Virus record (IMG/VR): IMGVR_UViG_2734482570_000003 | Strand: one strand, 5' to 3' | DNA length: 33,537 bases | Source of the DNA: a virus | Lineage: Duplodnaviria > Heunggongvirae > Uroviricota > Caudoviricetes | Shown here: piece after piece, positions 1 to 33,537 of the stretch | How the letters are laid out: each line of letters begins with the position of its first letter | How positions within the stretch are numbered: the first letter of the stretch is position 1 | Program-made: the position numbers and the translations under genes | Notes under the pieces: generated by a model | Databases searched by the model: none | What the model was told of the DNA's origin: nothing | What the model saw: the letters and a program-made list of their open reading frames with translations, nothing else

Positions 1-536
1 CAGCACAGCAGCACATCGCCCGGCTGCGCCGCTGACAACGGCACCTGATACAGCCCTGTGGCCTCCAGATTATCAAGATAGAGATTCTGGCCGTTACGCC
101 ACCAGTCATCCTCACGATAAAAGTCCGGCATCTCAATCCCCGCCAGATGGTAAGCGTCCCGGAACAGCGTGTAACAGTCCGTCACCCCGTGCTCAAAGCG
201 CCGCCCGGTGAGATGCGGCACACAGCGGAACTTATGAATCGCCCCCCGGCAGACCAGCCACCACGGCAAATCACTCTGCACCTGCAGCCGCCGGTCGGCC
301 TCACTCAGCCAGGGCAGACCACCGGGATGACTGTGGACCAGCGCCACAATCTCACCCTGCATTTCTGCCTGCAGCCAGTCCTCCGGCGACATCCGGAAAT
401 AATCCTCCGGCTCACCGGAGATATTCACGCAGGGAAAATATCTTTCCCCCTCCGGCGTTCTCACCACGAAGCCGCACGACTCCGCTGGCGCACATCGCCG
501 GGCGTGCGCCAGAATCGCTGATTCTGTCTCTGTCAT
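1..536 (-). CDS. K: Tail assembly protein K (lambda gpK-like), 3-prime end truncated by window edge
   Basis: ATG (plus-strand cat) at 534-536 lies 5 nt after the L stop; open in that frame to the window edge; position in conserved L-K order. Not in ORF track because it is incomplete. Confidence 0.75.
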   Translation of the reverse strand, partial: MTETESAILAHARRCAPAESCGFVVRTPEGERYFPCVNISGEPEDYFRMSPEDWLQAEMQGEIVALVHSHPGGLPWLSEADRRLQVQSDLPWWLVCRGAIHKFRCVPHLTGRRFEHGVTDCYTLFRDAYHLAGIEMPDFYREDDWWRNGQNLYLDNLEATGLYQVPLSAAQPGDVLLC

Positions 537-540
537 GGGA

Positions 541-1239
541 TTACTGCGAAAGTTTGTTAATGGAAAGGAAGCCGCCAAAGTTGCCGACGTTATTGCGGAA
601 CTTACAGCCACTCAGGCATTTGCTGCATTTATCCTTCGTGATATCGGACGTCGGCTGGTCATATTCATCCGCGACCGCCGGACCGCTATAACCGCACTCA
701 TCACCGCGATAGGTCCAGGTGCAGGTGTTGGCCAGCATGATGCGCCCCGGAAAAACAGCACCATCCGTTTCCGTCGGCGTGGACAACACAAAGGAGGCAC
801 TGACCGCGCTCAGTTCGCTGCACTGCTCGACGCGCCAGCGGCTGATCACCTCCTGCTCCGGATCGGCATCACTGTTTCCGTTGACGAAATTCACCGCATC
901 CAGAAAACGGGCGTAAACCTTACGCCTGACCACCGTTCCGCCGACCAGACTCTGCAGATCTTCCACCATCCCGGTGACCATACCGTACAGGTTAGAAACC
1001 GTCAGCGTGGGGCGCGTACTGGTGCCTTTGCCATTCAGTTCAAAACCGCTCCCCTGAATGGGATACGCCTGATACTGTCGCCCCTGCCAGGTGACCGGCT
1101 CACCTTTTTCGTTCTGCTCATTACAGAAAAAATAACGTTCTCCACCGACCTCTGTCAGATCGATTTCCCAGAGCACCACGCTGGCCGACTGCTCCGCACG
1201 GGTGCATTCATTCAGTGTTTCCTGTTGGATATCCTGCAT
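541..1239 (-). CDS. L: Minor tail protein L
   Basis: 232-aa ORF; translation matches lambda gpL as remembered; overlaps M stop. Confidence 0.9.
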   Translation of the reverse strand: MQDIQQETLNECTRAEQSASVVLWEIDLTEVGGERYFFCNEQNEKGEPVTWQGRQYQAYPIQGSGFELNGKGTSTRPTLTVSNLYGMVTGMVEDLQSLVGGTVVRRKVYARFLDAVNFVNGNSDADPEQEVISRWRVEQCSELSAVSASFVLSTPTETDGAVFPGRIMLANTCTWTYRGDECGYSGPAVADEYDQPTSDITKDKCSKCLSGCKFRNNVGNFGGFLSINKLSQ

Positions 1240-1568
1240 CAGTTCACCACCTGTTCAAACTCTGCGCTGAACTCAACACGCAGCATACTGACCCGCGACG
1301 ACCATTTTGCGCAGGTCACCTTTATCTGCCGCCACTCATAAGGCGGCGTCCACAGAAAGGCTTTCCAGCCCCCGTGCTCAGCCAGAAACGACTCCAGCGC
1401 TGTGGCCTCCCAACGGGGAACAGAAAGCGTCACGCTGTACGTTTTCAGGTCAGCGTTCAGCCCGGCAGGCGCTCGCTGGGAATAGCCATCACCAAAGCGC
1501 ACCTTTCTTACGGAAGGGGCCGAAGCCACATCCATACCGGGTTTCACTTTCCAGCGGAAGGTTTTCAT
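1239..1568 (-). CDS. M: Minor tail protein M
   Basis: 109-aa ORF in conserved H-M-L order; ATGA-type overlap with H. Confidence 0.9.
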   Translation of the reverse strand: MKTFRWKVKPGMDVASAPSVRKVRFGDGYSQRAPAGLNADLKTYSVTLSVPRWEATALESFLAEHGGWKAFLWTPPYEWRQIKVTCAKWSSRVSMLRVEFSAEFEQVVN

Positions 1569-4126
1569 CGTCCACCTCCGGAGAACAGACCACCATCGCG
1601 CATCTGCCCGGTCACAACATCCATTGCCGCCTTACGGGCTACGTCATAAACAGCCTTCAGTGCCTGTGGCCCTATCTGACCGTTCGTGCCGTCGTTGTTA
1701 ATCACCACATGGTTATTCTGCTCAAACGTCCCGGACGCCTGCGACCGGCTGTCTGCCATGCTGCCCGGTGTACCGACATAACCGCCGGTGGCATAGCCGC
1801 GCATCAGCCGGTAGAGATTCCCCACGCCAATCCGGCTGGTTGCCTCCTTCGTGAAGACAAACTCACCACGGTGAACAATCCCCGCTGGCTCATATTTGCC
1901 GCCGGTTCCCGTAAATCCCCCGGTCGCAAAATGGAATTTCGCCGCAGCGGCCTGAATGGCTGTACCACCTGACGCTGATGCGCCACCACTGGCAGCACCG
2001 CCAATGGCGCTGCCGATACTCCCGACAATCCCCACCATTGCCTGCTTAAGCAGAATTTCTGTCATCATGGACAGCACGGAACGGGTGAAGCTGCGCCAGT
2101 TCTGTTCACTGCCGGTCAGCATCGCCGCCATATTCTGTGCAATACCATCAAAGGTCTGCGTGGCAGCACTTTTAACCTGCGACATACTGTCCGTGGCGCT
2201 CTCTTCCCACTCACTCCAGCCGGACTTCAGGCCTGCCATCCAGCTCCCGCGAAGCTGGTCTTCAGCCGCCCAGGTCTTTTTCTGCTCTGACATGACGTTA
2301 TTCAGCGCCAGCGGATTATCGCCATACTGTTCCTTCAGACGCTGTTCCGTGGCTTCCCGCGCTGCCTGCCGGTCAGTCAGCCCCCGGCTTTTCGCATCAA
2401 TGGCGGCCCGTTTTGCCCGTTGCTGCTGTGCGAATTTATCCGCCTGCTGCGCCAGCGCATTCAGGTGCTCCTGATACGTGACCTTATCGCCAAGTGCAGC
2501 CAGCTGGCGCTTGTACTCCAGCGTCTCGTCTTTATGCGCCAGCAGGGATTTCTCCTGTGCAGACAGCTGGCGACGTTGCGCCGCCTCCTCCAGTACCGCG
2601 AACTGATTCTCCGCCTTCCACAAATCCCGGCGCTGCTGGCTGATTTTCTCATTCGCTCCGGCATGCTTCTCCAGCGTCCGGAGTTCTGCCTGAAGCGTCA
2701 GCAGGGCAGCATGAGCACTGTCTTCCTGACGATCGCCCGCAGACACCTTCACGCCGGACTGCTTCGGCTTTTTCAGCGTCGCTTCATAATCCTTTTTCGC
2801 TGCCGCCATCAGCGTGTTGTAATCTGCCTGCAGGATTTTCCCGTCTTTCAGTGCCTTATTCAGTTCTTCCTGACGGGCGGTATATTTCTCCAGCGGCGTT
2901 TGCAGGCGTTCGTAAGCCTTCTGCGCCTCTTCGGTATATTTCAGCCGTGACGCTTCGGTATCGCTCTGCTGCTGCGCATTTTTGTCCTGTTGACTCTGCT
3001 GCTCAGCCTTCTTTCGGGCGGCTTCAAGCGCAAGACGGGCCTTTTCACGATCATCCCAGTAACGCGCCCGCGCTTCATCGTTAACAAAATAATCATCCTT
3101 GCGCAGATTCCAGATGTCGTCTGCTTTCTTAAACGCAGCCTCTGCCTTAATCAGCATCTCCTGAGCGGTATCAGGACGACCAATATCCAGCACCGCATCC
3201 CACATGGATTTGAATGCCCGTGCTGTCCTGTCTGCCCAGGTCTCCAGCGTGCCCATGTTCTCTTTCAGGCGGCGGGTCTGGTCATCAAACCCTTTCGTTG
3301 CGGCCTCGTTCGCCGCCTGCAATGCCCCGGCTTCATCGCCGGAACGCTGCAACTGAGCAACATACGCAATCTGCTCCGCCGTCACGTTATGGAACTGGCG
3401 TGCCATCGCCGTCAGCCCCGACGTCGGGTCTGTGGTCAGCTTCCCGAAGGCTTCAGCGACCTTGTCCACCTCCACGCCGGATGCAGAGGAGAAACGCGCC
3501 ACACTCTGGCTGATGGACGCAATCTGAGCCTCACCGCTTACCCCCGCCTTAACCAGTGCGCTGAGTGACTCGCTGGTCTGGTTAAACGTCAGCCCTGCCG
3601 CCTGCCCGGCTCTGGACAGGACCAGCATGCGATCTGCCGTCAGTCCCGCCTGATTGCCGGAAAGGACCAGCGTTTTGTTGAAATCGGACAGGGTTGAGTT
3701 GCCCTGATACCAGGCATACGCCAGCGCACCGGTCGCCACCGCCAGCGAGGTGGCCCCCACCATCGGCAGGGTGATCGCACCGGCAAGCCCCCTGAACATG
3801 GGGATCATCCCGCCGAAGGAGTCCTTAACCTGCCCCCCCTGTTGCAGCAGGATCAGCCACGGACTTTGCCCGCCTGCAAGCTGCGTGGCCACGTCGGTGA
3901 ACTGTGCAGGCAGCATACGCATGGCGGCTTTATACTGCCCGACGGAAATCCCCGCTTTCTGTGCAGCCAGCGCCTGTCGGCTCAGCGACTGTTCAACGAC
4001 TGCCGCTGTTTTTTTCGCATCACTTTCCGTACCGGAAAAATGACGCCTGACTCTGGCCATCTGCTCGTCAAATCTGGCCGCATCCAGACTCAAATCAACG
4101 ACCAGATCGCCTACCGGTTCAGCCAT
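1565..4126 (-). CDS. H: Tail tape measure protein H
   Basis: 853 aa, Ala/Gln-rich coiled-coil middle, Gly-rich C-terminus; same length as lambda gpH. Confidence 0.95.
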   Translation of the reverse strand: MAEPVGDLVVDLSLDAARFDEQMARVRRHFSGTESDAKKTAAVVEQSLSRQALAAQKAGISVGQYKAAMRMLPAQFTDVATQLAGGQSPWLILLQQGGQVKDSFGGMIPMFRGLAGAITLPMVGATSLAVATGALAYAWYQGNSTLSDFNKTLVLSGNQAGLTADRMLVLSRAGQAAGLTFNQTSESLSALVKAGVSGEAQIASISQSVARFSSASGVEVDKVAEAFGKLTTDPTSGLTAMARQFHNVTAEQIAYVAQLQRSGDEAGALQAANEAATKGFDDQTRRLKENMGTLETWADRTARAFKSMWDAVLDIGRPDTAQEMLIKAEAAFKKADDIWNLRKDDYFVNDEARARYWDDREKARLALEAARKKAEQQSQQDKNAQQQSDTEASRLKYTEEAQKAYERLQTPLEKYTARQEELNKALKDGKILQADYNTLMAAAKKDYEATLKKPKQSGVKVSAGDRQEDSAHAALLTLQAELRTLEKHAGANEKISQQRRDLWKAENQFAVLEEAAQRRQLSAQEKSLLAHKDETLEYKRQLAALGDKVTYQEHLNALAQQADKFAQQQRAKRAAIDAKSRGLTDRQAAREATEQRLKEQYGDNPLALNNVMSEQKKTWAAEDQLRGSWMAGLKSGWSEWEESATDSMSQVKSAATQTFDGIAQNMAAMLTGSEQNWRSFTRSVLSMMTEILLKQAMVGIVGSIGSAIGGAASGGASASGGTAIQAAAAKFHFATGGFTGTGGKYEPAGIVHRGEFVFTKEATSRIGVGNLYRLMRGYATGGYVGTPGSMADSRSQASGTFEQNNHVVINNDGTNGQIGPQALKAVYDVARKAAMDVVTGQMRDGGLFSGGGR

Positions 4127-4553
4127 ACCGGACTCCTCCTGCGATCCCTTCTGATACTGTCATCAGCATTACGTCATCCTCCGTCATTTCAGCCACATCC
4201 GGGGAAGCGGAGATAACTTCATTCCCGTCCGGACCAAAGCGGACGCCTCCGGCAAGCCCTGCCGCTTTCTGCATCAGCACATCATCTTCAGGCTCTTCGT
4301 CAGCCTCGCGCCGGTTCAGCAGACTGAAATCCAGCGGATGCATATCCGGATCGCTGAAAAACAGGCTGAGTACGGTGTACGTCAGCCCGGAAAAGTGCAT
4401 ATCCAGCAGAACATCATGAAAATAATGGGTACTGTAAAAGCGGTGCCAGTCGGCGTACTCCGTGGATGACATCCCGGCAAGCATGGCGCGCCAGTCGGGT
4501 CGCCCCATCTCTCGCGCCAGTTTCAGGGCAAAACTCAGCTCACCGTCGAACAC
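4119..4553 (-). CDS. T: T segment of tail assembly chaperone GT (expressed as G-T fusion by -1 frameshift)
   Basis: ORF in -1 frame relative to G, beginning right after the slippery heptamer; lambda G/GT arrangement. Confidence 0.85.
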   Translation of the reverse strand: MFDGELSFALKLAREMGRPDWRAMLAGMSSTEYADWHRFYSTHYFHDVLLDMHFSGLTYTVLSLFFSDPDMHPLDFSLLNRREADEEPEDDVLMQKAAGLAGGVRFGPDGNEVISASPDVAEMTEDDVMLMTVSEGIAGGVRYG

Positions 4554-4957
4554 TTTCCCGCAGAAACAGGCTCTGCAGGCCCGGCGTCCTCTGTCTGTTC
4601 AGGGGCATCATTCACCACAAACTCATACATTCCGGACAGCCGGTACACCACGTTTTCAGCATGAGAAATTGCCTCCGCGGGCCAGGTGGTAAGCACTTCC
4701 TGCTCAATCTGTTTAACGGCTTCATTCATGGACGGCATCTGCGTCTTCTTCGGATGGTTATGCCACAGGGACATCGCCACCACAAAAGCACCGGTTCTGA
4801 TAATGTCTGCCAAAGCAACCTGTTGGTTGCTGTCGGAGTCCGCCTGTTCTGCCTGCCGTTTCATCAGAAAAAGATGCTCAATACGCTGCAGGGCTGACAG
4901 TTCAGAAATCGTGACGGTCACGCCGTTATGTTCAAATGATTCGGTTTTCAGGAACAT
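4535..4957 (-). CDS. G: Tail assembly chaperone G
   Basis: 140-aa ORF between V and T; ends shortly after the slippery site. Confidence 0.9.
   Translation of the reverse strand: MFLKTESFEHNGVTVTISELSALQRIEHLFLMKRQAEQADSDSNQQVALADIIRTGAFVVAMSLWHNHPKKTQMPSMNEAVKQIEQEVLTTWPAEAISHAENVVYRLSGMYEFVVNDAPEQTEDAGPAEPVSAGKCSTVS
4553..4559 (-). other. Programmed -1 ribosomal frameshift slippery site GGGAAAG (G to GT)
   Basis: Plus-strand ctttccc is GGGAAAG on the coding strand, at the G/T overlap where G ends ...AGKCSTVS. Confidence 0.75.
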
Positions 4958-4972
4958 CGCTGACTCTCCGGA

Positions 4973-5713
4973 TTAGCTGTCGGTGACGTTGATTTCTGCA
5001 ACCGCAGCAAACTCACCATTACCGGATACAACCGGAATGTTGACCTTGCCTGCAGCAACACCTTTCACGGTGATGGTCATACCACTGACCGACACGGTGG
5101 CTTTTGTTTTATCCGCAGACACCGCACGGAAGCTCTTGTCGGTTGCGCCCTCCGGCTGGAATGCCACGGTCAGCGTCGTGCTCTGCCCTTTCACCACCGA
5201 GGTGCTGGCAGGCGTCACGGTCATACCGGTTGCCGCTGTTACCGTGCTGCGATCTTCTGCCATCGACGGACGTCCCACGTTGGTGACTTTCACCGTGCGG
5301 GTGATCACTTCCTTCGCTGTCACCGCCTTACCGATGCTGCTGACCCAGCCGCGGAACACATCGACCGTGCCGTTCGGGAAGCGGATTTTATAGGCACGGG
5401 TATCACCTTCATTAAACCACGCCAGCAGCGCCTGCTGCCCCTGCTCTCCGGGCATCCACGCCAGCGTGAAGCTGGTATCTCCGGCAGATTTCTGCCCCTG
5501 CCCGGTCGCGCTCCAGTCTGCATCTTCATCATCGAGATAGCTGTCGTCATAGGACTCAGCGGTCAGTTCGCCGGGCGTCAGGTCTTTAACTTTAGCCAGA
5601 CGCGACCAGTCAACGTCTGAAAGCGGGTTCGCATAAGGGTCACCGTTCCCCTTATAAACCCACAGGGTGGTTCCGGCACCTTTCACCGGTGCCAGAGGAT
5701 TTGGTGTTGGCAT
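4973..5713 (-). CDS. V: Major tail protein V (with C-terminal Ig-like domain)
   Basis: Track ORF 4973..5743; probable true start is the internal Met ([22 protein letters not shown]...), giving about 246 aa as in lambda gpV. Confidence 0.9.
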
Positions 5714-5720
5714 ATCGTCC

Positions 5721-6116
5721 TCACATTTCATAGGTAATGACATAAGTCAGATCGGCTGAACTCCACAGGCCCGCATCATCGTCGCGCCGGTAGTCATAGC
5801 CACTGGCCACCATACTGGTGATCAAATCTGACAGTGCCGGGATATCGCTCATCACCGGATAAATCCGGGACTCCATCCACGCATCCAGCTCTGAATCCGG
5901 CACCTGAGCAGGCAGGAAAACTTCAATATGCAGCTCCGCCTGCCAGGTATCGCTGTCCAGCTCTTCGCCCGTGTATTCAGCGCCGGTGAGATAAACGGCA
6001 ACTGCCGGAAAATCCGCCTCATCAAAAACAGCGGGGCGACCATCAAAAAACGTCGCCCCGGTGTCATGCTTCTCCAGTGCATCCAGTACGGCTGCACGGA
6101 GTTCAGTATGTTTCAT
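5721..6116 (-). CDS. U: Tail terminator protein U
   Basis: 131 aa; conserved position between Z and V. Confidence 0.9.
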
Positions 6117-6691
6117 CGCTTTATTACCATCCTCAGTTGATGCTGCAGCGCATAGCCCAGCTCTTTCGGAAGACGTTCACGCCGTATCTGCTCAATATTC
6201 TGTTTAAACGCCGTGGTCAGCGGCACCGCCATCGGGATTTTCACCACATCAATGGGGTAACGGTTTTTCCCGGCCACACGCTGCATGACATGCCACCGGC
6301 CATTTTTCAGTTGCTGAATAAACGCGCCGGGAATACGACGGTTTCCCACCACAAGCACGCTGCCGCCACCTTTCAGGGATGAACGCTGCCCCTTTTTACG
6401 ACGCCTGCGGCGGGACAGGACAACCCGCGCATTCCCCAGCTTGATTACGGGCAAATCCCCCCGGTTAACCCTGATTCTGGCCTGCGGATTTTTGACCGTG
6501 GCCCTTTTCAGCCTGGCCCTTTCCTTTACCAGTTTCCGGCGTACCTTTGTCTCACGGGCAACCTGTGCCGCCGACTGCGATATCGCGGATGAAGCAACGC
6601 GGTTAATGGCCATTGCTGACGCACCAGGCACCGCCGTTTTGCTGATACGGCTGAGGTTTTCAACGGCCTGCTCAAGACCTTTTATGGCCAT
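6113..6691 (-). CDS. Z: Tail completion protein Z
   Basis: 192 aa; basic Arg-rich middle; conserved order. Confidence 0.9.
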   Translation of the reverse strand: MAIKGLEQAVENLSRISKTAVPGASAMAINRVASSAISQSAAQVARETKVRRKLVKERARLKRATVKNPQARIRVNRGDLPVIKLGNARVVLSRRRRRKKGQRSSLKGGGSVLVVGNRRIPGAFIQQLKNGRWHVMQRVAGKNRYPIDVVKIPMAVPLTTAFKQNIEQIRRERLPKELGYALQHQLRMVIKR

Positions 6692-6702
6692 ACATCCCCC
6701 TT

Positions 6703-7056
6703 TCAGCGACGACGGTTAACGGCAGGCGGCACGCCACGCCCAAGCCAGAGATGACAGCTTCCGCCATCATCCGGCGAAATCCGGTCTATCCAGAAGTTTT
6801 CCTCACCGATGGTCAGCGTGTCTCCACGCCGCAGCTGCCGCACATCATCAGTCCGGACAAACAGGGACGGGCTGGAGCCTTCAACGCGCACGCCCTGTCC
6901 GGCATAGCTGATATTTTCAGGGTCATCAAAAACACCACGTATCACAGCACCGGACTGCTCACCGGATGTCATGGTGGCTGACGTTCCCATGTACCCGCGT
7001 ATCGTTTCATCGGCGCGGGCAATGGCAGCATCGAACAGGTTATCGAAATCAGCCAC
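6703..7056 (-). CDS. FII: Head-tail joining protein FII
   Basis: 117 aa; conserved order. Confidence 0.9.
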   Translation of the reverse strand: MADFDNLFDAAIARADETIRGYMGTSATMTSGEQSGAVIRGVFDDPENISYAGQGVRVEGSSPSLFVRTDDVRQLRRGDTLTIGEENFWIDRISPDDGGSCHLWLGRGVPPAVNRRR

Positions 7057-7067
7057 AGCGCCTCCCG

Positions 7068-7463
7068 TTATTGCATTCTGGCCAGGCCGCGCTCTGTCAT
7101 TTCGGCTGCCACACCGGCAGAGACACGAAACGCCGTTCCCGGCAGCACAAATGCCACAGGTTCATCCCGCGTGGCGTGAAGTGCATCGGTATGCAGCGTC
7201 ACCAGTGCCACAACCGTGACCAGAGCAGCCGTATCAGTCACGGTATCCGTCTGTGCTGATACCACCTCATTTTCATGTCCGGTCAGCGCATTTTCCGGGC
7301 TGACAGACGAGTCCTGACCGGCTGCGTCATCCGTGTCATCAAGCTCCTCTTCCAGCTCTGCCACACGGAGCGCCAGTTCTTCTTTCGTCCCCGTCAGGCT
7401 GACATCACGGTTCAGTTGCTCACCCAGCGACCGGAGACGGGCAATCAGTTCATCTTTCGTCAT
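7068..7463 (-). CDS. FI: DNA packaging protein FI
   Basis: Track ORF 7068..7502; likely start at internal MTKDELIARLRSLGEQL; central segment looks divergent from lambda FI. Confidence 0.8.
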   Translation of the reverse strand: MTKDELIARLRSLGEQLNRDVSLTGTKEELALRVAELEEELDDTDDAAGQDSSVSPENALTGHENEVVSAQTDTVTDTAALVTVVALVTLHTDALHATRDEPVAFVLPGTAFRVSAGVAAEMTERGLARMQ

Positions 7464-7504
7464 GGACTCCTCCACAGAGAAACAATGGCCCCGAAGGGCC
7501 ATGA

Positions 7505-8530
7505 TTACGCCAGTTGTACGGACACGAACGCATCAGGGTCAGCCAGCAGCATCAGCGGTGCTGACTGAATCATGGTGAACTCACGCGCCGGATCGCCAGT
7601 GGTCACCCAGTTTTTCGGGTAGCGGGCAGAGGCGTTAATACCTTCGCGCTGTGCGTCCGCATCCTGAATGCATCCATAGGTGCGCAGACCGCGTGCCTGA
7701 GTGTTCCCCAGCACCATCGTGTTGTCCGGCAGGAAGTTCTTTTTGACGTCGTTTTCCACGTACTGTCCGGAATACACGACGATCGCCGTATCGCCATACA
7801 TCCCCTTATAGGACACCGCTTCGCCCAGGTCTTTTACCGCTGTCTCCAGCTCGGAATTAGAGCCGCGACGGGTATCCAGCTTCTCCTTGACGGCTTTGAA
7901 GGAACGGAACAGCGCCCAGCCTTTCGGATCAAACACGATGATATTCACCACGCCGCTGGCGTTCAGTGCGTAGGCTTCGATATCGTCGGTCGGGTCATAC
8001 GTGGACTTGTCACGCTTGCTCCACTCCGTGCCGCCGGACTGTGTGATGTTATTCGCCGCACTGCGGCCCATATCCACCTCAACCGGATCGAAGGCTTCAC
8101 CGGTCATGGTGTATTTGCCCTTAAGCACGGCAGAAACGGCCTGCATCTCTTCGACCTGAGCAATGGCCAGCTCTTCGTCTCGCATGTTCTGCATGATGAT
8201 GCGACGGCGGCGGTAAGCCGGGTCTGCCAGATTCTGTGGATCTTCATCCGGCAGGCGACGCAGGGTCATCTGCGGATTCACCTCATGCTTCGGCTTGACA
8301 TATCCCGGCGTAAATTCGGAGGTGGAGCCGCCACGGGAGCGGATAACCTCACCGGAAACAATCGGCGAAACGTACAGCGCCATGTTTACCAGTCCCGGAA
8401 TTTGTGAGAGATAGACTTTCTCCGTGGTGAAGGGATAGCTCTCACGGAAAAAGAGACGCAGAAACAGCGGATCAAACTTAAATTTCTTCTCATTTGCCGC
8501 CAGCAGCTGGGCGGTTGTGTACATCGACAT
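7505..8530 (-). CDS. E: Major capsid protein E
   Basis: Track ORF 7505..8557; true start at MSMYTTAQLLAAN gives 341 aa as in lambda gpE. Confidence 0.95.
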   Translation of the reverse strand: MSMYTTAQLLAANEKKFKFDPLFLRLFFRESYPFTTEKVYLSQIPGLVNMALYVSPIVSGEVIRSRGGSTSEFTPGYVKPKHEVNPQMTLRRLPDEDPQNLADPAYRRRRIIMQNMRDEELAIAQVEEMQAVSAVLKGKYTMTGEAFDPVEVDMGRSAANNITQSGGTEWSKRDKSTYDPTDDIEAYALNASGVVNIIVFDPKGWALFRSFKAVKEKLDTRRGSNSELETAVKDLGEAVSYKGMYGDTAIVVYSGQYVENDVKKNFLPDNTMVLGNTQARGLRTYGCIQDADAQREGINASARYPKNWVTTGDPAREFTMIQSAPLMLLADPDAFVSVQLA

Positions 8531-8543
8531 AAAAAAATCCCGT

Positions 8544-8565
8544 AAAAAAAGCCGCACAGGCGGCC
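8544..8565 (-). terminator. Stem-loop plus T-run between D and E (attenuator/terminator-like)
   Basis: On the minus strand GCCGC-CTGT-GCGGC followed by seven T residues; same position as the lambda D-E intergenic hairpin. Confidence 0.5.
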
Positions 8566-8585
8566 TTTAGTGATGAAGGGTAAGG

Positions 8586-8918
8586 TTAAACGATGCTGAT
8601 TGCCGTTCCGGCAAACGCAGTCCGTTTTTTCGTCTCGTCGCTGGCAGCCTCCGGCCAGAGCACATCCTCATAACGGAACGTGCCGGACTTGTAGAACGTC
8701 AGCGTGGTGCTGGTCTGGTCAGCAGCAACCGCCAGAATGCCAACGGCAGCACCGTCGGTGGTGCCATCCCACACAACCAGCTTACGGGTGGCGGTGTCCA
8801 GCATCAGCGGGGTCATTGCAGGCGTTTTCGCACTCAATCCGCCGGGCGCGGTTGCCGTATGTGCCGGGTCACTGTTGCCCAGCGGCTGGTAATGGGTAAA
8901 GGTTTCTTTGCTCGTCAT
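8586..8918 (-). CDS. D: Head decoration protein D
   Basis: Track ORF 8586..8924; start at [12 protein letters not shown] gives 110 aa. Confidence 0.9.
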
Positions 8919-8927
8919 AAACATCCC

Positions 8928-10227
8928 TTACACTGGTGTGTTCAGCAAATCGTTAACGGCATCAGATGCCGGGTTACCTGCAGCCAGCGGTGCCGGTGCC
9001 CCCTGCATCAGACGATCCAGCGCAGTGTCACTGCGCGCCTGTGCACTCTGTGGTGCAGCTGCCAGAATGCGGCGGGCCGTTTCCACGGTCATACCGGGGG
9101 TTTCTGCCAGCACGCGGGCCTGTTCTTCGCGTCCGTGAGCCTCCTCACAGTTGAGGATCCCCATAATGCGACTGTTTTCTGCCGCAACCGCTGCGGTGAT
9201 CTGCGCGTTCACGTCCGGTTGCGCCGCGCTGGCGTTTTCGCCCTCCGTCGCTGGCACCACGTCAGTAACGTCAGCCTGCGAAGCAGTGGCTGAAACAGTT
9301 GTTGATTGAGTCTCTTTGGTCATTCGCCCTCCTGAGAGACGGGATTTACGTGCATCCAGTGCATCACGCATGACGGTGATCGCATCGGTACTGTTAACAA
9401 GTTCATCAGCCAGTCCGGCATCAATGGCCTCCTGACCGCTGTACACTGCAGCCTCGGTATCCAGCACAGCCTGCACGGACAGGCCGGTATATGCCGACAC
9501 CTTCTGTGCAAACATCCGGCGGGTTGCATCCATCCGGGACTGCAGTGTTTCCCGGACATCATCCGGTAGATGGCTGTAGGGGTTGCCATCCACCTTATGG
9601 CTGCCGCTGTAAATCAGCGTGATTTCCACGCCCTGTTTCTCCAGCGCAGCACCGTAATTACTGTGAGCCATCATGACGCCGATGGAGCCTGTCCGGGCGG
9701 TCTGCGTGACCAGACGCCGGGAGGCGGCGCTGGCAAGCAACTGACCTGCACTGCAGTTCATGTCGTTGGCCAGCGCCCATACCGGCTTTATGTCACGCAC
9801 ACGGGCGATGATGTCAGCGCAGTCAAATGCCCCTGCCACCATTCCGCCGGGCGTGTCCATATCGAGCAGAATGCCGTCCACCATCGGGTCGCTGGCAGCC
9901 TGTTGCAGACGGGCGATAATGCCGTTGTAACCGGTCATCCCCGAATACGGCTGCAGCGCCCGTGTCCGGCTGACCAGCGTGCCGGAAACCGGCAGCACGG
10001 CGATGCCGTTCATGACCTGATAACTGCGGGCCTGTCGTGGTCCGTCATCATCAACGGATAACGCCAGCGTCGCGGGTGCCTCTCCGGCAGTCAGGCTGTC
10101 GCCGGATACCGCATCCGTCAGGCGGCTGATCCCAAGCTGGCCTGCAAGCGCACAAAAGAAAACCCGCGCATAGGCGGGTTCAAGCATCAGCGGCTCATTA
10201 AAGGCCATACTGGCAATATGCGGGAGA

Positions 10228-10247
<20 letters not shown>
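8928..10247 (-). CDS. C: Head maturation protease/scaffold C with nested in-frame Nu3
   Basis: Track ORF 8928..10361 has an N-terminal extension; GTG start at VTAELRNLPHIASMAF gives 439 aa; overlaps the end of B as in lambda. Confidence 0.85.
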
Positions 10248-13928
<3,681 letters not shown>

Positions 13929-13954
<26 letters not shown>

Positions 13955-14474
13955 TCAGCAACCCCGGTATCAGTTCATCCAGCGCGGCTGCTTTGTTCAT
14001 GGCTTTGATGATATCCCGTTTCAGGAAATCAATATGCCGGTTATCCAGCTCAGGAAAACGTCGCTGCACCGACAGAGGAATACCGTCGAGAATACTGGAT
14101 ATTTCCCTTGCTATACGCGACAGCACGAAAGTACAGAATGCGGTTTCCACCACTTCAGCCGATTCTTTGGCATTTTTCAGTTCCTGCGCCGTCGCCTGAG
14201 CACGAGTCAGGCGATGGCGCTCAAATTCAAGTGTTCCTGGGTGAAGATCTGCCTCGCTGGCCAGCCGCAGTTCTTCAACCTCCCGGCGCAGCTTTTCGTT
14301 CTCAATTTCAGCATCCCTTTCGGCATACCATTTTATGACGGCGGCAGAGTCATAAAGCACCTCATTACCCTTGCCACCGCCTCGCAGAACGGGCATTCCC
14401 TGCTCTTGCCAGTTCTGAATGGTACGGATACTCGCACCGAAAATATCAGCCAGCTGCTTTTTGTTGACTTCCAT
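13929..14474 (-). CDS. Nu1: Terminase small subunit Nu1
   Basis: 181 aa; N-terminal winged-helix segment MEVNKKQLADIFGASIRTIQNWQEQGMP; first gene after cos. Confidence 0.95.
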
Positions 14475-14519
14475 TGTTCATTCCACGGACAAAAACAGAG
14501 AAAGGAAACGACAGAGGCC

Positions 14520-14700
14520 AAAAAGCCCGTTTTCAGCATCTGTCGTTTCCTTTCTTTTCAGGGGGTGTTTTAAATAAAAACATGAAGTTACGGCGAAGAA
14601 GAACGGAAACGCCTTAAACCGGAAAATTTTCATAAATAGCGAAAACCCGCGCGCCTTCCGCCCCGTAACAGGCCGGATCGCCGGAAAGGACCCGCAAAGA
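14520..14700. other. cos region (cosB, cosN, cosQ) internal to the window; cosN about 14652-14663
   Basis: Reverse complement of 14581-14700 aligns with the remembered lambda cos flanks; the 12-nt cohesive-end position reads GGGCGGAAGGCG. Confidence 0.75.
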
Positions 14701-14915
14701 TGAGAATAATTATCACTTGCATTAATATCCGGCTTCTTCCACCCTCGCACAGGACTGGCGAGCATGAGGGACAAACCCGCGAATCATTAGCGCGGTAAAA
14801 ACCCGGTGTGCATCGTTTTTGATTATTTCCGCACACTCGCGCAGAGGAGTTCCCCGTCGGGCTACGGTCATGGTTAATGCGGAAATACGGCGACGATGCA
14901 GCGCGGTATTTAATG

Positions 14916-14931
14916 TGCGACCACGGTCGCA
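14916..14931. repeat. sopC-like centromere palindrome TGCGACC-AC-GGTCGCA (copy 1 of 4)
   Basis: Perfect 7-bp inverted arms around a 2-bp centre; one change per arm from the F-plasmid SopB site TGGGACC-AC-GGTCCCA. Confidence 0.6.
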
Positions 14932-14951
14932 AACGAGAAACAAAGAGATTT

Positions 14952-15263
14952 TTATGCTACAGAGGAACAAGCTGGCGGGTAATTCAGCGTAGTGAATACC
15001 GGCATCTCCATCTTGTATGCGTAATGATACTCAGCAGTTGCTCCAGCAGACGCTTTCCAGCCAGGAAGCATCAAAATAGCATCAGCACAACGAAGCATTG
15101 CAAAGCAAATATCCATGTATTCACGTTGTGTCAGACCATTAGGCAAAGTGGCTGGATTCAAGACAGAGTGACCATGTCGTGACAAACGATCTGCCTCTTT
15201 ATTAAAGGCGTCACGATTAAAGTTCTCATATCCCGTCATTGGCCCGGCAATATAAATTTTCAT
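14952..15263 (-). CDS. DUF4406-like protein (nucleoside 2-deoxyribosyltransferase-like fold)
   Basis: 103 aa with N-terminal MKIYIAGPMTG motif typical of that family; sits between lysis genes and cos. Confidence 0.5.
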   Translation of the reverse strand: MKIYIAGPMTGYENFNRDAFNKEADRLSRHGHSVLNPATLPNGLTQREYMDICFAMLRCADAILMLPGWKASAGATAEYHYAYKMEMPVFTTLNYPPACSSVA

Positions 15264-15304
15264 TCACTATCCAACAAATTGAGCTCGTTTTTGATACAGA
15301 GGTA

Positions 15305-15754
15305 TTAATTCAGGCATTGCGTCTTGATGTATTCCTGCAAGTAGTTAACCTGCGCAGTTATCCTGTCGATCCCACTTCGGAGACGGTAATAATTGAGTTC
15401 AGCATCTGCTGTAAGTCTTGGGCTTTCTCCATTGCCCATGCCGCTGGCTCCGGTCGTTGACTTTGCACAGGTGGCGGCGACTTGCAGGCGCTTACGCCCA
15501 GCAGAAACATCAGCACGGAGGCTTTCGATAGTCGCGTTAGCATCAGCAAGCTCCTTTGTATATCTGGCATCGAGTTCCGCTACGTCACGTTGACGCTTCT
15601 GCATATCAGCGATTGTGGATGTGGCTTTATCGCGCTGCTCTTTGTAGGCGATGGCGTTATCACGGTAATGATTAACAGCCCACGACAGGCAGACGATGAT
15701 GCAAATAACCAGAGCGGAGATAATCGCGGTTACCCTGCTCATTGTTGACCCCAC
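15305..15754 (-). CDS. Rz: Spanin inner-membrane subunit Rz (i-spanin)
   Basis: N-terminal TM helix [20 protein letters not shown] then coiled-coil; probable start at MSRV (about 15742); directly after the endolysin gene. Confidence 0.85.
15358..15540 (-). CDS. Rz1: Spanin outer-membrane lipoprotein Rz1 (o-spanin), embedded in Rz in another frame
   Basis: Embedded ORF with lipobox LLGVSAC followed by Pro-rich [13 protein letters not shown]; start codon uncertain. Confidence 0.6.
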
Positions 15755-16239
15755 AAACAGACTTCACGCTCAATCTCACGACGAGTCATCAGGCCTTTCC
15801 ATTGCTTACCGCCAGCAGATATCCAGCGACGTAGCTGATCACATGCGCCTTTGATATCGCCCTGGTTTATTTTGCGAAGAAGCGTCGATGTTCTGAAATT
15901 ACCAGCACCCACGTTGTAAACGAACGAGTAAAGAGCGCCGCGCGTTGTTTCCGGTATATCGACTTTGATGTACGGGTTAATTTGTCTGGCGACAGTGGCA
16001 AGGTCTTTATTCAGGAGAGCTTTGCATTCTGCTTCGGTATACGTTTTACCTAGCATGATGTCTTTTCCAGTGTGTCCATAACATACAGTCCATACGCCAA
16101 CAATATCTTTGTATGGTATGTAACTGACACCTTCCAGACCATCGTTACCACTTGGGCCAGTGATGAGCATAGACGCTATGGCAATAGCCCCGCCACCAAT
16201 AGCAGCTGTGACAGCTTTGCGTAATGATGACTGCATCAT
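15739..16239 (-). CDS. R: SAR endolysin (phage lysozyme, phage 21 R-type)
   Basis: 166 aa; N-terminal Gly/Ala-rich signal-anchor-release segment [21 protein letters not shown]; lysozyme-like core. Confidence 0.85.
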
Positions 16240-16508
16240 ATTTCCTTCGGTGCTCTCTTCCCCAGCTCTCCAATAACCATCGCTGTAGCAGAAAGATTAT
16301 TGGTATTAGTTTTATCCAATATGTCCTGCAATATCTTCGTGCGCTTCATCTGCTCGCGTTTATTGAGCCGGTATGTAAGCACACCGAGGATAATGCTGAA
16401 CGCGACACCGATAATGAAGCCCCAATCCTGCAATGACAGGCTGGCAAAGAACGCAGCAAGACCAGCGCTACCATAAGATGCACTGCTGTATCGTTCATCC
16501 ATCTTCAT
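16236..16508 (-). CDS. S: Putative holin (pinholin-like, two TM segments)
   Basis: 90 aa with two hydrophobic segments ([13 protein letters not shown] and [18 protein letters not shown]); overlaps the endolysin start; position. Confidence 0.6.
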
Positions 16509-16603
16509 ATCTCTTACCTCGCAATAGTTGCTGAGGTTTCGGCTTGGAAACTATATGGCGAAAATAACCCCTACCAAAAACGGCAGGGGAATATATTCTC
16601 CAG

Positions 16604-17725
16604 TTACTCAAATAACTTTTTCACTTCATCAACTGTCTGAAGATAACGTTCGCCCTCAATCTCAATACCTATTGCCTGACGTCCTAACTTCAGCGCAGCT
16701 TTAATAGTTGAGCCTGATCCCATAAAGAAATCGGCAACGATATCTCCGGGGCGTGAACTACTCTTTATAATATGTTCCATCATCGCTGCAGGTTTTTCAC
16801 ATGGGTGCTTGCCAGGATAATATTGCACAGGAGGAAACTCCCATACATCGGTATAAGGTACATCAGCAGTAACATGAAATGGACGGCGTAAATTTTCATA
16901 CTGAGCCTTCAAATCATCATACTGCTTCTTTACTTCCTCATAATGCAATTTCAGATCGCTATAACGCTTTTCATGTTCTGAATAATCAAAATTAAAAGGA
17001 TATGGACACGGGACACCGAGTGAATCTGCCTTCCTGCGAAATAATTCGCATAGTTTATTAAAATCAATTAATGATGGAAGCCGCCACTGCGAATAAGAAA
17101 ACCAGTGTGAACACATCTGCTTTCCTGTCGCTGAATTAATGTCTGCGGCTGATATATCTAACTGACGGCGAGCCAGCGAAAAAGCATCAATTAGTGGAGA
17201 AAAAATATTTTTTCTTAAATCTGCACATTTTGAAGCATAACCTGACTGACCTTTAGCATAACCTGACGCGCCGTAATGCTCTGCAAATAATATTCTTTCA
17301 GTAGCAGGAAAATAAGCCCTTAAACTTTCTTTATGACAACCGCGCCACATACCACTGGGTTTAGCCCAAATGATATGGTTCAGAACATTGAAACGGTCGC
17401 GAGTTAATAATTCAATTTTTGACGCAAGGCGAGAGCCGGTAAACATATACAGGCTGCCATTAGGGGCCAATATCCGCCAAAATTCTGCCAAAAATTCGTC
17501 AATCCACCCCAAAAAGTCAGCATCGCTATCCCACTGGTTATCCCATGCGTTAGCCTTTACGCCGAAGTATGGTGGGTCTGTTGCAATCAAATTGACCGAG
17601 TTATCAGGGATGGTTTTGATAAATTGCAGAGAATCTGCGCAAACGAGTTGTGCGCCATGAATATTAGTGGTTTTGAACATAGCTATTATTTTTTTGCCTG
17701 GGTAAGCTAACCCGGCGATGCGCAT
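16604..17725 (-). CDS. DNA methyltransferase, beta-class amino-MTase (N6-adenine or N4-cytosine), orphan
   Basis: DPPY motif IV near the N-terminus (LIATDPPYFG) and motif I near the C-terminus (DFFMGSGST); no adjacent restriction endonuclease candidate. Alternative start at 17680. Confidence 0.85.
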   Translation of the reverse strand: MRIAGLAYPGKKIIAMFKTTNIHGAQLVCADSLQFIKTIPDNSVNLIATDPPYFGVKANAWDNQWDSDADFLGWIDEFLAEFWRILAPNGSLYMFTGSRLASKIELLTRDRFNVLNHIIWAKPSGMWRGCHKESLRAYFPATERILFAEHYGASGYAKGQSGYASKCADLRKNIFSPLIDAFSLARRQLDISAADINSATGKQMCSHWFSYSQWRLPSLIDFNKLCELFRRKADSLGVPCPYPFNFDYSEHEKRYSDLKLHYEEVKKQYDDLKAQYENLRRPFHVTADVPYTDVWEFPPVQYYPGKHPCEKPAAMMEHIIKSSSRPGDIVADFFMGSGSTIKAALKLGRQAIGIEIEGERYLQTVDEVKKLFE

Positions 17726-17814
17726 CGCGGGTGGGCTTTAGGTTCAGCCTATAGCTCTGGCATGGGTTGACCGCAGGACAAGCTGCAACTTGTCCTGCGC
17801 CCACTTTTCAGGCA

Positions 17815-17837
17815 CAAAAAAACCGCCATAAAGGCGG
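17815..17837 (-). terminator. Rho-independent terminator upstream of the methyltransferase gene
   Basis: Minus strand CCGCC-TTTAT-GGCGG followed by T7-8 (plus-strand A-run 17815-17822). Confidence 0.6.
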
Positions 17838-17925
17838 CTTGTTGGCTGTTGGGTACAAAAAACCCAACTTAACAAAACAATAACTAAAAACCGTCATTTT
17901 GCCAAGCTTTTTCGTTTTTGTGCTG

Positions 17926-17941
17926 TGCGACCGTGGTCGCA
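17926..17941. repeat. sopC-like centromere palindrome TGCGACC-GT-GGTCGCA (copy 2; extends to 22-bp CTGTGCGACCGTGGTCGCACAG)
   Basis: Perfect palindrome; exact reverse-orientation match to copies 1 and 3. Confidence 0.6.
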
Positions 17942-17947
17942 CAGCTT

Positions 17948-18175
17948 TTAGAAAGTTGCCTGCTTATATTCATCGGTCAAAGAATATCGACCAGATCCGC
18001 TACGCTTTGCAACCCCAAAACAGATCATCTGTTCGATGATAAATTCAACGGCAGCTTGACTCAAAAAACAGGCTTCGCTTAACTCTTTCAGGGAAATGCG
18101 TGGGTATCCACGCATAACACATTCCACACTCAGGGCCGCTTCAGTCATATTTCCACGAATTTCATTAATATTCAT
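17948..18175 (-). CDS. Small winged-helix DNA-binding protein (hypothetical)
   Basis: 75 aa; helix-turn-wing pattern ...ISLKELSEACFLSQAAVEFIIEQMICFGVAKRSGSGRYSLT. Confidence 0.5.
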   Translation of the reverse strand: MNINEIRGNMTEAALSVECVMRGYPRISLKELSEACFLSQAAVEFIIEQMICFGVAKRSGSGRYSLTDEYKQATF

Positions 18176-18188
18176 AACGCCTCTCTAA

Positions 18189-18410
18189 TCAATCTTGAAA
18201 CTGGAAATCAACATCAGCCATAAAGCGGTTCAACTCAGCCAGTTTTGGCCCCATAGTCCCAACTAAGCGACCAGCCAGTCGGTCTGTTAGGTTGGTACTG
18301 TTGAAACCATATTCCTTTTCGAAACGTTCAACCTTCTGCCACAACTCATACAGTTCGTTAGCTATCTCCGCAACGTCGTCGCGCATTTTTTCGTTACCTT
18401 GATAATTCAT
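18189..18410 (-). CDS. Hypothetical acidic helical protein
   Basis: Track ORF 18189..18428; GGAGG sits inside the ORF before the second ATG, so the likely start is MNYQGNEK. Confidence 0.45.
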   Translation of the reverse strand: MNYQGNEKMRDDVAEIANELYELWQKVERFEKEYGFNSTNLTDRLAGRLVGTMGPKLAELNRFMADVDFQFQD

Positions 18411-18575
18411 AATATCCTCCAAATTCATATAGTTAGTGGGTTATTACCCCTCAATGACACGAACTGTAACTCTGCCAAACGAACACATCCAGTGTTATTT
18501 TTCGCTTTTTAGTGAAATTTTTGATTTGCGTTGTTTTCTTGTTTTGGTGTATTTTATGGATATGGAGGCTATAAT

Positions 18576-18887
18576 ATGTTTAACGTGATAACCCACCCTG
18601 CAGCACTGGATGAACTGCTTGAACTACCAGATGATTTGCGAGGTCGCATGACCAGATTAATTGAGCGACTGGAGAAAGAAGGCAACAAACTGAAGATGCC
18701 CCATAGCCGTGTAATAGGTGGAGGGCTTTTTGAACTACGAGTAGGGGATAAAAACATCGCAAGAACGCTGTACGCCTACGCGACTGGTAACGAAATTTAT
18801 CTATTGCATGCATTTGTAAAAAAGACACAGAAAACACCGGTGAAGGCTATCGAAATCGCCAGAACTCGCCTGAAGGAGATGAACTGA
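18576..18887 (+). CDS. Type II toxin, RelE/ParE superfamily (HigB / Gp49-like)
   Basis: Track ORF 18531..18887; GGAGG 8 nt before the ATG at 18576; Gp49/HigB-like sequence pattern; toxin precedes antitoxin. Confidence 0.7.
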   Translation: MFNVITHPAALDELLELPDDLRGRMTRLIERLEKEGNKLKMPHSRVIGGGLFELRVGDKNIARTLYAYATGNEIYLLHAFVKKTQKTPVKAIEIARTRLKEMN

Positions 18888-19174
18888 TGAAAGCGAAAGG
18901 CATCCCGTTTAACGAAGTAAAAGAAAAACTCCTCAACACTCCAGAAGCCGTCAAAGGATATGAAGAGGCCGACAAAGAGCTGGAGATGGTCGAAATGTTA
19001 TACGAAATGAGGGAAAGAGCAGGTTTAACGAAATCAGCTCTGGCTGAACGAATGGGGTTGCGACCGTCAGCCATCAGCCGCCTGGAAAGCAATCCTTTAG
19101 GGGCAAGTATGAAAACTTTGGCTAAATATGCTCATGCCTGCGGCGCAACCATCGATATTCGCGCTGTTTATTAA
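18887..19174 (+). CDS. HTH XRE-family antitoxin (HigA-like)
   Basis: 95 aa; HTH segment LTKSALAERMGLRPSAISRLE; start overlaps the toxin stop (TGATG). Confidence 0.7.
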   Translation: MKAKGIPFNEVKEKLLNTPEAVKGYEEADKELEMVEMLYEMRERAGLTKSALAERMGLRPSAISRLESNPLGASMKTLAKYAHACGATIDIRAVY

Positions 19175-19216
19175 TTAGACTCTTTTACTACCCCGTCCAG
19201 AAGGGCGGGGTGTGCA

Positions 19217-19420
19217 TCAATGATGTGAACGCTCAACAGCGATAGTTTGCTGACAATGCTGGGCAATCTCTCGCGACATGTTGATGAGTCGTGAAACCTC
19301 ACCAATATGTAGGCTGGCTTCTGGAGAAGCCAGGGTGACGCTAACCAGATCCAGAACGGCGTCAATATCTCTTAAATTTGAATCGAGTTGTTCAAGAGTT
19401 GATACGGCTGCTTCAGACAT
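19217..19420 (-). CDS. Hypothetical protein
   Basis: 67-aa ORF convergent with the toxin-antitoxin pair; no recognisable motif. Confidence 0.3.
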   Translation of the reverse strand: MSEAAVSTLEQLDSNLRDIDAVLDLVSVTLASPEASLHIGEVSRLINMSREIAQHCQQTIAVERSHH

Positions 19421-19502
19421 TAAATCTCATACCATTTAACTAAAAAAGGTTATTTATACTGTATAAAATTACAGGGTAAAACTCAAACTTTACGGTCAAT
19501 TT

Positions 19503-19745
19503 TCAATGAATTAACTGCGTAAACTGCTGTGTGACCCGATACTTATGCTCTCTCCCTATGCCACGATCAACTTTCTCAAGAAGTCCAGTACGGACAGCAG
19601 AATCAAGCATCCTTTTAACAATTCTGCTATTTAACCCAACATCAAAAGAAAGCATCGAAGCGAAAACAAAACCATCACCACCATCAGAAAAGCTCTTTTC
19701 GCTCCGTTTTCGTATCATTTCAAAAAGCAATGCCTTTTTATCCAT
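19503..19745 (-). CDS. Small winged-helix DNA-binding protein (hypothetical)
   Basis: 80 aa; GGAGG RBS; wing-like RGIGREHKYRVT. Confidence 0.5.
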   Translation of the reverse strand: MDKKALLFEMIRKRSEKSFSDGGDGFVFASMLSFDVGLNSRIVKRMLDSAVRTGLLEKVDRGIGREHKYRVTQQFTQLIH

Positions 19746-19752
19746 TTATCCC

Positions 19753-19766
19753 TCCGTGACCAGTCA
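19753..19766. repeat. Palindrome family B CGTGAC-CA-GTCACG (copy 1 of 3)
   Basis: Perfect 6-bp inverted arms with a 2-bp centre, immediately upstream of the RBS of the 19503..19745 gene. Confidence 0.5.
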
Positions 19767-20090
19767 CGCTTTGAGCGCAAGTTTCAGCCTCGTGGTTGTA
19801 AGGTGGCATGACCCTTCGCCATCAAAAATGCATTCTGAAACAGGCATTTTTTGACCACATCGCGGGCAAGTAGTAGATAGCTGCTTCTGCAGCTCCTTAT
19901 AGTTTTTCCTGATCAGCAAACCAATGACTTCGTTCTCCGAATATGGAACTCGCCCTGGTCTACGCAATACACAAATTTCCCCCAACATACGTAACTCGTC
20001 AGGTTCTAGAATCCAGTCCCGTCTTGATGTGCCTTCCTTCTTCAACCGTTCCCTGCGTCTCCTTTGCCGTTCTGCCGGTGTCAGCGCCAT
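19764..20090 (-). CDS. Hypothetical protein with Arg-rich N-terminus and Cys cluster (zinc-ribbon-like)
   Basis: 108 aa; CPRCGQKMPVSECIFDGEGSCH. Confidence 0.45.
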   Translation of the reverse strand: MALTPAERQRRRRERLKKEGTSRRDWILEPDELRMLGEICVLRRPGRVPYSENEVIGLLIRKNYKELQKQLSTTCPRCGQKMPVSECIFDGEGSCHLTTTRLKLALKA

Positions 20091-20105
20091 AAATCCTCCT
20101 GAAAA

Positions 20106-20636
20106 TTACTTAACCCAATTAACTACACCGCCAGCGGCCACAACCGCCCTTTCACAGTCACGCTCATATCTCAAAGGTTGAAATACACCATCAATAAAAT
20201 ATTTATCTCCACCAAACGCTGCAGGAAGTGAAACAGAAAACTGAATATGACCATCCGGAGTTACCGGAGAGTTGCCAGCCAGTCTACGCAACACAGCCTT
20301 AACGGCCTCAATACGGTCATCATCAACTTTTTCTACAATATTGGAATTTAAATACTTCGAAGCCTTGCTATGCCAATCGCTGGTTTTAGGGTCTTGTCCA
20401 TCCATCAAACGCCAAGCTTCAGCGATTAACTCATAGCCAGTGACAGTGGCTTCCTGCGCATCACCAATAAGTCGTGTAATCTCTCTTTCAAGCCGACCGC
20501 CTAGCTCTGTTTTAGTGCAATGTTCTGACCAATCGCCAGCCTCAAGCAGCGCGAGAATGCTTAAAATATCGTCCAATAGAACGGTAGTATTATCGACTTC
20601 CTTCTGAAACTCACCGGCTACTGATTTATGCATCAT
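20106..20636 (-). CDS. Hypothetical protein sharing an AGNxPVTPDG segment with the 20847..21596 protein
   Basis: 176 aa; no other recognisable motif. Confidence 0.5.
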   Translation of the reverse strand: MMHKSVAGEFQKEVDNTTVLLDDILSILALLEAGDWSEHCTKTELGGRLEREITRLIGDAQEATVTGYELIAEAWRLMDGQDPKTSDWHSKASKYLNSNIVEKVDDDRIEAVKAVLRRLAGNSPVTPDGHIQFSVSLPAAFGGDKYFIDGVFQPLRYERDCERAVVAAGGVVNWVK

Positions 20637-20935
20637 TCGTCATCCTCATCTGAGTCATCCTCATCACAGGATGAGAGTAGTGGGTTAGTCATTCGCCCTA
20701 CTTGAGTGGCGTAGCCACGCCGACAGAGATTGCGCAGCACACTGTATATTTCGAACATCTCGGTTCGTTCATCACCAACATCAAGCTCAGATGCTATAGC
20801 GTGGCATTCAGTCGCGAGAGCCGATATTTTCTGAAATAACTCTGCTTTATTCACTCTTCGACTCCTGCGGCGGTTCTGGTAGTGGCATCCAGTGAGTTGC
20901 TTGCTCAATACCATTACCCGGCTTAATCGTTGCAT
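20633..20935 (-). CDS. Hypothetical protein with acidic C-terminal tail
   Basis: 100 aa ending CDEDDSDEDDE; start uncertain. Confidence 0.35.
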   Translation of the reverse strand: MQRLSRVMVLSKQLTGCHYQNRRRSRRVNKAELFQKISALATECHAIASELDVGDERTEMFEIYSVLRNLCRRGYATQVGRMTNPLLSSCDEDDSDEDDE

Positions 20936-21596
20936 CTCCGCGCCGAAAGGTGCTTCCGGTATAGCGTGCGGAGCATATTAGCGGTTCAACCAGAGAGCTA
21001 TCGAAATTCACCGAAATAAGCACGTTCTGGCCCTTTTCAGGCATTCGCTCACTACAGCTTATCCAACCATCCGGAGTTACCGGATAGTTGCCAGCCTCAT
21101 ACGCGACCCTTATCCAGTGCATAAGCATTTCAGTACTTACACATCCACAATCAACATCAATTTTGTCATGCTGCTGTTCCAGCCATTGCTCAAAAGTTAA
21201 CTTGTAAGTTTGGCTTACAGGTTTGGCTTCCAGTTCTGCTATGTGATTTTTGGCTGATTCCAACTCAATCGACAATTTTTCCAACTGCTCTTTATGATTT
21301 TTATATTCCTGATATGCGTGCCAAGACTGACCTTTGCGCACACTATCAGTGATATCAGTAATCTGTTCTGGTGTTAGCGTGGTCAGTGGCTGTGATGGGA
21401 AAATAAGCACTTTCCCGGAATCCCAATCAAAACCAGCGTGAATTGACTGAACCTCAACTGAAGGTGTTGAACCAATGCTGCCAGGCGAATGAACAACGAT
21501 TGTTACATCCATATCGCGACGATGGCTGTGGTTGTTGGACAAAATACGATTCAACAAAATACGATTCACCAACTCAGAAAATTTAGAAAATTTCAT
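20847..21596 (-). CDS. Hypothetical phage protein with DUF551-like C-terminal domain
   Basis: 249 aa; coiled-coil middle; C-terminal ...ATHWMPLPEPP resembles DUF551 as remembered. Confidence 0.5.
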   Translation of the reverse strand: MKFSKFSELVNRILLNRILSNNHSHRRDMDVTIVVHSPGSIGSTPSVEVQSIHAGFDWDSGKVLIFPSQPLTTLTPEQITDITDSVRKGQSWHAYQEYKNHKEQLEKLSIELESAKNHIAELEAKPVSQTYKLTFEQWLEQQHDKIDVDCGCVSTEMLMHWIRVAYEAGNYPVTPDGWISCSERMPEKGQNVLISVNFDSSLVEPLICSARYTGSTFRRGDATIKPGNGIEQATHWMPLPEPPQESKSE

Positions 21597-21961
21597 GCTG
21601 ATTCACCTTTCTCTGCTCTCTCCTGTCGGAACATCACTATCATCAGGTCGCCTTTTGTCGCTATCTTGGCTGTTGTGCCTGGCTCAATGCGGCTAAGTTC
21701 AAATGCGTCATAGAACGCCTCCAACGCTTTCTGGCGTTTTTCCTGTTTGCGGCGCTTTCCCCACTGCTTTAGAAAAACAGAGGCCGCCCACTTCCCCGCA
21801 CTGAACATGATGTAAAACCAACCGAGAAGTGCCAGACCGGTATTTAGGGCCGTATCGATCGTTATCGTGGTGTCGATATTCACTACGCCACCTCCTGAAA
21901 ATTTCCCTGATAAAACGCCAACACACGCTGCATAACTTCGCTCTTCCGACAATCGTGACAA
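21593..21961 (-). CDS. Hypothetical protein, possible single TM segment
   Basis: 122-aa ORF overlapping both neighbours; hydrophobic LALLGWFYIMFSAGKWAASVF; true start unclear. Confidence 0.3.
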   Translation of the reverse strand: MSRLSEERSYAACVGVLSGKFSGGGVVNIDTTITIDTALNTGLALLGWFYIMFSAGKWAASVFLKQWGKRRKQEKRQKALEAFYDAFELSRIEPGTTAKIATKGDLMIVMFRQERAEKGESA

Positions 21962-22302
21962 ATCATGTTCAAGCGCCTGTCGTAACGACGTATTTCTCCG
22001 TCAGGTAATGACCAGATAAGGTCTGGATCAACCACTACCGATTTCTTCGGCTTTACTCTTGATAGTTTTTTACGGGCGTTTTGCCAGTCCTTGCGTGCTT
22101 GTGCAGACAGAAATATCCCGGAGCCAGAGATATACAAATCACCGCTGGCAGCAAGCTCTCTTGATAAACGACTAACAGCACACCGGCTAATACCAGTTTC
22201 ATCCGCAAGTTGCCTAACCGTTCCTCGTCCATTCAGGCGCACGAGTTCCACAATTTGTTTATTCAGTTCTTCCCTCTGTTCTGGTGTAAAAGCCTTTGCC
22301 AT
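21883..22302 (-). CDS. Putative winged-helix DNA-binding protein
   Basis: 139 aa; HTH-like RQLADETGISRCAVSRLSREL; C-terminal CHDC. Confidence 0.45.
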   Translation of the reverse strand: MAKAFTPEQREELNKQIVELVRLNGRGTVRQLADETGISRCAVSRLSRELAASGDLYISGSGIFLSAQARKDWQNARKKLSRVKPKKSVVVDPDLIWSLPDGEIRRYDRRLNMICHDCRKSEVMQRVLAFYQGNFQEVA

Positions 22303-22901
22303 TACGATTCTCCTTGCCCTTTTACAAGACGGGAGAAAATTGCGGATACATATTTAGCCTGATGAATAGCATCAGCCAGGGCATTGTGTCGTTCGCCATC
22401 AAATGGCATATCTTTTTTAGGATTAAAACCAATAAACTGACCAAGATTAACGATTGTTCGAACATCCTGATCATTAAAATATTCCCACGGACAGGCTAAG
22501 CCAACGCGCTCATAAGCACCGCGTAAAATTACATTATCGAACGTTGCTCCATTTCCCCATACTTTCAATTTTTTTAAATTACATGCATGGCAAGTAATAA
22601 AGTGTGATAATTCAAAAAGTGCATCCTTAATATCAAGGGCATCATTAGTACAAATAGCGGCTCTGGCTTACTTGCTCTGTTTCAACCACCATAAAATGGT
22701 ATCACCATCGGCGATACCACCATTCAACATCGAGCTTCTGAGATTCACTGGCACATAAAAAGTAGGACCTAATTCCTCACTTTCTGGAGAAAAAAACACT
22801 GCCCCGATAGAAACAATTGGAGCACATGTGTTAGTACCCATTGTTTCAAGGTCAATCATTACATCAGACCGTTTCCTGTCGTAAATAATCTGATTAGTCA
22901 C
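22302..22901 (-). pseudogene. DEDDh-type 3-prime-5-prime exonuclease interrupted by a single in-frame TAA
   Basis: ORFs 22668..22901 and 22302..22568 are in the same frame; the 33 codons between them are open; Exo I-like motif (MIDLETMGT) is in the first part and Exo III-like motif (HNALADAIHQAKY) in the second. Confidence 0.6.
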
Positions 22902-22924
22902 GAATAATTCTCCTCAACGTTTAT

Positions 22925-23152
22925 CTATACCCAAATTTTCTGTTGATATGTTCTGGATGGTTTTGGCGTTCTTTCTGATTCAGGTAAATGAACATAAACG
23001 CAATATCCATCACCTAAAAAATCAGAACGAACAACCAGAACTTTCTTACCACGCCGCCGATAAGTATCTGAAAGACGCTCTGCTTCATCATGCGTCATCG
23101 GCCCCTGCTTAAATGGCGTTATTTTCATTTTCTTGTGCGACCACGGTCGCAC
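22925..23152 (-). CDS. Hypothetical small protein
   Basis: 75-aa ORF; start uncertain. Confidence 0.3.
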   Translation of the reverse strand: MRPWSHKKMKITPFKQGPMTHDEAERLSDTYRRRGKKVLVVRSDFLGDGYCVYVHLPESERTPKPSRTYQQKIWV

Positions 23153-23429
23153 CCTCTCTGATTTCCAAGTAACGCTTAATCCAAAGATTTTCTATATGCT
23201 TATTACCTGGCTGATTTGATAAATACCAATCGGCAATTACAGACTGCTTATTACTATCTGGTCGTGTCCTGTAACCACAAGTTGGACACCAGATAACATA
23301 TTCATTTCTTACCCCCGAATACCTTAATTCTGGCTTCGACGGTTTCCTGAACATAACTTGTTTACAAAGACAGAATGGCACTTCCTGCCCGATGGCGTTT
23401 GATGATTTCACTGCGCTTCTCCGCCGCAT
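23109..23429 (-). CDS. Hypothetical protein with CxC...CxxC motif
   Basis: 106 aa; FCLCKQ ... WCPTCGY. Confidence 0.4.
   Translation of the reverse strand: MRRRSAVKSSNAIGQEVPFCLCKQVMFRKPSKPELRYSGVRNEYVIWCPTCGYRTRPDSNKQSVIADWYLSNQPGNKHIENLWIKRYLEIREGATVVAQENENNAI
23136..23151. repeat. sopC-like centromere palindrome TGCGACC-AC-GGTCGCA (copy 3)
   Basis: Identical 16-mer to copy 1; lies in the 3-prime end of the 23109..23429 ORF. Confidence 0.6.
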
Positions 23430-24072
23430 TTAATAATGCAGTTCGATTTAAGCTCAGACATCGCGACTTAATTAAAAGCCAGCGTTCTTTATAATCTTGT
23501 CTCCAGCTATCAATAGATATATTCAGTAGAAAACTCAGATGCCTGTCCTGTTCTCTCTCATCAACTGCCTCAGCACACGTAAGTTCTGATTTAACCTGTT
23601 GTGCCGCGTAATAAATCAATTTCCGCATGGCTTTTTTCGTGGAGGCCTTCATTTTTTTAAAGCCGCCCCCCGAATGAGCAACCAGAAAATCAAGCCATAA
23701 CCACTGACAAACAATCACATCATTGTTGTAATCAGGCTTGCATCCGTAGCAATAATAAAGCCAGGCTGATTCCTCGTTATTCAACTGACCAATAGCCCTG
23801 CGCCAGCTGGCGCTCTGAAAATCAATATCAGTGAGCAACATTGATGATTGTTTAAATGTTTTCCCCTGGTGGAATCTAACCGGCTCAGCAGGAACGGACA
23901 CTTCGTATGAGTTATCATCCCCCACACTGATTGACCGGACTGGTTTATTGTTAAACCGTCCTGATCTACCGAGACGCATCTGCTCAAGCTGGACCTCCAG
24001 AATGCCACGCTGGCGATAATGAACATCAGCCAATGCCGTAGAGACGCAGCTGCGTATATACTCAAGCTCCAC
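23362..24072 (-). CDS. Possible late-gene antiterminator Q-like protein (assignment by position only)
   Basis: 236-aa ORF immediately downstream of cro, where N15-type immunity regions carry Q; no motif verified. Confidence 0.35.
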   Translation of the reverse strand: MELEYIRSCVSTALADVHYRQRGILEVQLEQMRLGRSGRFNNKPVRSISVGDDNSYEVSVPAEPVRFHQGKTFKQSSMLLTDIDFQSASWRRAIGQLNNEESAWLYYCYGCKPDYNNDVIVCQWLWLDFLVAHSGGGFKKMKASTKKAMRKLIYYAAQQVKSELTCAEAVDEREQDRHLSFLLNISIDSWRQDYKERWLLIKSRCLSLNRTALLNAAEKRSEIIKRHRAGSAILSL

Positions 24073-24283
24073 GCTTACGACTCTCCTTAATCGACTGCTT
24101 TACCCGCCGAGTTGTAAAGTCACTCTTCAGCTTATAAGCAGTACGAACTTCAATATCGCTTTGCCGCAATGAAGGAATCTCTCCAGCGGTTAACCATTGG
24201 TAAACAGCTCCGGGTGTTACACCTACCCCTGCCGCTGCTTTTTCTACACTGCCAAAATGGCGAATAAGTTCTTCTGGTTTCAT
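24062..24283 (-). CDS. cro: Cro-like HTH regulator
   Basis: Track ORF 24062..24310; probable start MKPEEL; HTH AAAGVGVTPGAVYQWL; divergent from the repressor gene. Confidence 0.7.
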   Translation of the reverse strand: MKPEELIRHFGSVEKAAAGVGVTPGAVYQWLTAGEIPSLRQSDIEVRTAYKLKSDFTTRRVKQSIKESRKRGA

Positions 24284-24310
24284 GTTGTTATTATAAACAA
24301 TAAACAACAA

Positions 24311-24352
24311 TTAAAGCCAGCTATAATAAATAAATTTTATAGCCAGCTATAA
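24311..24352. promoter_or_regulatory. Two operator-like 16-bp palindromes in the cro / cB divergent control region
   Basis: TTATAGC-CA-GCTATAA (perfect) at 24337-24352 and TTAAAGC-CA-GCTATAA (one mismatch) at 24311-24326, centres 26 bp apart; AT-rich -10-like hexamers overlap. Confidence 0.65.
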
Positions 24353-24374
24353 GAAGATCATTTATGATTACAGT

Positions 24375-24971
24375 ATGAAAACACGAGGCGAACGACTGAA
24401 AGCACGCCGTTTAGAGATGAAGCTGACGTTGCGAGAAGTTGCTGAGGCTGTCGATATCTCTATAGCAGGCGTCCAAAACTTAGAACGTGGCGACGTAATG
24501 CCGTCACTGGAGATAGGTATTGCCCTGGCTAAGTGCTTACGCAAGCCAGTGCATTGGGTGCTATATGGGACAGAATATGACCCTGATCGCATTCCTGTTA
24601 TTGGCACAACTGAAAGTGGGCCGGATGAAGAGTGGAAGCCGGGACAGGTTCCAAATACTGAGCGATTCCTGCCATTCATCAGCCAGCGCAATACTGTGTA
24701 TGCGTTAACTATCAGCAATCTTACGCAGGGAAACTATCAGCCAGGCGATTTTCTCCTGGTCGATTCTGCGCTGGAACTGGTCCCCGGCGAGGATGTTCTG
24801 GTTCGTGATACTGCAGGAAATATCACTATCCAGCGCCTGGCCCGTTTTGATGATGAAAATTACTATCTGGATGGAACAAACTCACAACGCGCCATCTTCA
24901 GGAAAAGCGATCTTGAATTTGTTCACCAAATAGTCGGAACGATCAAATCATTCATGGTTGAGGGTAGATGA
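24375..24971 (+). CDS. cB: Prophage repressor (CI/CB-like; N-terminal HTH, C-terminal LexA/S24-like domain)
   Basis: 198 aa; HTH LTLREVAEAVDISIAGVQNLERG; C-terminal GDFLLVDSALELVPGEDVLV resembles an S24 fold; divergent from cro with operators between. Confidence 0.8.
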   Translation: MKTRGERLKARRLEMKLTLREVAEAVDISIAGVQNLERGDVMPSLEIGIALAKCLRKPVHWVLYGTEYDPDRIPVIGTTESGPDEEWKPGQVPNTERFLPFISQRNTVYALTISNLTQGNYQPGDFLLVDSALELVPGEDVLVRDTAGNITIQRLARFDDENYYLDGTNSQRAIFRKSDLEFVHQIVGTIKSFMVEGR

Positions 24972-25073
24972 CTTAATACGGGGTTTATTGTTTGCTGTAA
25001 ATCTGGTTTAATGCAGGGCATATGTTCTGTGGGTTGACTCAGGTTACAGCAGCAGAAAAAAGACGAAAAAAAA

Positions 25074-25100
25074 CCCGAGTCGGCAAACTCGGGTCCTTTT
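25074..25100 (+). terminator. Rho-independent terminator after the repressor gene
   Basis: CCCGAGT-CGGCAA-ACTCGGG followed by TCCTTTT; preceded by an A-run. Confidence 0.65.
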
Positions 25101-25216
25101 CAGGAAGCAGCCACAGTAACGCGACGGATTCCGTCAATTCAAGATGCGTTTATTGTGGCTGCTCCTGCGGATTTTTTCAACCCGAAAAAACATAATTCGC
25201 ATGGAATGGCTAAAAA

Positions 25217-28200
25217 ATGACATTAAACGATTTCTATGCGGATCGCTTTGGCAGCGATCCGTTCTCGCTAATTGAAGCAGCACGGGATGAACTAACCGAG
25301 CTGGCACAGATGGCTGGTATCAACTGGCCTGCCTGTTCCGACAACATCCAACTCAACCCTCGCGGGGGGGTTGAGCGTTACTCTTCATACAATAAAACAT
25401 CTCCAGAAGCTCTCGAAAAGAGCCTGAAAGGACGCGTAGAAATTTACTCCAGGCTGGAACACAGCAAAGGGATTGATTACCCGTTCATTAACTTCGTCCA
25501 TAAAGGCAGCGATGCTGGCTCATGGAGCGGTTTCTCCTTCCTGTTTTCTGAATATCGCCGTGAGCAACAACGGAATAATGCGACCGTGGTCGCACAACCG
25601 GAAGAAGAACGGGAAAGAATAGAACGTCAGGCCGAAGCACGTCGTCGCCGTGAAGAACAAAAACGAATTAATGACCTGAAAAACAACCAAATGGACCATG
25701 AACGTTTGCTGGGATGGCTGGCATTCCACAGCGCGTGGGAACATGCTCCGGCTGAAGACGGCTCATGGCCATATGCGATTAAAAAAGGTATTCGTGACGT
25801 TTTTAGTTCATGTGATGTGCGTCGCGTGACCAGTCACGACAGTGCGAAATGGAGCCGGGGGCCAACCACATATATGGCTATCCCTCTGGCTCACCTGGAC
25901 AGTCGTTATGATGGTCGTATTGTGGGTTGGCAGCGAATCGACAAACAAGGTGGGAAATACCAGACCAGCGCAGTAACCAGCGGCGATTTCGTCGGTGCCT
26001 GCTTTGTTATCGGTGAGCTGAAAGGGGCGCAAAACATCGCTGTTACAGAAGGTTTTGCTACTGGTGCATCCATCTGGCTTGCCACGAAAAAAGATAAACG
26101 CTTTGACGCTGTGGTTGTCGCTGTATCCGCTAACAACATGGTTCATGTTGTGGAACAACTGGTAAACATGTACCCGGCGGCAAAAATCACCTGCGCACTG
26201 GATAATGACCGGAAATCTGCCACAGAAGGAAAAGGGAATACCGGCCTGCGGACTGGCTATGAAATCTTATCGAAATTCAACGATGTCCGCTGCGTCTATC
26301 CAACTTTTGAAGACGATCCGCAAATGGAGTGCAGTGACTTCAACGACCTGCACAAACTACGTGGACTTCGTGAAACAGCACGTCAACTATTTGCAACAGC
26401 AAACCGCCTGAAAACCGGTACTGATTTGCTATCTCTGACGCTCAACCGCCTGAAGACAATTAAGCGGGATAACCGTCGTACTTTTGCCAAAGAGCTGCTG
26501 AGAGCGGTGGATATTGGCATGCTAACCTGTCCGGTTCCTAACAGTCCGTCAGATTTATTTAACATGTTCTGCATCGTTCTGCGTGAAATGGGACTGGAAA
26601 ATATCTATCGTGCTACGGTAAAAGACCACATTGCCCGTCGCCTGAATAAAAAGTGCCGTATTGCCCAGGCTCCGCGCTCTTTCAGCGAACGCATAACTGA
26701 TCCCAATAAACGACCTCAACATATCACCTATAAGCGTTTTGAAACTTCGGTAATGACCGATGATGTCCTGAAGTACGTGCAATCACTACAGGGGATAGTC
26801 ATCGTCCGTGCTGGTATGGGTTCCGGCAAATCTACTGGATTGTTACGACCGTTAATGCATAGCTCAGAACGTGGTATCTCTGTTGCTCACCGTGTCTCCC
26901 TTATTGGTGGCCTGTGGGAAATGATGACAGAAGGAAAAGGTGTAAAAGCCGATATCCTGCACTATCAGGATCCTGGCTATCAGGAAATGGCTCCATACGC
27001 CAGTAAACTGACCATCTGCATAAACTCGATTGTTAAAAACTGCTGGCAACCGTTGATGCGCCAGCACGACTATTTTGGCTTTGACGAGGCCACACAAGGG
27101 CTACGTGCCGTTCTTTCCGGTCGGGCTATGGAAAACCCGGTGGCTGTATTCAATACGCTAATTGACGCGCTGGCCAGAACGGAACAACACCCAATCATGG
27201 TGGATGCTGATGCGAACGATCTGCTGGTTGACCTGGCTGAACTAGCTATGAAACGCCGTGAAGAACTAGGTTTACCGGCATGGCTGCAGATCCACGTAAT
27301 TGAATTACCTGTTGATGTTCGCAACCGCGAAACAGGTGAGCCAATCCGGGTTTTTTATACAGAAAAAGATCGCATCATGACCGAGGTGGTGAAAGCTGTA
27401 TCGGATGGCGAAAAAATCATGTTGGCCACCGACAGCTCCACCTTTGCAGAAGATGTGACAGCCACCCTGAGAATGCATTTTCCTGGTAAGAAATTTCTGT
27501 GTGTAAACCAGAAAAACAAACCAGAGCCAGAAGTTGAAGCATTTACCAATCAACCGAAAAAGATGGTCAAAAAATACGACGGCCTGATTTATAGCCCGTC
27601 TATTTCATCCGGCGTGTCGATTGAGCAAAAACATTTTGACCGTCATTTCGGCATGTTCTGTGGTGAAGTTGTACCCAGCGACGCAGTGCAAATGCTACGC
27701 CGCGACCGTACAGCAAAAGAATTTATTATCGGCTTTGATAAAGCTCGTGCAAAACGTGAAACTGACCCGCAAAAAATAGAACGAGCATTCGCCCAGGCAT
27801 TGCTTGCTACTGCAGGTATGAACGGTGAACTGACGGATGTCGTTTTCGATGGCGACCGTATATCAATGGGGGTGGCCAATACCGACTTTACCAGGATGAA
27901 AATTAAAGCAGCCGCAATTGAAGCGTCTGCACGTAACGACTACGCCAGCAACATGATCTGCATCATGCACAGCGACGGTTATAAGATATCGCCGCTGGCC
28001 ACCGATTATGCTGCAAATGATATCGGTAAAGATCTGCGTAAAGAAGCGCGGGATATTGTGTGGGAACAGACACTGGATCTGCATCTCAATACAGAAACTC
28101 CACAAGAATCAGAGCGTGAAGAACTGCTAAAAAAACGCGCGCTAACGCTTGAAGAACAGGCAAAACTTGTCCGCTGGGATATTGAGAACGAACTGAAACT

Positions 28201-29212
28201 ACCGGTTGAAGAAGGCACGCTGAAATTCTATTTCGATGGTGCTCGAGACAAAGTTCGCCGCTATGAAACAATGCTTTTAGATGAGGTAACAGCTCGTCGT
28301 TACGACCGGGAAGAAGCAGCCATCAATTTTACCTACGCATACCGTCAGGCGGGACAGTGGCAATATTTTGTAGTGACCGCAATGACTCGCGAGCAGGCTG
28401 ATGATGTCTTTAAAACTAAATTCCCTGGAATAATCGACTACAAGGTAAAAGCTACTCCTACTGTTGAAGTCGGGGCGCGCGGTTTCTATGCGCTTAAATC
28501 AGCAACTCTCCGGCAGTACTTTATCGACTGCGGTATCAACCCTGAGACTATGACCGGCGAGGCGACTCAGGAGCGTCTCAAATTTGCTCGAGATAACCTC
28601 ATGACAGCCGAACGCCGTGACCTGTTGAATAACGTTCTGCACATTGGTGGTTTTATGACGCCAAAAGGGAAGCCTAAAGTGCCGGAAGCGTTGTTTAAAA
28701 ACATTTGCGACTCTCTTGGCCTTAAAACAGGTAAACGTCGCGGCAGAGACGGCGATAAGCGTCCAACCTTGCGTTTTGTTGAGCCTGAATCAGCGGCATT
28801 TATGCTGGATATTCTTGCTCAGCGTCAGAAAGATGGCCTAACCCTGAAAACGCGTAAAGCCGAGAAGACCGCCATCGAAATGGATCGCGATTTGGATCTC
28901 AATATATATATGGATGATAAAACGCGATCCACAAACGAGCAGGTTCAAAACGCCCCTCATTCAGTAATTTCTGAGGCTTTGGCCGTGTTGCCAGTGGCTG
29001 TACCTGAGTCCTGGGCGATGAGTGCGCTTTCCAGTGAGGAGTTGGCCACCATGTCATCATGGTCATCAGCCAGCATAGCTATGACGTTTGCATCCCTGTA
29101 CCTCACAGAGTTCATGGATCACCTTTCCAGCAATGAGCTGCGGCGGTTACGTGAATACATTACGGGGAATAGCTCATGCAGCTACGAAGAGCAGGGCGCT
29201 TTCTATGGGTAA
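25217..29212 (+). CDS. repA: Replication protein RepA (N-terminal TOPRIM primase domain plus P-loop helicase domain)
   Basis: 1331 aa; TOPRIM-like motifs (AVTEGFATGAS, ALDNDRKS); Walker A AGMGSGKST and Walker B-like FGFDEA; adjacent to cB as in N15-type phages. Confidence 0.85.
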   Translation: MTLNDFYADRFGSDPFSLIEAARDELTELAQMAGINWPACSDNIQLNPRGGVERYSSYNKTSPEALEKSLKGRVEIYSRLEHSKGIDYPFINFVHKGSDAGSWSGFSFLFSEYRREQQRNNATVVAQPEEERERIERQAEARRRREEQKRINDLKNNQMDHERLLGWLAFHSAWEHAPAEDGSWPYAIKKGIRDVFSSCDVRRVTSHDSAKWSRGPTTYMAIPLAHLDSRYDGRIVGWQRIDKQGGKYQTSAVTSGDFVGACFVIGELKGAQNIAVTEGFATGASIWLATKKDKRFDAVVVAVSANNMVHVVEQLVNMYPAAKITCALDNDRKSATEGKGNTGLRTGYEILSKFNDVRCVYPTFEDDPQMECSDFNDLHKLRGLRETARQLFATANRLKTGTDLLSLTLNRLKTIKRDNRRTFAKELLRAVDIGMLTCPVPNSPSDLFNMFCIVLREMGLENIYRATVKDHIARRLNKKCRIAQAPRSFSERITDPNKRPQHITYKRFETSVMTDDVLKYVQSLQGIVIVRAGMGSGKSTGLLRPLMHSSERGISVAHRVSLIGGLWEMMTEGKGVKADILHYQDPGYQEMAPYASKLTICINSIVKNCWQPLMRQHDYFGFDEATQGLRAVLSGRAMENPVAVFNTLIDALARTEQHPIMVDADANDLLVDLAELAMKRREELGLPAWLQIHVIELPVDVRNRETGEPIRVFYTEKDRIMTEVVKAVSDGEKIMLATDSSTFAEDVTATLRMHFPGKKFLCVNQKNKPEPEVEAFTNQPKKMVKKYDGLIYSPSISSGVSIEQKHFDRHFGMFCGEVVPSDAVQMLRRDRTAKEFIIGFDKARAKRETDPQKIERAFAQALLATAGMNGELTDVVFDGDRISMGVANTDFTRMKIKAAAIEASARNDYASNMICIMHSDGYKISPLATDYAANDIGKDLRKEARDIVWEQTLDLHLNTETPQESEREELLKKRALTLEEQAKLVRWDIENELKLPVEEGTLKFYFDGARDKVRRYETMLLDEVTARRYDREEAAINFTYAYRQAGQWQYFVVTAMTREQADDVFKTKFPGIIDYKVKATPTVEVGARGFYALKSATLRQYFIDCGINPETMTGEATQERLKFARDNLMTAERRDLLNNVLHIGGFMTPKGKPKVPEALFKNICDSLGLKTGKRRGRDGDKRPTLRFVEPESAAFMLDILAQRQKDGLTLKTRKAEKTAIEMDRDLDLNIYMDDKTRSTNEQVQNAPHSVISEALAVLPVAVPESWAMSALSSEELATMSSWSSASIAMTFASLYLTEFMDHLSSNELRRLREYITGNSSCSYEEQGAFYG
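25579..25594. repeat. sopC-like centromere palindrome TGCGACC-GT-GGTCGCA (copy 4, inside repA, encodes ATVVA)
   Basis: Perfect palindrome within the repA coding sequence. Confidence 0.6.
25825..25838. repeat. Palindrome family B CGTGAC-CA-GTCACG (copy 2, inside repA)
   Basis: Exact 14-mer match to the 19753 copy. Confidence 0.5.
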
Positions 29213-29396
29213 TGATTGGATATTATCTTTGTGTCTCTTGCTTTGTGTGTTCCATCTATGGTTTTGGTTCATAGACCGAAAGTCTCACAAGGAAAACATG
29301 AAGGCCAGGAAGGCGATGTTTCGTGGTGAACAATTTGCGCAGACTTATCGTATGTGGAAACGTTTCTATCGTGAATTTTCGGTGAACAGGGAGTAA
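29203..29396 (+). CDS. Possible small membrane protein overlapping the repA stop
   Basis: ATG inside the final repA codons; about 63 aa with one TM helix (WILSLCLLLCVFHLWFWFI) and a basic tail; part of track ORF 29088..29396. Confidence 0.3.
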
Positions 29397-29400
29397 AAAT

Positions 29401-29727
29401 ATGTCTACTACTGCATTTTTGGACAAACTTGATTACCGTCAGCTGCAGTTCTGCCGGGATGAATGCGAACGACGCATTAGGGCTATCCAGGAGGAAGAAA
29501 AAAAGGTCGCCTGGGCTGTAACAGATCGTGGCCTTATCTTTGGCTGGTTCCGTACGGAGGATTATCTGAAAGCAGTGGAATTATTGGCGCGTAAGGCTGC
29601 TGAGCGTTGGGAACTAGCCGACAAGGAAAACCCGGAGACGAAGTATGAACTGAATCTCTACATCGAGGGCAACCGTCTACCATTGTCAGAGTATAACGCT
29701 TTGTTTGCTGATGGTGAGTGGGGTTAA
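29401..29727 (+). CDS. Hypothetical protein
   Basis: 108 aa; GGGAG RBS about 9 nt upstream. Confidence 0.55.
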   Translation: MSTTAFLDKLDYRQLQFCRDECERRIRAIQEEEKKVAWAVTDRGLIFGWFRTEDYLKAVELLARKAAERWELADKENPETKYELNLYIEGNRLPLSEYNALFADGEWG

Positions 29728-29729
29728 AA

Positions 29730-30125
29730 ATGGCTGTTCAATCATACAAATACGAATCCCCTTTGGATAAGGGATACATTCGTATCAAGTTAAGTCGTTC
29801 TCAGCATAAGGCTATTTTTAAGGTAAGGAAAATTCGCATATTGGATGCGTATGCGTATTACTACAACGGTGAAAATGTTGTTGTTGAACACTTTCTTGCA
29901 CGATGGTTTGTAGCTCTGATTTTTGTCCCTCTCCTGTTAATTGGTACTTTTGTGGATGGTTTTCCTAGTACATGGCGGGAGATAAAGAAAGGCCTATTCC
30001 CGCATAAGTACGGCAGATTTTCGCAAGATAGCTGGCGAGTTATACCTGGTAAACATTCTGTAGATGAGCAACCGATTGTTGATTCCTGGTTGAATCGTAT
30101 GGCTGATGCTAAAAAAGTTGATTGA
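29730..30125 (+). CDS. Hypothetical membrane protein (one TM helix)
   Basis: Track ORF 29718..30125; start MAVQSYKYE; TM WFVALIFVPLLLIGTFV. Confidence 0.5.
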   Translation: MAVQSYKYESPLDKGYIRIKLSRSQHKAIFKVRKIRILDAYAYYYNGENVVVEHFLARWFVALIFVPLLLIGTFVDGFPSTWREIKKGLFPHKYGRFSQDSWRVIPGKHSVDEQPIVDSWLNRMADAKKVD

Positions 30126-30152
30126 ATTGTGATGACTGTTACAGGAGATAAA

Positions 30153-30440
30153 GTGAAGAGTTTTATTTTTGTTTTATGTTTTGCCTTTTCTGCTGCAGTT
30201 TATGCCCAGGAAGATAGCATTTCTGTTATTAACTCATCAGCGGAGCTTGCATGTAAAAATAATCCCGATGCTGCATCAAAAGAGTCATGCAAAGAGCTGC
30301 TCCTTTCGACGGCTGCTTTTGCTTCTGAAAATGCAAAATTTTATTCAGCCTTTTGTCGCGGCTATGTTAAGGACGAAGATAAAGAAAAATGTGATGATGC
30401 CGGTAAGTTAGTTAGGTATTTCCAATCTCTTAATCAGTAA
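30153..30440 (+). CDS. Small secreted Cys-containing protein (signal peptide)
   Basis: AGGAG RBS then GTG start; signal peptide MKSFIFVLCFAFSAAVYA / QEDS; four Cys in the mature part. Confidence 0.55.
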   Translation: MKSFIFVLCFAFSAAVYAQEDSISVINSSAELACKNNPDAASKESCKELLLSTAAFASENAKFYSAFCRGYVKDEDKEKCDDAGKLVRYFQSLNQ

Positions 30441-30501
30441 TGGCCTTTGATTAACGATCAACTTCTGATCACTCGTTCAAGCAAACTATAAAAACACCTG
30501 T

Positions 30502-30521
30502 CCCCGTGACTGGTCACGGGG
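30502..30521. repeat. Palindrome family B, extended copy CCCCGTGAC-TG-GTCACGGGG (copy 3)
   Basis: Perfect 9-bp arms; core CGTGAC-TG-GTCACG is the reverse orientation of the other two copies; just upstream of the putative small-RNA promoter. Confidence 0.5.
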
Positions 30522-30542
30522 TAAAATGTCTTTGCAAATTAT

Positions 30543-30572
30543 TGACGTGTGCGTCGTTTTGACGGTAAAGTT
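30543..30572 (+). promoter_or_regulatory. Putative sigma70-type promoter (TTGACG - 18 bp - TAAAGT) for the leader or small RNA
   Basis: Hexamers read by eye; spacing approximate. Confidence 0.3.
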
Positions 30573-30574
30573 TA

Positions 30575-30653
30575 CTCCGCTACGGTAAATCCCGTAGCCG
30601 GGCGTAGGAACCCGAGTAAATGAAGCGCACAACACGCGCCAGCGTGTTTTTTT
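30575..30653 (+). ncRNA. Candidate small regulatory RNA / leader transcript (c4-type antisense RNA analogue)
   Basis: Non-coding stretch with hairpin GCTACGG-TAAATC-CCGTAGC and intrinsic terminator ACACGC-GCCA-GCGTGT plus T6 (30632-30653); GCGTAGGAAC at 30602 recurs at 30768 in the downstream leader. Confidence 0.3.
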
Positions 30654-30816
30654 GTGTGTAAAATCTGCGTACACCAAATTTATGGTGGCTCAGATGGGGC
30701 AGCTTTTAGCTGGCCGGTTTCTTCGTTTACCGGTATTCCTACCCCCGTCTGGGCTACCGCCATATAGAGCGTAGGAACTCTGGTGGTAGCACGACCAATT
30801 AAACGGAGTGCATACC

Positions 30817-30981
30817 ATGTTCAAATTCAAATTTGCGGCAATCGTTCGCACAGACAAAAAGTCACACATCCATCATCTTTCCACCATCGCGTCATCTGAA
30901 CGGGAAGCTCGTCGCCAGTTCGCCAGCCGGTTTGTCCTGGTATTGTCTGCCCGTATTCCGGTGCGCGAGGTGGCTGCATGA
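30817..30981 (+). CDS. Small protein, first gene of the putative antirepressor-type operon
   Basis: 54-aa ORF, below the track threshold; GGAG RBS about 9 nt upstream; stop overlaps the next start (ATGA). Confidence 0.45.
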   Translation: MFKFKFAAIVRTDKKSHIHHLSTIASSEREARRQFASRFVLVLSARIPVREVAA

Positions 30982-31211
30982 ATCAGGTAAAAATGAACAC
31001 TGTTGGCCTGCTGGAATCGTTGGATGAACGTCTGGCTCAGGTCTATGCGCTCGTATCATCAGCCCATCGGACAATCTCCAGTTGTGAGGCGTCGATTTAT
31101 CTCTCAGAAGCAGGGAAACTCCTTCAAATTGCGTGTGAGCTAACACACGAAGCACAGGGTTATTCAGCATCGCTCTCGTCGCAATTGCTGCACGATAAGG
31201 AGGCTGAATGA
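30978..31211 (+). CDS. Hypothetical protein, second gene of the operon
   Basis: 77 aa; translationally coupled on both sides by ATGA overlaps. Confidence 0.5.
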   Translation: MNQVKMNTVGLLESLDERLAQVYALVSSAHRTISSCEASIYLSEAGKLLQIACELTHEAQGYSASLSSQLLHDKEAE

Positions 31212-31372
31212 GCGCGTTAGCAGTATTTTCCTTTCAGGAAGAGCATCAGGTTCGTGTAGTGATGATTAACGGCGAACCGTGGTTTGTTGCATCTGATGTG
31301 TGTATGGCGGCGGGTATTGATTCTACGGCCATCAGAAAGTTGGATGAGGACGAAAAGGGGCAGGCGAGGTAG
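31208..31372 (+). pseudogene. Truncated antirepressor (Bro-N / AntA N-terminal domain only)
   Basis: 54-aa ORF MSALAVFSFQEEHQVRVVMINGEPWFVASDVCMAAGI... carries the Bro-N signature (GEPWFVA-DVC) but stops after about 54 codons, where full antirepressors run about 180-250 aa. Confidence 0.5.
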
Positions 31373-31384
31373 ACCACACAACAA

Positions 31385-31407
31385 GGCACCGATAATTCGG
31401 TGCCTTT
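31385..31407. terminator. Hairpin between the convergent ant-type operon and telN (possible bidirectional terminator)
   Basis: GGCACCG-ATAATT-CGGTGCC followed by TTT on the plus strand; T-rich on the other side. Confidence 0.45.
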
Positions 31408-31417
31408 ACCGTATGCT

Positions 31418-33325
31418 TTATCCGAAATATGTCAGCCATGCTAACTGCATTGCTGATATAGGGCTGTTTGCACTGCCGGACCAAGCATAATTCTGGCCAT
31501 TATAATGAAACTCAACAACGTATGAGCCATCACCAATATTTCTCACAGGCTTAAATACCGGCTTAGATACAGGTGAAGAAGGCGCGGGCGGTTGCTGTTC
31601 TTCTACGCTCTCTTCCTCTTCCTCTTCCTCTTCCTCTTCCTCTATCTCAATTTCGTCGTCATCCAGATCGTCATCCTCTGATAATTCATCCGTCTGTTCA
31701 GGTATTGCTTCCAGCTCTTCTTCGTCAGGCATAACGATTTCTGGAGAATCTATTTTCAGCTGCCATTGTCCATTTTCGCCAACAAATTGCCCCAGAGCAT
31801 CAGCAGCAAACTCCAGGTATCGACTAATCATTGTAGGGCTAAATTTGAATGCTCTTAGAGTGCTGTTCGTGATTTTTATAGAGGGGTCCTGCTCTACCAG
31901 CTGCTTAACTGTGTTATGCAGACGAACTCCGGCATCTCCTCTGGCGAATCCTGGCATTTCGTCATCAAGCTGCTGCAATGCTTCCAGCCTGGTATTTTCG
32001 TTTCCAGTATTTGGCCTCCATGTCTTTGAGAAGTTGGCCAGCTTGAATTGCTTATAGTGTAATTGAGTGTTTTCATCGTCATGGCCTAAAATTTCCATAA
32101 AGAAAACATCCTCATCTACGTTTTTCCAACGAGGATCTACGCGGAAAAACATTTCATACGCAATACGGGCATAAATAGCACGACTATCTTTATAAACACG
32201 GCGGTCATCTTTGAAAAATGATTTAACCCACGGGTTAAAAGCCTTTGCTAATATGGCATTAATCCGTCCGTTTTCAGAGCGTGTGTCGTTATCTCCATAA
32301 CCTTTAACGACATCATCAAAATCAGATGCTGCTGGGCATGAGCGAAGTACATTTATTAAATAAACAAATGTTTTTGCTTCGCATAATGTATATATTTTTC
32401 TGGTTATATCATCAGAAGTTCTTTTTTTTGCTTGGCCTAAAAAATCAACGGTATACTTACCAGAAACAGTAAATGTACCTTGATACATAATCTCAATCAT
32501 TCGTCTTCCTGACAATGCAGCAAGTGCAAATGCCAAAGGAGCCATACCTGAACGAGTGTTTAGATTATTTAATGTAGCAGGGCTATTTATAATATCGTAA
32601 ATAGCTTGCATATATTTAGGGTAATCAATGACCACCACGTTACGTTTCTTATTGTGCAGAACGTCTGCCCATCGTTGCTGGATAGATGCGCGTTCGGCAG
32701 GGCTTAGTTGAAGATGATAGAGAATCTCATGGTTAACTTTTAGCTGATTCAACTCCTCAAGTAAGGCAGATCCTTGCTGTAGTAATTTATATAAATAATC
32801 GCGCTTATCTTTCCAGTTATCGCTAGTTAAATCAGAAATGGCGAATTGCCACTCTTTATATTTATTTGATAATTTTAATAACTTATTATGACTTTTGTTA
32901 TCACCAATTCTGATATTAGATAAATCTTCTGATAAAGGGAGAATTAATTTTAATTTTGCCTGTAAAGCTGACATTCTCTGGCGAATATCGGCAGCAGGTA
33001 GAGAAAGCCATGATAATAGCTCCTCATTATATAAAGGATACTTTTCAGATAGGCGATGTATATTTTTTTCAAAGCTATGATGAAGTTTATCATCAAACCG
33101 TTTTCTGGCCCTGCTCATATAGGCATTGAATGTGTTGGCTGTAATTCTTTTTTCTAATCCTTTCCCCCTAAACTTTCGCTTGTCATTAAATAATGCATTT
33201 TTAAATTTTAATGCAACAGCTTTTATTTTTTTTGTTTTTTCCCCTTGAGGACGGTCAGAGTTATCTATTGACTCAACATCGCTAACAAGTGAGTTTATTA
33301 ATTCACCGATTTTTACTTTGCTCAT
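31418..33325 (-). CDS. telN: Protelomerase (telomere resolvase) TelN
   Basis: 635 aa, close to the 631 aa of N15 TelN; long acidic linker; adjacent to the telomere palindrome. Confidence 0.85.
   Translation of the reverse strand: MSKVKIGELINSLVSDVESIDNSDRPQGEKTKKIKAVALKFKNALFNDKRKFRGKGLEKRITANTFNAYMSRARKRFDDKLHHSFEKNIHRLSEKYPLYNEELLSWLSLPAADIRQRMSALQAKLKLILPLSEDLSNIRIGDNKSHNKLLKLSNKYKEWQFAISDLTSDNWKDKRDYLYKLLQQGSALLEELNQLKVNHEILYHLQLSPAERASIQQRWADVLHNKKRNVVVIDYPKYMQAIYDIINSPATLNNLNTRSGMAPLAFALAALSGRRMIEIMYQGTFTVSGKYTVDFLGQAKKRTSDDITRKIYTLCEAKTFVYLINVLRSCPAASDFDDVVKGYGDNDTRSENGRINAILAKAFNPWVKSFFKDDRRVYKDSRAIYARIAYEMFFRVDPRWKNVDEDVFFMEILGHDDENTQLHYKQFKLANFSKTWRPNTGNENTRLEALQQLDDEMPGFARGDAGVRLHNTVKQLVEQDPSIKITNSTLRAFKFSPTMISRYLEFAADALGQFVGENGQWQLKIDSPEIVMPDEEELEAIPEQTDELSEDDDLDDDEIEIEEEEEEEEEEESVEEQQPPAPSSPVSKPVFKPVRNIGDGSYVVEFHYNGQNYAWSGSANSPISAMQLAWLTYFG
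31609..31640 (-). repeat. Hexanucleotide (CTCTTC)n coding repeat giving a poly-Glu tract in TelN
   Basis: Plus strand ctcttcctcttcctcttcctcttcc; encodes EEEEEEEEEEEE. Confidence 0.8.
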
Positions 33326-33415
33326 CTTTCCTCTCCTGATTATCCGCTCGGATTATCGTAACACAATTTGAGAATAAGATAACTAATAACGCGTTAACTT
33401 AGTCACAAACTAACA

Positions 33416-33458
33416 GAACACAATAACGGATAATAAACAAAAACACAATATCGGAACG
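33416..33458. repeat. Direct repeats AACACAATA(A/T)CGGA (two copies) between telN and the telomere site
   Basis: gaacacaataacgga (33416-33430) and aacacaatatcggaa (33441-33455). Confidence 0.4.
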
Positions 33459-33495
33459 CTAAAATTTGTTCCTTGACTTTGTTCTAAAGATCAGC

Positions 33496-33537
33496 ACATA
33501 ATTCCCCATTATACGCGCGTATAATGGGGAATTATGT
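33496..33537. other. Telomere resolution site (telRL/telO-type palindrome), truncated by the window end
   Basis: Perfect 42-bp palindrome ACATAATTCCCCATTATACGCG|CGCGTATAATGGGGAATTATGT, dyad centre between 33516 and 33517, running to the last base of the window. Confidence 0.8.

Follow-up and report, generated by a model that had tools for sequence, protein, structure and literature searches.

A lambda-type cos site with a natural right-half cosN variant in an N15-like telomere prophage

The window, meaning the whole 33,537-nucleotide stretch of viral DNA analysed here, very probably contains a functional lambda-type cos site with a naturally occurring cosN allele. In phage orientation (the minus strand) positions 14663..14652 read GGGCGGAAGGCG, the counterpart of which in lambda is GGGCGGCGACCT. 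The feature is genuine, though for the most part ordinary, and adds one more to the right-half cosN variants already documented in nature. A lambda-type cos, terminase and cosB with a different cohesive-end sequence had been proposed in a sequence-only reading of this DNA, and alignment to lambda together with Pfam matches supports that proposal at the level of homology. From the same homology we infer the end sequence of the virion DNA, the nick positions and the incompatibility with lambda ends.

The minus-strand context of the site is GTTACG-GGGCGGAAGGCG-CGCGGGTTTTCGCTATTTATGAAAATTTTCC, and between 14710 and 14590 this strand reads ...GCGGGTCCTTTCCGGCGATCCGGCCTGTTACG GGGCGGAAGGCG CGCGGGTTTTCGCTATTTATGAAAATTTTCCGG.... 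The variant 12-mer is present in a single copy, with none expected by chance, and a search of the whole window for the canonical GGGCGGCGACCT gave zero copies. The lambda DE3 record labels the aligned 12-mer GGGCGGCGACCT as 'cos site', so the lambda cosN on which the sequence-only reading relied was the right one. Mismatches to it occur at bp 7, 8, 9, 10 and 12, with C11 and bp 1-6 the same. There are thus five differences and not the six first counted, and all five lie within bp 7-12, in agreement with the claim that they are confined to the second half of cosN. With 5 of 12 bases changed, the site falls outside the canonical cohesive-end group, defined by a 12-mer the same as lambda's. The left half GGGCGG, and a 5'-CG-3' at each of the two predicted nick positions, 12 bp from one another, are those of a lambda-type site (CG/GGGCGGAAGGCG/CG, with slashes for nicks). 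Rotational symmetry of the 16-bp core extends to 8/16 bp here versus 10 in lambda, and the G2/C11 pair is retained.

Table 1. Features of the cos region, terminase genes and telomere region in the window
Feature	Position	Strand	Remarks
cosQ-position heptamer, GGGTCCT	14687..14693	-	starts 30 nt upstream of the top-strand nick; sequence and spacing as in lambda
cosN core, 16 bp (CG, 12-mer, CG)	14650..14665	-	both nick-flanking CG dinucleotides kept
Predicted 12-nt cohesive-end sequence, GGGCGGAAGGCG, cos bp 1-12	14652..14663	-	alignment to the lambda DE3 12-mer annotated 'cos site'
Right half of cosN, bp 7-12, AAGGCG (lambda CGACCT)	14652..14657	-	lambda alignment and allele spectrum
R3 of cosB, cos bp 50-65, AGGCGTTTCCGTTCTT	14599..14614	-	lambda-identical, at the same distance from cosN
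R2, AGAAAGGAAACGACAG	14555..14540	-	16-bp TerS-binding repeat of cosB; gap-free against lambda
R1, CTGTCGTTTCCTTTCT	14514..14499	-	16-bp repeat inverted relative to R2; gap-free against lambda
Nu1 (TerS), 181 aa	13929..14474	-	PF07471 Phage_Nu1, E = 1e-95; starts at cos bp 190
A (TerL), 641 aa, GTG start	12029..13954	-	GpA_ATPase PF05876 and GpA_nuclease PF20454 (Pfam)
Protelomerase ORF	31418-33325	-	TelK_N, muzzle, catalytic and stirrup domains
Perfect 21+21-nt palindrome, telRL type, ACATAATTCCCCATTATACGC / GCGTATAATGGGGAATTATGT	33496-33537		cut by the window end

The flanks of the 12-mer had been described as matching lambda over more than 20 nt either side. This holds on the right, where the ungapped alignment is identical for 58 nt, and fails on the left, where identity covers 6 nt only (GTTACG) and 26/30 positions back to cosQ agree, with 4 mismatches. 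Between cosQ and the Nu1 start, with the 12-mer excluded, 12/208 positions (5.8%) differ from lambda. Against this background the 5/6 mismatches in bp 7-12 have a probability of P ~4e-6 per 6-nt window, or ~8e-4 corrected for all windows, and the clustering is far beyond chance. It also exceeds what relaxed selection alone would give; the cluster would call for sequence imported from a diverged lineage, or for a hot spot of mutation at this place.

The surrounding elements follow lambda closely. The GGGTCCT heptamer, present in 218/218 tabulated cos loci, lies upstream of cosN at the lambda DE3 spacing, and we take it as established (Wieczorek and Feiss) that this heptamer is cosQ. The R3 position, the R2/R1 pair and the cosN-to-R3 spacing are those of a lambda-type cosB; cos bp 13-70, R3 included, equal lambda with no gaps, and the alignment stays ungapped down to the Nu1 start codon. 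The coordinates of R3, as well as the identical 16-bp sequence in R2 and R1, are as published (PMC9026076).

The position of the changes can be set beside what has been reported for lambda. The two halves of cosN differ in function: bp 7-12 can be mutated with minimal effect, and the symmetric left-half changes are severe (Feiss et al. 2015, PMC4669245); for example, G2C cuts yield tenfold and C11G is silent (PMC4669245). According to the Feiss laboratory, bp 7-12 are free of selection and right-half variants are nicked efficiently by TerL, the stated cause of the asymmetry being that R3-bound TerS anchors TerL for bottom-strand nicking (PMC4669245). In keeping with this, lambda TerL gives equal bursts on the cosN of lambda and of N15 (PMC4669245). 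Natural cosN sites keep the CG flanks, the left half and cosQ, and variation has been seen in bp 7-12, at positions 9 and 12 in N15 and phiD326 and at 8, 9 and 11 in Gifsy-1 (PMC4669245). The cosN of mEp213/LLS is GGGCGGCGCGCT (Zheng et al. 2025, PMC12315714). The high conservation of the CG flanks and the 10 symmetric bp of lambda cosN are documented in two sources (PMC4669245, PMC9026076), as is the placement of the cosB-side nick by the TerS-R3 anchor together with the cosN-to-cosB spacing (PMC4669245, PMC9026076).

By homology to lambda, Nu1 dimers would bind R3, R2 and R1 of cosB, and gpA would thereby be placed to cut the bottom strand at the bp 12/13 junction and the top strand immediately 5' of bp 1. 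Cutting would leave 12-nt 5' overhangs consisting of GGGCGGAAGGCG and its complement, not lambda's GGGCGGCGACCT, with the left 5' end predicted to begin from GGGCGGAAGGCG and the right-end bottom strand from CGCCTTCCGCCC. All five changes lie in the cosB-proximal half, where nicking would be driven by the TerS anchor and not by sequence; an unmodified lambda terminase should therefore handle the site. The elements under selection, namely bp 1-6, both CG dinucleotides, cosQ, and R3 with its spacing, are all intact. The published tolerance data for bp 7-12 span one- to three-base changes, and the variant has five of the six at once.

The two ends of the chromosome should match one another, since both would be cut from one cosN sequence. 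Predicted duplex energies are much the same for the variant with itself (-18.6 kcal/mol) and for lambda with itself (-19.0), falling to -15.3 for lambda with N15 and to -9.5 for lambda with the variant, where 6 bp are paired. The N15 end was read as GGGCGGCGTCCG, and in the N15 record the first 12 bases are marked as a 5' single-stranded extension. Pairing of lambda with N15 ends lowers yield fourfold (PMC4669245). Given that cost, and with only 6 bp able to pair, variant ends are likely incompatible with lambda ends.

A functional site in which the bottom-strand nick is displaced, e.g. by 2 nt rightward, such that the overhang is not 12 nt, is very improbable. The variant does duplicate the CG preceding the bottom-strand nick, which forms a CGCGCG run there (GGCG/CGCGGG, versus ACCT/CGCGGG in lambda), and the sequence specificity of the TerL endonuclease centres is not high (PMC9026076), a property that would leave room for such a shift. 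However, the TerS-R3 anchor and the cosN-to-cosB spacing set the nick, and both are unchanged, bp 13-70 being identical and ungapped; a 12-bp stagger also fits the proposed symmetric TerL dimer. The lambda-like nick positions are consequently retained as the prediction.

The element that carries the site is an N15-like telomere (linear plasmid) prophage with a lambda packaging and structural module, an assignment based on collinearity with phage PhiR46_1, the protelomerase, the telRL-type palindrome and matches to plasmids. The window and PhiR46_1 are collinear at ~97% identity from the tail genes to telL, and the closest E. coli matches of the window are ~46-50 kb plasmids. The protelomerase gene lies beside the palindromic telomere-resolution site, as in telomere phages. 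The window end cuts the palindrome, so telRL is intact here and not resolved into hairpin ends.

Lambda and N15 each share part of this arrangement. The cos of lambda has the same architecture, spacing, cosQ heptamer, CG flanks, bp 1-6, bp 13-70, R2 and R1; it differs in having CGAC.T at bp 7-10 and 12, versus AAGG.G in the window, and the cosQ-cosN spacer of the window has four substitutions. Lambda is an integrating phage, whereas the window is a telomere plasmid prophage. N15 and phiD326, like the window, have a lambda-like packaging system whose cosN varies naturally in the right half, and N15 is in addition a protelomerase-dependent linear-plasmid prophage that has G12 in common with the window. 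In contrast, N15 has 2 changes in cosN (GGGCGGCGTCCG) versus 5 in the window, a right flank of CGCAGATTCTCGC, and its own packaging type, with a single-R3 cosB and the TerS gene (gene 1) from bp 89; the window has a lambda-type cosB, Nu1 from bp 190, and another cosN allele. Gifsy-1 (bp 8, 9 and 11) and mEp213/LLS (GGGCGGCGCGCT) likewise vary only in bp 7-12, with left half and flanks kept, but by 2-3 changes, fewer than in the window, and Gifsy-1 alters bp 11, which the window keeps. PhiR46_1 and YDC107_1 have the cosN allele and the Nu1 of the window unchanged.

A 37-nt probe, every 28-mer of which spans bp 7-12, located the variant 12-mer at 166 sites spread over 155 of the 5,426 complete E. 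coli genomes scanned, and the canonical allele has 7,405 sites in 4,097 of the 5,426; the variant thus accounts for ~2% of lambda-type cos sites in these genomes. On plasmids the proportions differ markedly, with 16 variant and 19 canonical sites, i.e. a variant share of 16/35 (46%; odds ratio 41, P = 4e-18). In IMG/VR ~77 contigs have the variant 12-mer. The phage database holds two variant records, YDC107_1 (CP025712, Ravinvirus) and PhiR46_1 (PV340565), neither of which starts at cos; in both, cos is unannotated and the allele passes without comment. The PhiR46_1 record names ECOR13 as host and annotates telL and telR, and from its host field it may be supposed that PhiR46_1 forms infectious virions. 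In a GTDB scan of one genome per species, evident contaminants aside, this cos type was confined to Escherichia and Shigella, with the variant also in Escherichia sp. E1V33; the scan used 19 specified bases, and roughly twelve of its matches, all in unrelated genomes of high GC content, were put down to chance and dropped on inspection of the flanks. In the searchable literature, Vahanian et al. 2017 excepted, GGGCGGAAGGCG or its complement appeared only in unrelated plant and Streptomyces papers; the sequence may already be tabulated in that survey (Vahanian et al. 2017, Virology 509:140).

The prophages that hold most E. coli lambda-type cos sites are of uncertain activity, and the variant could accordingly be a decayed, non-functional cos of a defective prophage, its changes being drift after loss of packaging. 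This is very unlikely. Decay would give scattered, idiosyncratic changes; instead one exact allele is found at hundreds of loci, and the constrained bp 1-6, CG flanks, cosQ and R3 spacing are all intact. A full-length TerL lies downstream of 36/41 variant loci (88%), compared with 48/65 canonical loci (74%). In the window, adjacent Nu1-type TerS and gpA-type TerL genes, as in lambda, are followed by W and a lambda-family portal, with the ORFs of all four intact. PhiR46_1, moreover, entered the database as a phage whose host is named.

The terminase of the window is close to that of lambda. Its Nu1 has 12 substitutions, all within residues 71-148, and the N-terminal DNA-binding domain is therefore that of lambda. 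Its gpA is the same at 636/641 residues (99.2%), the differences being N9D, S21A, T263S, I459V and D620E. Mutations of gpA at 504, 509 and 515 reportedly broaden cosN specificity, as Arens et al. are said to have found in 1999. These changes and the five substitutions in gpA would be the grounds for supposing that the terminase has co-evolved, so that a gpA of altered endonuclease specificity is needed for AAGGCG. Such a requirement is most improbable: R504, N509 and E515 are the same as in lambda, and no residue of gpA is diagnostic for the allele when 39 variant loci are compared with 40 canonical ones (all with a gpA of 641 aa), nor is any of Nu1 in 46 variant and 63 canonical loci. Five gpA sequences, and likewise five of Nu1, recur unchanged in both allele classes. 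On these comparisons the terminase is not altered to suit the variant cosN.

Although assemblies of phage genomes are classically joined at cos, there is virtually no chance that the 12-mer is an assembly or sequencing artefact of a contig join, an error that the sequence-only reading had wanted checked and that is excluded by recurrence of the identical allele in hundreds of independent records (the complete genomes, IMG/VR contigs and two phage records above), with many flanking haplotypes, on chromosomes and plasmids alike, and with cos internal and contiguous in the plasmid-prophage form.

Within the functional natural allele thus favoured, the spectrum of right-half sequences provides some history. 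Pattern scans, which required a non-canonical base at position 7 or 8, returned bp 7-12 alleles one step from lambda (CAACCT, AGACCT and TGACCT) as well as more distant ones (CAGACG, CTGACG and CAGGCG), of which CAGGCG is one step from AAGGCG. Rare forms are AAGGCT, AAGCGT and GAGCGT. CG at bp 7-8 with a non-A at bp 9 had no match in IMG/VR with the exact flanks of the window, and the N15-type and mEp213-type alleles thus belong to other flank contexts, which this pattern did not capture. AAGGCG is found with at least 12 cosQ-cosN spacer haplotypes, including the commonest canonical-type spacer, and with at least 4 cosB/TerS types, among them one whose TerS N-terminus is 21-like. So many spacer haplotypes and cosB/TerS types mark the allele as an old and dispersed one that has reassorted with respect to its flanks. 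All of these lineages keep the flanks ACGGGGCGG and CGCGGGTTTTCGCTATTTATGA, which would permit short recombination tracts without visible trace. The allele is tied to that of lambda via intermediates and would have been shuttled among phage backgrounds by recombination across the conserved flanks; it is especially common in N15-like plasmid prophages such as that of the window.

It is very improbable that the AAGGCG/CGACCT difference is non-neutral, with selection upholding these two common Escherichia alleles as cohesive-end incompatibility groups, or else that the single-stranded overhang is a mutational hot spot. If true, incompatibility or a hot spot would explain both the 5/6 changes in a ~6% background and the enrichment in plasmid prophages, and incompatibility groups could block end-joining or mixed packaging between co-resident lambda-type and telomere plasmid prophages.

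The allele is useful to annotators and offers a test, made by nature, of the asymmetry of cosN; it implies no new mechanism. The rule of right-half freedom, built on point mutants and on natural variants of two or three bases, is extended to 5/6 positions with a near-unchanged lambda terminase. Searches for cos and annotation of phage termini keyed on GGGCGGCGACCT will miss variant sites. Variant phages should be end-incompatible with lambda DNA, cosmids and lambda size markers, and mixed concatemers of both classes should give chromosomes unable to circularise.

Packaging-specificity modules and cosN alleles seem to reassort freely, because both alleles adjoin TerS proteins of other types. 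Chimeric TerS with a 21-like N-terminus and a lambda-like C-terminus, accompanied by a lambda-like gpA, adjoins both cosN alleles (L148, L149 and similar IMG/VR loci), and a third TerS type of 180 aa, starting at cos bp 146, accompanies AAGGCG. Eighteen variant loci with non-lambda sequence after I2 were considered as satellite (PICI) cos sites, and this was rejected; they are phages in which the N-terminus of TerS is 21-like and gpA resembles that of lambda. Separately, L010, L012 and L016 and ~19 other canonical-cos IMG/VR loci keep cosQ, cosN and I2, diverge right after bp ~45 (…TTTTCCGGGATCCATGTCC) and are without a Nu1-like ORF at bp 190. Loci of this type may be cos sites of cryptic prophages or satellites.

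Lambda cos with the lambda-specific spacer was also present in the assemblies of Raphidiopsis brookii D9 (GTDB locus L137), Aeromicrobium sp. PE09-221 (L139) and Alicyclobacillus fastidiosus 'plasmid unnamed3' (39,760 bp; L141), and an E. coli-type cos in that of Archangium violaceum Cb vi76 (L140). In all four genera these probably represent contamination with lambda or E. coli DNA.

Two further differences separate the window from PhiR46_1. The window is without ~1.6 kb, comprising two hypothetical genes, that PhiR46_1 has between Rz and cos. A 171-nt stretch of the window (14734-14904) aligns to both sides of this extra segment, which points to loss by deletion between direct repeats; the E. 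coli plasmids that match best also break at this Rz-cos point. A ~0.8-kb segment, 20280-21066, is without a match in PhiR46_1 and overlaps the ORF at 20847-21596 on the minus strand, which has a C-terminal DUF551 domain; the segment has the look of a minor exchange of accessory genes within the early region.

Follow-up and report, generated by a model that had tools for sequence, protein, structure and literature searches.

Four copies of a 16-bp inverted repeat in an E. coli phage-plasmid are assigned, with a probability of about 0.9, as N15-type centromere (SopB-binding) sites orthologous to IR1-IR4 of phage N15. The window, meaning the whole 33,537-nt stretch that was analysed, is by its sequence an N15-like linear phage-plasmid of E. 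coli, and its closest plasmid, pCAVP367-48, is ~99.99% identical to it. The published IR1-IR4 oligonucleotides (PMC7205306, Table 4) map to positions 33480, 35931, 41125 and 45562 of the N15 genome, and each of the four window sites has a syntenic counterpart among them. The first-pass annotation had read the repeats as dispersed Sop centromeres in the style of N15, a reading that the N15-identical arms and four syntenic positions bear out. The N15 sites were described by Ravin and Lane (1999, J Bacteriol 181:6898), as cited in PMC7205306. The IR oligonucleotides served to build a functional N15 centromere, and N15 SopB foci form on the array (PMC7205306).

Sequence and genomic contexts of the repeats

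The motif is TGCGACC-NN-GGTCGCA, a 7+7 inverted repeat with perfect arms and a 2-bp spacer. A pattern search of the 33,537 nt with TGCGACCNNGGTCGCA returned exactly four matches, all with 0 mismatches, and no further 16-mer in the window matched when 2 mismatches were allowed. Degenerate additional sites were rejected as candidates; 3 mismatches yield just two more matches, both at chance level. Shuffled sequence gave a mean of 0.14 matches, and at least four matches occurred in 0 of 100 shuffles. The copies are a single 16-mer in two orientations, two each way. Neighbouring sites are 2.4-5.2 kb apart and occur as single copies rather than as a tandem array, and on sequence comparison the DNA flanking any one copy is unrelated to that flanking the others.

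Most of what the first-pass annotation had stated about the motif holds. There are four exact copies, the shuffles agree that this number is not chance, and the arms depart from the F site (consensus in PMC3177203) at one position each, position 3. One copy does fall within repA, at codons 121-126, and another in the 3' end of the gene adjacent to Q, within the minus-strand ORF at 23109-23429. The description as perfect palindromes needs correction, because the AC centre is not self-complementary and the 16-mer is therefore not a strict palindrome.

Table 1. Coordinates in the window of the putative SopB sites and of neighbouring features
Feature	Position	Strand	Description
IR4-type SopB site (putative)	14916-14931		centre AC; 20 nt downstream of DUF4406 gene, ~255 bp from cos
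IR3-type SopB site (putative)	17926-17941		centre GT; 4 nt past stop codon of gp51-like gene; syntenic with N15 41125
IR2-type SopB site (putative)	23136-23151		centre AC; 211 bp downstream of Q stop codon; syntenic with N15 35931 and phiKO2 40345-40362
IR1-type SopB site (putative), TGCGACCGTGGTCGCA	25579-25594		centre GT; within repA codons 121-126; syntenic with N15 33480, offset +362/365 in repA
Site of the window plasmid, putative SopB target			TGCGACCACGGTCGCA
~187-bp repeat	14734-14904		single copy, junction of a 1.78-kb repeat-mediated deletion that took out a fifth site; two copies, 1784-1785 bp apart, in closest relatives
DUF4406 gene	14952-15263	-	stop codon 14952-14954; PF14359, E = 3.7e-34; last gene before IR4-type site
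Terminator-like hairpin	17840-17820	-	after late promoter-like site
Late promoter-like site	17905-17877	-	TTGGCA-17-TATTGT; aligns with N15-annotated -35/-10
Zinc-ribbon ORF, Lar-like	23109-23429	-	106 aa; sub-threshold Lar_restr_allev match; 3' end holds IR2-type site
Q-like antiterminator gene	23362-24072	-	
repA	25217-29212	+	1331 aa, primase/replication protein, CyRepA1 family; contains IR1-type site
Protelomerase gene	31418-33325	-	
Telomere-resolution palindrome	33496-33537		centre between 33516 and 33517

In the window, N15 and phiKO2 alike, one site lies in the 5' part of repA, a second downstream of Q, a third upstream of the late promoter and the last at the right end near cos. The phiKO2 record carries four features labelled 'putative plasmid partitioning site' that are syntenic with the window sites, and its IR3-equivalent adjoins an annotated 'putative late promoter'. 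Translated as part of the Lar-like ORF, the IR2-type site gives the C-terminal G-A-T-x-V-A. This ORF is mostly unannotated and is uncalled in RefSeq records, yet in 31 distinct relatives it is conserved and its frame stays open. The IR3-type site lies ~20 bp upstream of the late-promoter -35, and its inverted repeat widens to 11-bp arms; in N15 the -35 of the late promoter is annotated at 41162, near the IR3 position 41125. Judged from sequence, the segment 17820-17905 directly downstream of the IR3-type site is a putative N15/lambda-type Q-dependent late transcription unit. The IR4-type site is equivalent in position to N15 45562 and phiKO2 48618-48635, has flanks without N15 homology, and has no recognisable control element adjacent to it. 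The cos position was assigned by eye to ~14650-14663, where the neighbouring sequence resembles that around cos in lambda and N15; the cohesive-end sequences of these two phages have no match in the window.

Conservation of the sites and location of sopAB

Relatives were compared as 46 IMG/VR loci with RepA 74-100% identical. The motif is present in 46/46 both at +362/365 in repA and at about -2080, and nearly all of these loci also have at least one copy 5.5-10 kb upstream of repA. With respect to the core, the arms show at most one mismatch, and the central dinucleotide is variable. Across 27 distinct repA sequences, codons 121-125 all have an invariant third position, compared with 3/49 flanking codons (Fisher p = 1.8e-5), and this invariance persists even where the encoded amino acid differs. 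At the fourth site the 16-mer is retained despite flanks that are non-homologous to those of N15. These patterns argue for selection on the site DNA itself, beyond its coding or flanking context. Site number varies among close relatives, with 4, 5 or 6 copies, and pairs are found 47-220 bp apart. The window is without the 1.78 kb that holds the fifth site in its closest relatives.

A tblastn search with SopA and SopB detected no significant homologue within the window (best E = 0.68), which rules out a partition operon hidden there. The comparison for sopAB used complete plasmids with 99.9-99.99% identity to the window, and the operon was located at 45086-47217 in pCAVP367-48 and at 37124-39255 in NZ_JAUDQL020000005. 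The first-pass annotation had placed sopAB outside the window, and it is indeed absent inside and found beside the other telomere in these near-identical plasmids. The sopAB operon of the window's own replicon would thus be expected beside the opposite telomere. Going by pCAVP367-48, it should lie within ~2.6 kb of the right telomere, and the tail-gene region should hold no site. On the linear prophage map the sop operon falls past position 1, at the far end. The window terminates 21 nt past the centre of the telomere palindrome, and in relatives the sop operon lies further on; in one relative, assembled as a circle, the start of sopA is ~440 bp past the window's last base. No copy of the site occurs near sopAB in the complete relatives, where the operon is >25 kb distant along the linear map.

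The SopA of the near-identical plasmids is 93% identical to N15 SopA. The DNA-binding region of their SopB matches the solved F SopB-DNA structures with E = 2e-38. The roles of F SopB residues R190, R195, K191 and R219 have been described (PMC3597684); the plasmids' SopB retains the equivalents of R190, R195 and R219, and N replaces K191, as in N15. A covariation comparison of the SopB recognition helix with the arms of the sites was uninformative within the N15 group, because the recognition residues and the arms hardly vary.

Proposed partition mechanism and alternative roles

The proposed mechanism starts with SopB of the plasmid, a ParB of type Ia, which would bind each 16-bp site as a dimer and recognise it by its helix-turn-helix together with a second arginine. 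Once loaded, SopB would spread onto the flanking DNA to give partition complexes. Positioning of the complexes by the Walker ATPase SopA would then ensure that each daughter cell receives the low-copy prophage. The sopAB operon would act from a location apart from the sites. Binding, spreading and stabilisation at the window sites are extrapolated from work on N15 and F. SopB at the repA, Q and late-promoter sites probably also influences expression of these elements, because three of the four sites lie in or beside them. Ravin, Rech and Lane reportedly found in 2008 that N15 late-gene expression is affected by the Sop system. A more speculative idea, which we hold only tentatively, is that SopB complexes double as a regulatory layer in which spreading tunes replication- and late-gene transcription, coupling segregation to lysogeny/lysis, and varying site number adjusts the coupling. 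The late-gene part of this idea has already been proposed for N15.

The sites might instead bind SopB in a mainly regulatory role, silencing or modulating transcription of repA, the Q region and the late promoter, with partition proceeding via only one site or another locus. Three sites are at or beside control points, one at codons 121-126 of repA, one in the ORF adjoining Q and one 20 bp before the late promoter, and a Sop effect on N15 late gene expression is reported in a title cited in PMC11652158. However, the fourth site lacks an adjoining control element, no centromere other than the IR sites is described for N15, and an IR array supports N15 SopB foci (PMC7205306). A regulatory role is also compatible with partition, and a mainly regulatory function is improbable.

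It is still less probable that the repeats bind another phage or host protein, such as a repressor-like regulator or a recombinase, and resemble sopC incidentally. Palindromic 16-mers are typical of operators, but the arms here are identical to those of sites functional with N15 SopB (PMC7205306), and the N15 CB repressor operators have other sequences at other positions. The motif is also family-wide, and all members checked have N15-type SopB recognition residues.

A function as RNA or DNA hairpins, whether transcription terminators or processing signals, is very hard to sustain. The N15 record does list a putative rho-independent terminator (stem_loop 45560-45584) that overlaps IR4, the 17926 and 14916 sites come after stop codons, and the former folds into a stable hairpin with 10 base pairs predicted (-12.5 kcal/mol, z = -6.1). 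Against this, a terminator scan called 0/4 sites and found no T-run after the hairpin on the transcribed strand, and two of the four hairpins are no stabler than shuffled sequence (z = -1.5 and -2.4); rho-independent terminators were rejected on these grounds. One site lies at codon 121 of an essential 1331-codon gene, and it is specific bases rather than pairing that are conserved, since the arms never covary. Chance recurrence or a mobile repeat remnant is dismissed by the shuffles, the unrelated flanks and the family-wide conservation of the sites.

Comparison with N15, phiKO2 and F

The preferred reading, that the repeats are N15-type SopB sites, places the window as an N15-group linear phage-plasmid with its partition operon at the other telomere. 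The finding is a rediscovery, because the motif is the N15/phiKO2 site itself and goes beyond mere sopC likeness, and the dispersed-site arrangement is already known from these two phages. No new principle emerges. The layout of dispersed centromeres is essentially unchanged over the E. coli, Klebsiella and Enterobacter members of the N15 group, and the repA site is a clear case of a protein-binding site, putative here, that constrains synonymous positions of a gene. The practical use is in annotation; the RefSeq/GenBank records examined for this lineage annotate neither the sites nor the Lar-like ORF.

N15 and the window have the same 7-bp arms (TGCGACC/GGTCGCA), present as single copies kilobases from each other and from sopAB, in the same four contexts (repA 5' part, after Q, before the late promoter, near cosR). 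N15 also shares its SopA/SopB type with the near-identical complete plasmids of the window, whose SopB is 73% identical to that of N15. The differences are that GenBank IR1 of N15 has one arm mismatch and the N15 centres are AC, TC, AT and AC, whereas in the window the arms of all four copies are perfect and every centre is Pu-Py (AC/GT). N15 and the window are also unrelated in the flanks of the fourth site, and the window element has lambda-like structural genes, not those of N15. phiKO2 is identical to the window in the core (G)TGCGACCGTGGTCGCA(C) and in the four positions, and differs in its host, Klebsiella, and in flanking gene content.

The sopC repeats of F are placed directly downstream of sopB. 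Tandem 43-bp repeats of the F type beside sopB were rejected for the window, where the copies are single and kilobases apart, and the pattern TG[CG]GACC..GGTC[CG]CA recovers only the C/G (N15) form, which excludes F-type arms. F has 10 SopB-binding sites in tandem (PMC7205306), with a repeat unit of 43 bp and the consensus site 5'-TGGGACCACGGTCCCA-3' (PMC3177203). F sopC and the window share a 16-bp site, 7-bp arms, a Pu-Py centre and a homologous SopB, and F partition is type Ia with a SopA Walker ATPase, as for the N15 type. The F arms are TGGGACC, with G at position 3 in place of the C in the window. F SopB is nonfunctional with N15 sites, and N15 SopB takes both kinds (PMC7205306). Arm position 3 was reported to be unimportant for F SopB in an SPRi assay (PMC3177203), and therefore the one-base difference alone does not explain the discrimination between N15 and F sites. 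The proteins themselves differ at a recognition residue, which is K191 in F SopB and N at that position in the N15 group, including the near-identical plasmids.

Four inverted repeats in an N15-like phage-plasmid

The window sequence is that of a linear, N15-like E. coli phage-plasmid in which genes for a lambda-like head and tail adjoin a plasmid/immunity half with repA, cB/cro/Q, a RelE-type toxin-antitoxin pair, a methylase, lysis genes and a protelomerase gene. Identity is 99.7-99.99% to the linear plasmid pCAVP367-48 (NZ_CP145143), 98.0-99.9% to NZ_JAUDQL020000005 and about 97-99% to phage PhiR46_1. The first base lies within a tail-tip gene, and the window ends 21 nt beyond the centre of the telomere-resolution palindrome (33496-33537; ACATAATTCCCCATTATACGCG/CGTATAATGGGGAATTATGT). 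These terminal 21 nt fit two origins without distinguishing them: the linear prophage, with read-through of its hairpin end, or the phage form, with telRL unresolved.

A pattern search of the whole window for TGCGACCNNGGTCGCA returned exactly four perfect matches, the same four that the first-pass annotation had listed. Allowing two mismatches added no further match in the window, and allowing three added two, both at chance level. In dinucleotide-preserving shuffles the count averaged 0.14 and four was never attained, which excludes a chance origin; the original observation is confirmed. Each site is a perfect 7+7 inverted repeat with a 2-bp spacer; the earlier term 'perfect palindrome' is correct for the arms and not for the AC or GT in the centre. 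AC and GT are reverse complements, and the four copies are therefore one sequence in two orientations. Comparison of the flanks of the four window copies found no relatedness. The IR3-type site sits within a longer perfect palindrome (17920-17947) with 11-bp arms, GCTGTGCGACC GT GGTCGCACAGC; the extension at the remaining three sites is ≤1 bp.

Positions and contexts of the centromere-type sites and associated repeats
Feature	Position	Centre	Context
Window, IR1-type	25579	GT, perfect	repA codons 121-126
Window, IR2-type	23136	AC, perfect	211 bp downstream of Q stop codon; 3' end of ORF 23109-23429 (-)
Window, IR3-type	17926	GT, perfect	just past stop codon of gp51-like gene; 20 bp upstream of TTGGCA-17-TATTGT
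Window, IR4-type	14916	AC, perfect	20 nt downstream of DUF4406 gene; about 255 bp from cos
N15 IR1	33480		inside repA; one mismatch in GenBank sequence
N15 IR2	35931		downstream of Q
N15 IR3	41125		21 bp upstream of annotated late-promoter -35
N15 IR4	45562		near cosR
Repeats of about 187 bp, L004	18562-18748, 20346-20533		window junction 14734-14904
Paired sites, L016, L028, L030-L032, L034, L038, L050	about -5956/-5909		relative to repA
Paired sites, L016/L030	-9358/-9203		relative to repA
Paired sites, L040	-9720/-9500		relative to repA

Correspondence with N15 sites and partition proteins

The N15 genome carries identical arms at four places, which are the published centromere sites IR1-IR4 (sequences in Table 4, PMC7205306), and the window sites align with them one-to-one. 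At the fourth site the 16-mer alone is common to the window and N15, and the surroundings are non-homologous. The phiKO2 record lists four 'putative plasmid partitioning sites' with the same core at the same four places as the window, and an Enterobacter relative has an identical set. Foci of N15 SopB form on an array built from IR1-IR4; N15 SopB takes both sopC and the N15 sites, whereas F SopB is functional with sopC only (PMC7205306). The F consensus is 5'-TGGGACCACGGTCCCA-3' (PMC3177203), and F sopC differs from the window sites at position 3 of each arm, the single change per arm recognized in the first-pass annotation.

No SopA or SopB homologue is encoded within the window, as had been anticipated. 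The pCAVP367-48 sop operon (45086-47217) lies beside the right telomere, and sopA starts about 440 bp past the window end point in the circularly assembled NZ_JAUDQL020000005. The SopA and SopB encoded there are 93% and 73% identical to their N15 counterparts, respectively. In its DNA-binding region this SopB matches the solved structures of F SopB and SopB-DNA (3MKY and related entries; E = 2e-38). The F SopB specificity determinants are R190, K191, R195 and R219 (PMC3597684); the equivalents in this SopB and in all N15-group SopB proteins recovered are R, N, R and R. The K-to-N change is accompanied by a G-to-C change in the site arm. Arm position 3 was minor for F SopB in one assay by Pillet et al. 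(PMC3177203), so we make no claim that the K-to-N residue explains specificity.

Conservation and genetic context of the sites

Conservation was assessed in 46 IMG/VR loci with RepA 74-100% identical to window RepA. The motif occurs in 46/46 loci both at +362/365 in repA and some 2.08 kb upstream of that gene, with at least one copy 5.5-10 kb upstream in nearly all. The arms have ≤1 mismatch from the core, and the central dinucleotide varies (GT, AC, GC, AT, GA). Among 27 distinct repA 5' regions aligned by codon, the third position never varies in codons 121-125, but of 49 flanking codons just 3 share this property (Fisher p = 1.8e-5). The amino acid at codon 121 has five variants, yet the T that starts the site is kept. 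The frozen third positions and the retained T therefore indicate selection on the DNA, beyond protein alone.

The site inside repA was placed correctly at first pass. The copy assigned to the 3' end of the gene beside Q falls in a 106-aa ORF that overlaps the Q 3' end, has CxC and CPTC zinc-ribbon motifs and gives a sub-threshold match to Lar_restr_allev (E = 3.6e-4). That account is reasonable because 31 distinct relatives keep this reading frame open and conserved, and the ORF's C-terminal G-A-T-x-V-A is dictated by the centromere site. The stop codon directly follows the site in some Klebsiella relatives. An old N15 record names the region 'orf QD1'; the ORF has no annotation in the RefSeq N15, RefSeq phiKO2 and PGAP records examined. 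Both coding sites (25579-25594 and 23136-23151) are read in the same frame (xxT GCG ACC NNG GTC GCA, giving A-T-x-V-A); such agreement has a likelihood of roughly 1 in 3 by chance alone and may be fortuitous. The TTGGCA-17-TATTGT element is followed by a terminator hairpin and aligns with the N15 late promoter. The cohesive-end region (14640-14665, reverse strand; ...GTTACGGGGCGGAAGGCGCGCGCGGGTTTTCGC) is unlike the cohesive ends of lambda (GGGCGGCGACCT) and of N15 (GGGCGGCGTCCG); the sequence beside the Nu1-like gene is similar to the lambda cos region.

A 1.78-kb segment present in the closest relatives, pCAVP367-48, NZ_JAUDQL020000005 and PhiR46_1, is absent from the window. In these relatives it lies between a pair of direct repeats (about 187 bp, 86-95% identical) and carries two hypothetical genes plus a fifth centromere-type site at a distance of 220 bp from the fourth. 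Its absence looks like the outcome of either deletion through the repeats or a collapse in assembly. In some N15-group relatives sites come in pairs with spacings of 47, 155 or 220 bp, for a total of 5-6 sites.

Proposed function and relation to known centromeres

The comparisons support the first-pass interpretation of the window sites as sopC-like centromeres; they are very probably the N15-type SopB sites themselves. SopB dimers would bind the sites and then spread, and the bound and spread SopB would form partition complexes positioned by SopA. The sop operon would act in trans from the opposite end of the linear molecule. The site locations suggest that SopB probably also alters repA and late-gene expression; in N15, the Sop system reportedly affects late genes (Ravin, Rech and Lane 2008, cited in PMC11652158). 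Binding by a different protein is unlikely, given that the sites are identical to functional N15 sites. Terminators were rejected: no site was called terminator-like or is followed by a T-run, two hairpins were no stabler than shuffled sequence, and the arms never covary.

Some paired sites are spaced 47 bp apart, close to the 43-bp repeat period in F sopC; such pairs could represent a transitional form linking dispersed and tandem centromeres. The arrangement in the window is already known from the dispersed centromeres of N15 and phiKO2 and is found here in a close relative; its novelty is therefore nil to minimal.

Follow-up and report, generated by a model that had tools for sequence, protein, structure and literature searches.

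What does a DNA methyltransferase gene with no restriction partner do just upstream of the lysis genes of a virus, when is it expressed, and which bases does its product modify? These questions were raised by a minus-strand gene in the 33,537-nucleotide stretch taken from IMG/VR record IMGVR_UViG_2734482570_000003 (Caudoviricetes), the whole of which is referred to here as the window. A preliminary description had regarded the gene as independently transcribed cargo, probably for anti-restriction self-methylation or epigenetic regulation, and had listed its target site as unknown. We arrived at an account that we consider probable when taken as a whole, in which the gene is the late-expressed first late gene of an N15-type element and its product would provide M.EcoGII-like blanket m6A protection under a double gate.

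By its sequence, the window is a linear phage-plasmid of the N15/phiKO2 type. This assignment was made because the 4-kb stretch around the methylase shares 97% identity with the Escherichia phages YDC107_1 and PhiR46_1 and partially matches the Klebsiella phage phiKO2, and because the window carries a repA-sized open reading frame (1331 aa), a telN-sized one (635 aa), and lambda-like head and tail genes. The core 1.5 kb was also found in 32 non-mobilizable plasmids of approximately 46-50 kb from E. coli, E. albertii, and Shigella. Using Pfam, PHROGs, and PADLOC, we found that the neighbours of the methylase were a holin, gp51-like and gp50-like proteins, a toxin-antitoxin pair, and phage proteins, and no nuclease or restriction enzyme match was recorded among them. 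The earlier statement that the gene lacks a restriction partner was thus borne out, and membership in a restriction-modification system was rejected, as these three resources showed no endonuclease near the methylase. The features of the locus are collected in Table 1.

Table 1. Features of the methylase locus, its control region, and associated elements (positions are those of the window; -, minus strand).
Feature	Position	Strand	Basis and remarks
DNA adenine methyltransferase CDS, 358 aa	16604..17680 (stop codon included)	-	PF01555 match; N15 gene 52 ortholog; M.EcoGII family member
Motif IV DPPY, catalytic, aa 35-38	17567..17578	-	Direct sequence reading; columns invariant in family alignment
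Motif I FMGSG (FxGxG), SAM-binding, aa 319-323	16712..16726	-	Direct sequence reading; columns invariant in family alignment
Conserved structured 5' leader RNA, ~135 nt	17678..17810	-	From just after T1 to the ATG; nhmmer, covariance model, covariation, fold z-score
Leader helix P1	UGGGC 17803-17799 with GCCCA 17736-17732	-	Encloses P2 and P3 (three-way junction)
Leader helix P2 (the 10-bp hairpin described earlier)	17773..17798	-	10-bp stem, 6-nt loop
Leader helix P4, further hairpin	17731-17711	-	84% paired; arm sequences differ between lineages
Leader-start pairing	AGCUAU 17756-17751 with AUAGCU 17686-17681	-	P3-loop segment with the bases directly 5' of the AUG
Late promoter, N15 p52 equivalent	17877..17905	-	-35 TTGGCA 17905-17900; -10 TATTGT 17882-17877; aligns with annotated N15 -35/-10
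Near-invariant block TAAGTTGGG, about +1	17863..17871	-	-10-like hexamer then GGG; kept in 15/15 leaders
Intrinsic terminator T1 (tR'-like)	17813..17840	-	Stem CCGCC/GGCGG and T7; between late promoter and leader/methylase
Intrinsic terminator T2	16558..16589	-	Between methylase and holin; same position annotated in N15 and phiKO2
SopB-binding centromere palindrome, N15 IR3 equivalent	17923..17944, core 17926-17941		Core is TGCGACCGTGGTCGCA
Second centromere palindrome	23136..23151		Downstream of Q gene; N15 IR2 position
Centromere palindrome	14916..14931		Downstream of lysis genes and DUF4406 gene; phiKO2 partitioning site at analogous place
Centromere palindrome	25579..25594		Inside repA
Lysis cassette	15305..16508	-	Same operon, downstream of methylase; Pfam
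Holin	16236-16508	-	Pfam Phage_holin
Endolysin	15739-16239	-	Pfam Phage_lysozyme, 4.5e-46
Rz	15305-15754	-	Pfam Phage_lysis, 8.1e-37
Q-like late antiterminator gene	23362..24072	-	5.4 kb upstream of late promoter; phrog_304 'anti-termination protein Q-like', 2e-72

The order of genes and control elements annotated in GenBank for N15 and phiKO2 was reproduced in the window, running from the toxin-antitoxin genes gp49/48 through gp50, gp51, the partition site, the -35/-10 hexamers, a terminator, and the gene 52 methylase to a second terminator and the holin and lysis genes. Relative to N15 (gene 52, p52, and IR3; Ravin et al. 2000; Ravin, Rech and Lane 2008) and phiKO2 (gp52; Casjens et al. 2004), the palindrome type (TGCGACC-NN-GGTCGCA), the terminator, the leader, and the location of Q kilobases upstream are all shared. 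There are also differences from N15. The window has lysis genes of the lambdoid/Stx type, which share about 94% identity with the endolysin and Rz of Stx phages, and it lacks the N15 cytosine methylase gene 58. Both the gene and its control region are already known in N15 and phiKO2, and it is the enzyme that is new in the M.EcoGII family.

The limits and class of the methylase were then established. A longer minus-strand open reading frame extends over 16604-17725, and the corresponding 373-aa form is used in public records. The conserved start is the ATG at 17680, common to N15, phiKO2, M.EcoGII, and 36 further relatives, and the 15-codon extension to 17725 falls within the conserved RNA leader. 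It was noted that gene 52 is annotated in the N15 record as starting at an internal methionine, which leaves out the DPPY motif. A profile search of the kind proposed earlier matched the Pfam family N6_N4_Mtase (PF01555) at 1.1e-46, with 160 bits against a curated cut-off of 26.7 and with profile positions 1-216 of 221 covered. Loss of catalytic residues had been named as grounds for doubting the gene, and we found DPPY and FxGxG intact. The motifs run from DPPY through the target recognition domain to FMGSG, and because DPPY precedes FxGxG the enzyme belongs to the beta class, in agreement with the preliminary description; a Dam-type (alpha-class) identity was rejected. The closest solved structures were M.RsrI, DpnA, M.MboIIA, and CcrM. 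A DPPY motif, as opposed to SPPY, favours N6-adenine as the methylated base.

Comparison with characterised enzymes placed the methylase in a family of unusual specificity. Its identity to the full N15 gene 52 open reading frame was 83.7% over 349 aa, and to phiKO2 gp52 it was 62%. M.EcoGII, which together with M.EcoGI comes from prophages of E. coli O104:H4 (Murray et al. 2018), aligned at full length with 56% identity over 358 aa (E 8e-143); the M.EcoGII sequence used was that of Table S1 in PMC11551740, which was machine-read and may hold a few errors. The reconstructed ancestor SUPREM/Anc284 (Ochiai et al. 2024), which is likewise non-site-specific (PMC11551740), aligned end to end with 61% identity and is closer to the methylase than M.EcoGII is. 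These enzymes share the beta class with DPPY and FxGxG. The methylase may also have the helical recognition domain of the family, as its alignment is collinear through that domain and through the charged linker that joins the two halves of the Rossmann domain (aa 215-268; 11 K/R and 10 D/E), the latter with a 9-residue difference. Within the core of the recognition domain (aa 161-215), 23 of the 55 columns were invariant across nine diverged family members, a density similar to that of the catalytic halves, which suggests one shared mode of substrate recognition. Judged from these comparisons, the methylase is a full-length M.EcoGII-family member and a beta-class N6-adenine methyltransferase.

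M.EcoGII modifies adenine whatever its sequence context; in the lysogen it is silent, and its expression is toxic. As the tested members of the family share this lack of context dependence, the target site that was earlier listed as unknown can be narrowed, and by analogy with M.EcoGII and the reconstructed ancestor the methylase most likely modifies adenine with little or no sequence preference. Over the recognition domain its identity to M.EcoGII is 45%, which counts against assigning non-specificity from sequence, and methyltransferases may switch specificity at 56% overall and 45% recognition-domain identity. The leading alternative is that the gene encodes a late-expressed but sequence-specific orphan that guards against one or a few restriction systems or marks a defined motif. 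We consider this unlikely, though it deserves the most weight among the alternatives. Public records do name the protein 'site-specific DNA-methyltransferase' or 'DNA adenine methylase', which are generic pipeline labels, whereas the methylase itself lies well within the M.EcoGII cluster, on the side of the non-specific ancestor. The divergence of its recognition domain would also suit a site-specific enzyme, yet the core of that domain is conserved across the family. Finally, the nearest outgroup, M.PflMI, is the nearest site-specific enzyme, but it has only 27% identity to M.EcoGII and is without the charged linker (PMC11551740), which the methylase keeps.

We next considered how a gene for such an enzyme would be expressed. 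The region upstream of the methylase aligned base for base with N15 and phiKO2 down to the ATG, promoter hexamers included (-35 TTGGCA and -10 TATYNT across the elements), and the phiKO2 annotation at this position reads 'putative late promoter'. The sopC-like site recognised earlier at 17926-17941 proved to be genuine and equivalent to N15 IR3, being one of four exact copies of the TGCGACCGTGGTCGCA palindrome in the window (0.14 expected; none of 100 shuffles reached four). IR3 is one of four SopB-binding repeats that make up the N15 centromere. In phiKO2 the palindrome at the late promoter is annotated as a 'putative plasmid partitioning site', and the N15 IR3 oligo given in Table 4 of PMC7205306 matches the N15 row of our leader-region alignment. 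The minus-strand terminator that had been placed at 17815-17837 was also real, with its limits refined to 17840-17813; it was invariant in 13 diverged relatives and is annotated as a stem-loop in N15 and as a terminator in phiKO2. In N15, p52 is reportedly the late promoter, the leader terminators are said to be antiterminated by Q, and IR2 and IR3 together with SopAB reportedly enhance late expression.

The conserved IR3, p52, and terminator upstream, with a Q gene 5.4 kb away, point to the methylase as the first gene of a Q-dependent late operon, where the dependence on Q would follow by analogy with the N15 experiments. Since T1 lies between the late promoter and the methylase, the gene would be kept silent in the lysogen and transcribed past T1 once Q is produced. 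This arrangement resembles the pR'-qut-tR' region of lambda and the PR'-tR' region of Stx phages with its short RNA StxS, in having a presumably constitutive late promoter, an early terminator that Q overrides, and a short terminated RNA left as a by-product. It differs in that Q is encoded at a distance and not adjacent, and in that the promoter is bordered by a partition site. The terminated RNA is predicted at ~57 nt here, and its sequence matched no Rfam sRNA family. The TAAGTTGGG block is, by analogy with lambda pR', a candidate sigma-dependent pause or Q-loading element.

Comparable arrangements were encountered among the lambdoid relatives. One locus (L055) had the order Q, terminator, about 340 nt, leader, methylase, and terminator, with endolysin further on. 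In the Stx2 phage WGPS2 the methylase ortholog sits behind two terminators and ahead of tRNAs and stx2AB; the Stx2-phage copy was noted to have 93% identity to M.EcoGII, and the same leader is found upstream of it. M.EcoGII and the window gene are thus both prophage late-region genes behind terminators, with the difference that the window gene is carried by a linear plasmid prophage in which a centromere adjoins the promoter. Our search of the literature on methylases in pR' regions found nothing specific.

These results bear directly on the earlier proposal of independent transcription. The elements upstream of the gene correspond to the orthologous N15/phiKO2 late-promoter region and do not form the boundary of a separate unit. 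It was noted that terminators lie on both sides of the methylase, as in a moron-like cassette, which is a point against our preferred account. Moron-like cargo expressed in the lysogen for epigenetic regulation of the host or prophage would accord with these flanking terminators and with a -10-like GAAAAGT at the start of the leader. However, no -35/-10 pair was found between T1 and the ATG, and a consensus scan, which weak promoters could escape, detected no sigma-70-like promoter on the minus strand between 17812 and 17681. The sole promoter upstream is the conserved late promoter, with a terminator at once after it. Furthermore, the gene lacks a good Shine-Dalgarno sequence and its start region is paired, and the relative that has been characterised is toxic and not expressed in lysogens. 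A gene that sits behind terminators is also unlikely to serve epigenetic regulation in the lysogen, and we regard the cargo reading as very improbable.

The late-operon reading leaves the sequence between T1 and the start codon to be explained, and here we found a conserved, structured leader RNA. The leader is kept directly upstream of the methylase in N15-like elements of both the E. coli and Klebsiella types and in lambdoid prophages, including Stx2 phage. A covariance model (R1) was built from 21 sequences and used to search 80 genome loci, of which 36 matched, in genera including Providencia, Proteus, Morganella, Citrobacter, Kluyvera, Erwinia, and Serratia. In 33 of these 36 loci the end of the match coincided with the methylase start codon or came within a few bases of it, and in three Vibrio loci a gap of about 145-175 nt separated it from the protein match downstream. 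The window gave a single match of 113.9 bits, and its leader RNA had a fold z-score of -5.4. Vibrio-type homologues (L035-L053) were found without the leader, and several (L039, L046, L053, L078) have a terminator and a strong ribosome-binding site directly before the ATG.

The structure of the leader was assessed across 36 distinct sequences. P1 was paired in 100% of them, with four of its five pairs never varying, and bases of the three-way junction that it closes were conserved as well. Compensatory changes were recorded at all nine of nine pairs in P2 and at four of seven in P3, where one position, for example, is C-G 19 times and U-A 16 times. No shuffle reached the covariation score of the leader, and structures shifted by one to three columns were only 26-40% paired. 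The hairpin of the preliminary description has the 10-bp stem that was claimed, but its limits are 17798-17773 and not 17771-17796, and it forms helix P2 of the leader. A role for this hairpin as a second intrinsic terminator was rejected, as no U-run follows it. A pairing of UGGGC with a proximal CCCAU, which would extend P2, showed only one-sided changes and was rejected, as the distal GCCCA with the covarying P3 inside fits better; the two pairings may be alternatives. When three stretches were searched against Rfam 15 at permissive thresholds, no family was found for the leader, the best scores (27 bits against a threshold of 40, or worse) all falling on the terminator hairpin. Of the elements at this locus, only the leader appears to be undescribed, and we regard it as a candidate new RNA motif.

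The leader also appears to engage the start of the coding sequence. In most lineages the segment in the P3 loop pairs with the start region as GAUC with GAUC; the window differs in a compensatory manner, with AGCUAU opposite AUAGCU. The start region was more complementary to the P3-loop segment than shuffles were in 30 of 53 sequences (z below -1.64). The N15 and phiKO2 subtypes showed little or none of this pairing, which counts against our account. As no single column register of the longer helix fits all subtypes, only the GAUC/GAUC core was scored by column, and the remainder was compared by duplex energies against shuffles. We tentatively suggest that the leader could be an undescribed cis-regulatory RNA dedicated to M.EcoGII-family genes, acting as a translational gate or switch that keeps a toxic methylase off until late lytic growth. 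It would have spread together with the gene among the lambdoid and N15-type phages of Enterobacterales. Its trigger might be a ligand, a protein, the methylase itself, or the speed of the Q-modified polymerase. This proposal is possible, and we hold it with less confidence than the late-operon account as a whole.

Taken together in that account, transcription would begin at the p52-equivalent promoter just downstream of the SopB centromere site. In the lysogen, transcripts would end about 57 nt on at T1, leaving the methylase silent. On induction, the Q-like antiterminator would allow read-through of T1, the leader, the methylase, and T2 into the holin, endolysin, Rz, and packaging genes. The enzyme would then deposit m6A all over the replicated phage DNA shortly before it is packaged, which could shield it from many restriction systems in the next host. 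Termination and antitermination would constitute the first gate, and the folded 5' leader, by pairing with a weak ribosome-binding region, would constitute a more tentative second one; two gates would be expected because such an enzyme is harmful to the host.

The role of the methylase is most likely late blanket m6A protection of progeny DNA at exit, a view that follows from its M.EcoGII-family membership, the known activity of the family, and its late protective placement. Self-methylation against restriction, one of the two functions suggested earlier, is thus the one that family membership and position in the late operon favour. A recent review places M.EcoGII among the exit-time protective modifiers. 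A main role in phage development, through RNA methylation or through the timing of packaging or replication as with phage P1 Dmt, appears very doubtful, because although M.EcoGII and the ancestors also methylate RNA and single-stranded DNA and phage P1 requires methylation for packaging, no cos- or pac-linked motif logic was evident, the literature on the family leans towards protective methylation, and the absence of the gene from many related lambdoid late regions indicates that it is dispensable for development. The protective reading has a counterpart in the mom gene of phage Mu, which also provides a broad-spectrum protective DNA modification, is silent in lysogens, is toxic if misexpressed, and is under layered control. 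The protein and its chemistry are unrelated, however, and mom is controlled by Dam/OxyR, C, and Com, the last acting on an mRNA hairpin, whereas no such factors were identified here.

For the biology of these elements, the analysis indicates that the enzyme probably recognises no particular target site, and blanket m6A would be expected in induced cells and virions and none in the lysogen. N15-type phage-plasmids are common elements in E. coli, E. albertii, Shigella, and Klebsiella, and the analysis links them to broad anti-restriction methylation of the M.EcoGII type. The survival of cells carrying a non-specific adenine methylase has so far been explained only by non-expression, and we propose that a conserved, covarying leader at the start codon could be a concrete second layer of control on a toxic gene. 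This leader may also be useful to laboratories that express M.EcoGII-type enzymes.

M.EcoGII-family methylase genes were found to be accompanied by a structured 5' leader RNA in both N15-like and lambdoid prophages from a wide range of Enterobacterales, with the leader present in 36 of the loci L084-L163 besides the window, L004 and the lambdoid prophage locus L055. Its architecture consists of a three-way junction, one more hairpin and a pairing that involves the start-codon region, and Rfam contained no entry for it. It was noted that the methylase homologues of the Vibrio-type loci (L039, L046, L053 and L078), which are about 60% identical, are without this leader and have a strong intrinsic terminator directly 5' together with a good ribosome-binding site. 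Position behind a terminator seems to be general for the methylase family, whereas the leader does not.

Locations of the features described in the window and in compared loci
Feature	Location	Strand	Counterpart or evidence
Structured 5' leader, ~135 nt	window 17678-17810	(-)	also L004:4852-5003, L055:3861-4002
Full N15 gene 52 ORF	L003 (N15) 5388-6476 = record 41387-42475		full-length alignment, 83.7%
Extra N-terminal stretch in public methylase calls	window 17681-17725	(-)	methylase call in L002: 4435-5556
Toxin + antitoxin pair	window 18531-19174	(+)	Gp49/HigB-like PF05973 3.9e-29; HTH PF01381 2.8e-12
DUF4406 / nucleoside 2-deoxyribosyltransferase-like gene	window 14952-15263	(-)	N15 gene 57 type; after lysis genes

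Several gene calls in this region were also assessed. The annotated N15 gene 52 (NC_001901) begins at an internal Met, giving 284 aa that lack the catalytic DPPY motif. An uninterrupted reading frame extends from an ATG lying 234 nt further 5', and the start given in the annotation is probably incorrect. In public records the methylase is given as 373 aa from ATG 17725, while the conserved start is ATG 17680. The records also place small "hypothetical proteins" within the leader and promoter (L002 5575-5736, for instance). They are unlikely to be genes, since this stretch changes in the manner of a structured RNA and its indels have lengths not divisible by three.

Within the late promoter region, the block TAAGTTGGG (window 17863-17871, (-)) lies just 3' of the -10 and is almost unchanged in 15 of 15 diverged leaders. 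It resembles a -10-like pause element with GGG after it, by analogy with lambda pR', and is a candidate Q-loading site. In lysogens, transcription from the late promoter to terminator T1 would yield a predicted short RNA of ~57 nt (window about 17870-17813, (-)), made up of a 7-bp hairpin at the 5' end (17868-17848) together with the terminator hairpin. The Stx-phage PR'-tR' RNA is StxS, a functional Hfq-binding sRNA (PMC7547250), and by analogy the ~57-nt RNA might also act in trans.

The palindrome keeps its position beside the late promoter among relatives, with both arms altered jointly in the variants. Klebsiella-type relatives (L028, L029, L031, L034, L070 and L074) carry TGGGACC-NN-GGTCCCA, the F-plasmid sopC core type, instead of TGCGACC-NN-GGTCGCA; it occupies the equivalent place 5' of the late promoter, some 300 nt before the methylase gene. 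In L026 the palindrome is TGGGGCC-AT-GGCCCCA.

Among the neighbouring genes, the toxin and antitoxin correspond to N15 genes 49 and 48, and their transcription converges on that of gp50 and gp51. Endolysin and Rz (window 15200-16230) share about 94% identity with their counterparts in Stx-converting and other lambdoid phages and sit within N15-like flanks, a pattern that indicates mosaic exchange of the lysis module. In N15 a C5-cytosine methylase (gene 58) neighbours gene 57; however, gene 58 is absent from the window, and the adenine methylase is therefore the sole methylase carried by the element. Directly downstream of the Q-like antiterminator gene, a 106-aa ORF (window 23109-23429, (-)) overlaps an IR2-type palindrome. 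Its match to Lar, a restriction-alleviation protein, is weak and falls below the threshold (PF14354; E 3.6e-4, 21 bits vs 28.6); if real, it would represent a second anti-restriction function.

Follow-up and report, generated by a model that had tools for sequence, protein, structure and literature searches.

A probable toxin-first type II toxin–antitoxin operon, the counterpart of N15 gp49/gp48, in an N15-like plasmid-prophage

The pair of small plus-strand genes described here, found in a window of 33,537 nucleotides (the whole stretch of viral DNA that was analysed), most probably represents a type II, toxin-first toxin–antitoxin (TA) operon orthologous to genes 49/48 of phage N15, that is, a Tad-Ata or Gp49-type HigBA module, which by analogy with N15 would stabilize the plasmid-prophage that carries it; the probability of this reading is put at roughly 0.85. 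According to the mechanism proposed, both genes would share a transcript, with their translation coupled at the TGATG junction that connects them, the 103-residue toxin would most likely cleave mRNA in the ribosomal A site, in the manner of its closest solved relatives, and the 95-residue antitoxin would bind and neutralize the toxin, its XRE-type helix-turn-helix (HTH) domain probably repressing the operon at a conserved inverted repeat upstream of the promoter. Upon loss of the low-copy linear plasmid-prophage, the antitoxin would not be replenished and the freed toxin would halt growth; plasmid-free segregants would be removed in this way and the prophage would be stabilized. Toxicity, neutralization and stabilization are attributed to the window pair by transfer from its N15 orthologue; for the ribosome dependence of mRNA cleavage, the operator site and the lability of the antitoxin, we infer rather than observe. 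The module itself is already known, experimentally in N15, as far as that work is quoted in later papers, and by annotation in RefSeq, and is real but ordinary. The pair belongs with the founding member of the Gp49 family and is not a new case, a relationship that an earlier reading of the sequence alone (hereafter the sequence-only reading) had not recognized.

Gene organization and orthologues in N15-type phages

The operon proper covers about 18500-19214, with the coding part at 18576-19174 (Table 1). The stop codon of the toxin gene and the start codon of the antitoxin gene have one base in common (cTGATGa), and each gene is preceded by its own strong Shine-Dalgarno sequence, so that the TGATG overlap and the strong ribosome-binding site proposed in the sequence-only reading are both present; the start assigned there to the pair, 18189, is wrong, since the minus-strand gp50 homologue has its 3′ end at this position. 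A longer version of the toxin, starting at TTG 18531, is unlikely, in view of the N15 and phiKO2 genes, which begin at the aligned ATG, and of the indels that distinguish the phages upstream of it. In the ORF map of the window, the minus strand carries all of the long ORFs between about 540 and 24072, and in the annotations of N15, phiKO2 and YDC107_1 it is only the TA pair that lies on the opposite strand, as in the window; both the map and the annotated relatives thus bear out the claim of a plus-strand pair inside a minus-strand block. The small divergent genes that had been placed in 17948-18410 are also real, and correspond to the homologues of gp51 and gp50.

Table 1. Positions of the genes and of the candidate regulatory elements at the TA locus of the window
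Feature	Position	Strand	Details
gp51 homologue	17948-18175	-	small gene divergent from the TA pair
gp50 homologue	18189-18410	-	divergent from the TA pair; longest ORF reaches 18428
Inverted repeat TTTCGCT-TTTT-AGTGAAA (candidate operator)	18500-18517		7-4-7; conserved block in the intergenic alignment of five phages
Candidate TA promoter	18526-18555	+	-35-like TTGCGT 18526-18531; -10-like TATTTT 18550-18555; alignment by eye
Shine-Dalgarno GGAGG, toxin gene	18564-18568	+	7 nt 5′ of the ATG; invariant in five aligned phages
Toxin gene	18576-18887	+	ATG 18576; TGA 18885-18887; 103 aa
Shine-Dalgarno AAGGAG, antitoxin gene	18873-18878	+	8 nt upstream, within the 3′ end of the toxin gene
Antitoxin gene	18887-19174	+	ATG 18887; TAA 19172-19174; 95 aa
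GC-rich hairpin (probable end of transcript)	19186-19214		between the antitoxin gene and the convergent gene 19217-19420 (-)
Small antirepressor-like gene	19217-19420	-	convergent with the antitoxin gene
LexA box CTGTATAAAATTACAG	19459-19474		precedes gene 19217-19420

In tblastn searches against phage genomes, the toxin is 92% identical to N15 gp49 and 91% identical to phiKO2 Gp49, is found without a single change (100% identity) in the Escherichia phages PhiR46_1 and YDC107_1, and reaches 88% identity in five N15-like Klebsiella phages, a sixth one, Kpn74, giving a truncated match of 91%. The Kpn74 record contains numerous ORF calls of very small size, suggestive of frameshifts from sequencing. 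The identity of the antitoxin is 85% to N15 gp48 and 80% to phiKO2 Gp48. The gene order is also that of N15 and phiKO2, with the adenine methylase gene gp52, gp51, gp50 and, beyond the TA pair, the gp47- and gp46-like genes sharing one strand, and gp49 and gp48 occupying the opposite one; the locus in these two phages, to which the sequence-only reading had pointed for comparison, therefore contains the orthologous pair in the same order. The similarity to N15 extends to the lengths of both proteins (103 and 95 aa), the one-base overlap of their genes, the flanking gp52, gp51, gp50 and gp47-like genes, the inverted repeat and the Shine-Dalgarno sequence, whereas the differences, 8 substitutions in the toxin and 14 in the antitoxin together with a heavy synonymous divergence, are allelic only. 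Two small genes are located between gp48 and gp46 in the window, in contrast to the single one of the N15 annotation, and in phiKO2 the Gp49 and Gp48 genes overlap by 4 nt instead of the one base of the window.

With the 1.8-kb region as query, megablast retrieved phiKO2 (one genome in two records) and a pair of near-identical E. coli phages and nothing else, N15 being missed because the synonymous divergence is saturated. Comparison of the toxin gene with those of N15 and phiKO2 gave a dN of about 0.06 and a dS of 1.5-2.1, with a dN/dS ratio of 0.03-0.04, and among the four genes compared with N15 the identity decreases from the toxin (92%) to the antitoxin (85%), gp50 (82%) and gp51 (71%). 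Such values fit an active toxin under constraint rather than a decaying protein.

The 788-bp TA module was detected in 16 of the 5426 complete genomes of E. coli, in all cases on plasmids of 36-68 kb and in none on the chromosome, and these E. coli copies are already annotated in RefSeq as a type II TA RelE/ParE family toxin and an HTH protein. Neither TA ORF is interrupted in the window, and RefSeq annotates both as intact in the 15 plasmids that are listed of the 16 from E. coli. In addition, the window includes an ORF of 1331 aa where, by size and position, a RepA-type gene is expected, together with a partition site of the phiKO2 type in four copies. The N15-like neighbourhood thus identifies the window as part of a linear plasmid-prophage of the Ravinvirus type, an origin that the TA pair confirms and for which it can serve as an annotation anchor.

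Protein families, fold and active-site residues

The toxin matches the Pfam family Gp49 (PF05973), whose curated cut-off is 23.9 bits, with a score of 101.6 bits (E 2.5e-29) and over the complete profile (positions 1-90 of 90), and among the matches listed PF05973 is present in all of the 120 toxin homologues except one truncated fragment. The family is named after gp49 of phage N15. In the NCBIfam profile search no model catches the toxin, which is uninformative. The antitoxin matches Pfam HTH_3 (E 2.8e-12, residues 38-90) as well as HTH_31 (E 2.9e-9), and is organized as an N-terminal stretch of about 33 residues followed by an XRE/Cro-type HTH at 36-92; its PDB sequence matches are HigA2 of Mycobacterium tuberculosis (Mtb), HipB, and the HigA partner of Streptococcus pneumoniae HigB in 6af3 (E 9e-3). 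An HTH-XRE antitoxin behind the toxin, as proposed before, is borne out by the HTH_3 and PDB matches, and the profile searches of the two proteins led to Gp49 for the first and to an XRE HTH for the second. This homology (Pfam E-values of 2.5e-29 and 2.8e-12, and N15 identities of 92% and 85%) rules out a chance origin of the two ORFs.

The AlphaFold2 model of the toxin is confident (pLDDT 85.8, pTM 0.80); its input was an alignment built from 49 diverse homologues that a database search had supplied. The model consists of two N-terminal helices (8-15 and 19-35), a four-stranded antiparallel sheet (44-48, 51-56, 62-70 and 73-82) and a C-terminal helix (89-102), a RelE-type fold. In the Foldseek comparison with the PDB, the best match is Mtb HigB1 on the ribosome (7nbu, TM 0.79), 7awk being HigB1 too, and the second is S. 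pneumoniae HigB (6af4/6af3, TM 0.75), followed by YoeB and RelE; in the PDB sequence search, too, the toxin is closest to S. pneumoniae HigB in 6af3 (E 5.5e-5) and to Mtb HigB1 (7nbu/7awk). A long C-terminal helix is typical of Gp49-like toxins (PMC9098466). Profile, structure model and synteny therefore agree on the class originally suggested for this protein, a Gp49/HigB-like toxin of the RelE/ParE superfamily.

At the level of individual residues, K58, E66, R68, N73, F93, K95, Q98 and K99 of Mtb HigB1 correspond to R45, E53, R55, N60, F80, K82, Q85 and K86 of the window toxin, respectively, and R68, R73, F90 and K92 of S. pneumoniae HigB correspond to R55, R63, F80 and K82; the equivalence of R63 with Mtb R77 is drawn through S. 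pneumoniae R73, by counting the register (17 residues before the conserved Phe) and not by superposition. Across the 49 aligned homologues there is no variation at E53, R55 and R63, and at least 90% of the sequences retain F80, K82 and K83. Replacement by alanine of K58, R68, R77, K95 or K99 abolishes the toxicity of Mtb HigB1, N73A having a strong effect (PMC9098466), and R73A is the most damaging substitution in S. pneumoniae HigB (PMC7984235). The residues that mutagenesis has identified as important in the two closest solved homologues are thus present in the window toxin, and its assignment as a toxin stands. Membership of the Gp49 family alone is no guarantee of activity, because Mtb HigB2 and HigB3, which also belong to it, are non-toxic; in these proteins K58, N73, F93 and K99 of the catalytic centre are missing (PMC9098466), four positions that do have counterparts in the window toxin, namely R45 (a conservative change), N60, F80 and K86.

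Known relatives and candidate regulatory elements

The Tad toxins of the Tad-Ata systems (COG4679/DUF891), among which N15 gp49 is included, are relatives of the RelE RNases, and the Ata antitoxins carry an Xre/Cro HTH (Makarova et al., PMC2701414). Later papers (PMC5906591, PMC2701414, PMC12977533, PMC3581621) quote Dziewit et al. 2007 on the N15 gp49-gp48 pair as a plasmid-stabilizing TA module with homology to pAMI2 tad-ata, and the same study is cited for validated toxin-first modules with a Gp49 domain (PMC5906591) and as an example of addiction modules in phage-plasmids (PMC12977533). The N15 pair has also been described as a chaperone-less E. coli prophage locus related to the TAC higBA genes of Mtb (PMC3581621), and in a 2025 survey the gp49 family is characterized as toxin-first, ribosome-dependent and mRNA-degrading (PMC11980606). 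A role as addiction module, one of the functions considered in the sequence-only reading, is therefore the established interpretation, since the pair is the direct orthologue of the published N15 TA system, as reported in the papers that cite it. Homologues from SXT stabilized a test plasmid, but their deletion did not raise the loss of SXT (PMC2654960), and stabilization of a test plasmid is for this reason no proof of the native role.

Regarding other known systems, Tad-Ata of pAMI2 from Paracoccus aminophilus and s044/s045 of SXT have a toxin of the same family and a downstream XRE-HTH antitoxin (PMC5906591, PMC2654960, PMC2701414), and were described jointly with the N15 pair as systems that stabilize plasmids, although their carriers are not phages but a circular plasmid in the first case and an integrative conjugative element in the second; they are distant systems, likened here by description. 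Mtb HigB1 (Rv1955, TAC) and S. pneumoniae HigBA resemble the window pair in the RelE fold, the long C-terminal helix, the toxin-first order and the XRE-HTH antitoxin, but the identity of these two toxins to that of the window is only 24-27%. The Mtb TAC locus has a SecB-like chaperone gene, in contrast to the window pair, which is without one, and the C-terminal helix of the window toxin is shorter, stopping close to the equivalent of Mtb K113, so that the tRNA contact R117 of Mtb HigB1 is left without a counterpart. The classical HigBA systems (Rts1/Proteus vulgaris, E. coli, and HigB2 of Vibrio cholerae) also combine a toxin-first order, an RNase of the RelE superfamily and an HTH antitoxin, but their toxins belong to other Pfam families and gave Foldseek E-values of 0.07-0.16 (E. 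coli and Shigella) or about 4e-3 (V. cholerae HigB2); toxins with a Gp49 domain have been described as little similar to the classical HigB toxins (PMC5906591).

With respect to regulation, the inverted repeat upstream of the toxin gene is perfect (TTTCACT/AGTGAAA) in N15 and YDC107_1, contains one mismatch in the window, and shows one-base differences in phiKO2 (in the loop) and KpLi5 (in the right arm); 8 nt separate it from the -35-like hexamer downstream. With a spacing of roughly one helical turn between its arms, it could plausibly serve as the operator of a dimeric HTH antitoxin. In the N15 record this repeat is labelled as a putative terminator stem-loop (L002 2924-2944), a rho-independent terminator reading that is unlikely for an element with an A/T-rich stem, which folds weakly as RNA (-6.2 kcal/mol, z -2.1) and, read on the same strand, precedes the gene. 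The promoter is likewise a candidate, and probably a weak one. At the aligned position N15 presents TTGTGT-17 nt-TATATT, the spacer being 1 nt shorter in the window, and the scan for consensus sigma-70 promoters and terminators gave no promoter for the operon, the sites being no commoner than in shuffled sequence.

Downstream of the antitoxin gene, the GC-rich hairpin has a folding energy of -19.4 kcal/mol (z -3.6) on the plus strand and of -14.6 kcal/mol on the minus strand, and probably marks where the operon transcript ends; a U-tract is absent from both strands, and the terminator scan missed the hairpin for want of a T run. Other repeats of the region were rejected: I1 and I2 are merely two divergent regions of ribosome-binding site and start codon that resemble each other, and I3, whose arms are 18436-18447 and 18585-18596, is kept neither in N15 nor in phiKO2. 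In the Rfam scan of 17700-19600, only sub-threshold chance matches were obtained (AgrB, RyhB and ctRNA_pGA1), with no sign of a known antisense or small RNA.

The TA slot in related phages and alternative roles of the pair

In Yersinia phage PY54 and Enterobacter phage MStein-2023a, gp51 is present and gp49 is not, the same slot being occupied by hicA and hicB. The slot genes of both phages match the Pfam families HicA_toxin and HicB-like_2; the exchange pattern is one of gp49/gp48 in the N15/phiKO2 lineage and hicAB in PY54 and MStein-2023a. In the latter, the TGATG junction comes directly after hicAB and leads into a gp48 homologue with a +1 frameshift; hicAB has therefore taken the place of gp49 together with the promoter, leaving an orphan antitoxin in decay. 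One slot with two unrelated TA types and a decaying orphan antitoxin offers a clean natural case of TA cassette replacement.

This turnover is of the kind typical of defence hotspots, and may indicate that the pair serves chiefly in anti-phage defence, by abortive infection or by superinfection exclusion, the latter an option already raised in the sequence-only reading, rather than in plasmid addiction: an infection that shuts down host transcription or degrades the antitoxin would free the RNase, which would abort the infection. RelE/ParE toxins have been discussed as defence toxins (PMC11980606), and PADLOC gave weak matches, one between the toxin and the C-terminal region of NsnC (E 2.6e-7) and others between the antitoxin and HTH components. 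These matches, however, reflect only the common RelE-like and HTH domains, cassette turnover is expected equally of addiction modules, and the literature searches found no experimental or comparative support for defence by this pair; a predominant defence role is accordingly unlikely, although the two roles are compatible. Decay at the locus is also documented, by the frameshifted orphan gp48 of MStein-2023a and the truncated toxin of the Kpn74 record, and, since non-toxic members of the Gp49 family exist (PMC9098466), the window toxin might be dead as well, the locus being then a decayed or domesticated module reduced to an HTH regulator and its partner, as in Mtb HigB2/HigB3. Nevertheless, the aligned active-site positions are kept in the window toxin, K58 as arginine, the toxin gene is conserved above the antitoxin and the neighbouring genes with a dN/dS of 0.03-0.04, the ORFs of both proteins are intact in the window and in the 15 listed of the 16 E. 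coli plasmids (RefSeq annotation), and the N15 orthologue is reported, in papers that quote the original work, as a working TA system (PMC5906591, PMC2701414, PMC3581621), all of which makes a dead toxin extremely unlikely.

The other side of the slot is occupied by the small convergent gene, which is probably the SOS-controlled antirepressor AntC of N15. In N15, whose induction depends on the LexA-controlled antirepressor AntC, an unannotated ORF of 56% identity with a LexA box is found at the corresponding place, and the convergence of the TA genes with a LexA-box gene is kept in N15, YDC107_1 and MStein-2023a, in the last one despite the swapped TA type. It could be argued from this conservation, from the control that AntC exerts on N15 induction and from the hairpin without a U-tract between the two convergent genes that the TA module is wired into the lysis-lysogeny decision, either through transcripts that read past the hairpin and damp the antirepressor or through an SOS-activated toxin that modulates induction. 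Such an argument is positional, and a conserved neighbourhood is expected from common descent, so this wiring is considered very improbable. The broader proposal that the slot from gp50/gp51 to the antirepressor is a dedicated TA site with exchangeable content in N15-type telomere phages, functionally coupled to the LexA/antirepressor induction switch and with a role in lysis-lysogeny or abortive exclusion and not in addiction alone, is in turn regarded as quite improbable; stabilization of the plasmid-prophage is the preferred function. A comparison of the slot among these phages could still guide experiments into the reason for which some TA module is always retained beside the SOS antirepressor in these phage-plasmids. 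In PY54 the arrangement is convergent too, but there a dinI-like gene stands between the LexA box and the antirepressor gene.

Cassette replacement at the gp49/gp48 slot

In two related telomere phages, PY54 and Enterobacter phage MStein-2023a, the slot of the gp49 toxin and gp48 antitoxin genes is taken by hicA/hicB. The MStein-2023a record, in which the TGATG junction is retained and a gp48 homologue carrying a +1 frameshift lies directly downstream of hicB, is a visible trace of the replacement of one toxin–antitoxin cassette by another, with the antitoxin left orphaned and decaying afterwards. The locus of Klebsiella phage Kpn74 (L006, 1501-2100), where the gp49 homologue is truncated, covering query residues 1-87 only, and the annotation shows no antitoxin, looks more like the product of sequencing frameshifts than of biology, because numerous genes nearby are broken into very short ORFs.

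Putative regulatory elements on either side of the operon

Between the divergent gp50 and gp49, the blocks CTCAAYGACACGAACTGTAACTCTG and ACATCCAG are nearly invariant in five phages, whereas the coding DNA on either side shares only 70-80% identity; they may constitute a promoter or operator of the gp50-gp51 operon, and gp51 itself shows a weak winged-helix match.

Beyond the antitoxin gene, a 67-aa gene has a perfect LexA box, CTGTATAAAATTACAG, ahead of it; an unannotated N15 ORF with 56% identity to this gene also has a LexA box, and a PY54 gene with 42% identity is annotated as antA (anti-repressor). The 67-aa gene probably encodes AntC, the SOS-controlled antirepressor of N15-type phages. 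In the N15 RefSeq record (NC_001901), the interval of approximately 380 bp that separates gene 48 from gene 47 (L002, 3600-3980) carries no annotation, and both an antirepressor-like ORF and a LexA box are found in this gap.

Dispersed palindromes

The palindrome GTGCGACC-NN-GGTCGCAC occurs four times in the window, each copy with 0 or 1 mismatch, against a chance expectation of 0.09. At 17925-17942 its sequence exactly matches a phiKO2 site just downstream of Gp51, annotated as 'putative plasmid partitioning site', and the four copies probably represent dispersed centromere sites of the plasmid-prophage.

Coordinates of the features in the window and in related phage loci
Record	Feature	Position	Strand	Context
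Window	Conserved block CTCAAYGACACGAACTGTAACTCTG	18449-18474		gp50/gp49 intergenic region
Window	Conserved block ACATCCAG	18484-18491		gp50/gp49 intergenic region
Window	67-aa gene	19217-19420	-	convergent with antitoxin gene
Window	LexA box	19459-19474		precedes 67-aa gene
Window	Palindrome copies	14915-14932, 17925-17942, 23135-23152, 25578-25595		
N15 (L002)	Antirepressor-like ORF	3664-3903	- (in locus)	gene 48/47 gap
N15 (L002)	LexA box	3916-3931		gene 48/47 gap
PY54 (L004)	hicA/hicB slot	1670-2319		counterpart of window 18500-19214
MStein-2023a (L005)	hicA/hicB slot	about 1150-2076		counterpart of window 18500-19214

Follow-up and report, generated by a model that had tools for sequence, protein, structure and literature searches.

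A probable composite of lambdoid-type cargo and N15 backbone genes at the distal end of an early operon in an N15-like phage-plasmid

Does a run of small genes between a toxin–antitoxin pair and an exonuclease gene conceal an unrecognized system, or is it assembled from known parts? We addressed this question for positions 19217-22302 of a 33,537-nt stretch of caudoviricete DNA (IMG/VR record IMGVR_UViG_2734482570_000003), the whole of which we call the window. An initial annotation had considered this block the most plausible site in the window for a novel system. We found no evidence of a coherent novel system; the block appears instead to hold ordinary mosaic early-gene cargo together with a known, unannotated induction switch. 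We consider it likely that the block is a composite, the distal end of a CB-repressed early operon, which carries reshuffled lambdoid-type cargo, two backbone proteins and the AntC switch.

Gene content and operon context

Co-directional minus-strand ORFs occupy 19217-22302, between the RelE/ParE-HTH pair and the exonuclease gene, as originally described, but they number eight rather than seven: the 67-aa ORF at 19217-19420 had gone unlisted even though its end supplied the first coordinate of the block. Two ORFs read as 100 aa and 122 aa are in fact genes of 73 aa (GTG at 20854) and 96 aa (GTG at 21883), starts that we chose because of profile coverage, RefSeq calls and relatives. The match to phrog_4220 (1.4e-41) spans residues 28-100 of the 100-aa ORF, the surplus N terminus of which is the DUF551 coding region read out of frame, and RefSeq gives a gene of 222 nt; the acidic tail noted for this protein is genuine. 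Similarly, PF15944 (1.2e-40) and phrog_667 (3.4e-42) both span just residues 27-119 of the 122-aa ORF, and the RefSeq gene is 291 nt long. The block comprises the following genes, in the order of the leftward operon:

21883-22302, minus strand: 139-aa DUF977 protein with an N-terminal winged helix (PF06163, phrog_142)
21593-21883, minus strand: 96-aa DUF4752 protein, GTG start (PF15944, phrog_667)
20847-21596, minus strand: 249-aa Ea22/EaA-type modular protein (PF04448, phrog_368, phrog_60/924)
20633-20854, minus strand: 73-aa acidic protein with a DEDDSDEDDE tail, GTG start (phrog_4220)
20106-20636, minus strand: 176-aa chimeric EaA-type protein (phrog_20174)
19764-20090, minus strand: 108-aa N15 gp46 orthologue, with a basic N-terminal helix, a putative ribbon-helix-helix core and a C-terminal Cys4 zinc ribbon
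19503-19745, minus strand: 80-aa N15 gp47 orthologue (phrog_13995 at 4.4e-47)
19217-19420, minus strand: 67-aa candidate N15 AntC orthologue (phrog_6301 at 1.8e-35; anti-repressor phrog_10889 at 6.9e-8)

Sequence comparison places the region 1 base from the linear plasmid pCAVP367-48, and Ravinvirus YDC107_1 is 97.6% identical across 78% of the query. On these matches, we assign the window to an Escherichia coli N15-like (Ravinvirus) linear phage-plasmid. Its gene order agrees with that of N15 genes 38-49 and with that of phiKO2, the distal early operons of which share the same backbone (cro, Q, exonuclease, variable genes, gp46, gp47, antC and a convergent toxin–antitoxin pair). The surroundings of the block contain the following features:

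24375-24971, plus strand: cB repressor gene, divergent from cro; HTH_3 plus a sub-threshold S24 domain
24062-24310, minus strand: cro (P22_Cro, 2.5e-22), in the upstream part of the leftward operon
23362-24072, minus strand: Q (Phage_antiter_Q, 4e-84), in the same leftward operon as cro
23109-23429, minus strand: Lar-like restriction-alleviation ORF (phrog_6795 at 1.5e-45), in the same leftward operon as cro
22302-22901, minus strand: Rv2179c-like 3'-5' exonuclease gene, adjoining the block on its upstream side; PF16473 matches both halves
19187-19213, no strand: GC-rich hairpin between the convergent antC-like and antitoxin genes (MFE -15.2 kcal/mol, z = -2.25)
18531-19174, plus strand: RelE/ParE-HTH toxin–antitoxin pair, convergent with the block

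The CB protein is 78% identical to N15 CB. Downstream of the upstream operon part (cro, Q and the Lar-like ORF; 23109-24310, minus strand), the genes from the exonuclease through gp47 either overlap at their starts and stops by 1-8 nt or are separated by gaps of 15-18 nt, and a Shine-Dalgarno sequence precedes every block gene. Promoter-like sites are not enriched, with 7 seen against 9.8 expected from shuffled sequence. We infer that P_R transcription reads through to 19503, so that the operon would run from cro through Q, the Lar-like ORF and the exonuclease gene into the block, all under CB repression. The hairpin, which is kept in E. coli relatives and absent from N15, is a possible transcript end, without a canonical U-tract. 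In the window copy the exonuclease gene is broken by an in-frame TAA at 22668-22670, where A22670 replaces the C of pCAVP367-48 (GAA to TAA); all 17 of the 17 complete E. coli genomes that have the exonuclease-stop segment (81 bases compared) differ from the window.

Modular cargo between the exonuclease and gp46-like genes

The first gene of the block starts within the exonuclease stop, with an overlap of 1 nt. A winged helix had been attributed to its 139-aa product, and the DUF977 profile PF06163 bears this out, matching residues 1-136 at 1.1e-29 (103.6 bits, cut-off 22.1). The protein also matches phrog_142 (2.7e-42), as does lambda Ren (1.6e-41), and both have the C-terminal motif N-x-I/V-x2-CR-x-S-x2-M-x-RVLA-x-Y. 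Direct pairwise similarity is confined to about 20 residues at this motif (E=9e-6), and Ren is shorter (96 aa against 139 aa). The DUF977 gene of lambdoid relatives occupies the exact position of ren, after the replication genes, whereas the gene here follows the exonuclease gene. Ren is said, in work attributed to Toothman and Herskowitz in 1980, to shield lambda from Rex exclusion. Existing records label the DUF977 protein 'LygF' or 'Ren-like exclusion protein'; applied to the 139-aa protein, the label 'Ren-like' is a prediction of phenotype, not of biochemistry. The earlier statement that no gene of the block has a canonical lambdoid early role is wrong in part: the 139-aa protein shares a PHROG with lambda Ren, genes of its family take the ren position in lambdoid phages, and the 249-aa and 176-aa proteins are of the Ea22/EaA type found in the lambdoid exo-xis region.

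The DUF4752 protein shares 85% identity with gp61 of a P1-like phage. Its N-terminal segment is hydrophobic and precedes a stretch rich in Lys and Arg, so the protein is possibly a membrane anchor, a suggestion that goes back to a modest hydropathy peak of only 1.27. The 73-aa gene overlaps its upstream neighbour by 8 nt and also occurs, flanked by Ea22-type genes, in SSU5-like and P1-like elements; the exact protein is present on >1000 public contigs.

The 249-aa protein appears to consist of an N-terminal beta module, a predicted long helix (residues 92-124), a helical linker module and a C-terminal DUF551 domain, the last of these having been recognized from the outset (PF04448, residues 177-244, 3.5e-24, 85.9 bits, gathering cut-off 22). 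It shares phrog_368 with lambda Ea22 and phrog_60/924 with 933W L0065. Mosaic comparisons support its module boundaries: residues 1-124 share 89.5% identity with Punavirus gp60, and residues 109-245 share 77% with 933W L0065 (137 aa). In an AF2 model with a mean pLDDT of 58.6, only DUF551, a beta domain, is confident; the helix at 92-124 reaches a pLDDT of about 75 and the N-terminal part stays below 50. This predicted three-part build of a variable N-terminal module, a long helix and a swappable C-terminal domain resembles that of Ea22 and of 933W L0065 (P22 EaA-like), and the Ea22 'V2' variant likewise ends in DUF551. Unlike lambda Ea22, however, neither the 249-aa nor the 176-aa protein matches Pfam Ead_Ea22 (PF13935) at E<=1, although some DUF551 relatives (P0208, P0209) do have this domain; 'Ea22-type' as used here for the 249-aa protein is a relationship at the level of architecture and PHROG. 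As in the exo-xis ('ea') regions of lambda and Stx phages, these genes lie in an early operon next to a nuclease gene. They differ from those regions in being part of a linear plasmid that does not integrate, in sitting in its cro-Q (rightward-type) operon instead of an exo-to-xis segment, and in forming two tandem genes that have a duplicated linker in common.

That linker is the AGNxPVTPDG segment, already noticed as common to the two proteins, and it is encoded by a direct repeat:

21066-21096, no strand: 31-bp direct repeat copy 1, AGNxPVTPDG inter-domain linker in the 249-aa gene
20250-20280, no strand: 31-bp direct repeat copy 2, linker in the 176-aa gene

The two copies are identical at 30/31 positions and are spaced 816 bp apart. 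The 176-aa protein joins the N-terminal 117 aa of the 284-aa 'EaA' family (profile positions 1-117 of the 284 in phrog_20174, E=5e-72), through an AGNSPVTPDG linker, to the resident C-terminal module of N15-like plasmids: its residues 120-176 share 96% identity with the C terminus of a single 219-224-aa gene product in relatives. This single gene is a fusion of 249-aa residues 1-186 and 176-aa residues 120-176, joined exactly at the 31-bp repeat. About 8 of about 28 N15-like PLSDB plasmids contain the sequence between the repeats, and the 816-bp insert is 97-98.5% identical to 108-110-kb SSU5-like phage-plasmids; the order DUF551 gene, 73-aa gene, 284-aa EaA also occurs in SSU5-like and P1-like elements. 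These comparisons identify the linker sequence as a recombination joint for swapping N- and C-terminal modules.

The slot between the exonuclease and gp46-like genes is the only variable part of the block among relatives, with at least 6 different fillings in those examined. Synteny, the check for variable cargo proposed in the initial annotation, gave a positive answer for 20106-22302, which the relatives from E. coli and E. albertii, N15 and phiKO2 each fill differently. The corresponding cargo within N15 genes 42-47 (slot gp42-45.1) and phiKO2 genes 40-46 (slot gp40-44, including a methyltransferase) is unrelated in sequence, and the exonuclease here is shorter than theirs and of the Rv2179c-like type; N15 gp45, like the two Ea22/EaA-type genes here, has EaA-type PHROG modules. 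In our preferred, composite explanation, the slot would have acquired and reshuffled its genes through recombination, the partners being lambdoid prophages as well as phage-plasmids of the P1-like and SSU5-like kinds. These genes would be expressed only once repression is lifted and, by analogy to lambda Ren and Ea22, would tune early development (exclusion resistance, lysis–lysogeny bias) rather than benefit the lysogen.

Such exchange could also have left decaying debris, that is, chimeric or fragmentary mid-block ORFs that are non-functional and passively carried. RefSeq treats the 176-aa ORF as pseudogenic and partial, DUF551 and Ea22-type fragments are annotated at the same site in relatives, and the adjoining exonuclease gene has its premature stop in this copy. 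We nonetheless regard this as improbable. The 176-, 73- and 249-aa ORFs are uninterrupted and have Shine-Dalgarno sequences and ATGA or GTGAATAA overlaps; the joint falls within an inter-domain linker, so that whole modules are preserved; and the identical 176-aa protein occurs on 867 public contigs, and the 73-aa protein on the larger number given above.

A second possibility is that the variable genes form a counter-defence set, expressed first at infection or induction, that neutralizes host or prophage immunity. The Ren-like protein would then act against Rex-type abortive infection and the Lar-like protein against restriction, while Ea22/EaA-type proteins with swappable C termini would be inhibitors or decoys under arms-race selection. 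The early-operon location suits this proposal, as do the PHROG shared with lambda Ren, the Lar-like ORF in the same operon, the DNA methyltransferase in the equivalent phiKO2 slot, and the fast module exchange at the linker with its many alternative slot fillings. Yet we found no homology to characterized anti-defence proteins and no literature link between immunity and DUF4752, DUF551 or the 73-aa protein, and mosaicism is common across lambdoid accessory regions and alone is no sign of an arms race. Moreover, the only experimental phenotype of the Ea22 family, in lambda and Stx phages, is a pro-lysogenic bias (PMC7093339, PMC10834534). We consider a counter-defence set rather unlikely.

The same evidence bears on whether the block, or a core of its DUF977, DUF4752 and Ea22-type genes, is a single unrecognized multi-gene system for defence, exclusion or plasmid maintenance. 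Its genes are closely spaced and coupled in translation, all N15-like plasmids examined from E. coli and E. albertii have the order exonuclease-DUF977-DUF4752, and the variable slot adjoins a toxin–antitoxin pair. The components nevertheless separate in other phages: DUF977 occurs after replication genes with neither DUF4752 nor an Ea22-type neighbour, DUF4752 and the 73-aa gene occur without DUF977 in Ea22-type arrays of P1-like and SSU5-like elements, N15 and phiKO2 lack the core genes entirely, and the middle genes are deleted, fused or fragmented in relatives. Searches with defence models (PADLOC-DB 2.0) gave only noise-level matches to block genes (E >= 0.002, to CasR/Csa3 HTH parts and AriA), and Pfam found no enzymatic domain in any block protein. 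The site, a repressor-controlled lytic operon, speaks against a function in the lysogen. The families are, in addition, catalogued and widespread, every block gene matching a PHROG family (E 1e-32 to 1e-72) and the exact block proteins being present on 867 to >1000 public contigs, and the three distal genes are N15 backbone. A single system is thus highly improbable, contrary to the expectation of the initial annotation. Membership in known families and synteny across relatives largely hold for the block, but characterized function does not: our literature search found no functional test of DUF4752, the 73-aa protein, DUF551 or gp46/gp47.

Backbone genes and a candidate AntC switch

In the composite explanation, 19503-20090 would supply two regulators conserved in N15 and phiKO2. 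The gp46-like protein (80% identity to N15 gp46) is a putative DNA-binding regulator. The gp47-like protein (67% identity to N15 gp47) is possibly a winged helix, as initially proposed, on the basis of weak profile matches; its gene is shortened by an internal deletion in four relatives (L005-L008). Together, the two are probably regulators.

The last gene of the block is preceded by the sole good LexA box in the window:

19457-19476, no strand: LexA (SOS) box CTGT-N8-ACAG, TACTGTATAAAATTACAGGG, matching 15/20 of the consensus, 36 nt upstream of the 67-aa gene

Read by eye, the box lies between or over -35/-10-like hexamers; the promoter scan lists none there. Both box and ORF are kept in the E. 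coli relatives that have this region (L001, L002, L004-L008) and in N15, and phiKO2 keeps the ORF with a variant box in which one half-site is altered (ATGT). The 67-aa protein is 56% identical over 63 aa to an unannotated N15 ORF (39619-39822) that has the same map position and matches the same two PHROGs, phrog_6301 and phrog_10889. N15 has only two good SOS boxes, one ahead of this ORF and the other ahead of a umuD-like gene.

Induction of N15 begins with antC, a LexA-controlled antirepressor gene at a locus apart from immA and immB, the product of which inactivates the CB repressor (PMC4488713, PMC3121763); the N15 repressor is reportedly non-proteolytic (PMC10432266). From the distribution of SOS boxes and PHROG similarity, rather than from published coordinates, we infer that N15 ORF 39619-39822 is antC, and the 67-aa gene would then be a copy of this known, here unannotated, SOS-controlled antirepressor. 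Consistent with such orthology, both are small acidic proteins of 67-68 aa encoded between gp47 and a convergent toxin–antitoxin pair, with an SOS box in the promoter region, and the presumed partner repressor here is a CB of the N15 type whose S24 domain is degenerate; the identity to the N15 ORF is, however, only 56%. The likeness of AntC to Tum of coliphage 186 and to GfoA/GfhA of Gifsy prophages is one of regulatory logic.

In the composite explanation, 19217-19476 would thus act as the induction switch. LexA would occupy the promoter SOS box of antC until its removal upon DNA damage, which would allow AntC to be produced; AntC would then inactivate the non-cleavable CB repressor, opening the early operon. 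In every record and cluster member examined, the 67-aa protein is named either 'hypothetical protein' or 'gp47'.

Gene content of the block and its phage-plasmid context

The region combines ordinary mosaic accessory genes of a common phage-plasmid with what is probably a known but unannotated regulatory switch. A megablast search with 19000–22950 matched the linear 47.6-kb Escherichia coli plasmid pCAVP367-48 over its full length with a single mismatch, and further plasmids of 47–81 kb gave similar matches; at least five public plasmids carry a near-identical region (98–100% over the full length). The top phage matches were YDC107_1, classified as Ravinvirus, and PhiR46_1. The window is inverted relative to the N15 map and runs from tail, head and lysis genes through a methylase, gp51/gp50, a RelE/ParE–HTH pair (18531–19174, plus strand), the block, an exonuclease, Q, cro, cB and repA to the protelomerase. 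The convergent pair at 18531–19174 comprises a Gp49-like (PF05973) RelE/ParE-type toxin and an HTH_3 antitoxin, 85–86% identical to N15 gp49/gp48, and we take it to be the tad–ata-type stabilisation module described for N15.

ORFs fill the whole minus strand of 19217–22302. The initial annotation counted seven uncharacterised small genes and proposed them as a candidate site of an unrecognised accessory function; there is an eighth, a 67-aa ORF whose end is the very coordinate at which the block had been started. The ORFs are real genes: each matches a PHROG family (E values of 1e-32 to 1e-72), a Shine–Dalgarno sequence lies at every gene start, neighbours from the exonuclease to the gp47-like gene overlap by 1–8 nt or are separated by 15–18 nt, and identical protein sequences are present on 867 to more than 1,000 public contigs.

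Genes of the block, in window coordinates
19217–19420, minus strand: 67-aa AntC-like protein (phrog_6301), counterpart of N15 ORF 39619–39822
19503–19745, minus strand: 80-aa protein, 67% identical to N15 gp47
19764–20090, minus strand: 108-aa protein, 80% identical to N15 gp46
20106–20636, minus strand: 176-aa protein, residues 1–117 in a 284-aa 'EaA' family (phrog_20174)
20633–20854, minus strand: 73-aa protein with an acidic tail (phrog_4220)
20847–21596, minus strand: 249-aa protein with a C-terminal DUF551 domain
21593–21883, minus strand: 96-aa DUF4752 protein, 85% identical to a gene embedded among P1-like phage Ea22-type genes
21883–22302, minus strand: 139-aa protein, DUF977 across its full length (phrog_142)

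Two of these genes had been called too long. The profile covers only residues 28–100 of the former 100-aa ORF and residues 27–119 of the former 122-aa ORF, and both RefSeq and the relatives have shorter genes, of 73 aa (GTG at 20854) and 96 aa (GTG at 21883), respectively. The surplus N terminus of the 100-aa ORF comes from reading the DUF551 coding region in the wrong frame, and the same spurious peptide starts the 933W ORF L0064. Plus-strand ORFs within the block (107, 85 and 88 aa) matched no family and were dismissed as spurious. Rfam and tRNA scans had no match inside the block, no block protein had an above-threshold NCBIfam match, a PADLOC scan of all eight proteins gave noise-level matches only, and no relatives of the 249-, 139- and 108-aa proteins turned up in a PDB sequence search. 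We found no functional study of DUF4752, DUF977 or DUF551 in the literature, the only mentions being of DUF551 as a portable domain and of DUF977 as a winged helix in fusions with Fic domains.

Module exchange at the Ea22/EaA-type site

All that the window has in common here with N15 and phiKO2 is gp46, gp47, the 67-aa ORF and the toxin–antitoxin pair that flanks the block; between the exonuclease and gp46, each of the three has its own, unrelated genes. In the plasmids of E. coli and E. albertii that were examined, exo–DUF977–DUF4752 and gp46–(gp47)–67-aa ORF are constant, and only the Ea22-type stretch varies. EaA-type PHROG modules also occur in N15 gp45, which lies immediately upstream of gp46, and an Ea22/EaA-type gene at this place is thus a recurring feature. 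The 'telocin' paper on telomere phages does not describe cargo hotspots.

The 249-aa protein is modular: its first 124 aa share 89.5% identity with a protein of a P1-like phage, and residues 109–245 share 77% with EaA-like L0065 from the 933W exo–xis region. It has phrog_368 in common with lambda Ea22, yet gave no match to Pfam Ead_Ea22. Its AF2 model has a mean pLDDT of 58.6, and a Foldseek search of this model against the PDB (best E = 0.07) assigned no fold to DUF551 or to the N-terminal module. The Ea22 family has already been described as mosaic, with portable C-terminal domains that include DUF551 (PMC10834534). Near the N terminus, a perfect 15-nt tandem duplication at 21539–21568, with ACAAAATACGATTCA occurring twice, encodes NRILL–NRILS; it is present in plasmid LR883007 and missing from YDC107_1 and the P1-like homologue, and is thus polymorphic.

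The 249-aa and 176-aa proteins had been noted to share an AGNxPVTPDG segment. In DNA this segment is a 31-bp direct repeat (20250–20280 and 21066–21096; 30/31 identical), and it lies at a recombination joint. YDC107_1, PhiR46_1 and LR883007 each have one gene of 219–224 aa at the Ea22-type site, consisting of residues 1–186 of the 249-aa protein fused to residues 120–176 of the 176-aa protein, precisely at the linker; the last 57 aa of the 176-aa protein are 96% identical to the C terminus of this single gene. The fused gene of the relatives indicates that the window holds an extra 816-bp module, comprising the DUF551 domain, the 73-aa gene and the N-terminal part of the EaA gene. The same gene order occurs in the SSU5-like phage-plasmid PhiR41_1 and in a P1-like plasmid, and the module itself is found in about 8 of about 28 N15-like plasmids in PLSDB and, at 97–98.5% identity, in 108–110-kb plasmids of E. 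coli and Shigella. Other relatives have further recombinants, fragments or up to four genes at this site. The repeat provides a concrete, checkable case of module exchange among phage-plasmid classes and prophages.

RefSeq (PGAP) flags the 176-aa gene of pCAVP367-48 as a partial pseudogene. However, the ORF is intact and translationally coupled, the joint falls in an inter-domain linker and the identical protein occurs on 867 contigs; pipeline 'pseudogene' flags at linker joints can be wrong. Decay alone is unlikely, the ORFs being intact, coupled and widely conserved. A single coherent novel system is also unlikely, since its parts are found apart elsewhere, relatives fuse or lose them, and no part has an enzymatic or defence signature. 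A more ambitious form of the mosaic reading, which we regard as improbable, would make the Ea22/EaA-type genes a cassette-shuffling repertoire analogous to polymorphic toxin cassettes, with the 31-bp linker as a universal recombination joint, diversifying early host-targeting or anti-immunity proteins. Under this proposal, the linker sequence would be common to N15-like, P1-like and SSU5-like phage-plasmids and lambdoid prophages, and co-resident elements would combine different N-terminal modules with one another's C-terminal effector domains, DUF551 among them.

The 139-aa protein belongs with lambda Ren. Ren matches phrog_142, the PHROG of the 139-aa protein, at 1.6e-41; a direct comparison revealed a common C-terminal motif (E = 9e-6); and in lambdoid phages the DUF977 gene lies directly after the replication genes, the exact place of lambda ren. 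'LygF' appears to be a bare gene name, its matches in the microbial literature being only the abstracts of two Salmonella genome announcements. It is plausible that part of the cargo is a counter-defence repertoire, given this Ren homologue, a Lar-like ORF upstream and the methyltransferase that occupies the phiKO2 slot. The adjacent DUF4752 protein may have a membrane anchor, judging from a hydrophobic stretch with KRRKQEKRQK directly after it, although its hydropathy peak is only modest. DUF977 and DUF4752 are not a conserved two-gene module, as they are not neighbours outside N15-like plasmids.

On the backbone side, a Foldseek search of the gp46-like model against BFVD gave just a weak zinc-finger match at the C terminus. 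PGAP leaves this gene unannotated in pCAVP367-48 (NZ_CP145143.1, our L004, 3768–4091), though the ORF is intact and 100% identical to that of the window. In four relatives (L005–L008, approximately 2006–2161), the gp47-like gene has lost about 87 nt internally and its flanks have diverged, with a 51-aa ORF called in one record and uncalled in the others, suggesting that the gene is dispensable in this lineage. A putative RHH fold raised the idea that the gp46-like and gp47-like genes form a toxin–antitoxin pair, but nothing was found to support it, and the gene neighbours differ in distant gp46 relatives.

An AntC-like gene with a predicted LexA operator

The eighth gene, at 19217–19420, is 56% identical to an unannotated 68-aa N15 ORF (39619–39822), and in phiKO2 this gene is gp47. 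The window protein and its N15 counterpart both match phrog_6301 and, more weakly, an 'anti-repressor' PHROG. Alignment across relatives revealed a conserved CTGT-N8-ACAG element upstream of the ORF. In the window this element, TACTGTATAAAATTACAGGG at 19457–19476, agrees with the LexA-box consensus at 15 of 20 positions and is the only good box in the 33.5 kb; the N15 genome has only two good SOS boxes, one preceding ORF 39619–39822 and the other the umuD-like gene 26, and the phiKO2 box has one half-site change. By eye, the SOS box falls between or over the hexamers of two promoter-like pairs, TTTACC-16-TATAAA and TTGAGT-17-TACAGT; a promoter consensus scan listed none at 19457–19476. A second CTGT-N8-ACAG match, CTGTCATCATGGACAG at 2059–2074, lies inside a structural gene and is probably due to chance, given its GC-rich spacer and only 12/20 agreement with the LexA consensus.

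AntC is described in passages of PMC4488713 and PMC3121763, citing Mardanov and Ravin 2007, as a LexA-controlled antirepressor, like Tum of phage 186, with which N15 induction begins and which is encoded at a locus apart from immA and immB. The N15 repressor is reported to be non-proteolytic (PMC10432266). The CB repressor of the window (24375–24971, plus strand) is 78% identical to that of N15 and has a clear HTH_3 domain and a partial, sub-threshold Peptidase_S24 match (21.3 bits versus 23.3), which is consistent with a non-cleavable repressor dependent on an antirepressor. From these sequence comparisons, we conclude that 19217–19420 is a putative AntC orthologue with a predicted LexA operator, taking N15 ORF 39619–39822 to be antC.

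Neither the SOS box nor the 68-aa ORF is annotated in the N15 reference (NC_001901, 39562–39822; 15563–15823 in our L003 copy), and the gene is labelled 'Gp47' in phiKO2, 'putative gp47' in YDC107_1 and 'hypothetical protein' in the public protein clusters examined. Surveys of the clinically common N15-type elements of E. coli, Shigella and Klebsiella thus miss the putative induction switch because the antirepressor is unannotated. Beyond the gene's end, a hairpin at 19187–19213 was rejected as a canonical intrinsic terminator, its U-tract missing on both strands.

Operon model and neighbouring early genes

The gene calls, family assignments, joints, synteny and SOS box are direct results of the analysis; the working model that follows is inferred. 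Seven promoter-like sites were found against 9.8 expected from shuffled sequence, none of them upstream of a gene start, and weak minus-strand terminator-like sites fall within coding sequence. Together with the tight coupling of the genes, this points to one transcript from cro through gp47, driven by a CB-controlled promoter. The lysogen would then leave the cargo genes unexpressed, and their products would appear early, once the phage has infected or been induced. Analogy suggests that the Ren-family protein may act against exclusion and that the Ea22-type proteins may shift the lysis–lysogeny decision. On DNA damage, LexA would leave the antC promoter, and the AntC produced would inactivate CB and open the operon.

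Upstream of the block, the Rv2179c-like 3′–5′ exonuclease gene (22302–22901, minus strand) is divided into 77-aa and 88-aa ORFs by an in-frame TAA at 22668–22670, which is GAA in pCAVP367-48 (A22670 in the window versus C). Over the 81 bases around the TAA, the window differs from 17 of 17 complete E. coli genomes holding the segment; the TAA may be a nonsense mutation confined to this copy, or else a sequencing error. The only other difference in 9,951 bases compared is G18523 (A in pCAVP367-48), which lies just ahead of the toxin ORF. A 106-aa Lar-like restriction-alleviation ORF (23109–23429, minus strand) overlaps the 3′ end of Q and matches phrog_6795 at 1.5e-45, with a sub-threshold Pfam Lar match; it is conserved in N15 (79%, about 35653–35970) and phiKO2 (72%) and lacks annotation in the N15 reference and the pCAVP367-48 RefSeq record. 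Finally, Rfam matches isrK (62.5 bits) and, directly after it, C4 antisense RNA (73.6 bits) at 30579–30764 on the plus strand, presumably representing the small processed RNA from a secondary immunity region (immA) of the N15 type.

Follow-up and report, generated by a model that had tools for sequence, protein, structure and literature searches.

Three conserved palindromes in an N15-like telomere phage-plasmid are putative operators of a gp46-like protein encoded just upstream of the first copy

Results

The analysed window, a 33,537-nucleotide stretch of viral DNA (IMGVR_UViG_2734482570_000003), is an N15-like telomere phage-plasmid. A search with CGTGACNNGTCACG retrieved exactly three exact copies of the palindrome CGTGAC-NN-GTCACG, at 19755-19768, 25825-25838 and 30505-30518, with the central dinucleotides CA, CA and TG, respectively. 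The three-copy family reported in the initial annotation is real, as the 14-bp palindrome had three matches in the window versus none in 100 dinucleotide-preserving shuffles of it. A search of the window for a fourth copy of the core GTGACNNGTCAC found none. The positions previously given for the second and third copies were correct, while the first copy starts at 19755 instead of 19753. The three copies (sites 1-3) lie among the following genes and features:

14917, 17927, 23137 and 25580: sop-type sites GCGACC-NN-GGTCGC (in N15 at 33481, 35932, 41126 and 45563)
19217..19474 (ORF 19217..19420), minus strand: AntA-like 67-aa ORF, probable antC, with a LexA box (phrog_6301/10889, as AntA)
19503..19745, minus strand: gp47-like gene, 80 aa, directly downstream of site 1 (phrog_13995)
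19755..19768: site 1 ("home" site), CGTGACCAGTCACG, overlapping the gp46-like TGA stop and abutting the gp47-like RBS
19764..20090, minus strand: gp46-like gene, homologue of N15 gene 46, 108 aa, predicted ribbon-helix-helix protein and putative palindrome binder
25217..29212, plus strand: repA, 1331 aa, hosting site 2 and the sop-type site at 25580
25794..25799: conserved CGTGAC half-site in repA, 31 bp upstream of site 2
25825..25838: site 2, CGTGACCAGTCACG, repA codons R-V-T-S-H-D, residues 203-208
30505..30518: site 3, CGTGACTGGTCACG, centred at approximately -67.5 from the start of the anti-immunity transcript
30542..30571, plus strand: Pa-like promoter TTGACG-18-TAAAGT of the immA-type operon, its -35 lying 23 bp downstream of site 3
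30579-30652, plus strand: isrK-like leader, terminator at 30631-30648 (Rfam RF01394/RF01695 search of 30579..30764)
30678-30764, plus strand: C4 antisense RNA (Rfam)
30808..30981, plus strand: icd (ORF and PHROGs)
30978..31211, plus strand: antA (ORF and PHROGs)

The first copy had been placed beside the RBS of a small gene, and it indeed abuts the GGAGGG RBS of the 80-aa ORF; the earlier description missed that the TGA stop (19764-19766) of the 108-aa ORF lies inside the site. The same arrangement was found in N15 (39268), phiKO2, 48ST307, KpLi5 and the Enterobacter phage. The palindrome does not fit the LexA box CTGT-N8-ACAG, and the only LexA box of the region, CTGTATAAAATTACAG at 19459-19474 in the promoter region of the probable antC, is a different sequence; AntC of N15 is described as LexA-controlled (PMC3121763). 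No promoter overlapping site 1 or site 2 was called in the window.

The second copy lies within repA, as annotated, at a measured distance of 245 bp from the sopC-like site GCGACCGTGGTCGC at 25580. It was identical in all 47 loci of the N15/phiKO2 clade, which had been sampled via RepA and thus drawn without regard to the motif. The five repA codons across the site showed no synonymous changes in 34 distinct sequences, while most of the codons around it varied in 10-24 of the 34, which indicates selection on the DNA. The half-site codons (ATT CGT GAC) were likewise invariant in 34 repA sequences, and an intermediate clade (L243) carries a full second site 32 bp upstream of its repA site, at approximately the half-site position. 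The RepA protein of PY54 has a 4-aa insertion exactly at the position of site 2.

The third copy was correctly placed upstream of a small-RNA promoter, and the 9-bp arms ascribed to it (CCCCGTGAC/GTCACGGGG) are present in the window but are not conserved in relatives. The Rfam scores over 30579..30764 were 62.5 bits for RF01394 and 73.6 bits for RF01695. No indels were found between site 3 and the promoter hexamers in 24 distinct sequences, and the centre (TG or GG) and the outer bases of the site varied in relatives. Site 3 also marks the end of the repA-gene33 transcription unit.

The scan of related telomere phages proposed in the initial annotation revealed that the motif is positionally conserved. 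It occupies the same three places in N15, phiKO2 and 47 of the 47 relatives of the N15/phiKO2 clade sampled through RepA: the gene-46 stop/gene-47 RBS, repA codons 203-208 and a point 23 bp ahead of the -35 hexamer of the isrK/C4-icd-antA promoter. The N15 copies are located at 28549, 33236 and 39268, and the complete genomes of N15, PhiR46_1, phiKO2, 48ST307, KpLi5 and the Enterobacter phage contain exactly three core sites each, a motif that is not annotated in the N15 and phiKO2 records. At sites 1 and 3 the centre (TG, GG, CC) and the outer base vary, and the GTGAC/GTCAC arms never do. The recognised 12-bp unit appears to be GTGAC-N2-GTCAC, with fixed arms, two free central bases and outermost bases that are merely preferred. 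Both the motif and the gp46 homologue were absent from 21 PY54-like or other telomere-phage loci and from the whole PY54 genome, in the case of gp46 even at a family-HMM cut-off of E<=10; a gp47-like homologue was kept in 11 of the 21 loci. The motif is separate from the sopC-like sites, with different arms and other positions, and from the CB/Cro operators, which also occupy other positions; in the window and in N15, none of its copies coincides with a sop site. As previously proposed, the motif behaves like the target of a separate DNA-binding protein.

The linkage between the motif and gp46 extends beyond the N15-like phages. An exact 14-mer search identified four non-telomere viral contigs with the motif at the 3' end of a gp46 homologue (30-38% identity) and no other N15 gene in common. 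The distant gp46 homologues collected by a peptide-pattern search carried, in nine out of nine cases, exactly one GTGACnnGTCAC per approximately 6 kb, at the 3' end of the gene. For the subfamily of 110-118 aa, the site was present at the gene 3' end in 78 of the 80 loci and absent from the remaining two: 68 sites overlap a TGA stop in the N15 register and ten lie 5-195 bp downstream of a gene ending with TAA or TAG. These loci contained 104 sites in 442 kb, versus 0.42 expected. The gene and the site were paired likewise in Cronobacter, Pantoea and Serratia prophages, phiV10 and ZF40; a Morganella family member (L193) lacked a site at the gene end and had one 4 kb upstream instead. The link thus spans gp46 subfamilies of 30-45% identity. 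The reading of the motif varies by subfamily (K-A-stop or N-VTGH-A frames, or intergenic), so its conservation is not a protein-coding effect. The extra sites of phiV10 and one further locus (L295) follow the order gene stop, site, terminator. A terminator-like hairpin follows the home site in 18 of 70 loci, in comparison to 5 of 350 controls, and the downstream contexts are heterogeneous, comprising a LexA-box promoter, a small hairpin, a terminator or an RBS. The gp46 family comprises 236 cluster representatives, has no Pfam entry and is hosted by epsilon15-like, Mu-like and lambdoid prophages of Enterobacterales and Vibrio.

The AlphaFold2 (AF2) model of the gp46-like protein (pLDDT 85.6) shows a core composed of an extended segment followed by two helices, and this predicted fold has the beta-alpha-alpha core of the ribbon-helix-helix (RHH; MetJ/Arc/CopG) superfamily, with the extended segment not called as a strand in what is a monomer prediction only. 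The Foldseek matches include TCP-domain/DNA complexes. The remaining predicted parts are a basic N-terminal helix and a Cys-rich, zinc-ribbon-like C-terminal part. The protein is therefore predicted to be a small RHH DNA-binding protein and not a winged helix. The curated RHH families of Pfam (RHH_1, Arc, CopG and others) gave no above-threshold match with the window protein, four distant members or the 55 members of A2; one database member of the gp46 family bears a precomputed PF10723 (RepB-RCR_reg) flag. A PDB profile search for relatives of the gp46-like protein by sequence found no solved structure and detected no homology to MatP.

Discussion

The sites travel with the gp46-like gene, and are therefore most likely the binding sites of that regulator rather than winged-helix targets. 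We propose that the three palindromes are probably operators of the gp46-like protein encoded just upstream of the first copy. The link of this protein to the sites is drawn from co-occurrence and from the modelled fold; the binding itself, its stoichiometry and its regulatory sign are inferred. A unit with fixed arms, a free centre and preferred outer bases would suit a single RHH dimer on the dyad as well as two dimers on inverted N-GTGAC-N heptads. Counting against the operator reading are the unusual placing of an operator at the 3' end of the gene for its own regulator, the varied downstream contexts, the lack of a promoter overlapping site 1 or site 2, the family members without a site at the gene end, and the arms shared with matS in hosts that encode MatP.

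Two small winged-helix proteins, gp51-like (17948..18175) and gp47-like (19503..19745), had been named previously as candidate binders. Were this so, site 1 would be the autoregulatory operator of gene 47. Site 1 does abut the gp47-like RBS, the gp51-like protein gives weak winged-HTH Pfam matches, the AF2 topology of the gp47-like protein is compatible with a winged helix, and both genes occur in every motif-bearing telomere phage examined. However, neither co-varies with the motif as gp46-like does: gp47-like homologues were found in the 11 motif-less loci noted above and in PY54, which also encodes a gp51-like protein, and outside the telomere phages the motif stands beside gp46 homologues in neighbourhoods that lack homologues of gp47 and gp51. 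Members of the clade can carry a substituted gene after site 1 (41-53% identity) and still retain the site and gp46, and the winged-helix label of the gp47-like ORF comes from a low-confidence model (pLDDT 59). Binding by either protein is thus improbable.

It is also unlikely that a host protein, such as MatP or a SlmA-type factor, binds the sites and lets the phage hook into host nucleoid organisation or segregation. To our knowledge, all hosts of the gp46 family (Enterobacterales, Vibrio) encode MatP, and N15-type prophages are plasmids that need segregation. MatP of the E. coli Ter macrodomain bridges distant sites; like the motif, these are few, dispersed and single, and are not promoter-centred operators. 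The arms GTGAC and GTCAC are identical to those of the matS consensus GTGACRNYGTCAC (PMC6907758). In contrast to matS, a 13-bp GTGAC-RNY-GTCAC sequence with a 3-bp centre, every one of more than 200 motif copies has a 2-bp spacer, and other GTGAC/GTCAC spacings were essentially absent from the genomes scanned. Moreover, PY54-like telomere phages, whose hosts also have MatP, lack the motif, and in integrated prophages, which have no segregation problem, it keeps to the 3' end of a single phage gene. The proposed binder is phage-encoded, about 108 aa long, and differs from MatP in its N-terminus and Cys-rich tail as well as in the lack of detectable sequence homology.

We consider it very unlikely that a known N15 protein recognises the motif, either SopB at a second class of centromere or RepA, TelN, CB or Cro. 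The motif does resemble the sop centromere (SopB-sopC of N15 and F) of the same genome: the sites of both families are scattered, perfectly palindromic over 14-16 bp and built around a 2-bp centre and a GAC/GTC core, and each family has one site in the 5' part of repA, 245 bp apart. The sop sites are nevertheless a four-member family of their own in the window and in N15, with other positions, the arms GCGACC/GGTCGC and GAC/GTC cores 4 bp apart, in comparison to 2 bp in the motif. They go with SopAB, and PY54-like phages keep homologues of SopAB, RepA, TelN, CI and Cro but not the motif, which is found in integrated prophages having none of these proteins. The CB/Cro operators of the N15 immB region belong to the cB-cro and cB-repA intergenic regions and are annotated elsewhere (34056-34094 and 34729-34793), with no motif copy there.

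Least credible of all is an action in RNA or as single-stranded DNA hairpins (terminator or attenuator stems, RNase sites, translational control downstream). In its favour, pairing of the arms could give a stem of 5 bp closed by a 4-nt loop, site 3 of the window has 9-bp arms and a folding z of -2.6, and terminators often follow the home sites. Against it, the folding of sites 1 and 2 does not exceed that of shuffled sequence (z of -1.1 and +0.17), the arm extension of site 3 is not conserved, no T-run follows any of the three window sites and the terminator scan calls nothing at them. The arms never vary and thus show no compensatory changes; it is the centre that varies, a pattern expected of a dyad site for a protein and not of a loop-specific RNA element. 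The sites are also found in both transcriptional orientations.

Among the known systems, the RHH repressors (Arc and Mnt of P22, CopG, omega of pSM19035, ParG) resemble the gp46 system, a small protein with a predicted fold of this class and a putative short dyad-symmetric target. The targets of omega are paired 7-bp heptads, W-ATCAC-W, in direct or inverted arrangement; the 14-mer can be viewed in a similar way, as an inverted pair of N-GTGAC-N heptads whose flanking positions are free. Omega connects copy control with partition and toxin-antitoxin promoters; the motif sites likewise link repA and the anti-immunity locus. Unlike these repressors, gp46 belongs to no Pfam RHH family by sequence and has the additional basic N-terminal helix and Cys-rich C-terminal domain, its sites are single and kilobases apart instead of arrayed over a promoter, and its home site lies in its own stop codon, away from its promoter. 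The position of the home site recalls RepA-CIS-oriR of the IncFII plasmid R1, in which a cis-acting DNA-binding protein has its target just downstream of its own gene. In both, the coding sequence runs directly into the actual or putative target, and a terminator often comes next, an arrangement that would favour nascent-protein loading in cis. R1-type proteins are replication initiators at an origin, whereas nothing indicates an origin function for the gp46 sites, and the gp46 family is mainly one of integrated prophages, in which it lies where the early and late operons meet.

The gene and its site make up a module, with the home site in or just after the gene's own stop codon and extra copies elsewhere in the genome. 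In N15-type phages, cro and Q precede gene 46 in the early rightward operon, and gp46 would be expected to appear once this operon is on. It could then occupy the junction between its own gene, gene 47 and the LexA-controlled antC, the full site and half-site 600 bp into repA, and the site at a fixed position of approximately -67 upstream of the isrK/C4-icd-antA promoter. Provided that binding occurs, our preferred reading, with a chance approaching even, is that gp46, once bound, serves as a roadblock to transcription, or as an insulator, where transcription units end; this would limit read-through into gene 47/antC and the anti-immunity operon and would damp repA. The main alternative effect is direct activation or repression of Pa. 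A broader proposal, possible but on balance doubtful, is that the gp46 family forms a new "3'-anchored" RHH-zinc class, with the operator in its own stop and the nascent protein loading in cis at the operon end as a programmable insulator or roadblock of transcription, perhaps bridging to one or two distant copies and dividing temperate-phage genomes into transcription units; the telomere phage-plasmids would thereby have their early lytic expression coupled to plasmid replication through repA and to the antirepressor switch.

Alongside the sop centromeres and the CB/Cro operators, the motif gives the N15 map a third family of regulatory DNA sites. N15 serves as the model for linear phage-plasmids, and linear cloning vectors derived from it, which carry repA, are in wide use. 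The N15 genes 41-47 had no assigned function; gene 46 now has a probable one, as a predicted regulator. The analysis also defines a gene-plus-site module for an unclassified protein family of Enterobacterales and Vibrio prophages, in which an operator embedded in a stop codon would be a useful annotation marker. In N15-like phages, the three sites would tie the early lytic operon directly to the replication gene and to the anti-immunity operon.

Conservation of the palindrome in N15-type telomere phages

Scanning the window with CGTGACNNGTCACG, which describes the palindrome CGTGAC-NN-GTCACG, returned three matches, and none was obtained over 100 dinucleotide-preserving shuffles. The relaxed 12-bp core GTGACNNGTCAC revealed no additional copy in the window.

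Palindromes in the window
Site 1, 19755-19768, centre CA: directly upstream of the GGAGGG RBS of the 80-aa ORF 19503..19745 (minus strand)
Site 2, 25825-25838, centre CA: within the 5' part of repA, 245 bp from a sop-type site
Site 3, 30505-30518, centre TG: 23 bp upstream of the -35 of a TTGACG-18-TAAAGT promoter
Sop-type palindromes, GCGACC-(AC/GT)-GGTCGC: 14917-14930, 17927-17940, 23137-23150 and 25580-25593

The contexts that the initial annotation had described for the three copies (the RBS of the gp47-like gene, repA close to a sop-type site and the promoter of the anti-immunity locus) were all recovered; the first copy itself was real, with its start at 19755, two bases later than the 19753 previously assigned. 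A feature absent from that annotation is the TGA stop at 19764-19766, which falls within site 1 and ends the upstream ORF 19764..20090 (108 aa, minus strand), a homologue of N15 gene 46 (gp46-like). The palindromes are indeed distinct from the sopC-like sites, which form a separate family, with four copies each in the window and in N15. The 9-bp arms noted for site 3 are present in the window and are not kept in relatives. The sop-type palindromes of the window match those of N15 (33481, 35932, 41126 and 45563), as well as the 'putative plasmid partitioning sites' of the phiKO2 annotation.

The window, an N15-like telomere phage-plasmid, shares 97.6% identity with Escherichia phage PhiR46_1 and approximately 76% with N15, with phiKO2 and with Klebsiella relatives across the replication/immunity region; its orientation is opposite to that of the N15 record. 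The motif scan of related telomere phages, suggested in the initial annotation, found both presence and position to be kept. The three N15 copies were exact matches:

28549: upstream of the cA/immA promoter
33236: in repA
39268: at the gene 46 stop and gene 47 RBS

Exactly three copies each, in the same places and with the same centre orientation, were found in PhiR46_1, phiKO2, the Klebsiella phages 48ST307 and KpLi5 and an Enterobacter phage. The PY54 genome contained none.

To escape circularity, 69 viral loci were collected through RepA similarity alone. Of these, 47 belong to the N15/phiKO2 clade, with RepA identities of 74% or more; every one had the repA site, invariably as CGTGACCAGTCACG, and site 1 was found in every locus whose stretch includes a gene 46 homologue, once with the centre CC. 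Site 3 lay upstream of icd/antA, with the centre TG or GG and the outer G sometimes replaced by A. The GTGAC/GTCAC arms did not vary across the sampled loci. Between site 3 and the promoter hexamers, no indel occurred in 24 distinct sequences, although the intervening 9 nt were freely variable. The synonymous-site test was run on 34 distinct repA sequences picked through RepA, as an earlier motif-picked set was circular. The codons CGC GTG ACC AGT CAC were unchanged in 34/34 sequences; most neighbouring codons showed third-position variation in 10-24 of the 34, and only about 8% of the other non-Trp/Met codons were invariant. A second invariant run, ATT CGT GAC (25791-25799), forms a CGTGAC half-site 31 bp upstream of site 2, and the PY54 RepA has a four-residue insertion precisely at the site 2 position. 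The invariance of the repA codons, the fixed half-site and the unvarying arms together indicate that the sites are under selection as DNA.

One locus from a clade between N15 and PY54 (L243:6752-6797, IMGVR_UViG_3300036778_000064; RepA 65%) carries two full sites in repA, 32 bp apart and with the centres GT and CC, the upstream one lying approximately at the half-site position; the stretch available for this locus does not include the gp46 gene. A fourth site in contig L046 and the five in YDC107_1 (CP025712.1, L003) proved not to be extra sites, as these records contain inverted duplications of the telomere-proximal region. Long inverted duplications of the telN-repA region, also seen in other IMG/VR contigs (L205/L207), probably reflect assembly read through the hairpin telomere, which inflates the site count (five versus three).

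The palindrome tracks gene 46

Both the presence/absence table and the RepA-based sample showed co-occurrence of the motif with the gene 46 homologue. All 21 PY54-like or other loci without the motif also lacked gp46, and the family HMM (E ≤ 10) detected no gp46 in these loci or in the whole PY54 genome. The initial annotation had proposed as candidate binders two small winged-helix products, gp47-like (19503..19745, minus strand) and gp51-like (17948..18175). A low-confidence model of the former (pLDDT 59) has a topology compatible with a winged helix; the phylogenetic profile, however, contradicts both candidates, since the motif tracks neither gene: PY54 retains homologues of gp47-like (40% identity) and gp51-like (32%), and 11 of the 21 motif-less loci retain a gp47-like gene.

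Matches to the exact 14-mer in the viral collection fell in N15-type fragments, in chance singletons and in four unrelated contigs. In 4/4 of the latter, the motif lay at the 3' end of a gp46 homologue (30-38% identical), with no other N15 gene nearby. The family was then sampled beyond telomere phages by protein only. Distant homologues in Mu-like contexts, with GemA and Mor downstream, carried exactly one GTGACnnGTCAC per locus of approximately 6 kb, at the 3' end of the gene, in 9/9 cases. The motif was present in 78 of 80 loci of the 110-118-aa subfamily (104 sites in 442 kb versus 0.42 expected); the TGA stop lay inside it, in the N15 register, in 68 loci, and the 10 loci with a TAA or TAG stop had it 5-195 bp downstream. 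The same gene-end pattern was seen in Cronobacter, Pantoea and Serratia prophages, phiV10 and ZF40, with one Morganella prophage as the exception (site 4 kb upstream). One or two secondary copies lie kilobases from the home site, as the copy at the gene 3' end is called here. The centre dinucleotide was AT in most of the subfamily, and CG, TG, CT, GT or GG elsewhere. N15-type genes translate the motif as K-A-stop, Mu-like members translate it as N/C/S/A-V-T-G-H-A, and in others it is intergenic; it is therefore conserved as DNA and not via the protein sequence. The gene and site form a module, in which the home site is embedded in, or just after, the stop codon of the regulator. We consider this evidence from outside the telomere phages decisive for the predicted link to gp46.

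Other proteins were also weighed. The arms of the sites equal those of the matS consensus, GTGACRNYGTCAC (PMC6907758), which would fit recognition by the host MatP. The spacer of the sites is nonetheless invariably 2 bp, and the motif is missing from PY54-like phages and tied to one phage gene; despite the likeness in the arms, it is not matS. A role of the palindromes as RNA hairpins or terminators is opposed by the folding of sites 1 and 2, which is no better than that of shuffles, by the missing T-run after the sites and compensatory variation, and by the unconserved arm extension of site 3. SopB, CB/Cro, RepA and TelN either have sites of their own or are retained in motif-less phages. AntB was rejected, as it is truncated to 54 aa in the window phage though the sites are perfect, and so was a recombination hotspot or module boundary, as the mosaic breakpoint between the window and the relative L202 lies approximately 85 bp beyond site 1.

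The gp46 protein family

The gp46 family comprises 519 members in a 90%-clustered database (236 representatives at 50% identity), nearly all of them single-domain proteins of 105-135 aa. A profile-free protein search reached only relatives with at least 68% identity; a profile search reached farther. The protein matches phrog_536 ('transcriptional regulator'), and GenBank phage records label its relatives, such as phiV10 p55 (epsilon15 p49-like) and ZF40 gp22, 'hypothetical' or 'transcriptional regulator'. No Pfam family and no solved-structure relative was found by sequence, and the literature searched for N15 gene 46 or the epsilon15/phiV10 regulators contained nothing relevant. In the AlphaFold2 model (pLDDT 85.6, from 55 sequences), a basic N-terminal helix leads into an extended segment and two helices, with a Cys-rich loop and a short C-terminal helix following; invariant residues include R8, R13, G20, R43, P45, Y50, C75, C78 and C95. 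Judged by its modelled fold, gp46 belongs to the RHH superfamily, while by sequence it falls in no curated family.

Predicted action of gp46

We propose GTGAC-N2-GTCAC as the sequence bound by gp46. A single dimer would sit on the dyad, or two dimers would each occupy one of two inverted N-GTGAC-N heptads. The omega repressor recognises its W-ATCAC-W heptads in such a paired manner; the likeness is one of logic, and the gp46 sites are not omega heptads. The predicted system would work like other RHH repressor/operator pairs. Only 15 bp separate gene 46 from the ORF upstream of it in N15-type phages, and this gap contains no promoter for the gene. With gene 46 also located downstream of cro and Q, gp46 would be expected to be produced once the early rightward operon is active. 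Of its three targets, one would lie at the boundary with gene 47 and the antC-like gene under LexA control, one in the 5' region of repA, and one at the end of the repA-gene33 unit, at the upstream edge of the anti-immunity promoter (Pa).

The copies in phiV10 and related prophages are found where transcription units end, each following a gene stop and preceding a terminator. Among 70 distinct contexts, 18 had a terminator-like hairpin after the home site, compared with 5 of 350 control windows. Based on this arrangement, our preferred reading is that bound gp46 may act as a roadblock or insulator. The fixed -67 position at Pa would also suit direct promoter control. The heterogeneity of the contexts downstream of the home site argues that this site may not be dedicated to any single promoter beyond it and may serve the regulator itself, e.g., through cis loading. 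A fixed geometry with the -10 at +15 after the home site was discarded, since only 4 of the 68 distinct contexts showed it.

Elements neighbouring the sites

The promoter adjacent to site 3 starts an operon with two Rfam-identified RNAs:

30579-30652: isrK-like leader, starting at this promoter
30678-30764: C4 antisense RNA, followed by icd and antA

It is an anti-immunity operon of the P1 immI/N15 immA type. Most members of the clade keep the block AAACTATAAAAAC (30472-30494, aagcaaactataaaaacacctgt) just upstream of site 3. Its minus strand includes a -10-like TATAGT; a leftward promoter built on it would run antisense to the repA operon and have site 3 at approximately -33. Such a conserved promoter was rejected, as the -10 is lost in several Klebsiella phages. 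The AntB (BRO-N) homologue (31208-31372) is equally short in PhiR46_1 and has approximately 260 aa in N15, phiKO2 and YDC107_1. Between repA and site 3, 30129-30440 encodes a 103-aa signal-peptide protein ('Spackle exclusion protein' in PhiR46_1), which is absent from N15 and phiKO2 and thus represents a variable cargo gene of the repA operon. Near site 1, a consensus LexA box, CTGTATAAAATTACAG (19459-19474), precedes a 67-aa ORF (19217-19420, minus strand) of the same PHROG as AntA, probably an antC antirepressor; its N15 homologue at approximately 39619 is not annotated in NC_001901. A HigB/RelE-like toxin and HTH_3 antitoxin pair (18531-19174) is convergent with the gene 46-47-antC unit, like N15 genes 49/48.

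Further elements accompany home sites in prophages. A second conserved palindrome of 17 bp, ATTACCAAAA(T/C)GGTAAT, was found at L191:6406-6422, at L195:6676-6692 and in many of the sampled loci L292-L331. In epsilon15-like prophages, it lies downstream of the gp46-type site and terminator, just upstream of the terminase small-subunit gene, and might be a packaging or late-promoter element. In the L267-L291 group, a small hairpin, CCTG(A/T)TGCAGCAGG, conserved in one prophage subgroup, lies approximately 10-25 nt after the home site, between it and the Shine-Dalgarno sequence of the next gene (probable terminase small subunit). Approximately 15 distinct prophage contexts (L310:3417-3746, L314, L332, L337 and about 10 others) have, within 5-6 nt downstream of the home site, a TTGACT-17-TATACT promoter overlapping a perfect LexA box. 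This promoter drives a 109-aa protein with the N-terminus MGFPSPAxDYVE, which has no Pfam hit and which we take to be UmuD'-like. An antirepressor link through these promoters was dismissed as not specific, the driven gene looking like an SOS moron.

No annotation of the motif was present in N15, phiKO2 or the other records examined. Literature searches with the motif strings returned only unrelated mammalian papers; older subscription N15 papers lay outside the search, so earlier notice is possible. What appears new in the predicted system is an uncharacterised RHH-Cys family, an operator within the regulator's own stop codon and dispersed secondary sites. N15 gene 46 and its relatives thereby gain a testable predicted function and a defined predicted operator.

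Follow-up and report, generated by a model that had tools for sequence, protein, structure and literature searches.

Do two small neighbouring open reading frames (ORFs) on one strand of a Shigella sonnei contig represent two genes, or a single gene that has been interrupted, and if the latter, how did the interruption arise? The DNA concerned, referred to here as the window, is the whole of contig CWZI01000041.1 (assembly GCA_001250015.1), 33,537 bp in length, and the locus is a minus-strand frame of 200 codons (22901..22302) in which translation reveals one internal stop, a TAA at codon 78 (22670..22668). A first-pass annotation had described, leaving the strand unstated, two ORFs in the same frame with 33 open codons between them, a single TAA at 22668-22670 as the sole interruption, and an Exo I-like motif upstream and an Exo III-like motif downstream of that stop. 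Each of these points is borne out, in that 22569..22667 is open on translation, the strand is minus, and the motifs MIDLETMG and HNALAD lie on opposite sides of the TAA. Among the readings offered there, a recent loss-of-function nonsense mutation, in what is an accessory Rv2179c/DexA-like DEDDh 3'-5' exonuclease gene, is very probably the correct one.

Domain content and relatives of the interrupted gene

The features of the locus are collected in Table 1. When the frame was searched with the stop masked as X, residues 13-188 of the repaired protein matched positions 2-176 of the 177-position Pfam profile PF16473 (E 2.1e-67), and at 226.7 bits, against a gathering cut-off of 27, the match takes in the whole domain. 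The fragments searched singly each matched only their own half of the profile. One Pfam stretch running across the stop, together with halves that match the respective profile halves, argues that the two ORFs are not a chance juxtaposition. Membership of PF16473 is also seen by motif, using the list of DEDDh catalytic residues in PMC12153337: Exo I (D-x-E) is encoded in MIDLETMG upstream of the stop, and the Exo II Asp (in FDNVIL) and Exo III (H-x4-D, in HNALAD) are both encoded downstream. A functional member carries all of these motifs on one translatable polypeptide; here the TAA leaves Exo I on one side and Exo II and III on the other, and of the DEDDh motifs the N-terminal fragment keeps only the first.

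Apart from the stop, the protein is 100% identical to WP_032144474.1 ('3'-5' exonuclease'), encoded by plasmids pCAVP367-48 and E1 p2. Candidate starts are a GTG at 22901, with GAGGAG 8 nt upstream, and an ATG at 22859, the latter being the start chosen by RefSeq in relatives. No NCBIfam family was found for the protein, PADLOC returned a marginal DEDDh match (E 0.0035), and a promoter and terminator scan inside the gene gave nothing meaningful beyond chance. The DUF977 gene that follows has its own AAGGAG 7 nt upstream of its start.

Table 1. Features of the exonuclease locus and of the window end, in window coordinates
Feature	Position	Strand	Remarks
DUF977 gene, downstream, intact	21883..22302	-	ATG overlaps the exonuclease stop (TAATG)
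Whole exonuclease frame	22302..22901	-	PF16473, DEDDh; now a pseudogene
C-terminal remnant ORF	22302..22568	-	88 aa, TTG start; carries Exo II and Exo III
A7 homopolymer within exonuclease gene	22569..22575	-	Codons Lys-Lys; intact in the window
Premature TAA	22668..22670	-	Replaces GAA = Glu78 (GTG numbering) / Glu64 (ATG numbering)
ORF including stop, GTG start	22668..22901	-	77 aa; from program-made ORF list
N-terminal fragment, still translatable	22671..22901	-	77 aa from GTG, 63 aa from ATG
Protelomerase gene	31418-33325	-	Adjoins the 42-bp palindrome

Pfam names PF16473 (Rv2179c-like 3'-5' exoribonuclease, with a DEDDh/DnaQ-like fold) after the Mycobacterium tuberculosis exoribonuclease Rv2179c. 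The repaired protein is a full-length match to this family with all five DEDDh residues, whereas, compared with intact members, the gene in the window is broken at codon 64 (ATG numbering) and no complete domain is possible. Homologues fall into 1705 clusters and, among the 120 listed, are mostly 185-195 aa long. Among phage records, 596 of 672 match 80% or more of the query at a single place, and of the 60 best, 58 encode the protein in one piece; the N15-like Yersinia phage PY54 (gene 51) is one of these. Judged from these sequences, the family is one of single polypeptides of about 185-195 aa. In an alignment of 43 homologues (58-83% identity), D3, E5, D108, H158 and D163 (ATG numbering) are invariant and E64, the residue replaced by the stop, is at least 90% conserved.

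By sequence, the closest protein of solved structure is the DNA exonuclease DexA of phage T4 (exonuclease A; PDB 8KEL/8KEN), with E 4.9e-7 over residues 2-112. D7, E9 and D119 of DexA align with D3, E5 and D108 of the window's protein, and the mutated Glu sits in a W-W-x-x-Q-S-x-E-A-R segment common to both. DexA, however, is a protein of 227 aa with extra loops, and since the sequence alignment takes in only the N-terminal 60%, equivalents of W152 and D169 are not assigned. An E. coli DexA homologue, EcD ('HREX'), was reported in 2025 to degrade 5hmC DNA and to protect against T4, its type being marked by close homology to EcD (HAK9828821.1), by conservation of the Trp and Asp of 5hmC recognition, and by loss of the tetramerisation Asp (PMC12153337). 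A link of the window's protein to EcD/HREX, with 5hmC specificity and a role in defence, is putative and only a lead. Closer homologues are found in N15-like and lambdoid phages, namely PY54 gene 51, mEp460, ST64B sb30 and epsilon34 gp34 (56-73% identity over at least 97% of the length); these are intact single ORFs in an early or accessory region, whereas the copy in the window is broken. The label 'exodeoxyribonuclease VIII', although often applied, is a misnomer for these exonucleases, given their Pfam assignment to PF16473.

The match of phrog_8783, a PHROG family of 114 aa and 'unknown function', is confined to the C-terminal half of the repaired protein (residues 73-183; window 22302-22640), so that the family seems to derive from the C-terminal pieces of exonuclease genes that had split. 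In phages SKA5 (OR670062.1) and phiNP (OR565852.1) the exonuclease gene is in two pieces. A naturally split gene, as phrog_8783 might imply, was considered and rejected, the split copies breaking at differing sites.

The carrier element

Close relatives of the window are non-mobilizable plasmids of about 46 kb from E. coli, E. albertii, E. fergusonii and S. sonnei, as well as phages PhiR46_1 and YDC107_1. Their annotation includes a protelomerase, a 1331-aa CyRepA1 replication protein, a cB-like repressor, Cro and Q, SopAB partition genes, and lambda-like head and tail genes. With a protelomerase beside a presumed palindromic telomere site, a large RepA, an immunity region (cB/cro/Q) and lambda-like structural genes, the element is an N15-like linear plasmid-prophage, an assignment made from the RefSeq annotation of relatives mapped to the window at identities of 99.7-99.99% (pCAVP367-48) or 97.4-99.9% (others). 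When 46 genes of pCAVP367-48 were mapped to the window, 44 proved full length and one ran off the window edge, which leaves the exonuclease gene as the sole one with an internal stop.

The contig ends exactly on a perfect 42-bp palindrome (window 33496-33537; ACATAATTCCCCATTATACGC/GCGTATAATGGGGAATTATGT), which presumably serves the linear plasmid-prophage as its telomere-resolution site; pCAVP367-48, a RefSeq relative, begins 72 bp inside it. The two halves of the window have diverged unequally from this relative, with 46 mismatches and one gap in the structural half (window 1-14904) versus 2 SNPs in the 18.7 kb of the early/replication half, which suggests mosaic recombination between phage-plasmid lineages. 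In pCAVP367-48 there is also about 1.6 kb of extra sequence (18562-20516), with two hypothetical genes, that is absent from the window; the 171 bp at window 14734-14904 match both of its flanks, which suggests that the segment was inserted or deleted between direct repeats. The toxin gene (RelE/ParE family) and the HTH antitoxin gene at window 18576-19171 (plus strand) are both identical to those of pCAVP367-48, and the other SNP of the 18.7-kb block, base 18523, is intergenic and lies just upstream of the toxin gene.

Origin of the stop codon

The changed base is at window 22670, where the plus strand has A and relatives have C; on the coding strand this is G232T, GAA>TAA. The exonuclease genes of E1 plasmid p2 and pCAVP367-48 are those of the window except for GAA in place of TAA. 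The latter plasmid, the nearest relative, shows 2 differences in 18,732 bp (window 14734-33465), one at 22670, the first base of the stop codon, and one at intergenic base 18523. GAA is present in all three relatives that were directly aligned, one of them a phage record. Two 61-mers with GAA, one each for synonymous GCT and GCA backgrounds, match 13 and 14 plasmid records exactly, so that GAA is found in 27 of 27, the S. sonnei plasmid NZ_CP061364.1 among them. The window's own 61-mer with TAA has no exact match among plasmid records, and a TAA-bearing 31-mer has no match in genome, viral and metagenome contig collections; this last absence only shows that the allele is rare, the representative-genome set evidently being without the window's assembly. 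Comparison with orthologues for a sense codon at the stop site, proposed in the first-pass annotation, therefore returned GAA in every relative checked. Orthologues that end at this stop and are followed by a separate conserved gene were not found among them, splits elsewhere being sporadic frameshifts. With GAA>TAA as one of two differences in 18.7 kb, and GAA in all relatives checked, the recent nonsense mutation proposed at the outset is strongly supported.

If the true sequence were GAA, with an intact gene, the TAA would be a sequencing or assembly error. A single-base change within an otherwise near-identical element, absent from every complete plasmid, E. coli genome and phage record matched, is in keeping with that possibility, but several observations make it quite unlikely. 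Run ERR1364145 has a Logan contig, assembled separately, that shows the same TAA and agrees with the window at 100% identity over 3908 bp, and the 77-aa product, deposited as 'exonuclease family protein [Shigella sonnei]', is on record under two NCBI accessions, CSM13167.1 and SRT15818.1, the longest contig on record with this product being 45,596 bp compared with 33,537 bp for the window. The allele is thus present in more than one assembly, and its occurrence in a second, longer contig and in the ERR1364145 assembly makes a random base-call error unlikely; the other TAA assemblies may nevertheless come from the same isolate or outbreak clone. The change is moreover a substitution rather than a homopolymer indel, and the contig is otherwise free of an error signature, with no other internal stop among the mapped genes and 2 SNPs in 18.7 kb. 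The 63-aa product expected from the ATG start is not on record, as gene callers took the GTG start. The short contigs L007 and L008 were considered as further carriers of the TAA and rejected, as both merely end at that codon; L007 reads GA... (wild type) there.

Two further explanations would keep a working enzyme despite a real stop, either through decoding of the TAA at some frequency to give full-length protein (programmed or tolerated readthrough), or through separate 77-aa and 88-aa products that reassemble into a functional enzyme. The open frame past the stop and the undamaged state of both halves could be taken to favor readthrough; they are equally expected of a very recent mutation. 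The stop at codon 78 is absent from all relatives checked, and is thus not conserved as a recoding site. There is no tRNA or suppressor gene in the window, and the 111 nt of RNA that surround and follow the stop show no advantage over shuffles in folding (z +0.53). UAA, recognised by both release factors, is the stop codon with the least leakage in E. coli and Shigella. A two-piece enzyme could draw on the facts that gene finders call both ORFs, that each matches its half of PF16473, and that PHROGs includes phrog_8783, a family of C-terminal-half ORFs. However, the only in-frame restart codons are TTG (codon 112) and ATG (codon 165), neither with a Shine-Dalgarno motif and both preceded by A/T-only sequence (the 20 nt upstream of the TTG-started 88-aa ORF are ATGCATGTAATTTAAAAAAA), and a restart at codon 112 would lose residues 79-111. 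Nor is the position of the split conserved, other copies being broken elsewhere by frameshifts or other nonsense changes, and break sites that differ among split copies form a pattern of decay rather than of design. With an unconserved stop, no tRNA, no special fold and no restart with a Shine-Dalgarno motif, both explanations were rejected, readthrough as extremely improbable and reassembly of two products as hardly credible.

Consequences and other broken alleles

Under the preferred reading, recent nonsense mutation, a conserved Glu codon, GAA, became TAA by a coding-strand G>T transversion at window 22670, and translation would end after residue 77, or residue 63 as counted from the ATG. 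The predicted product would keep the acidic pair of Exo I (D3, E5) and lose D108 of Exo II and H158 and D163 of Exo III. Without the Asp of Exo II and the His and Asp of Exo III, the two-metal DEDDh active site should be unable to form, which would make this a null allele; loss of exonuclease activity is thus predicted from motif content. The rest of the element is intact, and because the DUF977 gene keeps its own ribosome-binding site, the knockout is probably costless for plasmid maintenance. In the 366 nt past the stop that would go untranslated, there is no Rho-utilisation-like C-rich, G-poor stretch (C/G at most 1.38), and this, together with the AAGGAG of the DUF977 gene, suggests that a strong polar effect is not to be expected. 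We infer that neighbouring genes are spared a polar effect and that the exonuclease is dispensable.

The 88-aa remnant ORF is found on 24 other contigs, and among the 10 listed the exonuclease gene is broken differently. Public assemblies contain at least five other independent null alleles, making at least six distinct ones, including the window's E78*, in one 600-bp gene of N15-like phage-plasmids. The others comprise the frameshifts A7>A8 and A7>A6, the latter against three SNP backgrounds, the nonsense changes E97* (G>T again) and L109*, and a T-run deletion that occurs together with A7>A6. In relatives, which have A6 and A8 alleles, the A7 tract is a frameshift hot spot. Contigs with the exact intact product of 185 aa number 996, and 171 have one GTG-start form of 199 aa, so the disrupted fraction is a few per cent at most. 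That the gene is a repeated target of inactivation, and not a one-off casualty, is a doubtful proposition. If it were so, some hosts might select against a DexA-like nuclease or, alternatively, a lineage-specific A7 tract might act as an on/off switch; and if the intact protein is a defence nuclease of the EcD/HREX type, the null alleles would represent the natural loss of a defence that the prophage had brought.

In summary, the family and the kind of element are both known, the locus is an ordinary pseudogene among them, and no new mechanism is opened by it. For annotation, the two small ORFs become one flagged PF16473 3'-5' exonuclease pseudogene, and neither two genes nor an 'exodeoxyribonuclease VIII', and the TAA allele could act as a lineage marker for the S. 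sonnei phage-plasmid. The knockout indicates that this N15-like element can be carried without the exonuclease and, in light of the anti-T4 role recently proposed for the wider family (PMC12153337), natural null alleles such as this one could serve as controls.

What the first reader, a model, noticed from the sequence alone, without database searches (positions are those of the whole stretch)
30502..31407. Antirepressor-type locus: promoter, candidate small RNA, three coupled small ORFs, the last a truncated Bro-N gene
A non-coding stretch with a hairpin and a strong intrinsic terminator (30575-30653) precedes three ORFs linked by ATGA overlaps. The third carries a clear Bro-N/AntA N-terminal signature but stops after about 54 codons, just before a hairpin and the convergent telN gene. 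The layout resembles antisense-RNA-controlled antirepressor loci such as P1 immI. The element GCGTAGGAAC occurs both in the candidate RNA and in the mRNA leader, and a leader element at about 30733 is complementary to it. The truncation suggests the antirepressor was lost or replaced while its regulatory cassette remained.
Basis: partly seen in the sequence, partly recalled or inferred. Interest (0 to 1): 0.6.

Follow-up and report, generated by a model that had tools for sequence, protein, structure and literature searches.

The report
N15-type RNA-controlled anti-immunity operon
This is the well-known antisense-RNA-controlled "anti-immunity" operon of an N15-like linear phage-plasmid of E. 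coli, intact except for a common 738-bp deletion in its third, accessory gene, so it is ordinary rather than new.

Summary
The window is an N15-like linear phage-plasmid of E. coli, and 30540-31410 is its immA (secondary immunity) operon, the counterpart of P1 immI and the P4 immunity region.

Rfam places a C4/CA-type antisense RNA at 30678-30764 (73.6 bits, threshold 45). It places an IsrK-type terminated leader at 30579-30652 (62.5 bits, threshold 50).

Two C4 elements, a' and b', pair with b1-a1 just before the terminator. They also pair with b2 and a2, and a2 covers the icd Shine-Dalgarno. In 38 distinct related leaders these elements co-vary three ways.

The ORFs are icd, antA and antB. 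AntA, reported as the N15 antirepressor, is intact. The truncated Bro-N gene is antB, whose function is unknown. It lost 738 bp relative to phage YDC107_1. The same deletion allele occurs in 13 of 17 complete E. coli genomes that carry this region.

Verdict: an already known system. Observation confirmed, interpretation partly right, low interest.

The parts
30542..30571 (+). Promoter of the operon (N15 Pa equivalent): -35 TTGACG 30542-30547, 18-nt spacer, -10 TAAAGT 30566-30571. Predicted start at about 30578-30579.
   Evidence: Consensus scan. Both hexamers are conserved in 38 distinct related leaders, and only the third position of the -10 varies. The Rfam IsrK match starts at 30579. Promoter activity was not tested.
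30579..30653 (+). Terminated leader RNA (IsrK-like, about 75 nt). It comprises a 5' hairpin (30579-30598), the b1 hairpin (30599-30614, with b1 GUAGGAA at 30604-30610 in the loop), a1 GUAAAUGAAG (30616-30625), and an intrinsic terminator (stem 30631-30648, T-run to 30653).
   Evidence: Rfam isrK scores 62.5 bits against a threshold of 50. c4-a1b1 scores 34.3 against 46.7, below threshold. Fold energy is -27.2 kcal/mol, z = -2.5. Terminator scan. The 5' hairpin is 100% paired, with 4 of 7 pairs compensatory.
30678..30764 (+). C4/CA-type antisense RNA (homologue of N15 CA RNA, P1 c4 and P4 CI). It has a long closing stem and two inner hairpins. a' CUUCGUUUA (30721-30729) lies in a hairpin loop. 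b' UUCCUAC (30736-30742) lies in the single-stranded linker.
   Evidence: Rfam C4 scores 73.6 bits against a threshold of 45, with a full-length match. MFE is -44.4 kcal/mol, z = -5.6, and 0 of 200 shuffles folded as well. The closing stem is 100% paired in 38 sequences. N15, pG749_3 and YDC107_1 give the same hit at the same position. The region is 77.5% identical to the P4 cI region over 109 nt.
30765..30816 (+). mRNA target region. The b2 hairpin spans 30765-30782, with b2 GUAGGAA at 30771-30777 in the loop. A conserved hairpin (30783-30818) has a2 UAAACGGAG (30800-30808) in its loop. a2 includes the icd Shine-Dalgarno GGAG (30805-30808).
   Evidence: Fold. The b':b2 helix is 100% paired in 38 leaders, with 5 of 7 pairs changed on both sides. 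a':a2 forms at least 6 contiguous bp in all 38.
30817..30981 (+). icd: 54-aa Icd-like cell-division inhibitor, the first cistron.
   Evidence: NCBIfam NF033153 scores 66.6 bits against a cutoff of 25. The protein is nearly identical to the N15 Icd part of gp32. It is 54 aa in 45 of 47 related IMG/VR loci examined and 57 aa in the other two (L061, L062).
30978..31211 (+). antA: 77-aa homologue of the N15 AntA antirepressor. Its ATG overlaps the icd stop (ATGA).
   Evidence: 63% identity to N15 gp31 and 96% to pG749_3. phrog_6301 at 1.7e-36 and phrog_10889 'anti-repressor' at 1.1e-18. Always intact at 74-77 aa, with a -4 overlap, in 47 IMG/VR loci. The function is taken from PMC4488713.
31162..31209 (+). 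Hairpin that sequesters the antB Shine-Dalgarno (AGGAGG 31196-31201) and start codon. It is a translational-coupling device.
   Evidence: Inverted repeat I3, 18-nt arms, 78% complementary. Fold energy is -22.1 kcal/mol, z = -2.3. The coupling function is inferred.
31208..31372 (+). antB remnant: the first 50 codons of a Bro-N protein fused to 4 codons of former intergenic DNA (…DEDEKG|QAR*). The deletion junction lies between 31359 and 31360, within a GGG microhomology.
   Evidence: Pfam Bro-N positions 1-41 of 96. Alignments to YDC107_1, pG749_3 and N15. The exact 738-bp gap relative to YDC107_1 is L002 4409-5146.
31383..31406 (.). 10-bp perfect hairpin between the converging operon and telN. 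It is a shared transcription stop and was retained by the deletion.
   Evidence: Inverted repeat I7. Fold energy is -17.8 kcal/mol, z = -6.7. It is present downstream of full-length antB in YDC107_1 and pG749_3.

Best explanation
The region is the immA-type secondary-immunity (anti-immunity) operon of an N15-like linear phage-plasmid.

A constitutive-looking promoter at 30542-30571 starts transcription at about 30579. Most transcripts probably stop at the intrinsic terminator (about 30653), giving a roughly 75-nt IsrK-like leader RNA that carries sites b1 and a1. Read-through transcripts contain the 87-nt C4/CA RNA (30678-30764), which by analogy with P1, P4 and N15 is cut out of the leader.

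The exposed a' and b' elements of that RNA pair with b2 (in a hairpin loop) and a2 in the mRNA. a2 covers the icd Shine-Dalgarno, so pairing blocks icd translation. Expression of antA and antB is blocked with it, because the three cistrons are coupled through ATGA overlaps and an SD-sequestering hairpin.

The same a'/b' elements pair even better with b1-a1 immediately upstream of the terminator. This second site either lets C4 act on the nascent leader (the termination control described for P4 CI RNA) or lets the short leader RNA titrate C4 (the Gifsy-1 IsrK model).

When repression is relieved, Icd and the small antirepressor AntA are made. AntB has been destroyed by a 738-bp deletion that spread in E. 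coli phage-plasmids.

Shown here: the homology, the structures, the complementarities and their covariation, and the deletion. Inferred: RNA processing, the direction of regulation, and the protein functions.
For: - Identity of the element: 100% match to E. coli plasmid pB16EC0268-3, with relatives annotated with protelomerase and CyRepA1 replication protein. The gene order is the same as N15 gp33 / terminator / gp32 (icd) / gp31 (antA) / gp30 (antB) / telN.
- RNA homology: C4 at 73.6 bits and isrK at 62.5 bits, both above their gathering thresholds, and the only two Rfam hits in the whole window. N15 itself gives the same two hits at the equivalent places.
- Structure: the C4 fold has z = -5.6, and its helices are 98-100% paired across 38 leaders.
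- Pairing: a 30-nt, 77% complementary stretch links 30596-30625 with 30721-30750. Cognate duplex energies average -34.0 kcal/mol upstream and -26.4 downstream, against -21.8 and -20.3 for non-cognate pairs.
- Covariation: 38 distinct leaders carry 5 b types and about 7 a types. In every one, b' matches b1 and b2 over at least 7 bp, a' matches a1 over at least 8 bp, and a' matches a2 over at least 6 bp. The b':b2 helix is 100% paired with 5 of 7 pairs compensatory. The b1:b' helix is 92.9% paired with 5 of 7 compensatory. No shuffle out of 500 reached the observed covariation score.
- a2 includes the GGAG located 8 nt before the icd ATG.
- Proteins: Icd, AntA, Bro-N fragment.
- Deletion.
- Literature: N15 immA comprises icd, antA and antB, with AntB function unknown and a separate SOS antirepressor AntC (PMC4488713). 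IsrK is a terminated leader that acts in trans on its own read-through mRNA, is called a structural homologue of P4 seqA, and has a processed downstream RNA (PMC4825925).
Against: - No transcript data exist for this element. Processing of the C4 RNA, the efficiency of the terminator and the sign of regulation are taken from homologues.
- The primary N15 papers (Ravin et al. 1999; Mardanov & Ravin 2007) could not be read here, so the details of the N15 mechanism rest on secondary citations and my memory.
- The Rfam c4-a1b1 model scores below its threshold (34.3 against 46.7).
- Column-based counts for the a helices are only about 65% paired, because MAFFT misregisters that variable segment. The register-free count is what supports them.
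- The MFE of the whole leader pairs b1-a1 with a'-b' in cis. The free C4 fold is therefore not the only possible conformation.
Confidence: 0.85

Rival explanations
1. The roughly 80-nt terminated RNA (30575-30653) is the regulatory antisense RNA, and it targets a leader element at about 30733. The operon is an orphan regulatory cassette because its antirepressor (the Bro-N gene) was lost.
For: The short RNA is real in homologues: IsrK is a detected sRNA that acts in trans on its own read-through transcript (PMC4825925), and the Rfam isrK hit is above threshold. The Bro-N gene is truncated.
Against: The element at 30733 lies inside a full-length C4 antisense RNA match, which has the far stronger fold (z = -5.6 against -2.5). 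In P1, P4 and N15 that RNA is the repressor. antA, reported as the N15 antirepressor, and icd are intact here and in all 47 IMG/VR loci examined, while antB is lost repeatedly (PMC4488713). The b2 and a2 sites at the icd ribosome-binding site co-vary with C4, not with the short RNA.
Confidence: 0.08
2. Termination-only control. The C4/CA RNA acts mainly on the nascent leader. It binds b1-a1 right next to the terminator and increases premature termination at 30631-30653 (P4 CI-like). The pairing at the icd ribosome-binding site is secondary.
For: b1-a1 is the better complement (-33.8 against -26.1 kcal/mol here; means -34.0 against -26.4). It abuts the terminator and co-varies with C4 in all 38 leaders. 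P4 CI RNA causes premature termination by pairing with seqA and seqC (as summarised in PMC4825925). From memory, N15 CA RNA was reported to act through premature termination.
Against: No alternative anti-terminator structure that C4 binding would remove could be identified in the leader folds. a2 overlaps the icd SD in every relative, and b2 shows perfect covariation, which argues for a selected function at the ribosome-binding site.
Confidence: 0.3
3. The locus is an inert, decaying remnant in this lineage. The antB deletion marks loss of function of the whole anti-immunity system.
For: One of the three genes is destroyed. The deletion allele is the commonest one in complete E. coli genomes (13 against 4).
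Against: The promoter, terminator, C4 fold, all six pairing elements, icd and antA are intact and match their cognate partners perfectly. The same deletion allele sits behind three different, internally consistent specificity types. Carriers have full sets of head, tail, lysis, repressor and replication genes.
Confidence: 0.05

Closest known systems
Phage-plasmid N15 immA locus (Pa promoter, cA/CA RNA, icd, antA, antB)
   Same: It holds the same position between the repA-side genes and telN, and the same order of terminator, C4-type RNA, icd, antA and antB with ATGA overlaps. The Rfam hits are the same. Icd is nearly identical and AntA is 63% identical. The leader is 78% identical.
   Different: The a'/b' recognition sequences differ: window UUCCUAC and CUUCGUUUA against N15 GUUGAGA and CUUCUUGUA. 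Cross-repression with N15 is therefore not expected. antB is cut to 54 codons by a 738-bp deletion.
P1/P7 immI (c4 antisense RNA, icd, ant1/ant2)
   Same: Both have a C4-family RNA embedded in the leader of an icd-antirepressor operon. In both, two short elements pair with duplicated targets up- and downstream, and the downstream target lies at the icd ribosome-binding site. In P1 and P7 the specificity is set by these short sequences, which gives heteroimmunity (PMC12197685 summary of Citron & Schuster). The Rfam family is the same.
   Different: The antirepressor here is the small N15-type AntA plus a Bro-N protein, not P1 Ant1/Ant2. An intrinsic terminator sits between the upstream targets and the RNA. 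No DNA-level similarity to P1 was found by blastn.
Satellite phage P4 immunity (CI RNA with seqA/seqB/seqC)
   Same: There is direct DNA similarity to the P4 cI region: 77.5% over 109 nt, covering window 30682-30790. The layout of upstream target, processed RNA and downstream target is the same.
   Different: P4 controls replication genes, not an icd-ant operon. P4 has no telN context.
Salmonella Gifsy-1 isrK-orf45-anrP locus
   Same: The leader 30579-30652 matches the IsrK model over its full length, above threshold. In both, a terminated short RNA and a read-through mRNA come from one promoter, a processed RNA lies downstream, and an antirepressor is expressed by translational coupling (PMC4825925). 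The predicted cis pairing of the leader with the C4 region resembles their 'structure A'.
   Different: The upstream coupled ORF here is icd rather than orf45. The antirepressor and its downstream effects (AntQ) differ. The activating role of the short RNA is untested here.
P22 immI (sar RNA and ant)
   Same: A small antisense RNA limits antirepressor translation.
   Different: There is no homology. sar is transcribed from the opposite strand of the ant leader, whereas the RNA here is same-strand, trans-acting and processed-type.

Membership tests
C4 antisense RNA family (Rfam RF01695: P1 c4, P4 CI, N15 CA) | Sequence-plus-structure match at or above the curated gathering score | tested here: met
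   73.6 bits against 45, model positions 1-87 of 87, at 30678-30764 (+).
C4 antisense RNA family (Rfam RF01695: P1 c4, P4 CI, N15 CA) | Lies on the sense strand inside the leader of the operon it controls, between two copies of its target | tested here: met
   The promoter is at 30542-30571, b1-a1 at 30604-30625, the RNA at 30678-30764, and b2 and a2 at 30771-30808. All are on the + strand upstream of icd.
C4 antisense RNA family (Rfam RF01695: P1 c4, P4 CI, N15 CA) | Two exposed elements (a', b') complementary to the targets, with the downstream target at the ribosome-binding site of the first ORF | tested here: met
   The helices are 7-10 bp long and a2 includes the GGAG of icd. Three-way covariation is seen in 38 leaders.
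C4 antisense RNA family (Rfam RF01695: P1 c4, P4 CI, N15 CA) | Mature RNA produced by processing (RNase P) of the leader transcript | not testable with these tools
   No transcript data. Only a tRNA-acceptor-like long closing stem is seen.
IsrK / c4-a1b1 leader (Rfam RF01394, RF03163) | Covariance-model match above threshold | tested here: inconclusive
   isrK scores 62.5 against 50 (met). c4-a1b1 scores 34.3 against 46.7 (not met).
IsrK / c4-a1b1 leader (Rfam RF01394, RF03163) | Primary transcript that ends at its own intrinsic terminator, with partial read-through into the operon | tested here: inconclusive
   A promoter-like site and a terminator are in the right places, and the terminator is nearly invariant in 38 relatives. 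Termination and read-through were not measured.
IsrK / c4-a1b1 leader (Rfam RF01394, RF03163) | Short RNA acts in trans to activate translation of the read-through mRNA | not testable with these tools
   Only the complementarity of b1-a1 to the C4 region was shown.
N15 immA operon | Gene order icd-antA-antB, translationally coupled, next to telN | tested here: met
   Synteny with N15. ATGA overlaps are present in the window and in all 47 IMG/VR loci.
N15 immA operon | Icd-like and AntA-like proteins | tested here: met
   NF033153 at 66.6 bits. 63% identity to N15 gp31 and a match to phrog_10889.
N15 immA operon | Full-length AntB (about 260-aa Bro-N protein) | tested here: not met
   The remnant is 54 aa. 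The 738-bp deletion is defined against YDC107_1.
Bro-N domain proteins (Pfam PF02498) | Complete Bro-N domain | tested here: not met
   Only profile positions 1-41 of 96 are matched. Full-length relatives match 1-96.
P1 immI | P1-type Ant1/Ant2 antirepressor downstream of icd | not tested
   No P1 sequence was retrieved. The downstream genes here are N15-type antA and antB.

The most novel reading that the evidence does not exclude
The a and b recognition modules of the C4-type RNA and their two target sets reassort freely among N15-like phage-plasmids of Escherichia and Klebsiella. One a type occurs with four b types. This amounts to a two-key combinatorial RNA code that would decide which co-resident or superinfecting relatives can silence each other's anti-immunity operons.

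The upstream b1-a1 site is always the stronger complement. It may make the terminated leader an IsrK-like decoy that sets the threshold of the switch.

antB is an accessory gene that has been lost at least five separate ways, while icd and antA are never lost.
Probability: 0.35. Interest if true: 0.4.

Novelty: already known. Interest (0 to 1): 0.15.

Why it matters
It matters mainly for annotation.

- The non-coding stretch holds two curated RNA families.
- The small middle ORF, not the Bro-N fragment, is the likely antirepressor.
- The 54-aa 'BRO family protein' in many RefSeq plasmids is a deletion remnant.
- Several database CDS calls that overlap the C4 RNA are spurious.

The survey of specificity types could help predict cross-immunity among N15-like phage-plasmids, which are common in clinical E. 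coli and Klebsiella. That would extend a principle already known from P1 and P7.

Tried and rejected
1. Hairpin-1 loop (30585-30592) as the a1 target. It is complementary to C4 in the window, but the longest helices average only 4-5 bp across the 38 leaders and do not co-vary. The real a1 is 30616-30625.
2. An IsrJ-like or other known RNA in the 130 bp downstream of full-length antB that the deletion removed. There is no Rfam hit in N15, pG749_3 or YDC107_1. The miRNA hits in those loci are the telRL palindromes.
3. The palindrome at 30502-30521 as a terminator or a LexA box. It has no U-run, and CTGT-N8-CTGG does not fit the LexA consensus. It recurs elsewhere in the window and looks like a protein site.
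4. An anti-terminator alternative to the 30631-30648 hairpin. None was seen in the folds.
5. Pfam, NCBIfam, PADLOC and PDB searches for AntA gave nothing beyond the PHROG hits.
6. Reading the primary N15 papers (PMC1951935, PMC94163) and the phiKO2 paper (PMC355964). None is held.
7. A search for a publication on phage PhiR46_1 found none.
Full report
**What the window is.** The last 5.5 kb of the window is 100% identical to E. coli plasmid pB16EC0268-3 and 97-99% identical to about two dozen other E. coli and Shigella plasmids. These are annotated with a protelomerase, a CyRepA1 replication protein, an Icd-like protein and a 'BRO family protein'. A closely related plasmid carries full sets of lambda-like head, tail and lysis genes, plus genes annotated as an XRE-family regulator (the likely CB-type repressor), a Cro/CI-family regulator and antiterminator Q. 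The nearest named phages are PhiR46_1 (92.8%), YDC107_1 (89.9%) and, over the first two thirds of the region, N15 and Klebsiella N15-like phages (about 79%). The window is therefore an N15-like linear phage-plasmid. The finding sits between the repA-side genes and telN, exactly where N15 has gp33, an annotated terminator, gp32, gp31 and gp30. The literature calls this N15 locus immA, the secondary immunity region. It is described as an operon of icd, antA (the antirepressor) and antB (function 'not elucidated'). A separate SOS-controlled antirepressor, AntC, is responsible for induction (PMC4488713; repeated in PMC10612081).

**Checking the observation.**
- The leader folds into two hairpins followed by an intrinsic terminator, with stem 30631-30648 and seven T.
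- The three ORFs are 30817-30981, 30978-31211 and 31208-31372, joined by ATGA overlaps.
- The third ORF matches Pfam Bro-N only over profile positions 1-41 of 96. N15 gp30 and the pG749_3 homologue match the entire profile in proteins of 264 and 260 aa.
- GCGTAGGAAC occurs twice in the window (30602 and 30769). The expected count is 0.04, and 0 of 100 shuffles gave two copies.
- The only reverse-complement copy of its core is at 30736-30742.

**What the non-coding part is.** Rfam gives exactly two above-threshold hits in the whole 33.5-kb window. One is C4 antisense RNA at 30678-30764 (73.6 bits, gathering score 45, full-length). The other is IsrK at 30579-30652 (62.5 bits, gathering score 50). 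The related c4-a1b1 target motif scores 34.3 at 30566-30618, below its threshold of 46.7. N15, pG749_3 and YDC107_1 give the same pair of hits at the equivalent places. In N15 this is where the old records placed the 'cA secondary immunity repressor'. The window's C4 region is also 77.5% identical over 109 nt to the cI region of satellite phage P4.

The 87-nt RNA folds into a long closing stem with two inner hairpins (-44.4 kcal/mol, z = -5.6, 0 of 200 shuffles as good). Its helices are 98-100% paired in 38 distinct relatives.

**The pairing scheme.** C4 exposes a' (CUUCGUUUA, 30721-30729, hairpin loop) and b' (UUCCUAC, 30736-30742, linker).
- Upstream, b1 (GUAGGAA, 30604-30610, in a hairpin loop) and a1 (GUAAAUGAAG, 30616-30625) form a nearly continuous complement. 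This is a 30-nt, 77% complementary inverted repeat that ends 5 nt before the terminator stem.
- Downstream, b2 (30771-30777) sits in a hairpin loop. a2 (UAAACGGAG, 30800-30808) sits in the loop of a conserved hairpin and includes the icd Shine-Dalgarno GGAG, 8 nt before the ATG at 30817.

**Testing the scheme on relatives.** I used 11 named relatives and then 38 distinct leaders from phage records and IMG/VR contigs.
- There are five b types and about seven a types.
- In every leader, b' matches both b1 and b2 over at least 7 bp, a' matches a1 over at least 8 bp, and a' matches a2 over at least 6 bp. Different-type combinations average 3.7-6.3 bp.
- On the alignment, the b':b2 helix is 100% paired with 5 of 7 pairs changed on both sides. 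The b1:b' helix is 92.9% paired with 5 of 7 compensatory. No shuffle out of 500 reaches the observed covariation score, and sliding the partner by 1-3 columns drops pairing from about 92% to 36-50%.
- The column-based figures for the a helices are poor (about 65%) because MAFFT misregisters that variable stretch. The register-free count is the relevant one.
- Cognate duplex energies are -34.0 kcal/mol upstream and -26.4 downstream on average, against -21.8 and -20.3 for non-cognate pairs.
- The loop of the first hairpin, which might have been taken for 'a1', does not co-vary.

**How it most likely works.** The best-supported mechanism is that of the P1 c4 / N15 CA / P4 CI class.
1. Transcription starts at about 30579 from a conserved TTGACG-18-TAAAGT promoter.
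2. A fraction of transcripts reads through the terminator.
3. The C4-type RNA is released from the leader. This step is inferred from homologues.
4. It pairs with b2 and a2, occluding the icd ribosome-binding site.
5. icd, antA and antB overlap by ATGA, and the antB Shine-Dalgarno and start codon are locked in a hairpin (31162-31209). Blocking icd should therefore silence the whole operon.

The upstream b1-a1 site is under the same three-way constraint and is the better complement, so it is functional. Two roles are possible and I cannot separate them here:
- C4 may bind the nascent leader and raise termination. This is the P4 CI mechanism as summarised in PMC4825925, and, from my memory, also what was proposed for N15.
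- The abundant terminated leader may bind C4 or the C4 segment of the read-through mRNA and so activate translation. This was demonstrated for Gifsy-1 IsrK, which that paper calls a structural homologue of P4 seqA (PMC4825925).

The MFE of the whole leader does pair b1-a1 with a'-b' in cis, like the 'structure A' of that paper.

**The genes.** ORF1 is Icd (NF033153, 66.6 bits). ORF2 is 63% identical to N15 AntA and matches phrog_10889 'anti-repressor'. It has no Pfam, NCBIfam, PADLOC or PDB match. ORF3 is the antB remnant.

**The deletion.**
- Aligned to YDC107_1, whose antB shares the same N-terminal allele, the window lacks exactly 738 bp (L002 4409-5146).
- The missing stretch runs from codon 51 of antB to about 110 bp past its stop. 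The junction is at 31359|31360, within a GGG microhomology.
- The reading frame runs four codons into former intergenic DNA (…DEDEKG|QAR*).
- The hairpin shared with telN is retained.
- PhiR46_1 and 8 IMG/VR loci have the identical junction.
- Among complete RefSeq E. coli genomes, 13 carry the junction and 4 carry a full-length gene.

In 47 IMG/VR loci, icd and antA are always intact. antB is also lost in other ways: a 55-aa allele, a 129-aa allele, a frameshifted 39-aa allele, complete absence, and replacement by a long ORF of 218-400 aa that resembles an IS200/IS605 TnpB (not verified).

The same deletion allele sits behind three different leader specificity types, and one leader type is found with three different antB alleles. 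This region therefore recombines often.

The gene reported as the antirepressor is intact. What was lost is a dispensable accessory gene.

**Comparison with known systems and novelty.** The locus meets the tested defining features of the C4 RNA family and of the N15 immA operon, except for a full-length AntB. It meets the IsrK model but not the c4-a1b1 threshold. RNA processing and regulatory direction cannot be tested with these tools. The system type has been known since the work on P1/P7, P4 and N15. Identical sequences are already in public records, and both RNA motifs are curated in Rfam (Weinberg et al. 2010, PMC2864571, lists both the c4 antisense RNA and c4-a1b1). I therefore rate it 'already known'. 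The only mildly new points are the exact definition of the antB deletion and its prevalence, the placement of a1 next to the terminator, and the free reassortment of a and b specificity modules among relatives.

**Limits.** No expression data exist for this element. The primary N15 papers could not be read, so the functions of AntA and CA RNA rest on secondary sources and memory. The IMG/VR loci are not independent samples of evolution, so the shuffle statistics overstate significance. The qualitative pattern, with five b types and about seven a types each matched at three sites, does not depend on those statistics.

Noticed in passing
window 30502-30521; also 19754-19769 and 25824-25839: A perfect palindrome CCCCGTGAC-TG-GTCACGGGG lies about 20 bp upstream of the operon's -35. 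Its core CGTGACTGGTCACG recurs at two other places in the window: inside repA, and between two minus-strand ORFs. That is 5 strand matches against 0.18 expected, with 0 of 100 shuffles reaching 5. It is conserved in N15 and in the 10 relatives whose aligned segments reach it. It has no U-run, so it is probably a protein-binding site. From memory only, it may be one of the dispersed N15 SopB centromere repeats.
   Followed up: partly
window 33496-33537: The window ends in a 21+21-nt perfect palindrome (…CCCCATTATACGC|GCGTATAATGGGG…) just beyond telN. From memory it resembles the N15 telRL/telO core, the protelomerase target. It produced spurious miRNA hits in Rfam, as did the equivalent sites in N15 and YDC107_1.
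   Followed up: partly
window 30129-30440: The gene just upstream of the operon encodes a 103-aa protein that looks to have an N-terminal signal peptide (phrog_26765, function unknown). It is annotated 'Spackle exclusion protein' in PhiR46_1. pG749_3 has an unrelated 270-aa gene at this position and N15 has gp33, so this looks like a variable accessory-gene slot.
   Followed up: no
L059, L061, L062 (IMG/VR loci), about 1900-3100: In three related contigs antB is replaced by a long ORF (218-400 aa) that begins MLKRQAFKFQLRPN… or MLYAIRVRLYPN… It looks like an IS200/IS605-type TnpB, but this was not verified. A plasmid hit (OY754439.1) is also annotated with an IS200/IS605 transposase in this region.
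   Followed up: no
L001 3745-4035 (N15 gp32), L015 413-715 (cA CDS), L008 356-490 (KpLi5): Several database CDS annotations overlap the C4/CA RNA gene: the 96-aa N15 gp32, the old 'cA secondary immunity repressor' CDS, and a second 'Icd-like protein' in KpLi5. They are probably miscalls of the RNA gene.
   Followed up: partly
window about 31600-31645 (minus-strand telN): A CTCTTC-type tandem repeat encodes a run of about 12 glutamates near the C-terminus of the protelomerase (…EIEEEEEEEEEEESVEE…). Whether its length varies among relatives was not checked.
   Followed up: no
related loci L016-L060 and named phages: The identical 738-bp antB deletion allele is linked to three different C4 specificity types, and one identical leader is linked to three different antB alleles. 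This indicates frequent recombination between the leader and antB.
   Followed up: partly

Follow-up and report, generated by a model that had tools for sequence, protein, structure and literature searches.

A lambda virion module on an N15-type telomere phage-plasmid of Escherichia coli

The window, by which we mean the whole stretch of 33,537 nucleotides analysed here, very probably covers some 70% of a temperate E. coli phage-plasmid of the N15 telomere type in prophage orientation, with cos internal and the telomere site terminal. An earlier sequence-only reading had proposed an N15-type linear plasmid with hairpin ends and a lambda-type virion, and this proposal is supported. TelN, the telO core, RepA, cB/cro/Q, the anti-immunity region and the centromere sites are all of N15 type. 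When the entire window was compared with both phages, it shared only 74% nucleotide identity with N15 over 69% of its length, and its virion arm was 96.9% identical to lambda. The genes sopAB, the second telomere and the genes for the tail tip and fibres lie outside the window, in a missing part of ~13 kb (K' to J, stf, sopBA, telL), and no tRNA genes were found within the window. The telomere end has the following features:

31383..31406, no strand: putative bidirectional terminator hairpin, AAGGCACCG-ATAATT-CGGTGCCTT, read from the sequence, flanked by the 3' ends of truncated antB and telN
31418..33325, minus strand: telN, protelomerase (telomere resolvase) of 635 aa with an ATG start (ORF scan, Pfam, PDB match)
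33496..33537, no strand: telomere resolution site (telO core and part of the telRL arms), a perfect palindrome cut by the window end; the full telomere site would span 56 bp, GATCAGCACATAATTCCCCATTATACGC joined to its complement

All four Pfam domains sought in TelN (TelK_N, TelK_muzzle, ResT-TelK_cat and TelK_stirrup) scored above cut-off, and a PDB sequence search returned the TelK crystal structure (PDB 2V6E) with E=2e-295. Together with the conserved catalytic tyrosine, these matches bear out the claim of a 635-aa protelomerase. At the amino acid level the protein is 77% identical to N15 TelN, 81% to TelK (residues 1-541) and 97.8% to its counterpart in phage PhiR46_1. Y424 aligns with Y425 of N15 TelN and of TelK, and this column is invariant in N15 TelN, TelK and PhiR46_1. 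The proposed active site comprises R275, K300, K379, R382, H415 and Y424 (window numbering), the R/K/K/R/H residues being named after the TelK structure. Their invariance among four closely related sequences suggests this role, and the assignment of every residue except the tyrosine is weak. Loss of the catalytic residues, which would have spoken against a protelomerase, is not seen: they are present on alignment. The PDB sequence search with TelN did not reach Agrobacterium TelA at E values up to 10. In N15 TelN, the Y425F mutant is inactive (PMC12624138). A sigma-70 scan of the region upstream of telN performed no better than on shuffled sequences and no promoter was called; in phiKO2 a bidirectional terminator is annotated at the place corresponding to that of the putative hairpin downstream of the gene.

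The two arms of the palindrome (33496-33516 and 33517-33537) are 21 nt each and 100% complementary without any spacer, placing the dyad between 33516 and 33517. Folded as DNA, the palindrome reaches -17.7 kcal/mol (z = -8.2), which none of 200 shuffled sequences equalled, and by our own estimate a perfect palindrome of 42 bp is expected ~1e-8 times per 33.5 kb. The telRL site of phiKO2 has the same 24-bp core, CCCATTATACGCGCGTATAATGGG, of which 22 bp are common to N15, which has the same telO core but imperfect telRL arms. The scissile positions enclose CGCGCG, as they do in the native TelK target (PMC3558466). One compensated position distinguishes the telomere arm of the window (AATTCCCC) from that of PhiR46_1 and YDC107_1 (AATTTCCC). 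According to the sequence-only reading, telN was followed by a perfect palindrome at the window end. The palindrome is indeed perfect, but it sits on the 5' side of telN, at a distance of 170 bp from the start codon, and it is truncated by the window end. The distance is the same in N15, where telRL occupies 24775-24830 and telN starts at 24995. The closest relative has a longer self-complementary stretch than the window; an end 21 nt past the dyad could plausibly reflect a self-conjugate de Bruijn edge at k=41.

Since the sequence ends 21 nt beyond the dyad, a hairpin or linear end cannot be demonstrated from the window alone, and because the window stops within the part common to both telomeres, a hairpin tip and an internal telRL junction look the same in it. 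The element could be the same while the sequenced molecule contained an internal junction, be it as a circular replicative intermediate, as virion-form DNA or through an assembler joining telL to telR. The plasmid record MARGA_3 is circular, with sopA 0.6 kb past the palindrome, and the window ends at the exact point where the arms of MARGA_3 diverge; the telL and telR arms share 21-27 nt, so that assembler joins are easy. We nevertheless consider an internal junction improbable. The window has the prophage arrangement, with cos internal and the telomere site terminal, its closest relatives are deposited either as linear or as duplications in which the hairpin was read through, and the circular form of N15 is transient. 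A physical hairpin on the molecule sequenced is what we infer, and the near-identical records point to it.

Among these records, the E. coli plasmid pCAVP367-48 (NZ_CP145143.1) is 99.9% identical to the window and essentially the same element. Its bases are identical at 99.7% of window positions, the plasmid arm of 18.7 kb having two SNPs and the virion arm diverging by ~0.3%, and it is deposited as linear, telN and sopA occupying opposite ends. A second E. coli plasmid, pB16EC0268-3 (CP088810.1), is ~100% identical from ~12 kb to the window end (one SNP in the last 12 kb), whereas its virion arm is 2-4% diverged left of ~12 kb. In its record the sequence is perfectly duplicated in inverted orientation around this dyad and around a second one beside sopA, the assembly having read through both hairpins. 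A like inverted duplication is found in the record of phage YDC107_1 (CP025712.1; 96% nucleotide identity over 94% of the window), which has the same two-part architecture. Escherichia phage PhiR46_1 (PV340565.1; 97% over 98%) also combines a lambda virion module with an N15-type plasmid arm, and it shares the cosN 12-mer and the truncated antB with the window and has annotated telL and telR sites. The window segment at 20.3-21.1 kb is replaced in both phages. At least nine plasmid records begin or end within ~100 bp of the dyad, and every full-length relative has sopAB next to its other telomere.

The plasmid arm between telN and the lysis genes contains the following features:

31208-31372, plus strand: truncated Bro-N antB remnant of 54 aa; the Bro-N Pfam match spans profile positions 1-41 of 96
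30978-31211, plus strand: antA-like ORF of the immA operon (PGAP names in near-identical records)
30817-30981, plus strand: icd-like ORF of the immA operon (PGAP names in near-identical records)
30678-30764, plus strand: C4 antisense RNA in the immA leader (Rfam RF01695, 73.6 bits, gathering 45)
30579-30652, plus strand: isrK-like RNA in the immA leader (Rfam RF01394, 62.5 bits, gathering 50)
30153-30440, plus strand: small ORF 3' of repA, annotated 'Spackle' in PhiR46_1 (label only)
29730-30125, plus strand: small ORF 3' of repA, no family match
29401-29727, plus strand: small ORF 3' of repA, 64% identical to N15 gp35
25217..29212, plus strand: repA, N15-type multidomain replication initiator (primase/helicase) of 1331 aa (ORF scan, N15 homology)
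25578..25595, no strand: centromere-like 18-bp palindrome inside repA (pattern search)
24375..24971, plus strand: cB prophage repressor, 198 aa, HTH_3 and S24-like C-terminal part (Pfam; 78% aa identity to N15 gp38)
24311..24352, no strand: two 16-bp palindromes, TTAAAGCCAGCTATAA and TTATAGCCAGCTATAA, as candidate operators within the divergent cB-cro promoter region
24062-24283, minus strand: cro, 73 aa (Pfam P22_Cro; 87% aa identity to N15 gp39)
23362-24072, minus strand: Q antiterminator, 236 aa (Pfam Phage_antiter_Q; 67% aa identity to N15 gp40)
23135..23152, no strand: centromere-like palindrome downstream of Q (pattern search)
22302..22859, minus strand: DEDDh 3'-5' exonuclease gene with a nonsense codon (TAA at 22668-22670, codon E64 to stop)
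18574..19174, plus strand: RelE/ParE-family toxin (Gp49) and HTH antitoxin pair (Pfam Gp49, HTH_3; PGAP names; homologous to N15 genes 49/48)
17925..17942, no strand: centromere-like palindrome upstream of the methylase and late region (pattern search)
16604..17725, minus strand: DNA N6/N4 methyltransferase (Pfam N6_N4_Mtase; 84% aa identity to N15 gp52)

N15 (NC_001901) has the same gene order, telRL-telN-immA-repA-cB-cro-Q-...-lysis-cos-virion genes. The 1331-aa RepA primase-helicase claimed earlier is present, and its N15 type is evident from 75% amino acid identity over the full length to both N15 gp37 and phiKO2 gp35 and from a CyRepA1 match in NCBIfam (259 bits, cut-off 200); the Pfam matches to Toprim_3 and Herpes_ori_bp are weak. 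In N15 the replication origin is located inside the repA gene. The cB/cro immunity switch was likewise recovered, both genes being found by Pfam, and the position of the two 16-bp palindromes suggests that they may be CB operators. The immA operon (30817..31372) shares 76.6% nucleotide identity with N15 genes 30-32; in YDC107_1 the BRO antirepressor is full length, as opposed to the 54-aa antB remnant of the window. A Pfam/NCBIfam search of the three small ORFs at 29401..30440 gave no match. The pattern of SopB-type centromeres, GTGCGACCNNGGTCGCAC, matches four times in the window as against 0.00 expected, and the fourth palindrome is listed with the virion arm below. In motif and relative position the four agree with the annotated partition sites of phiKO2 and with N15, where they lie at the same places, and the centromere motif of phiKO2, GTGCGACCACGGTCGCAC, is identical to that of the window. 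Outside telO and this motif the similarity to the Klebsiella phage phiKO2 is lower, its plasmid arm being only ~72% identical to the window at the nucleotide level.

In agreement with what had been stated from the sequence, no integrase was found among the ORFs scanned, nor is one annotated in the full-length near-identical elements. TelN itself is a member of the tyrosine-recombinase/topoisomerase IB superfamily (PMC3558466), as would suit an integrated lambdoid prophage that uses a protelomerase-like tyrosine recombinase as its integrase. To this idea we give almost no credence: chromosomal flanks are absent, all near-identical records are plasmids, the relatives carry the full plasmid tool-kit of RepA, centromeres and SopAB, and the TelK protein to which TelN is so closely related yields a hairpin both in the crystal and as assay product.

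Returning to the telomere phage-plasmid, its left part is composed of the following features:

15305-15754, minus strand: Rz-like spanin (relatives' annotations; lysis cassette 15305..16508)
15739-16239, minus strand: lysozyme (relatives' annotations; lysis cassette)
16236-16508, minus strand: holin (relatives' annotations; lysis cassette)
14915..14932, no strand: centromere-like palindrome between lysis cassette and cos (pattern search)
14734..14904, no strand: 171-bp sequence in single copy, a deletion scar (direct repeat in relatives)
14652..14663, minus strand: cosN cohesive-end sequence, GGGCGGAAGGCG on the minus strand (direct reading; lambda-like cosQ/cosB flanks)
1..14474, minus strand: lambda virion module K (truncated, starting at ~536), L, M, H, T, G, V, U, Z and FII, continued by FI, E, D, C/Nu3, B, W, A and Nu1 (lambda alignment)

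Window bases 1-14651 correspond to lambda 13-14667 (NC_001416) in one colinear alignment from K' to Nu1 with 96.9% nucleotide identity. The statement that the head and tail genes from Nu1 through K are very close to lambda thus holds over 14,651 bp, with K truncated. The virion proteins are 93-99% identical to those of lambda, and all morphogenesis ORFs are full length apart from K, which is cut by the window. Judged by this alignment, the virion arm is true lambda, more than lambda-like. The virion genes of N15 are distant alleles with 33-90% amino acid identity (87-90% for A, B and E), and phiKO2 positions 20000-51601 gave no nucleotide match to the virion arm; its head and tail genes lie upstream. 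Right of cos, the window shares only a 76% patch in Rz with lambda, and none of int/xis, O/P and cI/N is in the window. The lambda cosN, GGGCGGCGACCT, was absent from the window in a search allowing up to one mismatch. The cosN 12-mer of the window differs from that of lambda at five positions, while the cosQ and cosB flanks are conserved, and it also differs from the cosN of N15.

The window might instead be an assembly chimera in which a chromosomal lambda-like prophage was joined to an unrelated N15-like plasmid by way of sequence shared near cos. Of 5426 complete E. coli genomes, 3004 contain lambda-like virion modules, so that a donor is nearly always available, and the left window end lies inside K, as is typical of a repeat-induced contig end. 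However, the junction recurs with identical gene order and cosN variant in many independent records, among them long-read plasmid assemblies and a phage genome (PhiR46_1, YDC107_1, pCAVP367-48, pB16EC0268-3 and MARGA_3), and pCAVP367-48 aligns colinearly over this junction, with 99.9% identity to the window. Such a chimera is extremely unlikely. Because many independent records are colinear, both the chimera and the integrated prophage were rejected.

The window copy of the telomere plasmid has two private lesions. In the relatives, 171-bp direct repeats flank ~1.6 kb with two ORFs for which no family match was obtained; this segment has been lost near cos from the window copy, which also has the nonsense codon in the exonuclease gene. 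In both pCAVP367-48 and pB16EC0268-3 the 1.6 kb flanked by the repeats is still present and the exonuclease gene is uninterrupted. Given the missing 1.6 kb and the stop codon, full phage competence is not assured. The element might therefore be a defective derivative that is still a telomere plasmid but forms no plaques, a notion to which the reduction of the Bro-N antB to 54 aa adds. We regard this as unlikely, since the truncated antB is shared by PhiR46_1, deposited as a phage propagated on ECOR13, the lambda morphogenesis ORFs are full length and nearly identical to those of lambda, and no essential role is known for the deleted ORFs or the exonuclease.

In three plasmids the N15-type arms are virtually identical (0-2 SNPs in 12-19 kb) and the lambda-type arm differs in patches: in one of them 14 SNPs fall into a 385-bp stretch of gene A, and in another the sequence to the left of ~12 kb diverges by 2-4%. 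We see an even chance that the virion module of the hairpin-ended plasmids has repeatedly and recently been overwritten by homologous recombination with chromosomal lambda prophages, which over half of E. coli harbor.

Based on N15 biology, from which we infer the steps of lysogeny and likewise the lytic and all biochemical steps, the lysogen would harbor a linear plasmid of ~46-47.6 kb with covalently closed hairpins as ends. RepA would fire the internal origin, and replication through the hairpins would generate inverted-repeat junctions. There, a TelN dimer would bind the palindrome, cut 6 bp apart around the dyad (CGCGCG) via Tyr424 and reseal each strand to its complement, thereby restoring two hairpins. 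SopAB, whose genes belong to the missing arm, would segregate the copies via the four dispersed 18-bp centromere palindromes, and the RelE/ParE-type toxin-antitoxin pair may increase stability. CB would repress cro/Q and repA, with the C4-RNA-controlled icd/antA operon providing anti-immunity. During lytic growth, Q would switch on the lysis genes and the lambda virion module, and a lambda-type terminase would cut the variant cosN for packaging of the genome.

A mosaic of lambda cassette and N15 backbone is already known and ordinary, as GenBank already contains the same element under plasmid and phage names and a 2025 preprint describes this mosaic. Since N15 already has lambda-related virion genes, the mosaic amounts to allele replacement in a shared architecture, not to a new architecture. 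The N15 group is mentioned in Pfeifer 2021, Pfeifer 2024 and the tyPPing preprint, none of which treats the lambda-cassette subgroup specifically, the Klebsiella telomere-phage paper does not cover the E. coli lambda mosaic, and our literature search found no paper on PhiR46_1. As regards taxonomy, Ravinvirus in the strict ICTV sense implies ~70% genome-wide nucleotide similarity to N15. Identical bases make up 0.51 of the window length in the comparison with N15, which, with ~70% of the element covered, would place it below that level. NCBI places YDC107_1 in Ravinvirus.

The value of these results is mainly for annotation. Because assemblers handle hairpin ends badly, such elements are routinely deposited as "cryptic plasmids", false circles or double-length inverted duplications, and a contig whose end is a telO palindrome next to telN reliably indicates a linear replicon with hairpins. 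The element is also a natural example of a non-integrating replicon that carries a lambda virion module, which is of relevance for gene flow between phage-plasmids and prophages and for linear vectors based on TelN/tos. If the virion module is indeed exchanged with integrated prophages, the telomere plasmid would be a stable chassis that samples their host-range and virion alleles.

The telomere-phage observation made in a sequence-only reading of the window is confirmed, and its interpretation as an N15-type telomere phage with a lambda-type virion module is supported.

Features of the window
14652-14663, minus strand: cosN 12-mer, GGGCGGAAGGCG
14734-14904: 171-bp sequence, single copy in the window, direct repeat in relatives
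22302-22859, minus strand: gene for an Rv2179c-like/DEDDh 3'-5' exonuclease (homologue of N15 gene 41)
25217-29212, plus strand: repA, 1331 aa
30153-30440: ORF with a hydrophobic N-terminus, 95 aa
30579-30764: anti-immunity leader RNAs, an isrK-like RNA directly upstream of a C4 antisense RNA, both above Rfam gathering scores
31208-31372: remnant of antB (Bro-N antirepressor), 54 aa versus about 260 aa in N15, phiKO2 and YDC107_1
31418-33325, minus strand: telN, 635 aa, ATG start
33496-33516 and 33517-33537: arms of the telomere palindrome, a perfect inverted repeat without spacer at the window end

The assignment of the telN product as a protelomerase proved correct. It contains all four Pfam domains of the protelomerase set (TelK_N, TelK_muzzle, ResT-TelK_cat and TelK_stirrup) above cut-offs, and crystallised phiKO2 TelK (PDB 2V6E) is matched with E=2e-295 over residues 1-536. 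Its amino acid sequence is 77% identical to that of N15 TelN; the figures for TelK and the PhiR46_1 protein are 81% and 97.8%. In a four-way alignment, which also reveals a one-residue deletion near position 306 of the window protein, Tyr424 occupies the column of Tyr425 in N15 TelN and TelK. R275, K300, K379, R382 and H415 are likewise invariant and are putative active-site residues. These five residues fit the TelA-type active-site pattern, given as R-K-(Y/K)-R-H-Y (PMC3558466). The Y425F exchange renders N15 TelN catalytically dead (PMC12624138). A run of Glu codons (GAG/GAA) at 31590-31650 falls within the acidic linker of TelN (residues ~560-575), and the length of this run differs among the aligned relatives; according to published truncations, the C-terminal part of TelN holding the linker is dispensable for resolution and end protection (PMC12624138).

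The palindrome beside telN at the window end is perfect and real, but it is located upstream of the gene, 170 bp from the start codon, and not after it as originally described. N15 shares this geometry (telRL at 24775-24830, telN start at 24995). The arms read ACATAATTCCCCATTATACGC and GCGTATAATGGGGAATTATGT on either side of the dyad, and folding as single-stranded DNA yields -17.7 kcal/mol versus -3.6 +/- 1.7 for shuffled sequences. The window end cuts the palindrome short; self-complementarity runs further in the closest relative. A 24-bp core, CCCATTATACGCGCGTATAATGGG, is the same in the window and in the telRL resolution site of phiKO2, while the N15 site has its central 22 bp in common. 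At the centre of the core stands CGCGCG, the hexamer found natively between the scissile positions of TelK (PMC3558466). The outer arm (GATCAGCACATAATT...) resembles N15 L3 (TATCAGCACACAATT...).

Our reading of this end rests on the records of relatives, as the window reaches 21 nt beyond the dyad, within sequence shared by the two telomeres telL and telR. Across the last 12 kb, a single SNP separates plasmid pB16EC0268-3 (CP088810.1) from the window. In its record the sequence is duplicated in perfect inverted form about exactly the window dyad (telN minus to telN plus), and a second inversion lies next to sopA, some 47 kb off. This double inversion is the signature of long reads rounding two hairpins. 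The record of phage YDC107_1 (CP025712.1) likewise contains an inverted duplication. Plasmid pCAVP367-48 (NZ_CP145143.1), 99.9% identical to the window, was submitted as a linear molecule of 47.6 kb that has telN and sopA at opposite ends, and telL and telR are both annotated in phage PhiR46_1 (PV340565.1). At least nine plasmid records begin or end no more than about 100 bp from the dyad, one of them exactly on it. Plasmid MARGA_3 has a circular record, in which sopA comes after the palindrome and the core contains a mismatch; this circle may be a real telRL form or may have been joined by the assembler. Among the public records of this element, hairpin assembly artefacts take several forms: an 81-kb 'circular' record reading through both telomeres (CP088810.1), a phage record in which the telN-repA end is duplicated in inverted orientation (CP025712.1) and a 47-kb 'circle' whose telO core has a T-to-A mismatch (NZ_JAUDQL020000005.1). 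The window end, exactly 21 nt past the dyad, coincides with the point where the telomere arms of MARGA_3 diverge, and the window start cuts tail gene K. Both ends look like assembler break points (a palindrome at one, a repeat common to other lambdoid prophages at the other) and not biological ends.

The plasmid arm (about 14.7-33.5 kb) is of N15 type. The predicted 1331-aa RepA is present. Along its entire length it shares 75% identity with both N15 gp37 and phiKO2 gp35, and it passes the NCBIfam CyRepA1 model. The cB/cro switch was found as a divergent repressor pair where it had been proposed, with two 16-bp near-palindromes between the genes; CB combines an HTH with an S24-like domain. Identities to the N15 counterparts are 78% for CB, 87% for Cro and 67% for Q. 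The stretch from repA to telN holds an anti-immunity region resembling that of N15, where the two leader RNAs precede an icd-like ORF, an antA-like ORF and the Bro-N remnant. The same antB truncation occurs in PhiR46_1 and the closest plasmids and is thus a clade feature, not private damage. Four 18-bp centromere-type palindromes match GTGCGACCNNGGTCGCAC in the window versus 0.00 expected by chance. One is within repA, one follows Q, one precedes the late region and one is close to cos; phiKO2 annotates partition sites at matching positions, and N15 carries the same motif there. The rest of the arm encodes a DNA methylase, a lysis cassette and a toxin of RelE/ParE type paired with an HTH protein. 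In agreement with the claimed lack of an integrase, integrase-family domains are absent from all scanned ORFs and none is annotated in full-length relatives. No tRNA genes were found in the window. The PhiR46_1 homologue of the 95-aa ORF is labelled 'Spackle exclusion protein', and no Pfam or NCBIfam family backs any name.

Positions 1-14651 are colinear with lambda 14667-13 at 96.9% nucleotide identity. As anticipated for the head and tail genes, the products of Nu1, A, B, E, V, H and L share 93-99% identity with the lambda proteins but only 33-90% with those of N15. Window-wide, 43% of bases are identical to lambda, confined to the virion arm, and 51% to N15, in both arms at about 74% identity. 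The cosN 12-mer differs at five positions from that of lambda (GGGCGGCGACCT) and is shared with PhiR46_1; its cosQ/cosB flanks are lambda-like. This variant occurs despite a terminase A that is 99% identical to that of lambda.

The 171-bp sequence is a direct repeat in PhiR46_1, YDC107_1, MARGA_3, pB16EC0268-3 and pCAVP367-48, with about 1.6 kb between the repeats. The single copy thus indicates that the window lost this segment, presumably by repeat-mediated deletion. The two ORFs of the segment in relatives (286 and 149 aa) had no Pfam match. Codon 64 of the exonuclease gene (22668-22670) is changed from GAA to TAA on the coding strand, with A at 22670 versus C in three relatives; this points to a pseudogene or else to an error of sequencing. 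The plasmid arm shows 0-2 SNPs against pB16EC0268-3 and pCAVP367-48. Left of about 12 kb, 2-4% divergence separates the virion arm from that of pB16EC0268-3, and against pCAVP367-48 a cluster of 14 SNPs lies at 12608-12992. Lambda-like prophages occur in 3004 of 5426 genomes. The patchiness of this arm among the three closest plasmids suggests recent homologous exchange with lambda-like prophages or elements.

The life cycle of N15 is well established and provides a model. By analogy, RepA would start bidirectional replication within its own gene, and read-through of the hairpins would create palindromic junctions. A TelN dimer would then cut 6 bp apart and regenerate the hairpins by joining complementary strands to each other, and the copies would be partitioned by SopAB and the four centromeres. 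Lysogeny would be held by CB, which the C4-RNA-gated icd/antA operon could override; Q-dependent late transcription would lead to lambda-type morphogenesis and lysis, and terminase would cut at the variant cosN.

The same element or relatives of 96-99.9% identity occur in 16 of 5426 complete E. coli genomes and as 22 plasmids in PLSDB (coverage at least 80%), with Shigella sonnei, E. fergusonii and E. albertii among the hosts of matching records. Two named phages, PhiR46_1 and YDC107_1, share the architecture. N15-like phage-plasmids of clinical Enterobacteriaceae have been described as combining a structural cassette of considerable lambda identity with a plasmid region similar to phiKO2 and NAR688 (2025 preprint, 10.1101/2025.09.12.675607). 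With nothing new of substance, the element belongs to a kind that is already known, and even its sequence is nearly so.
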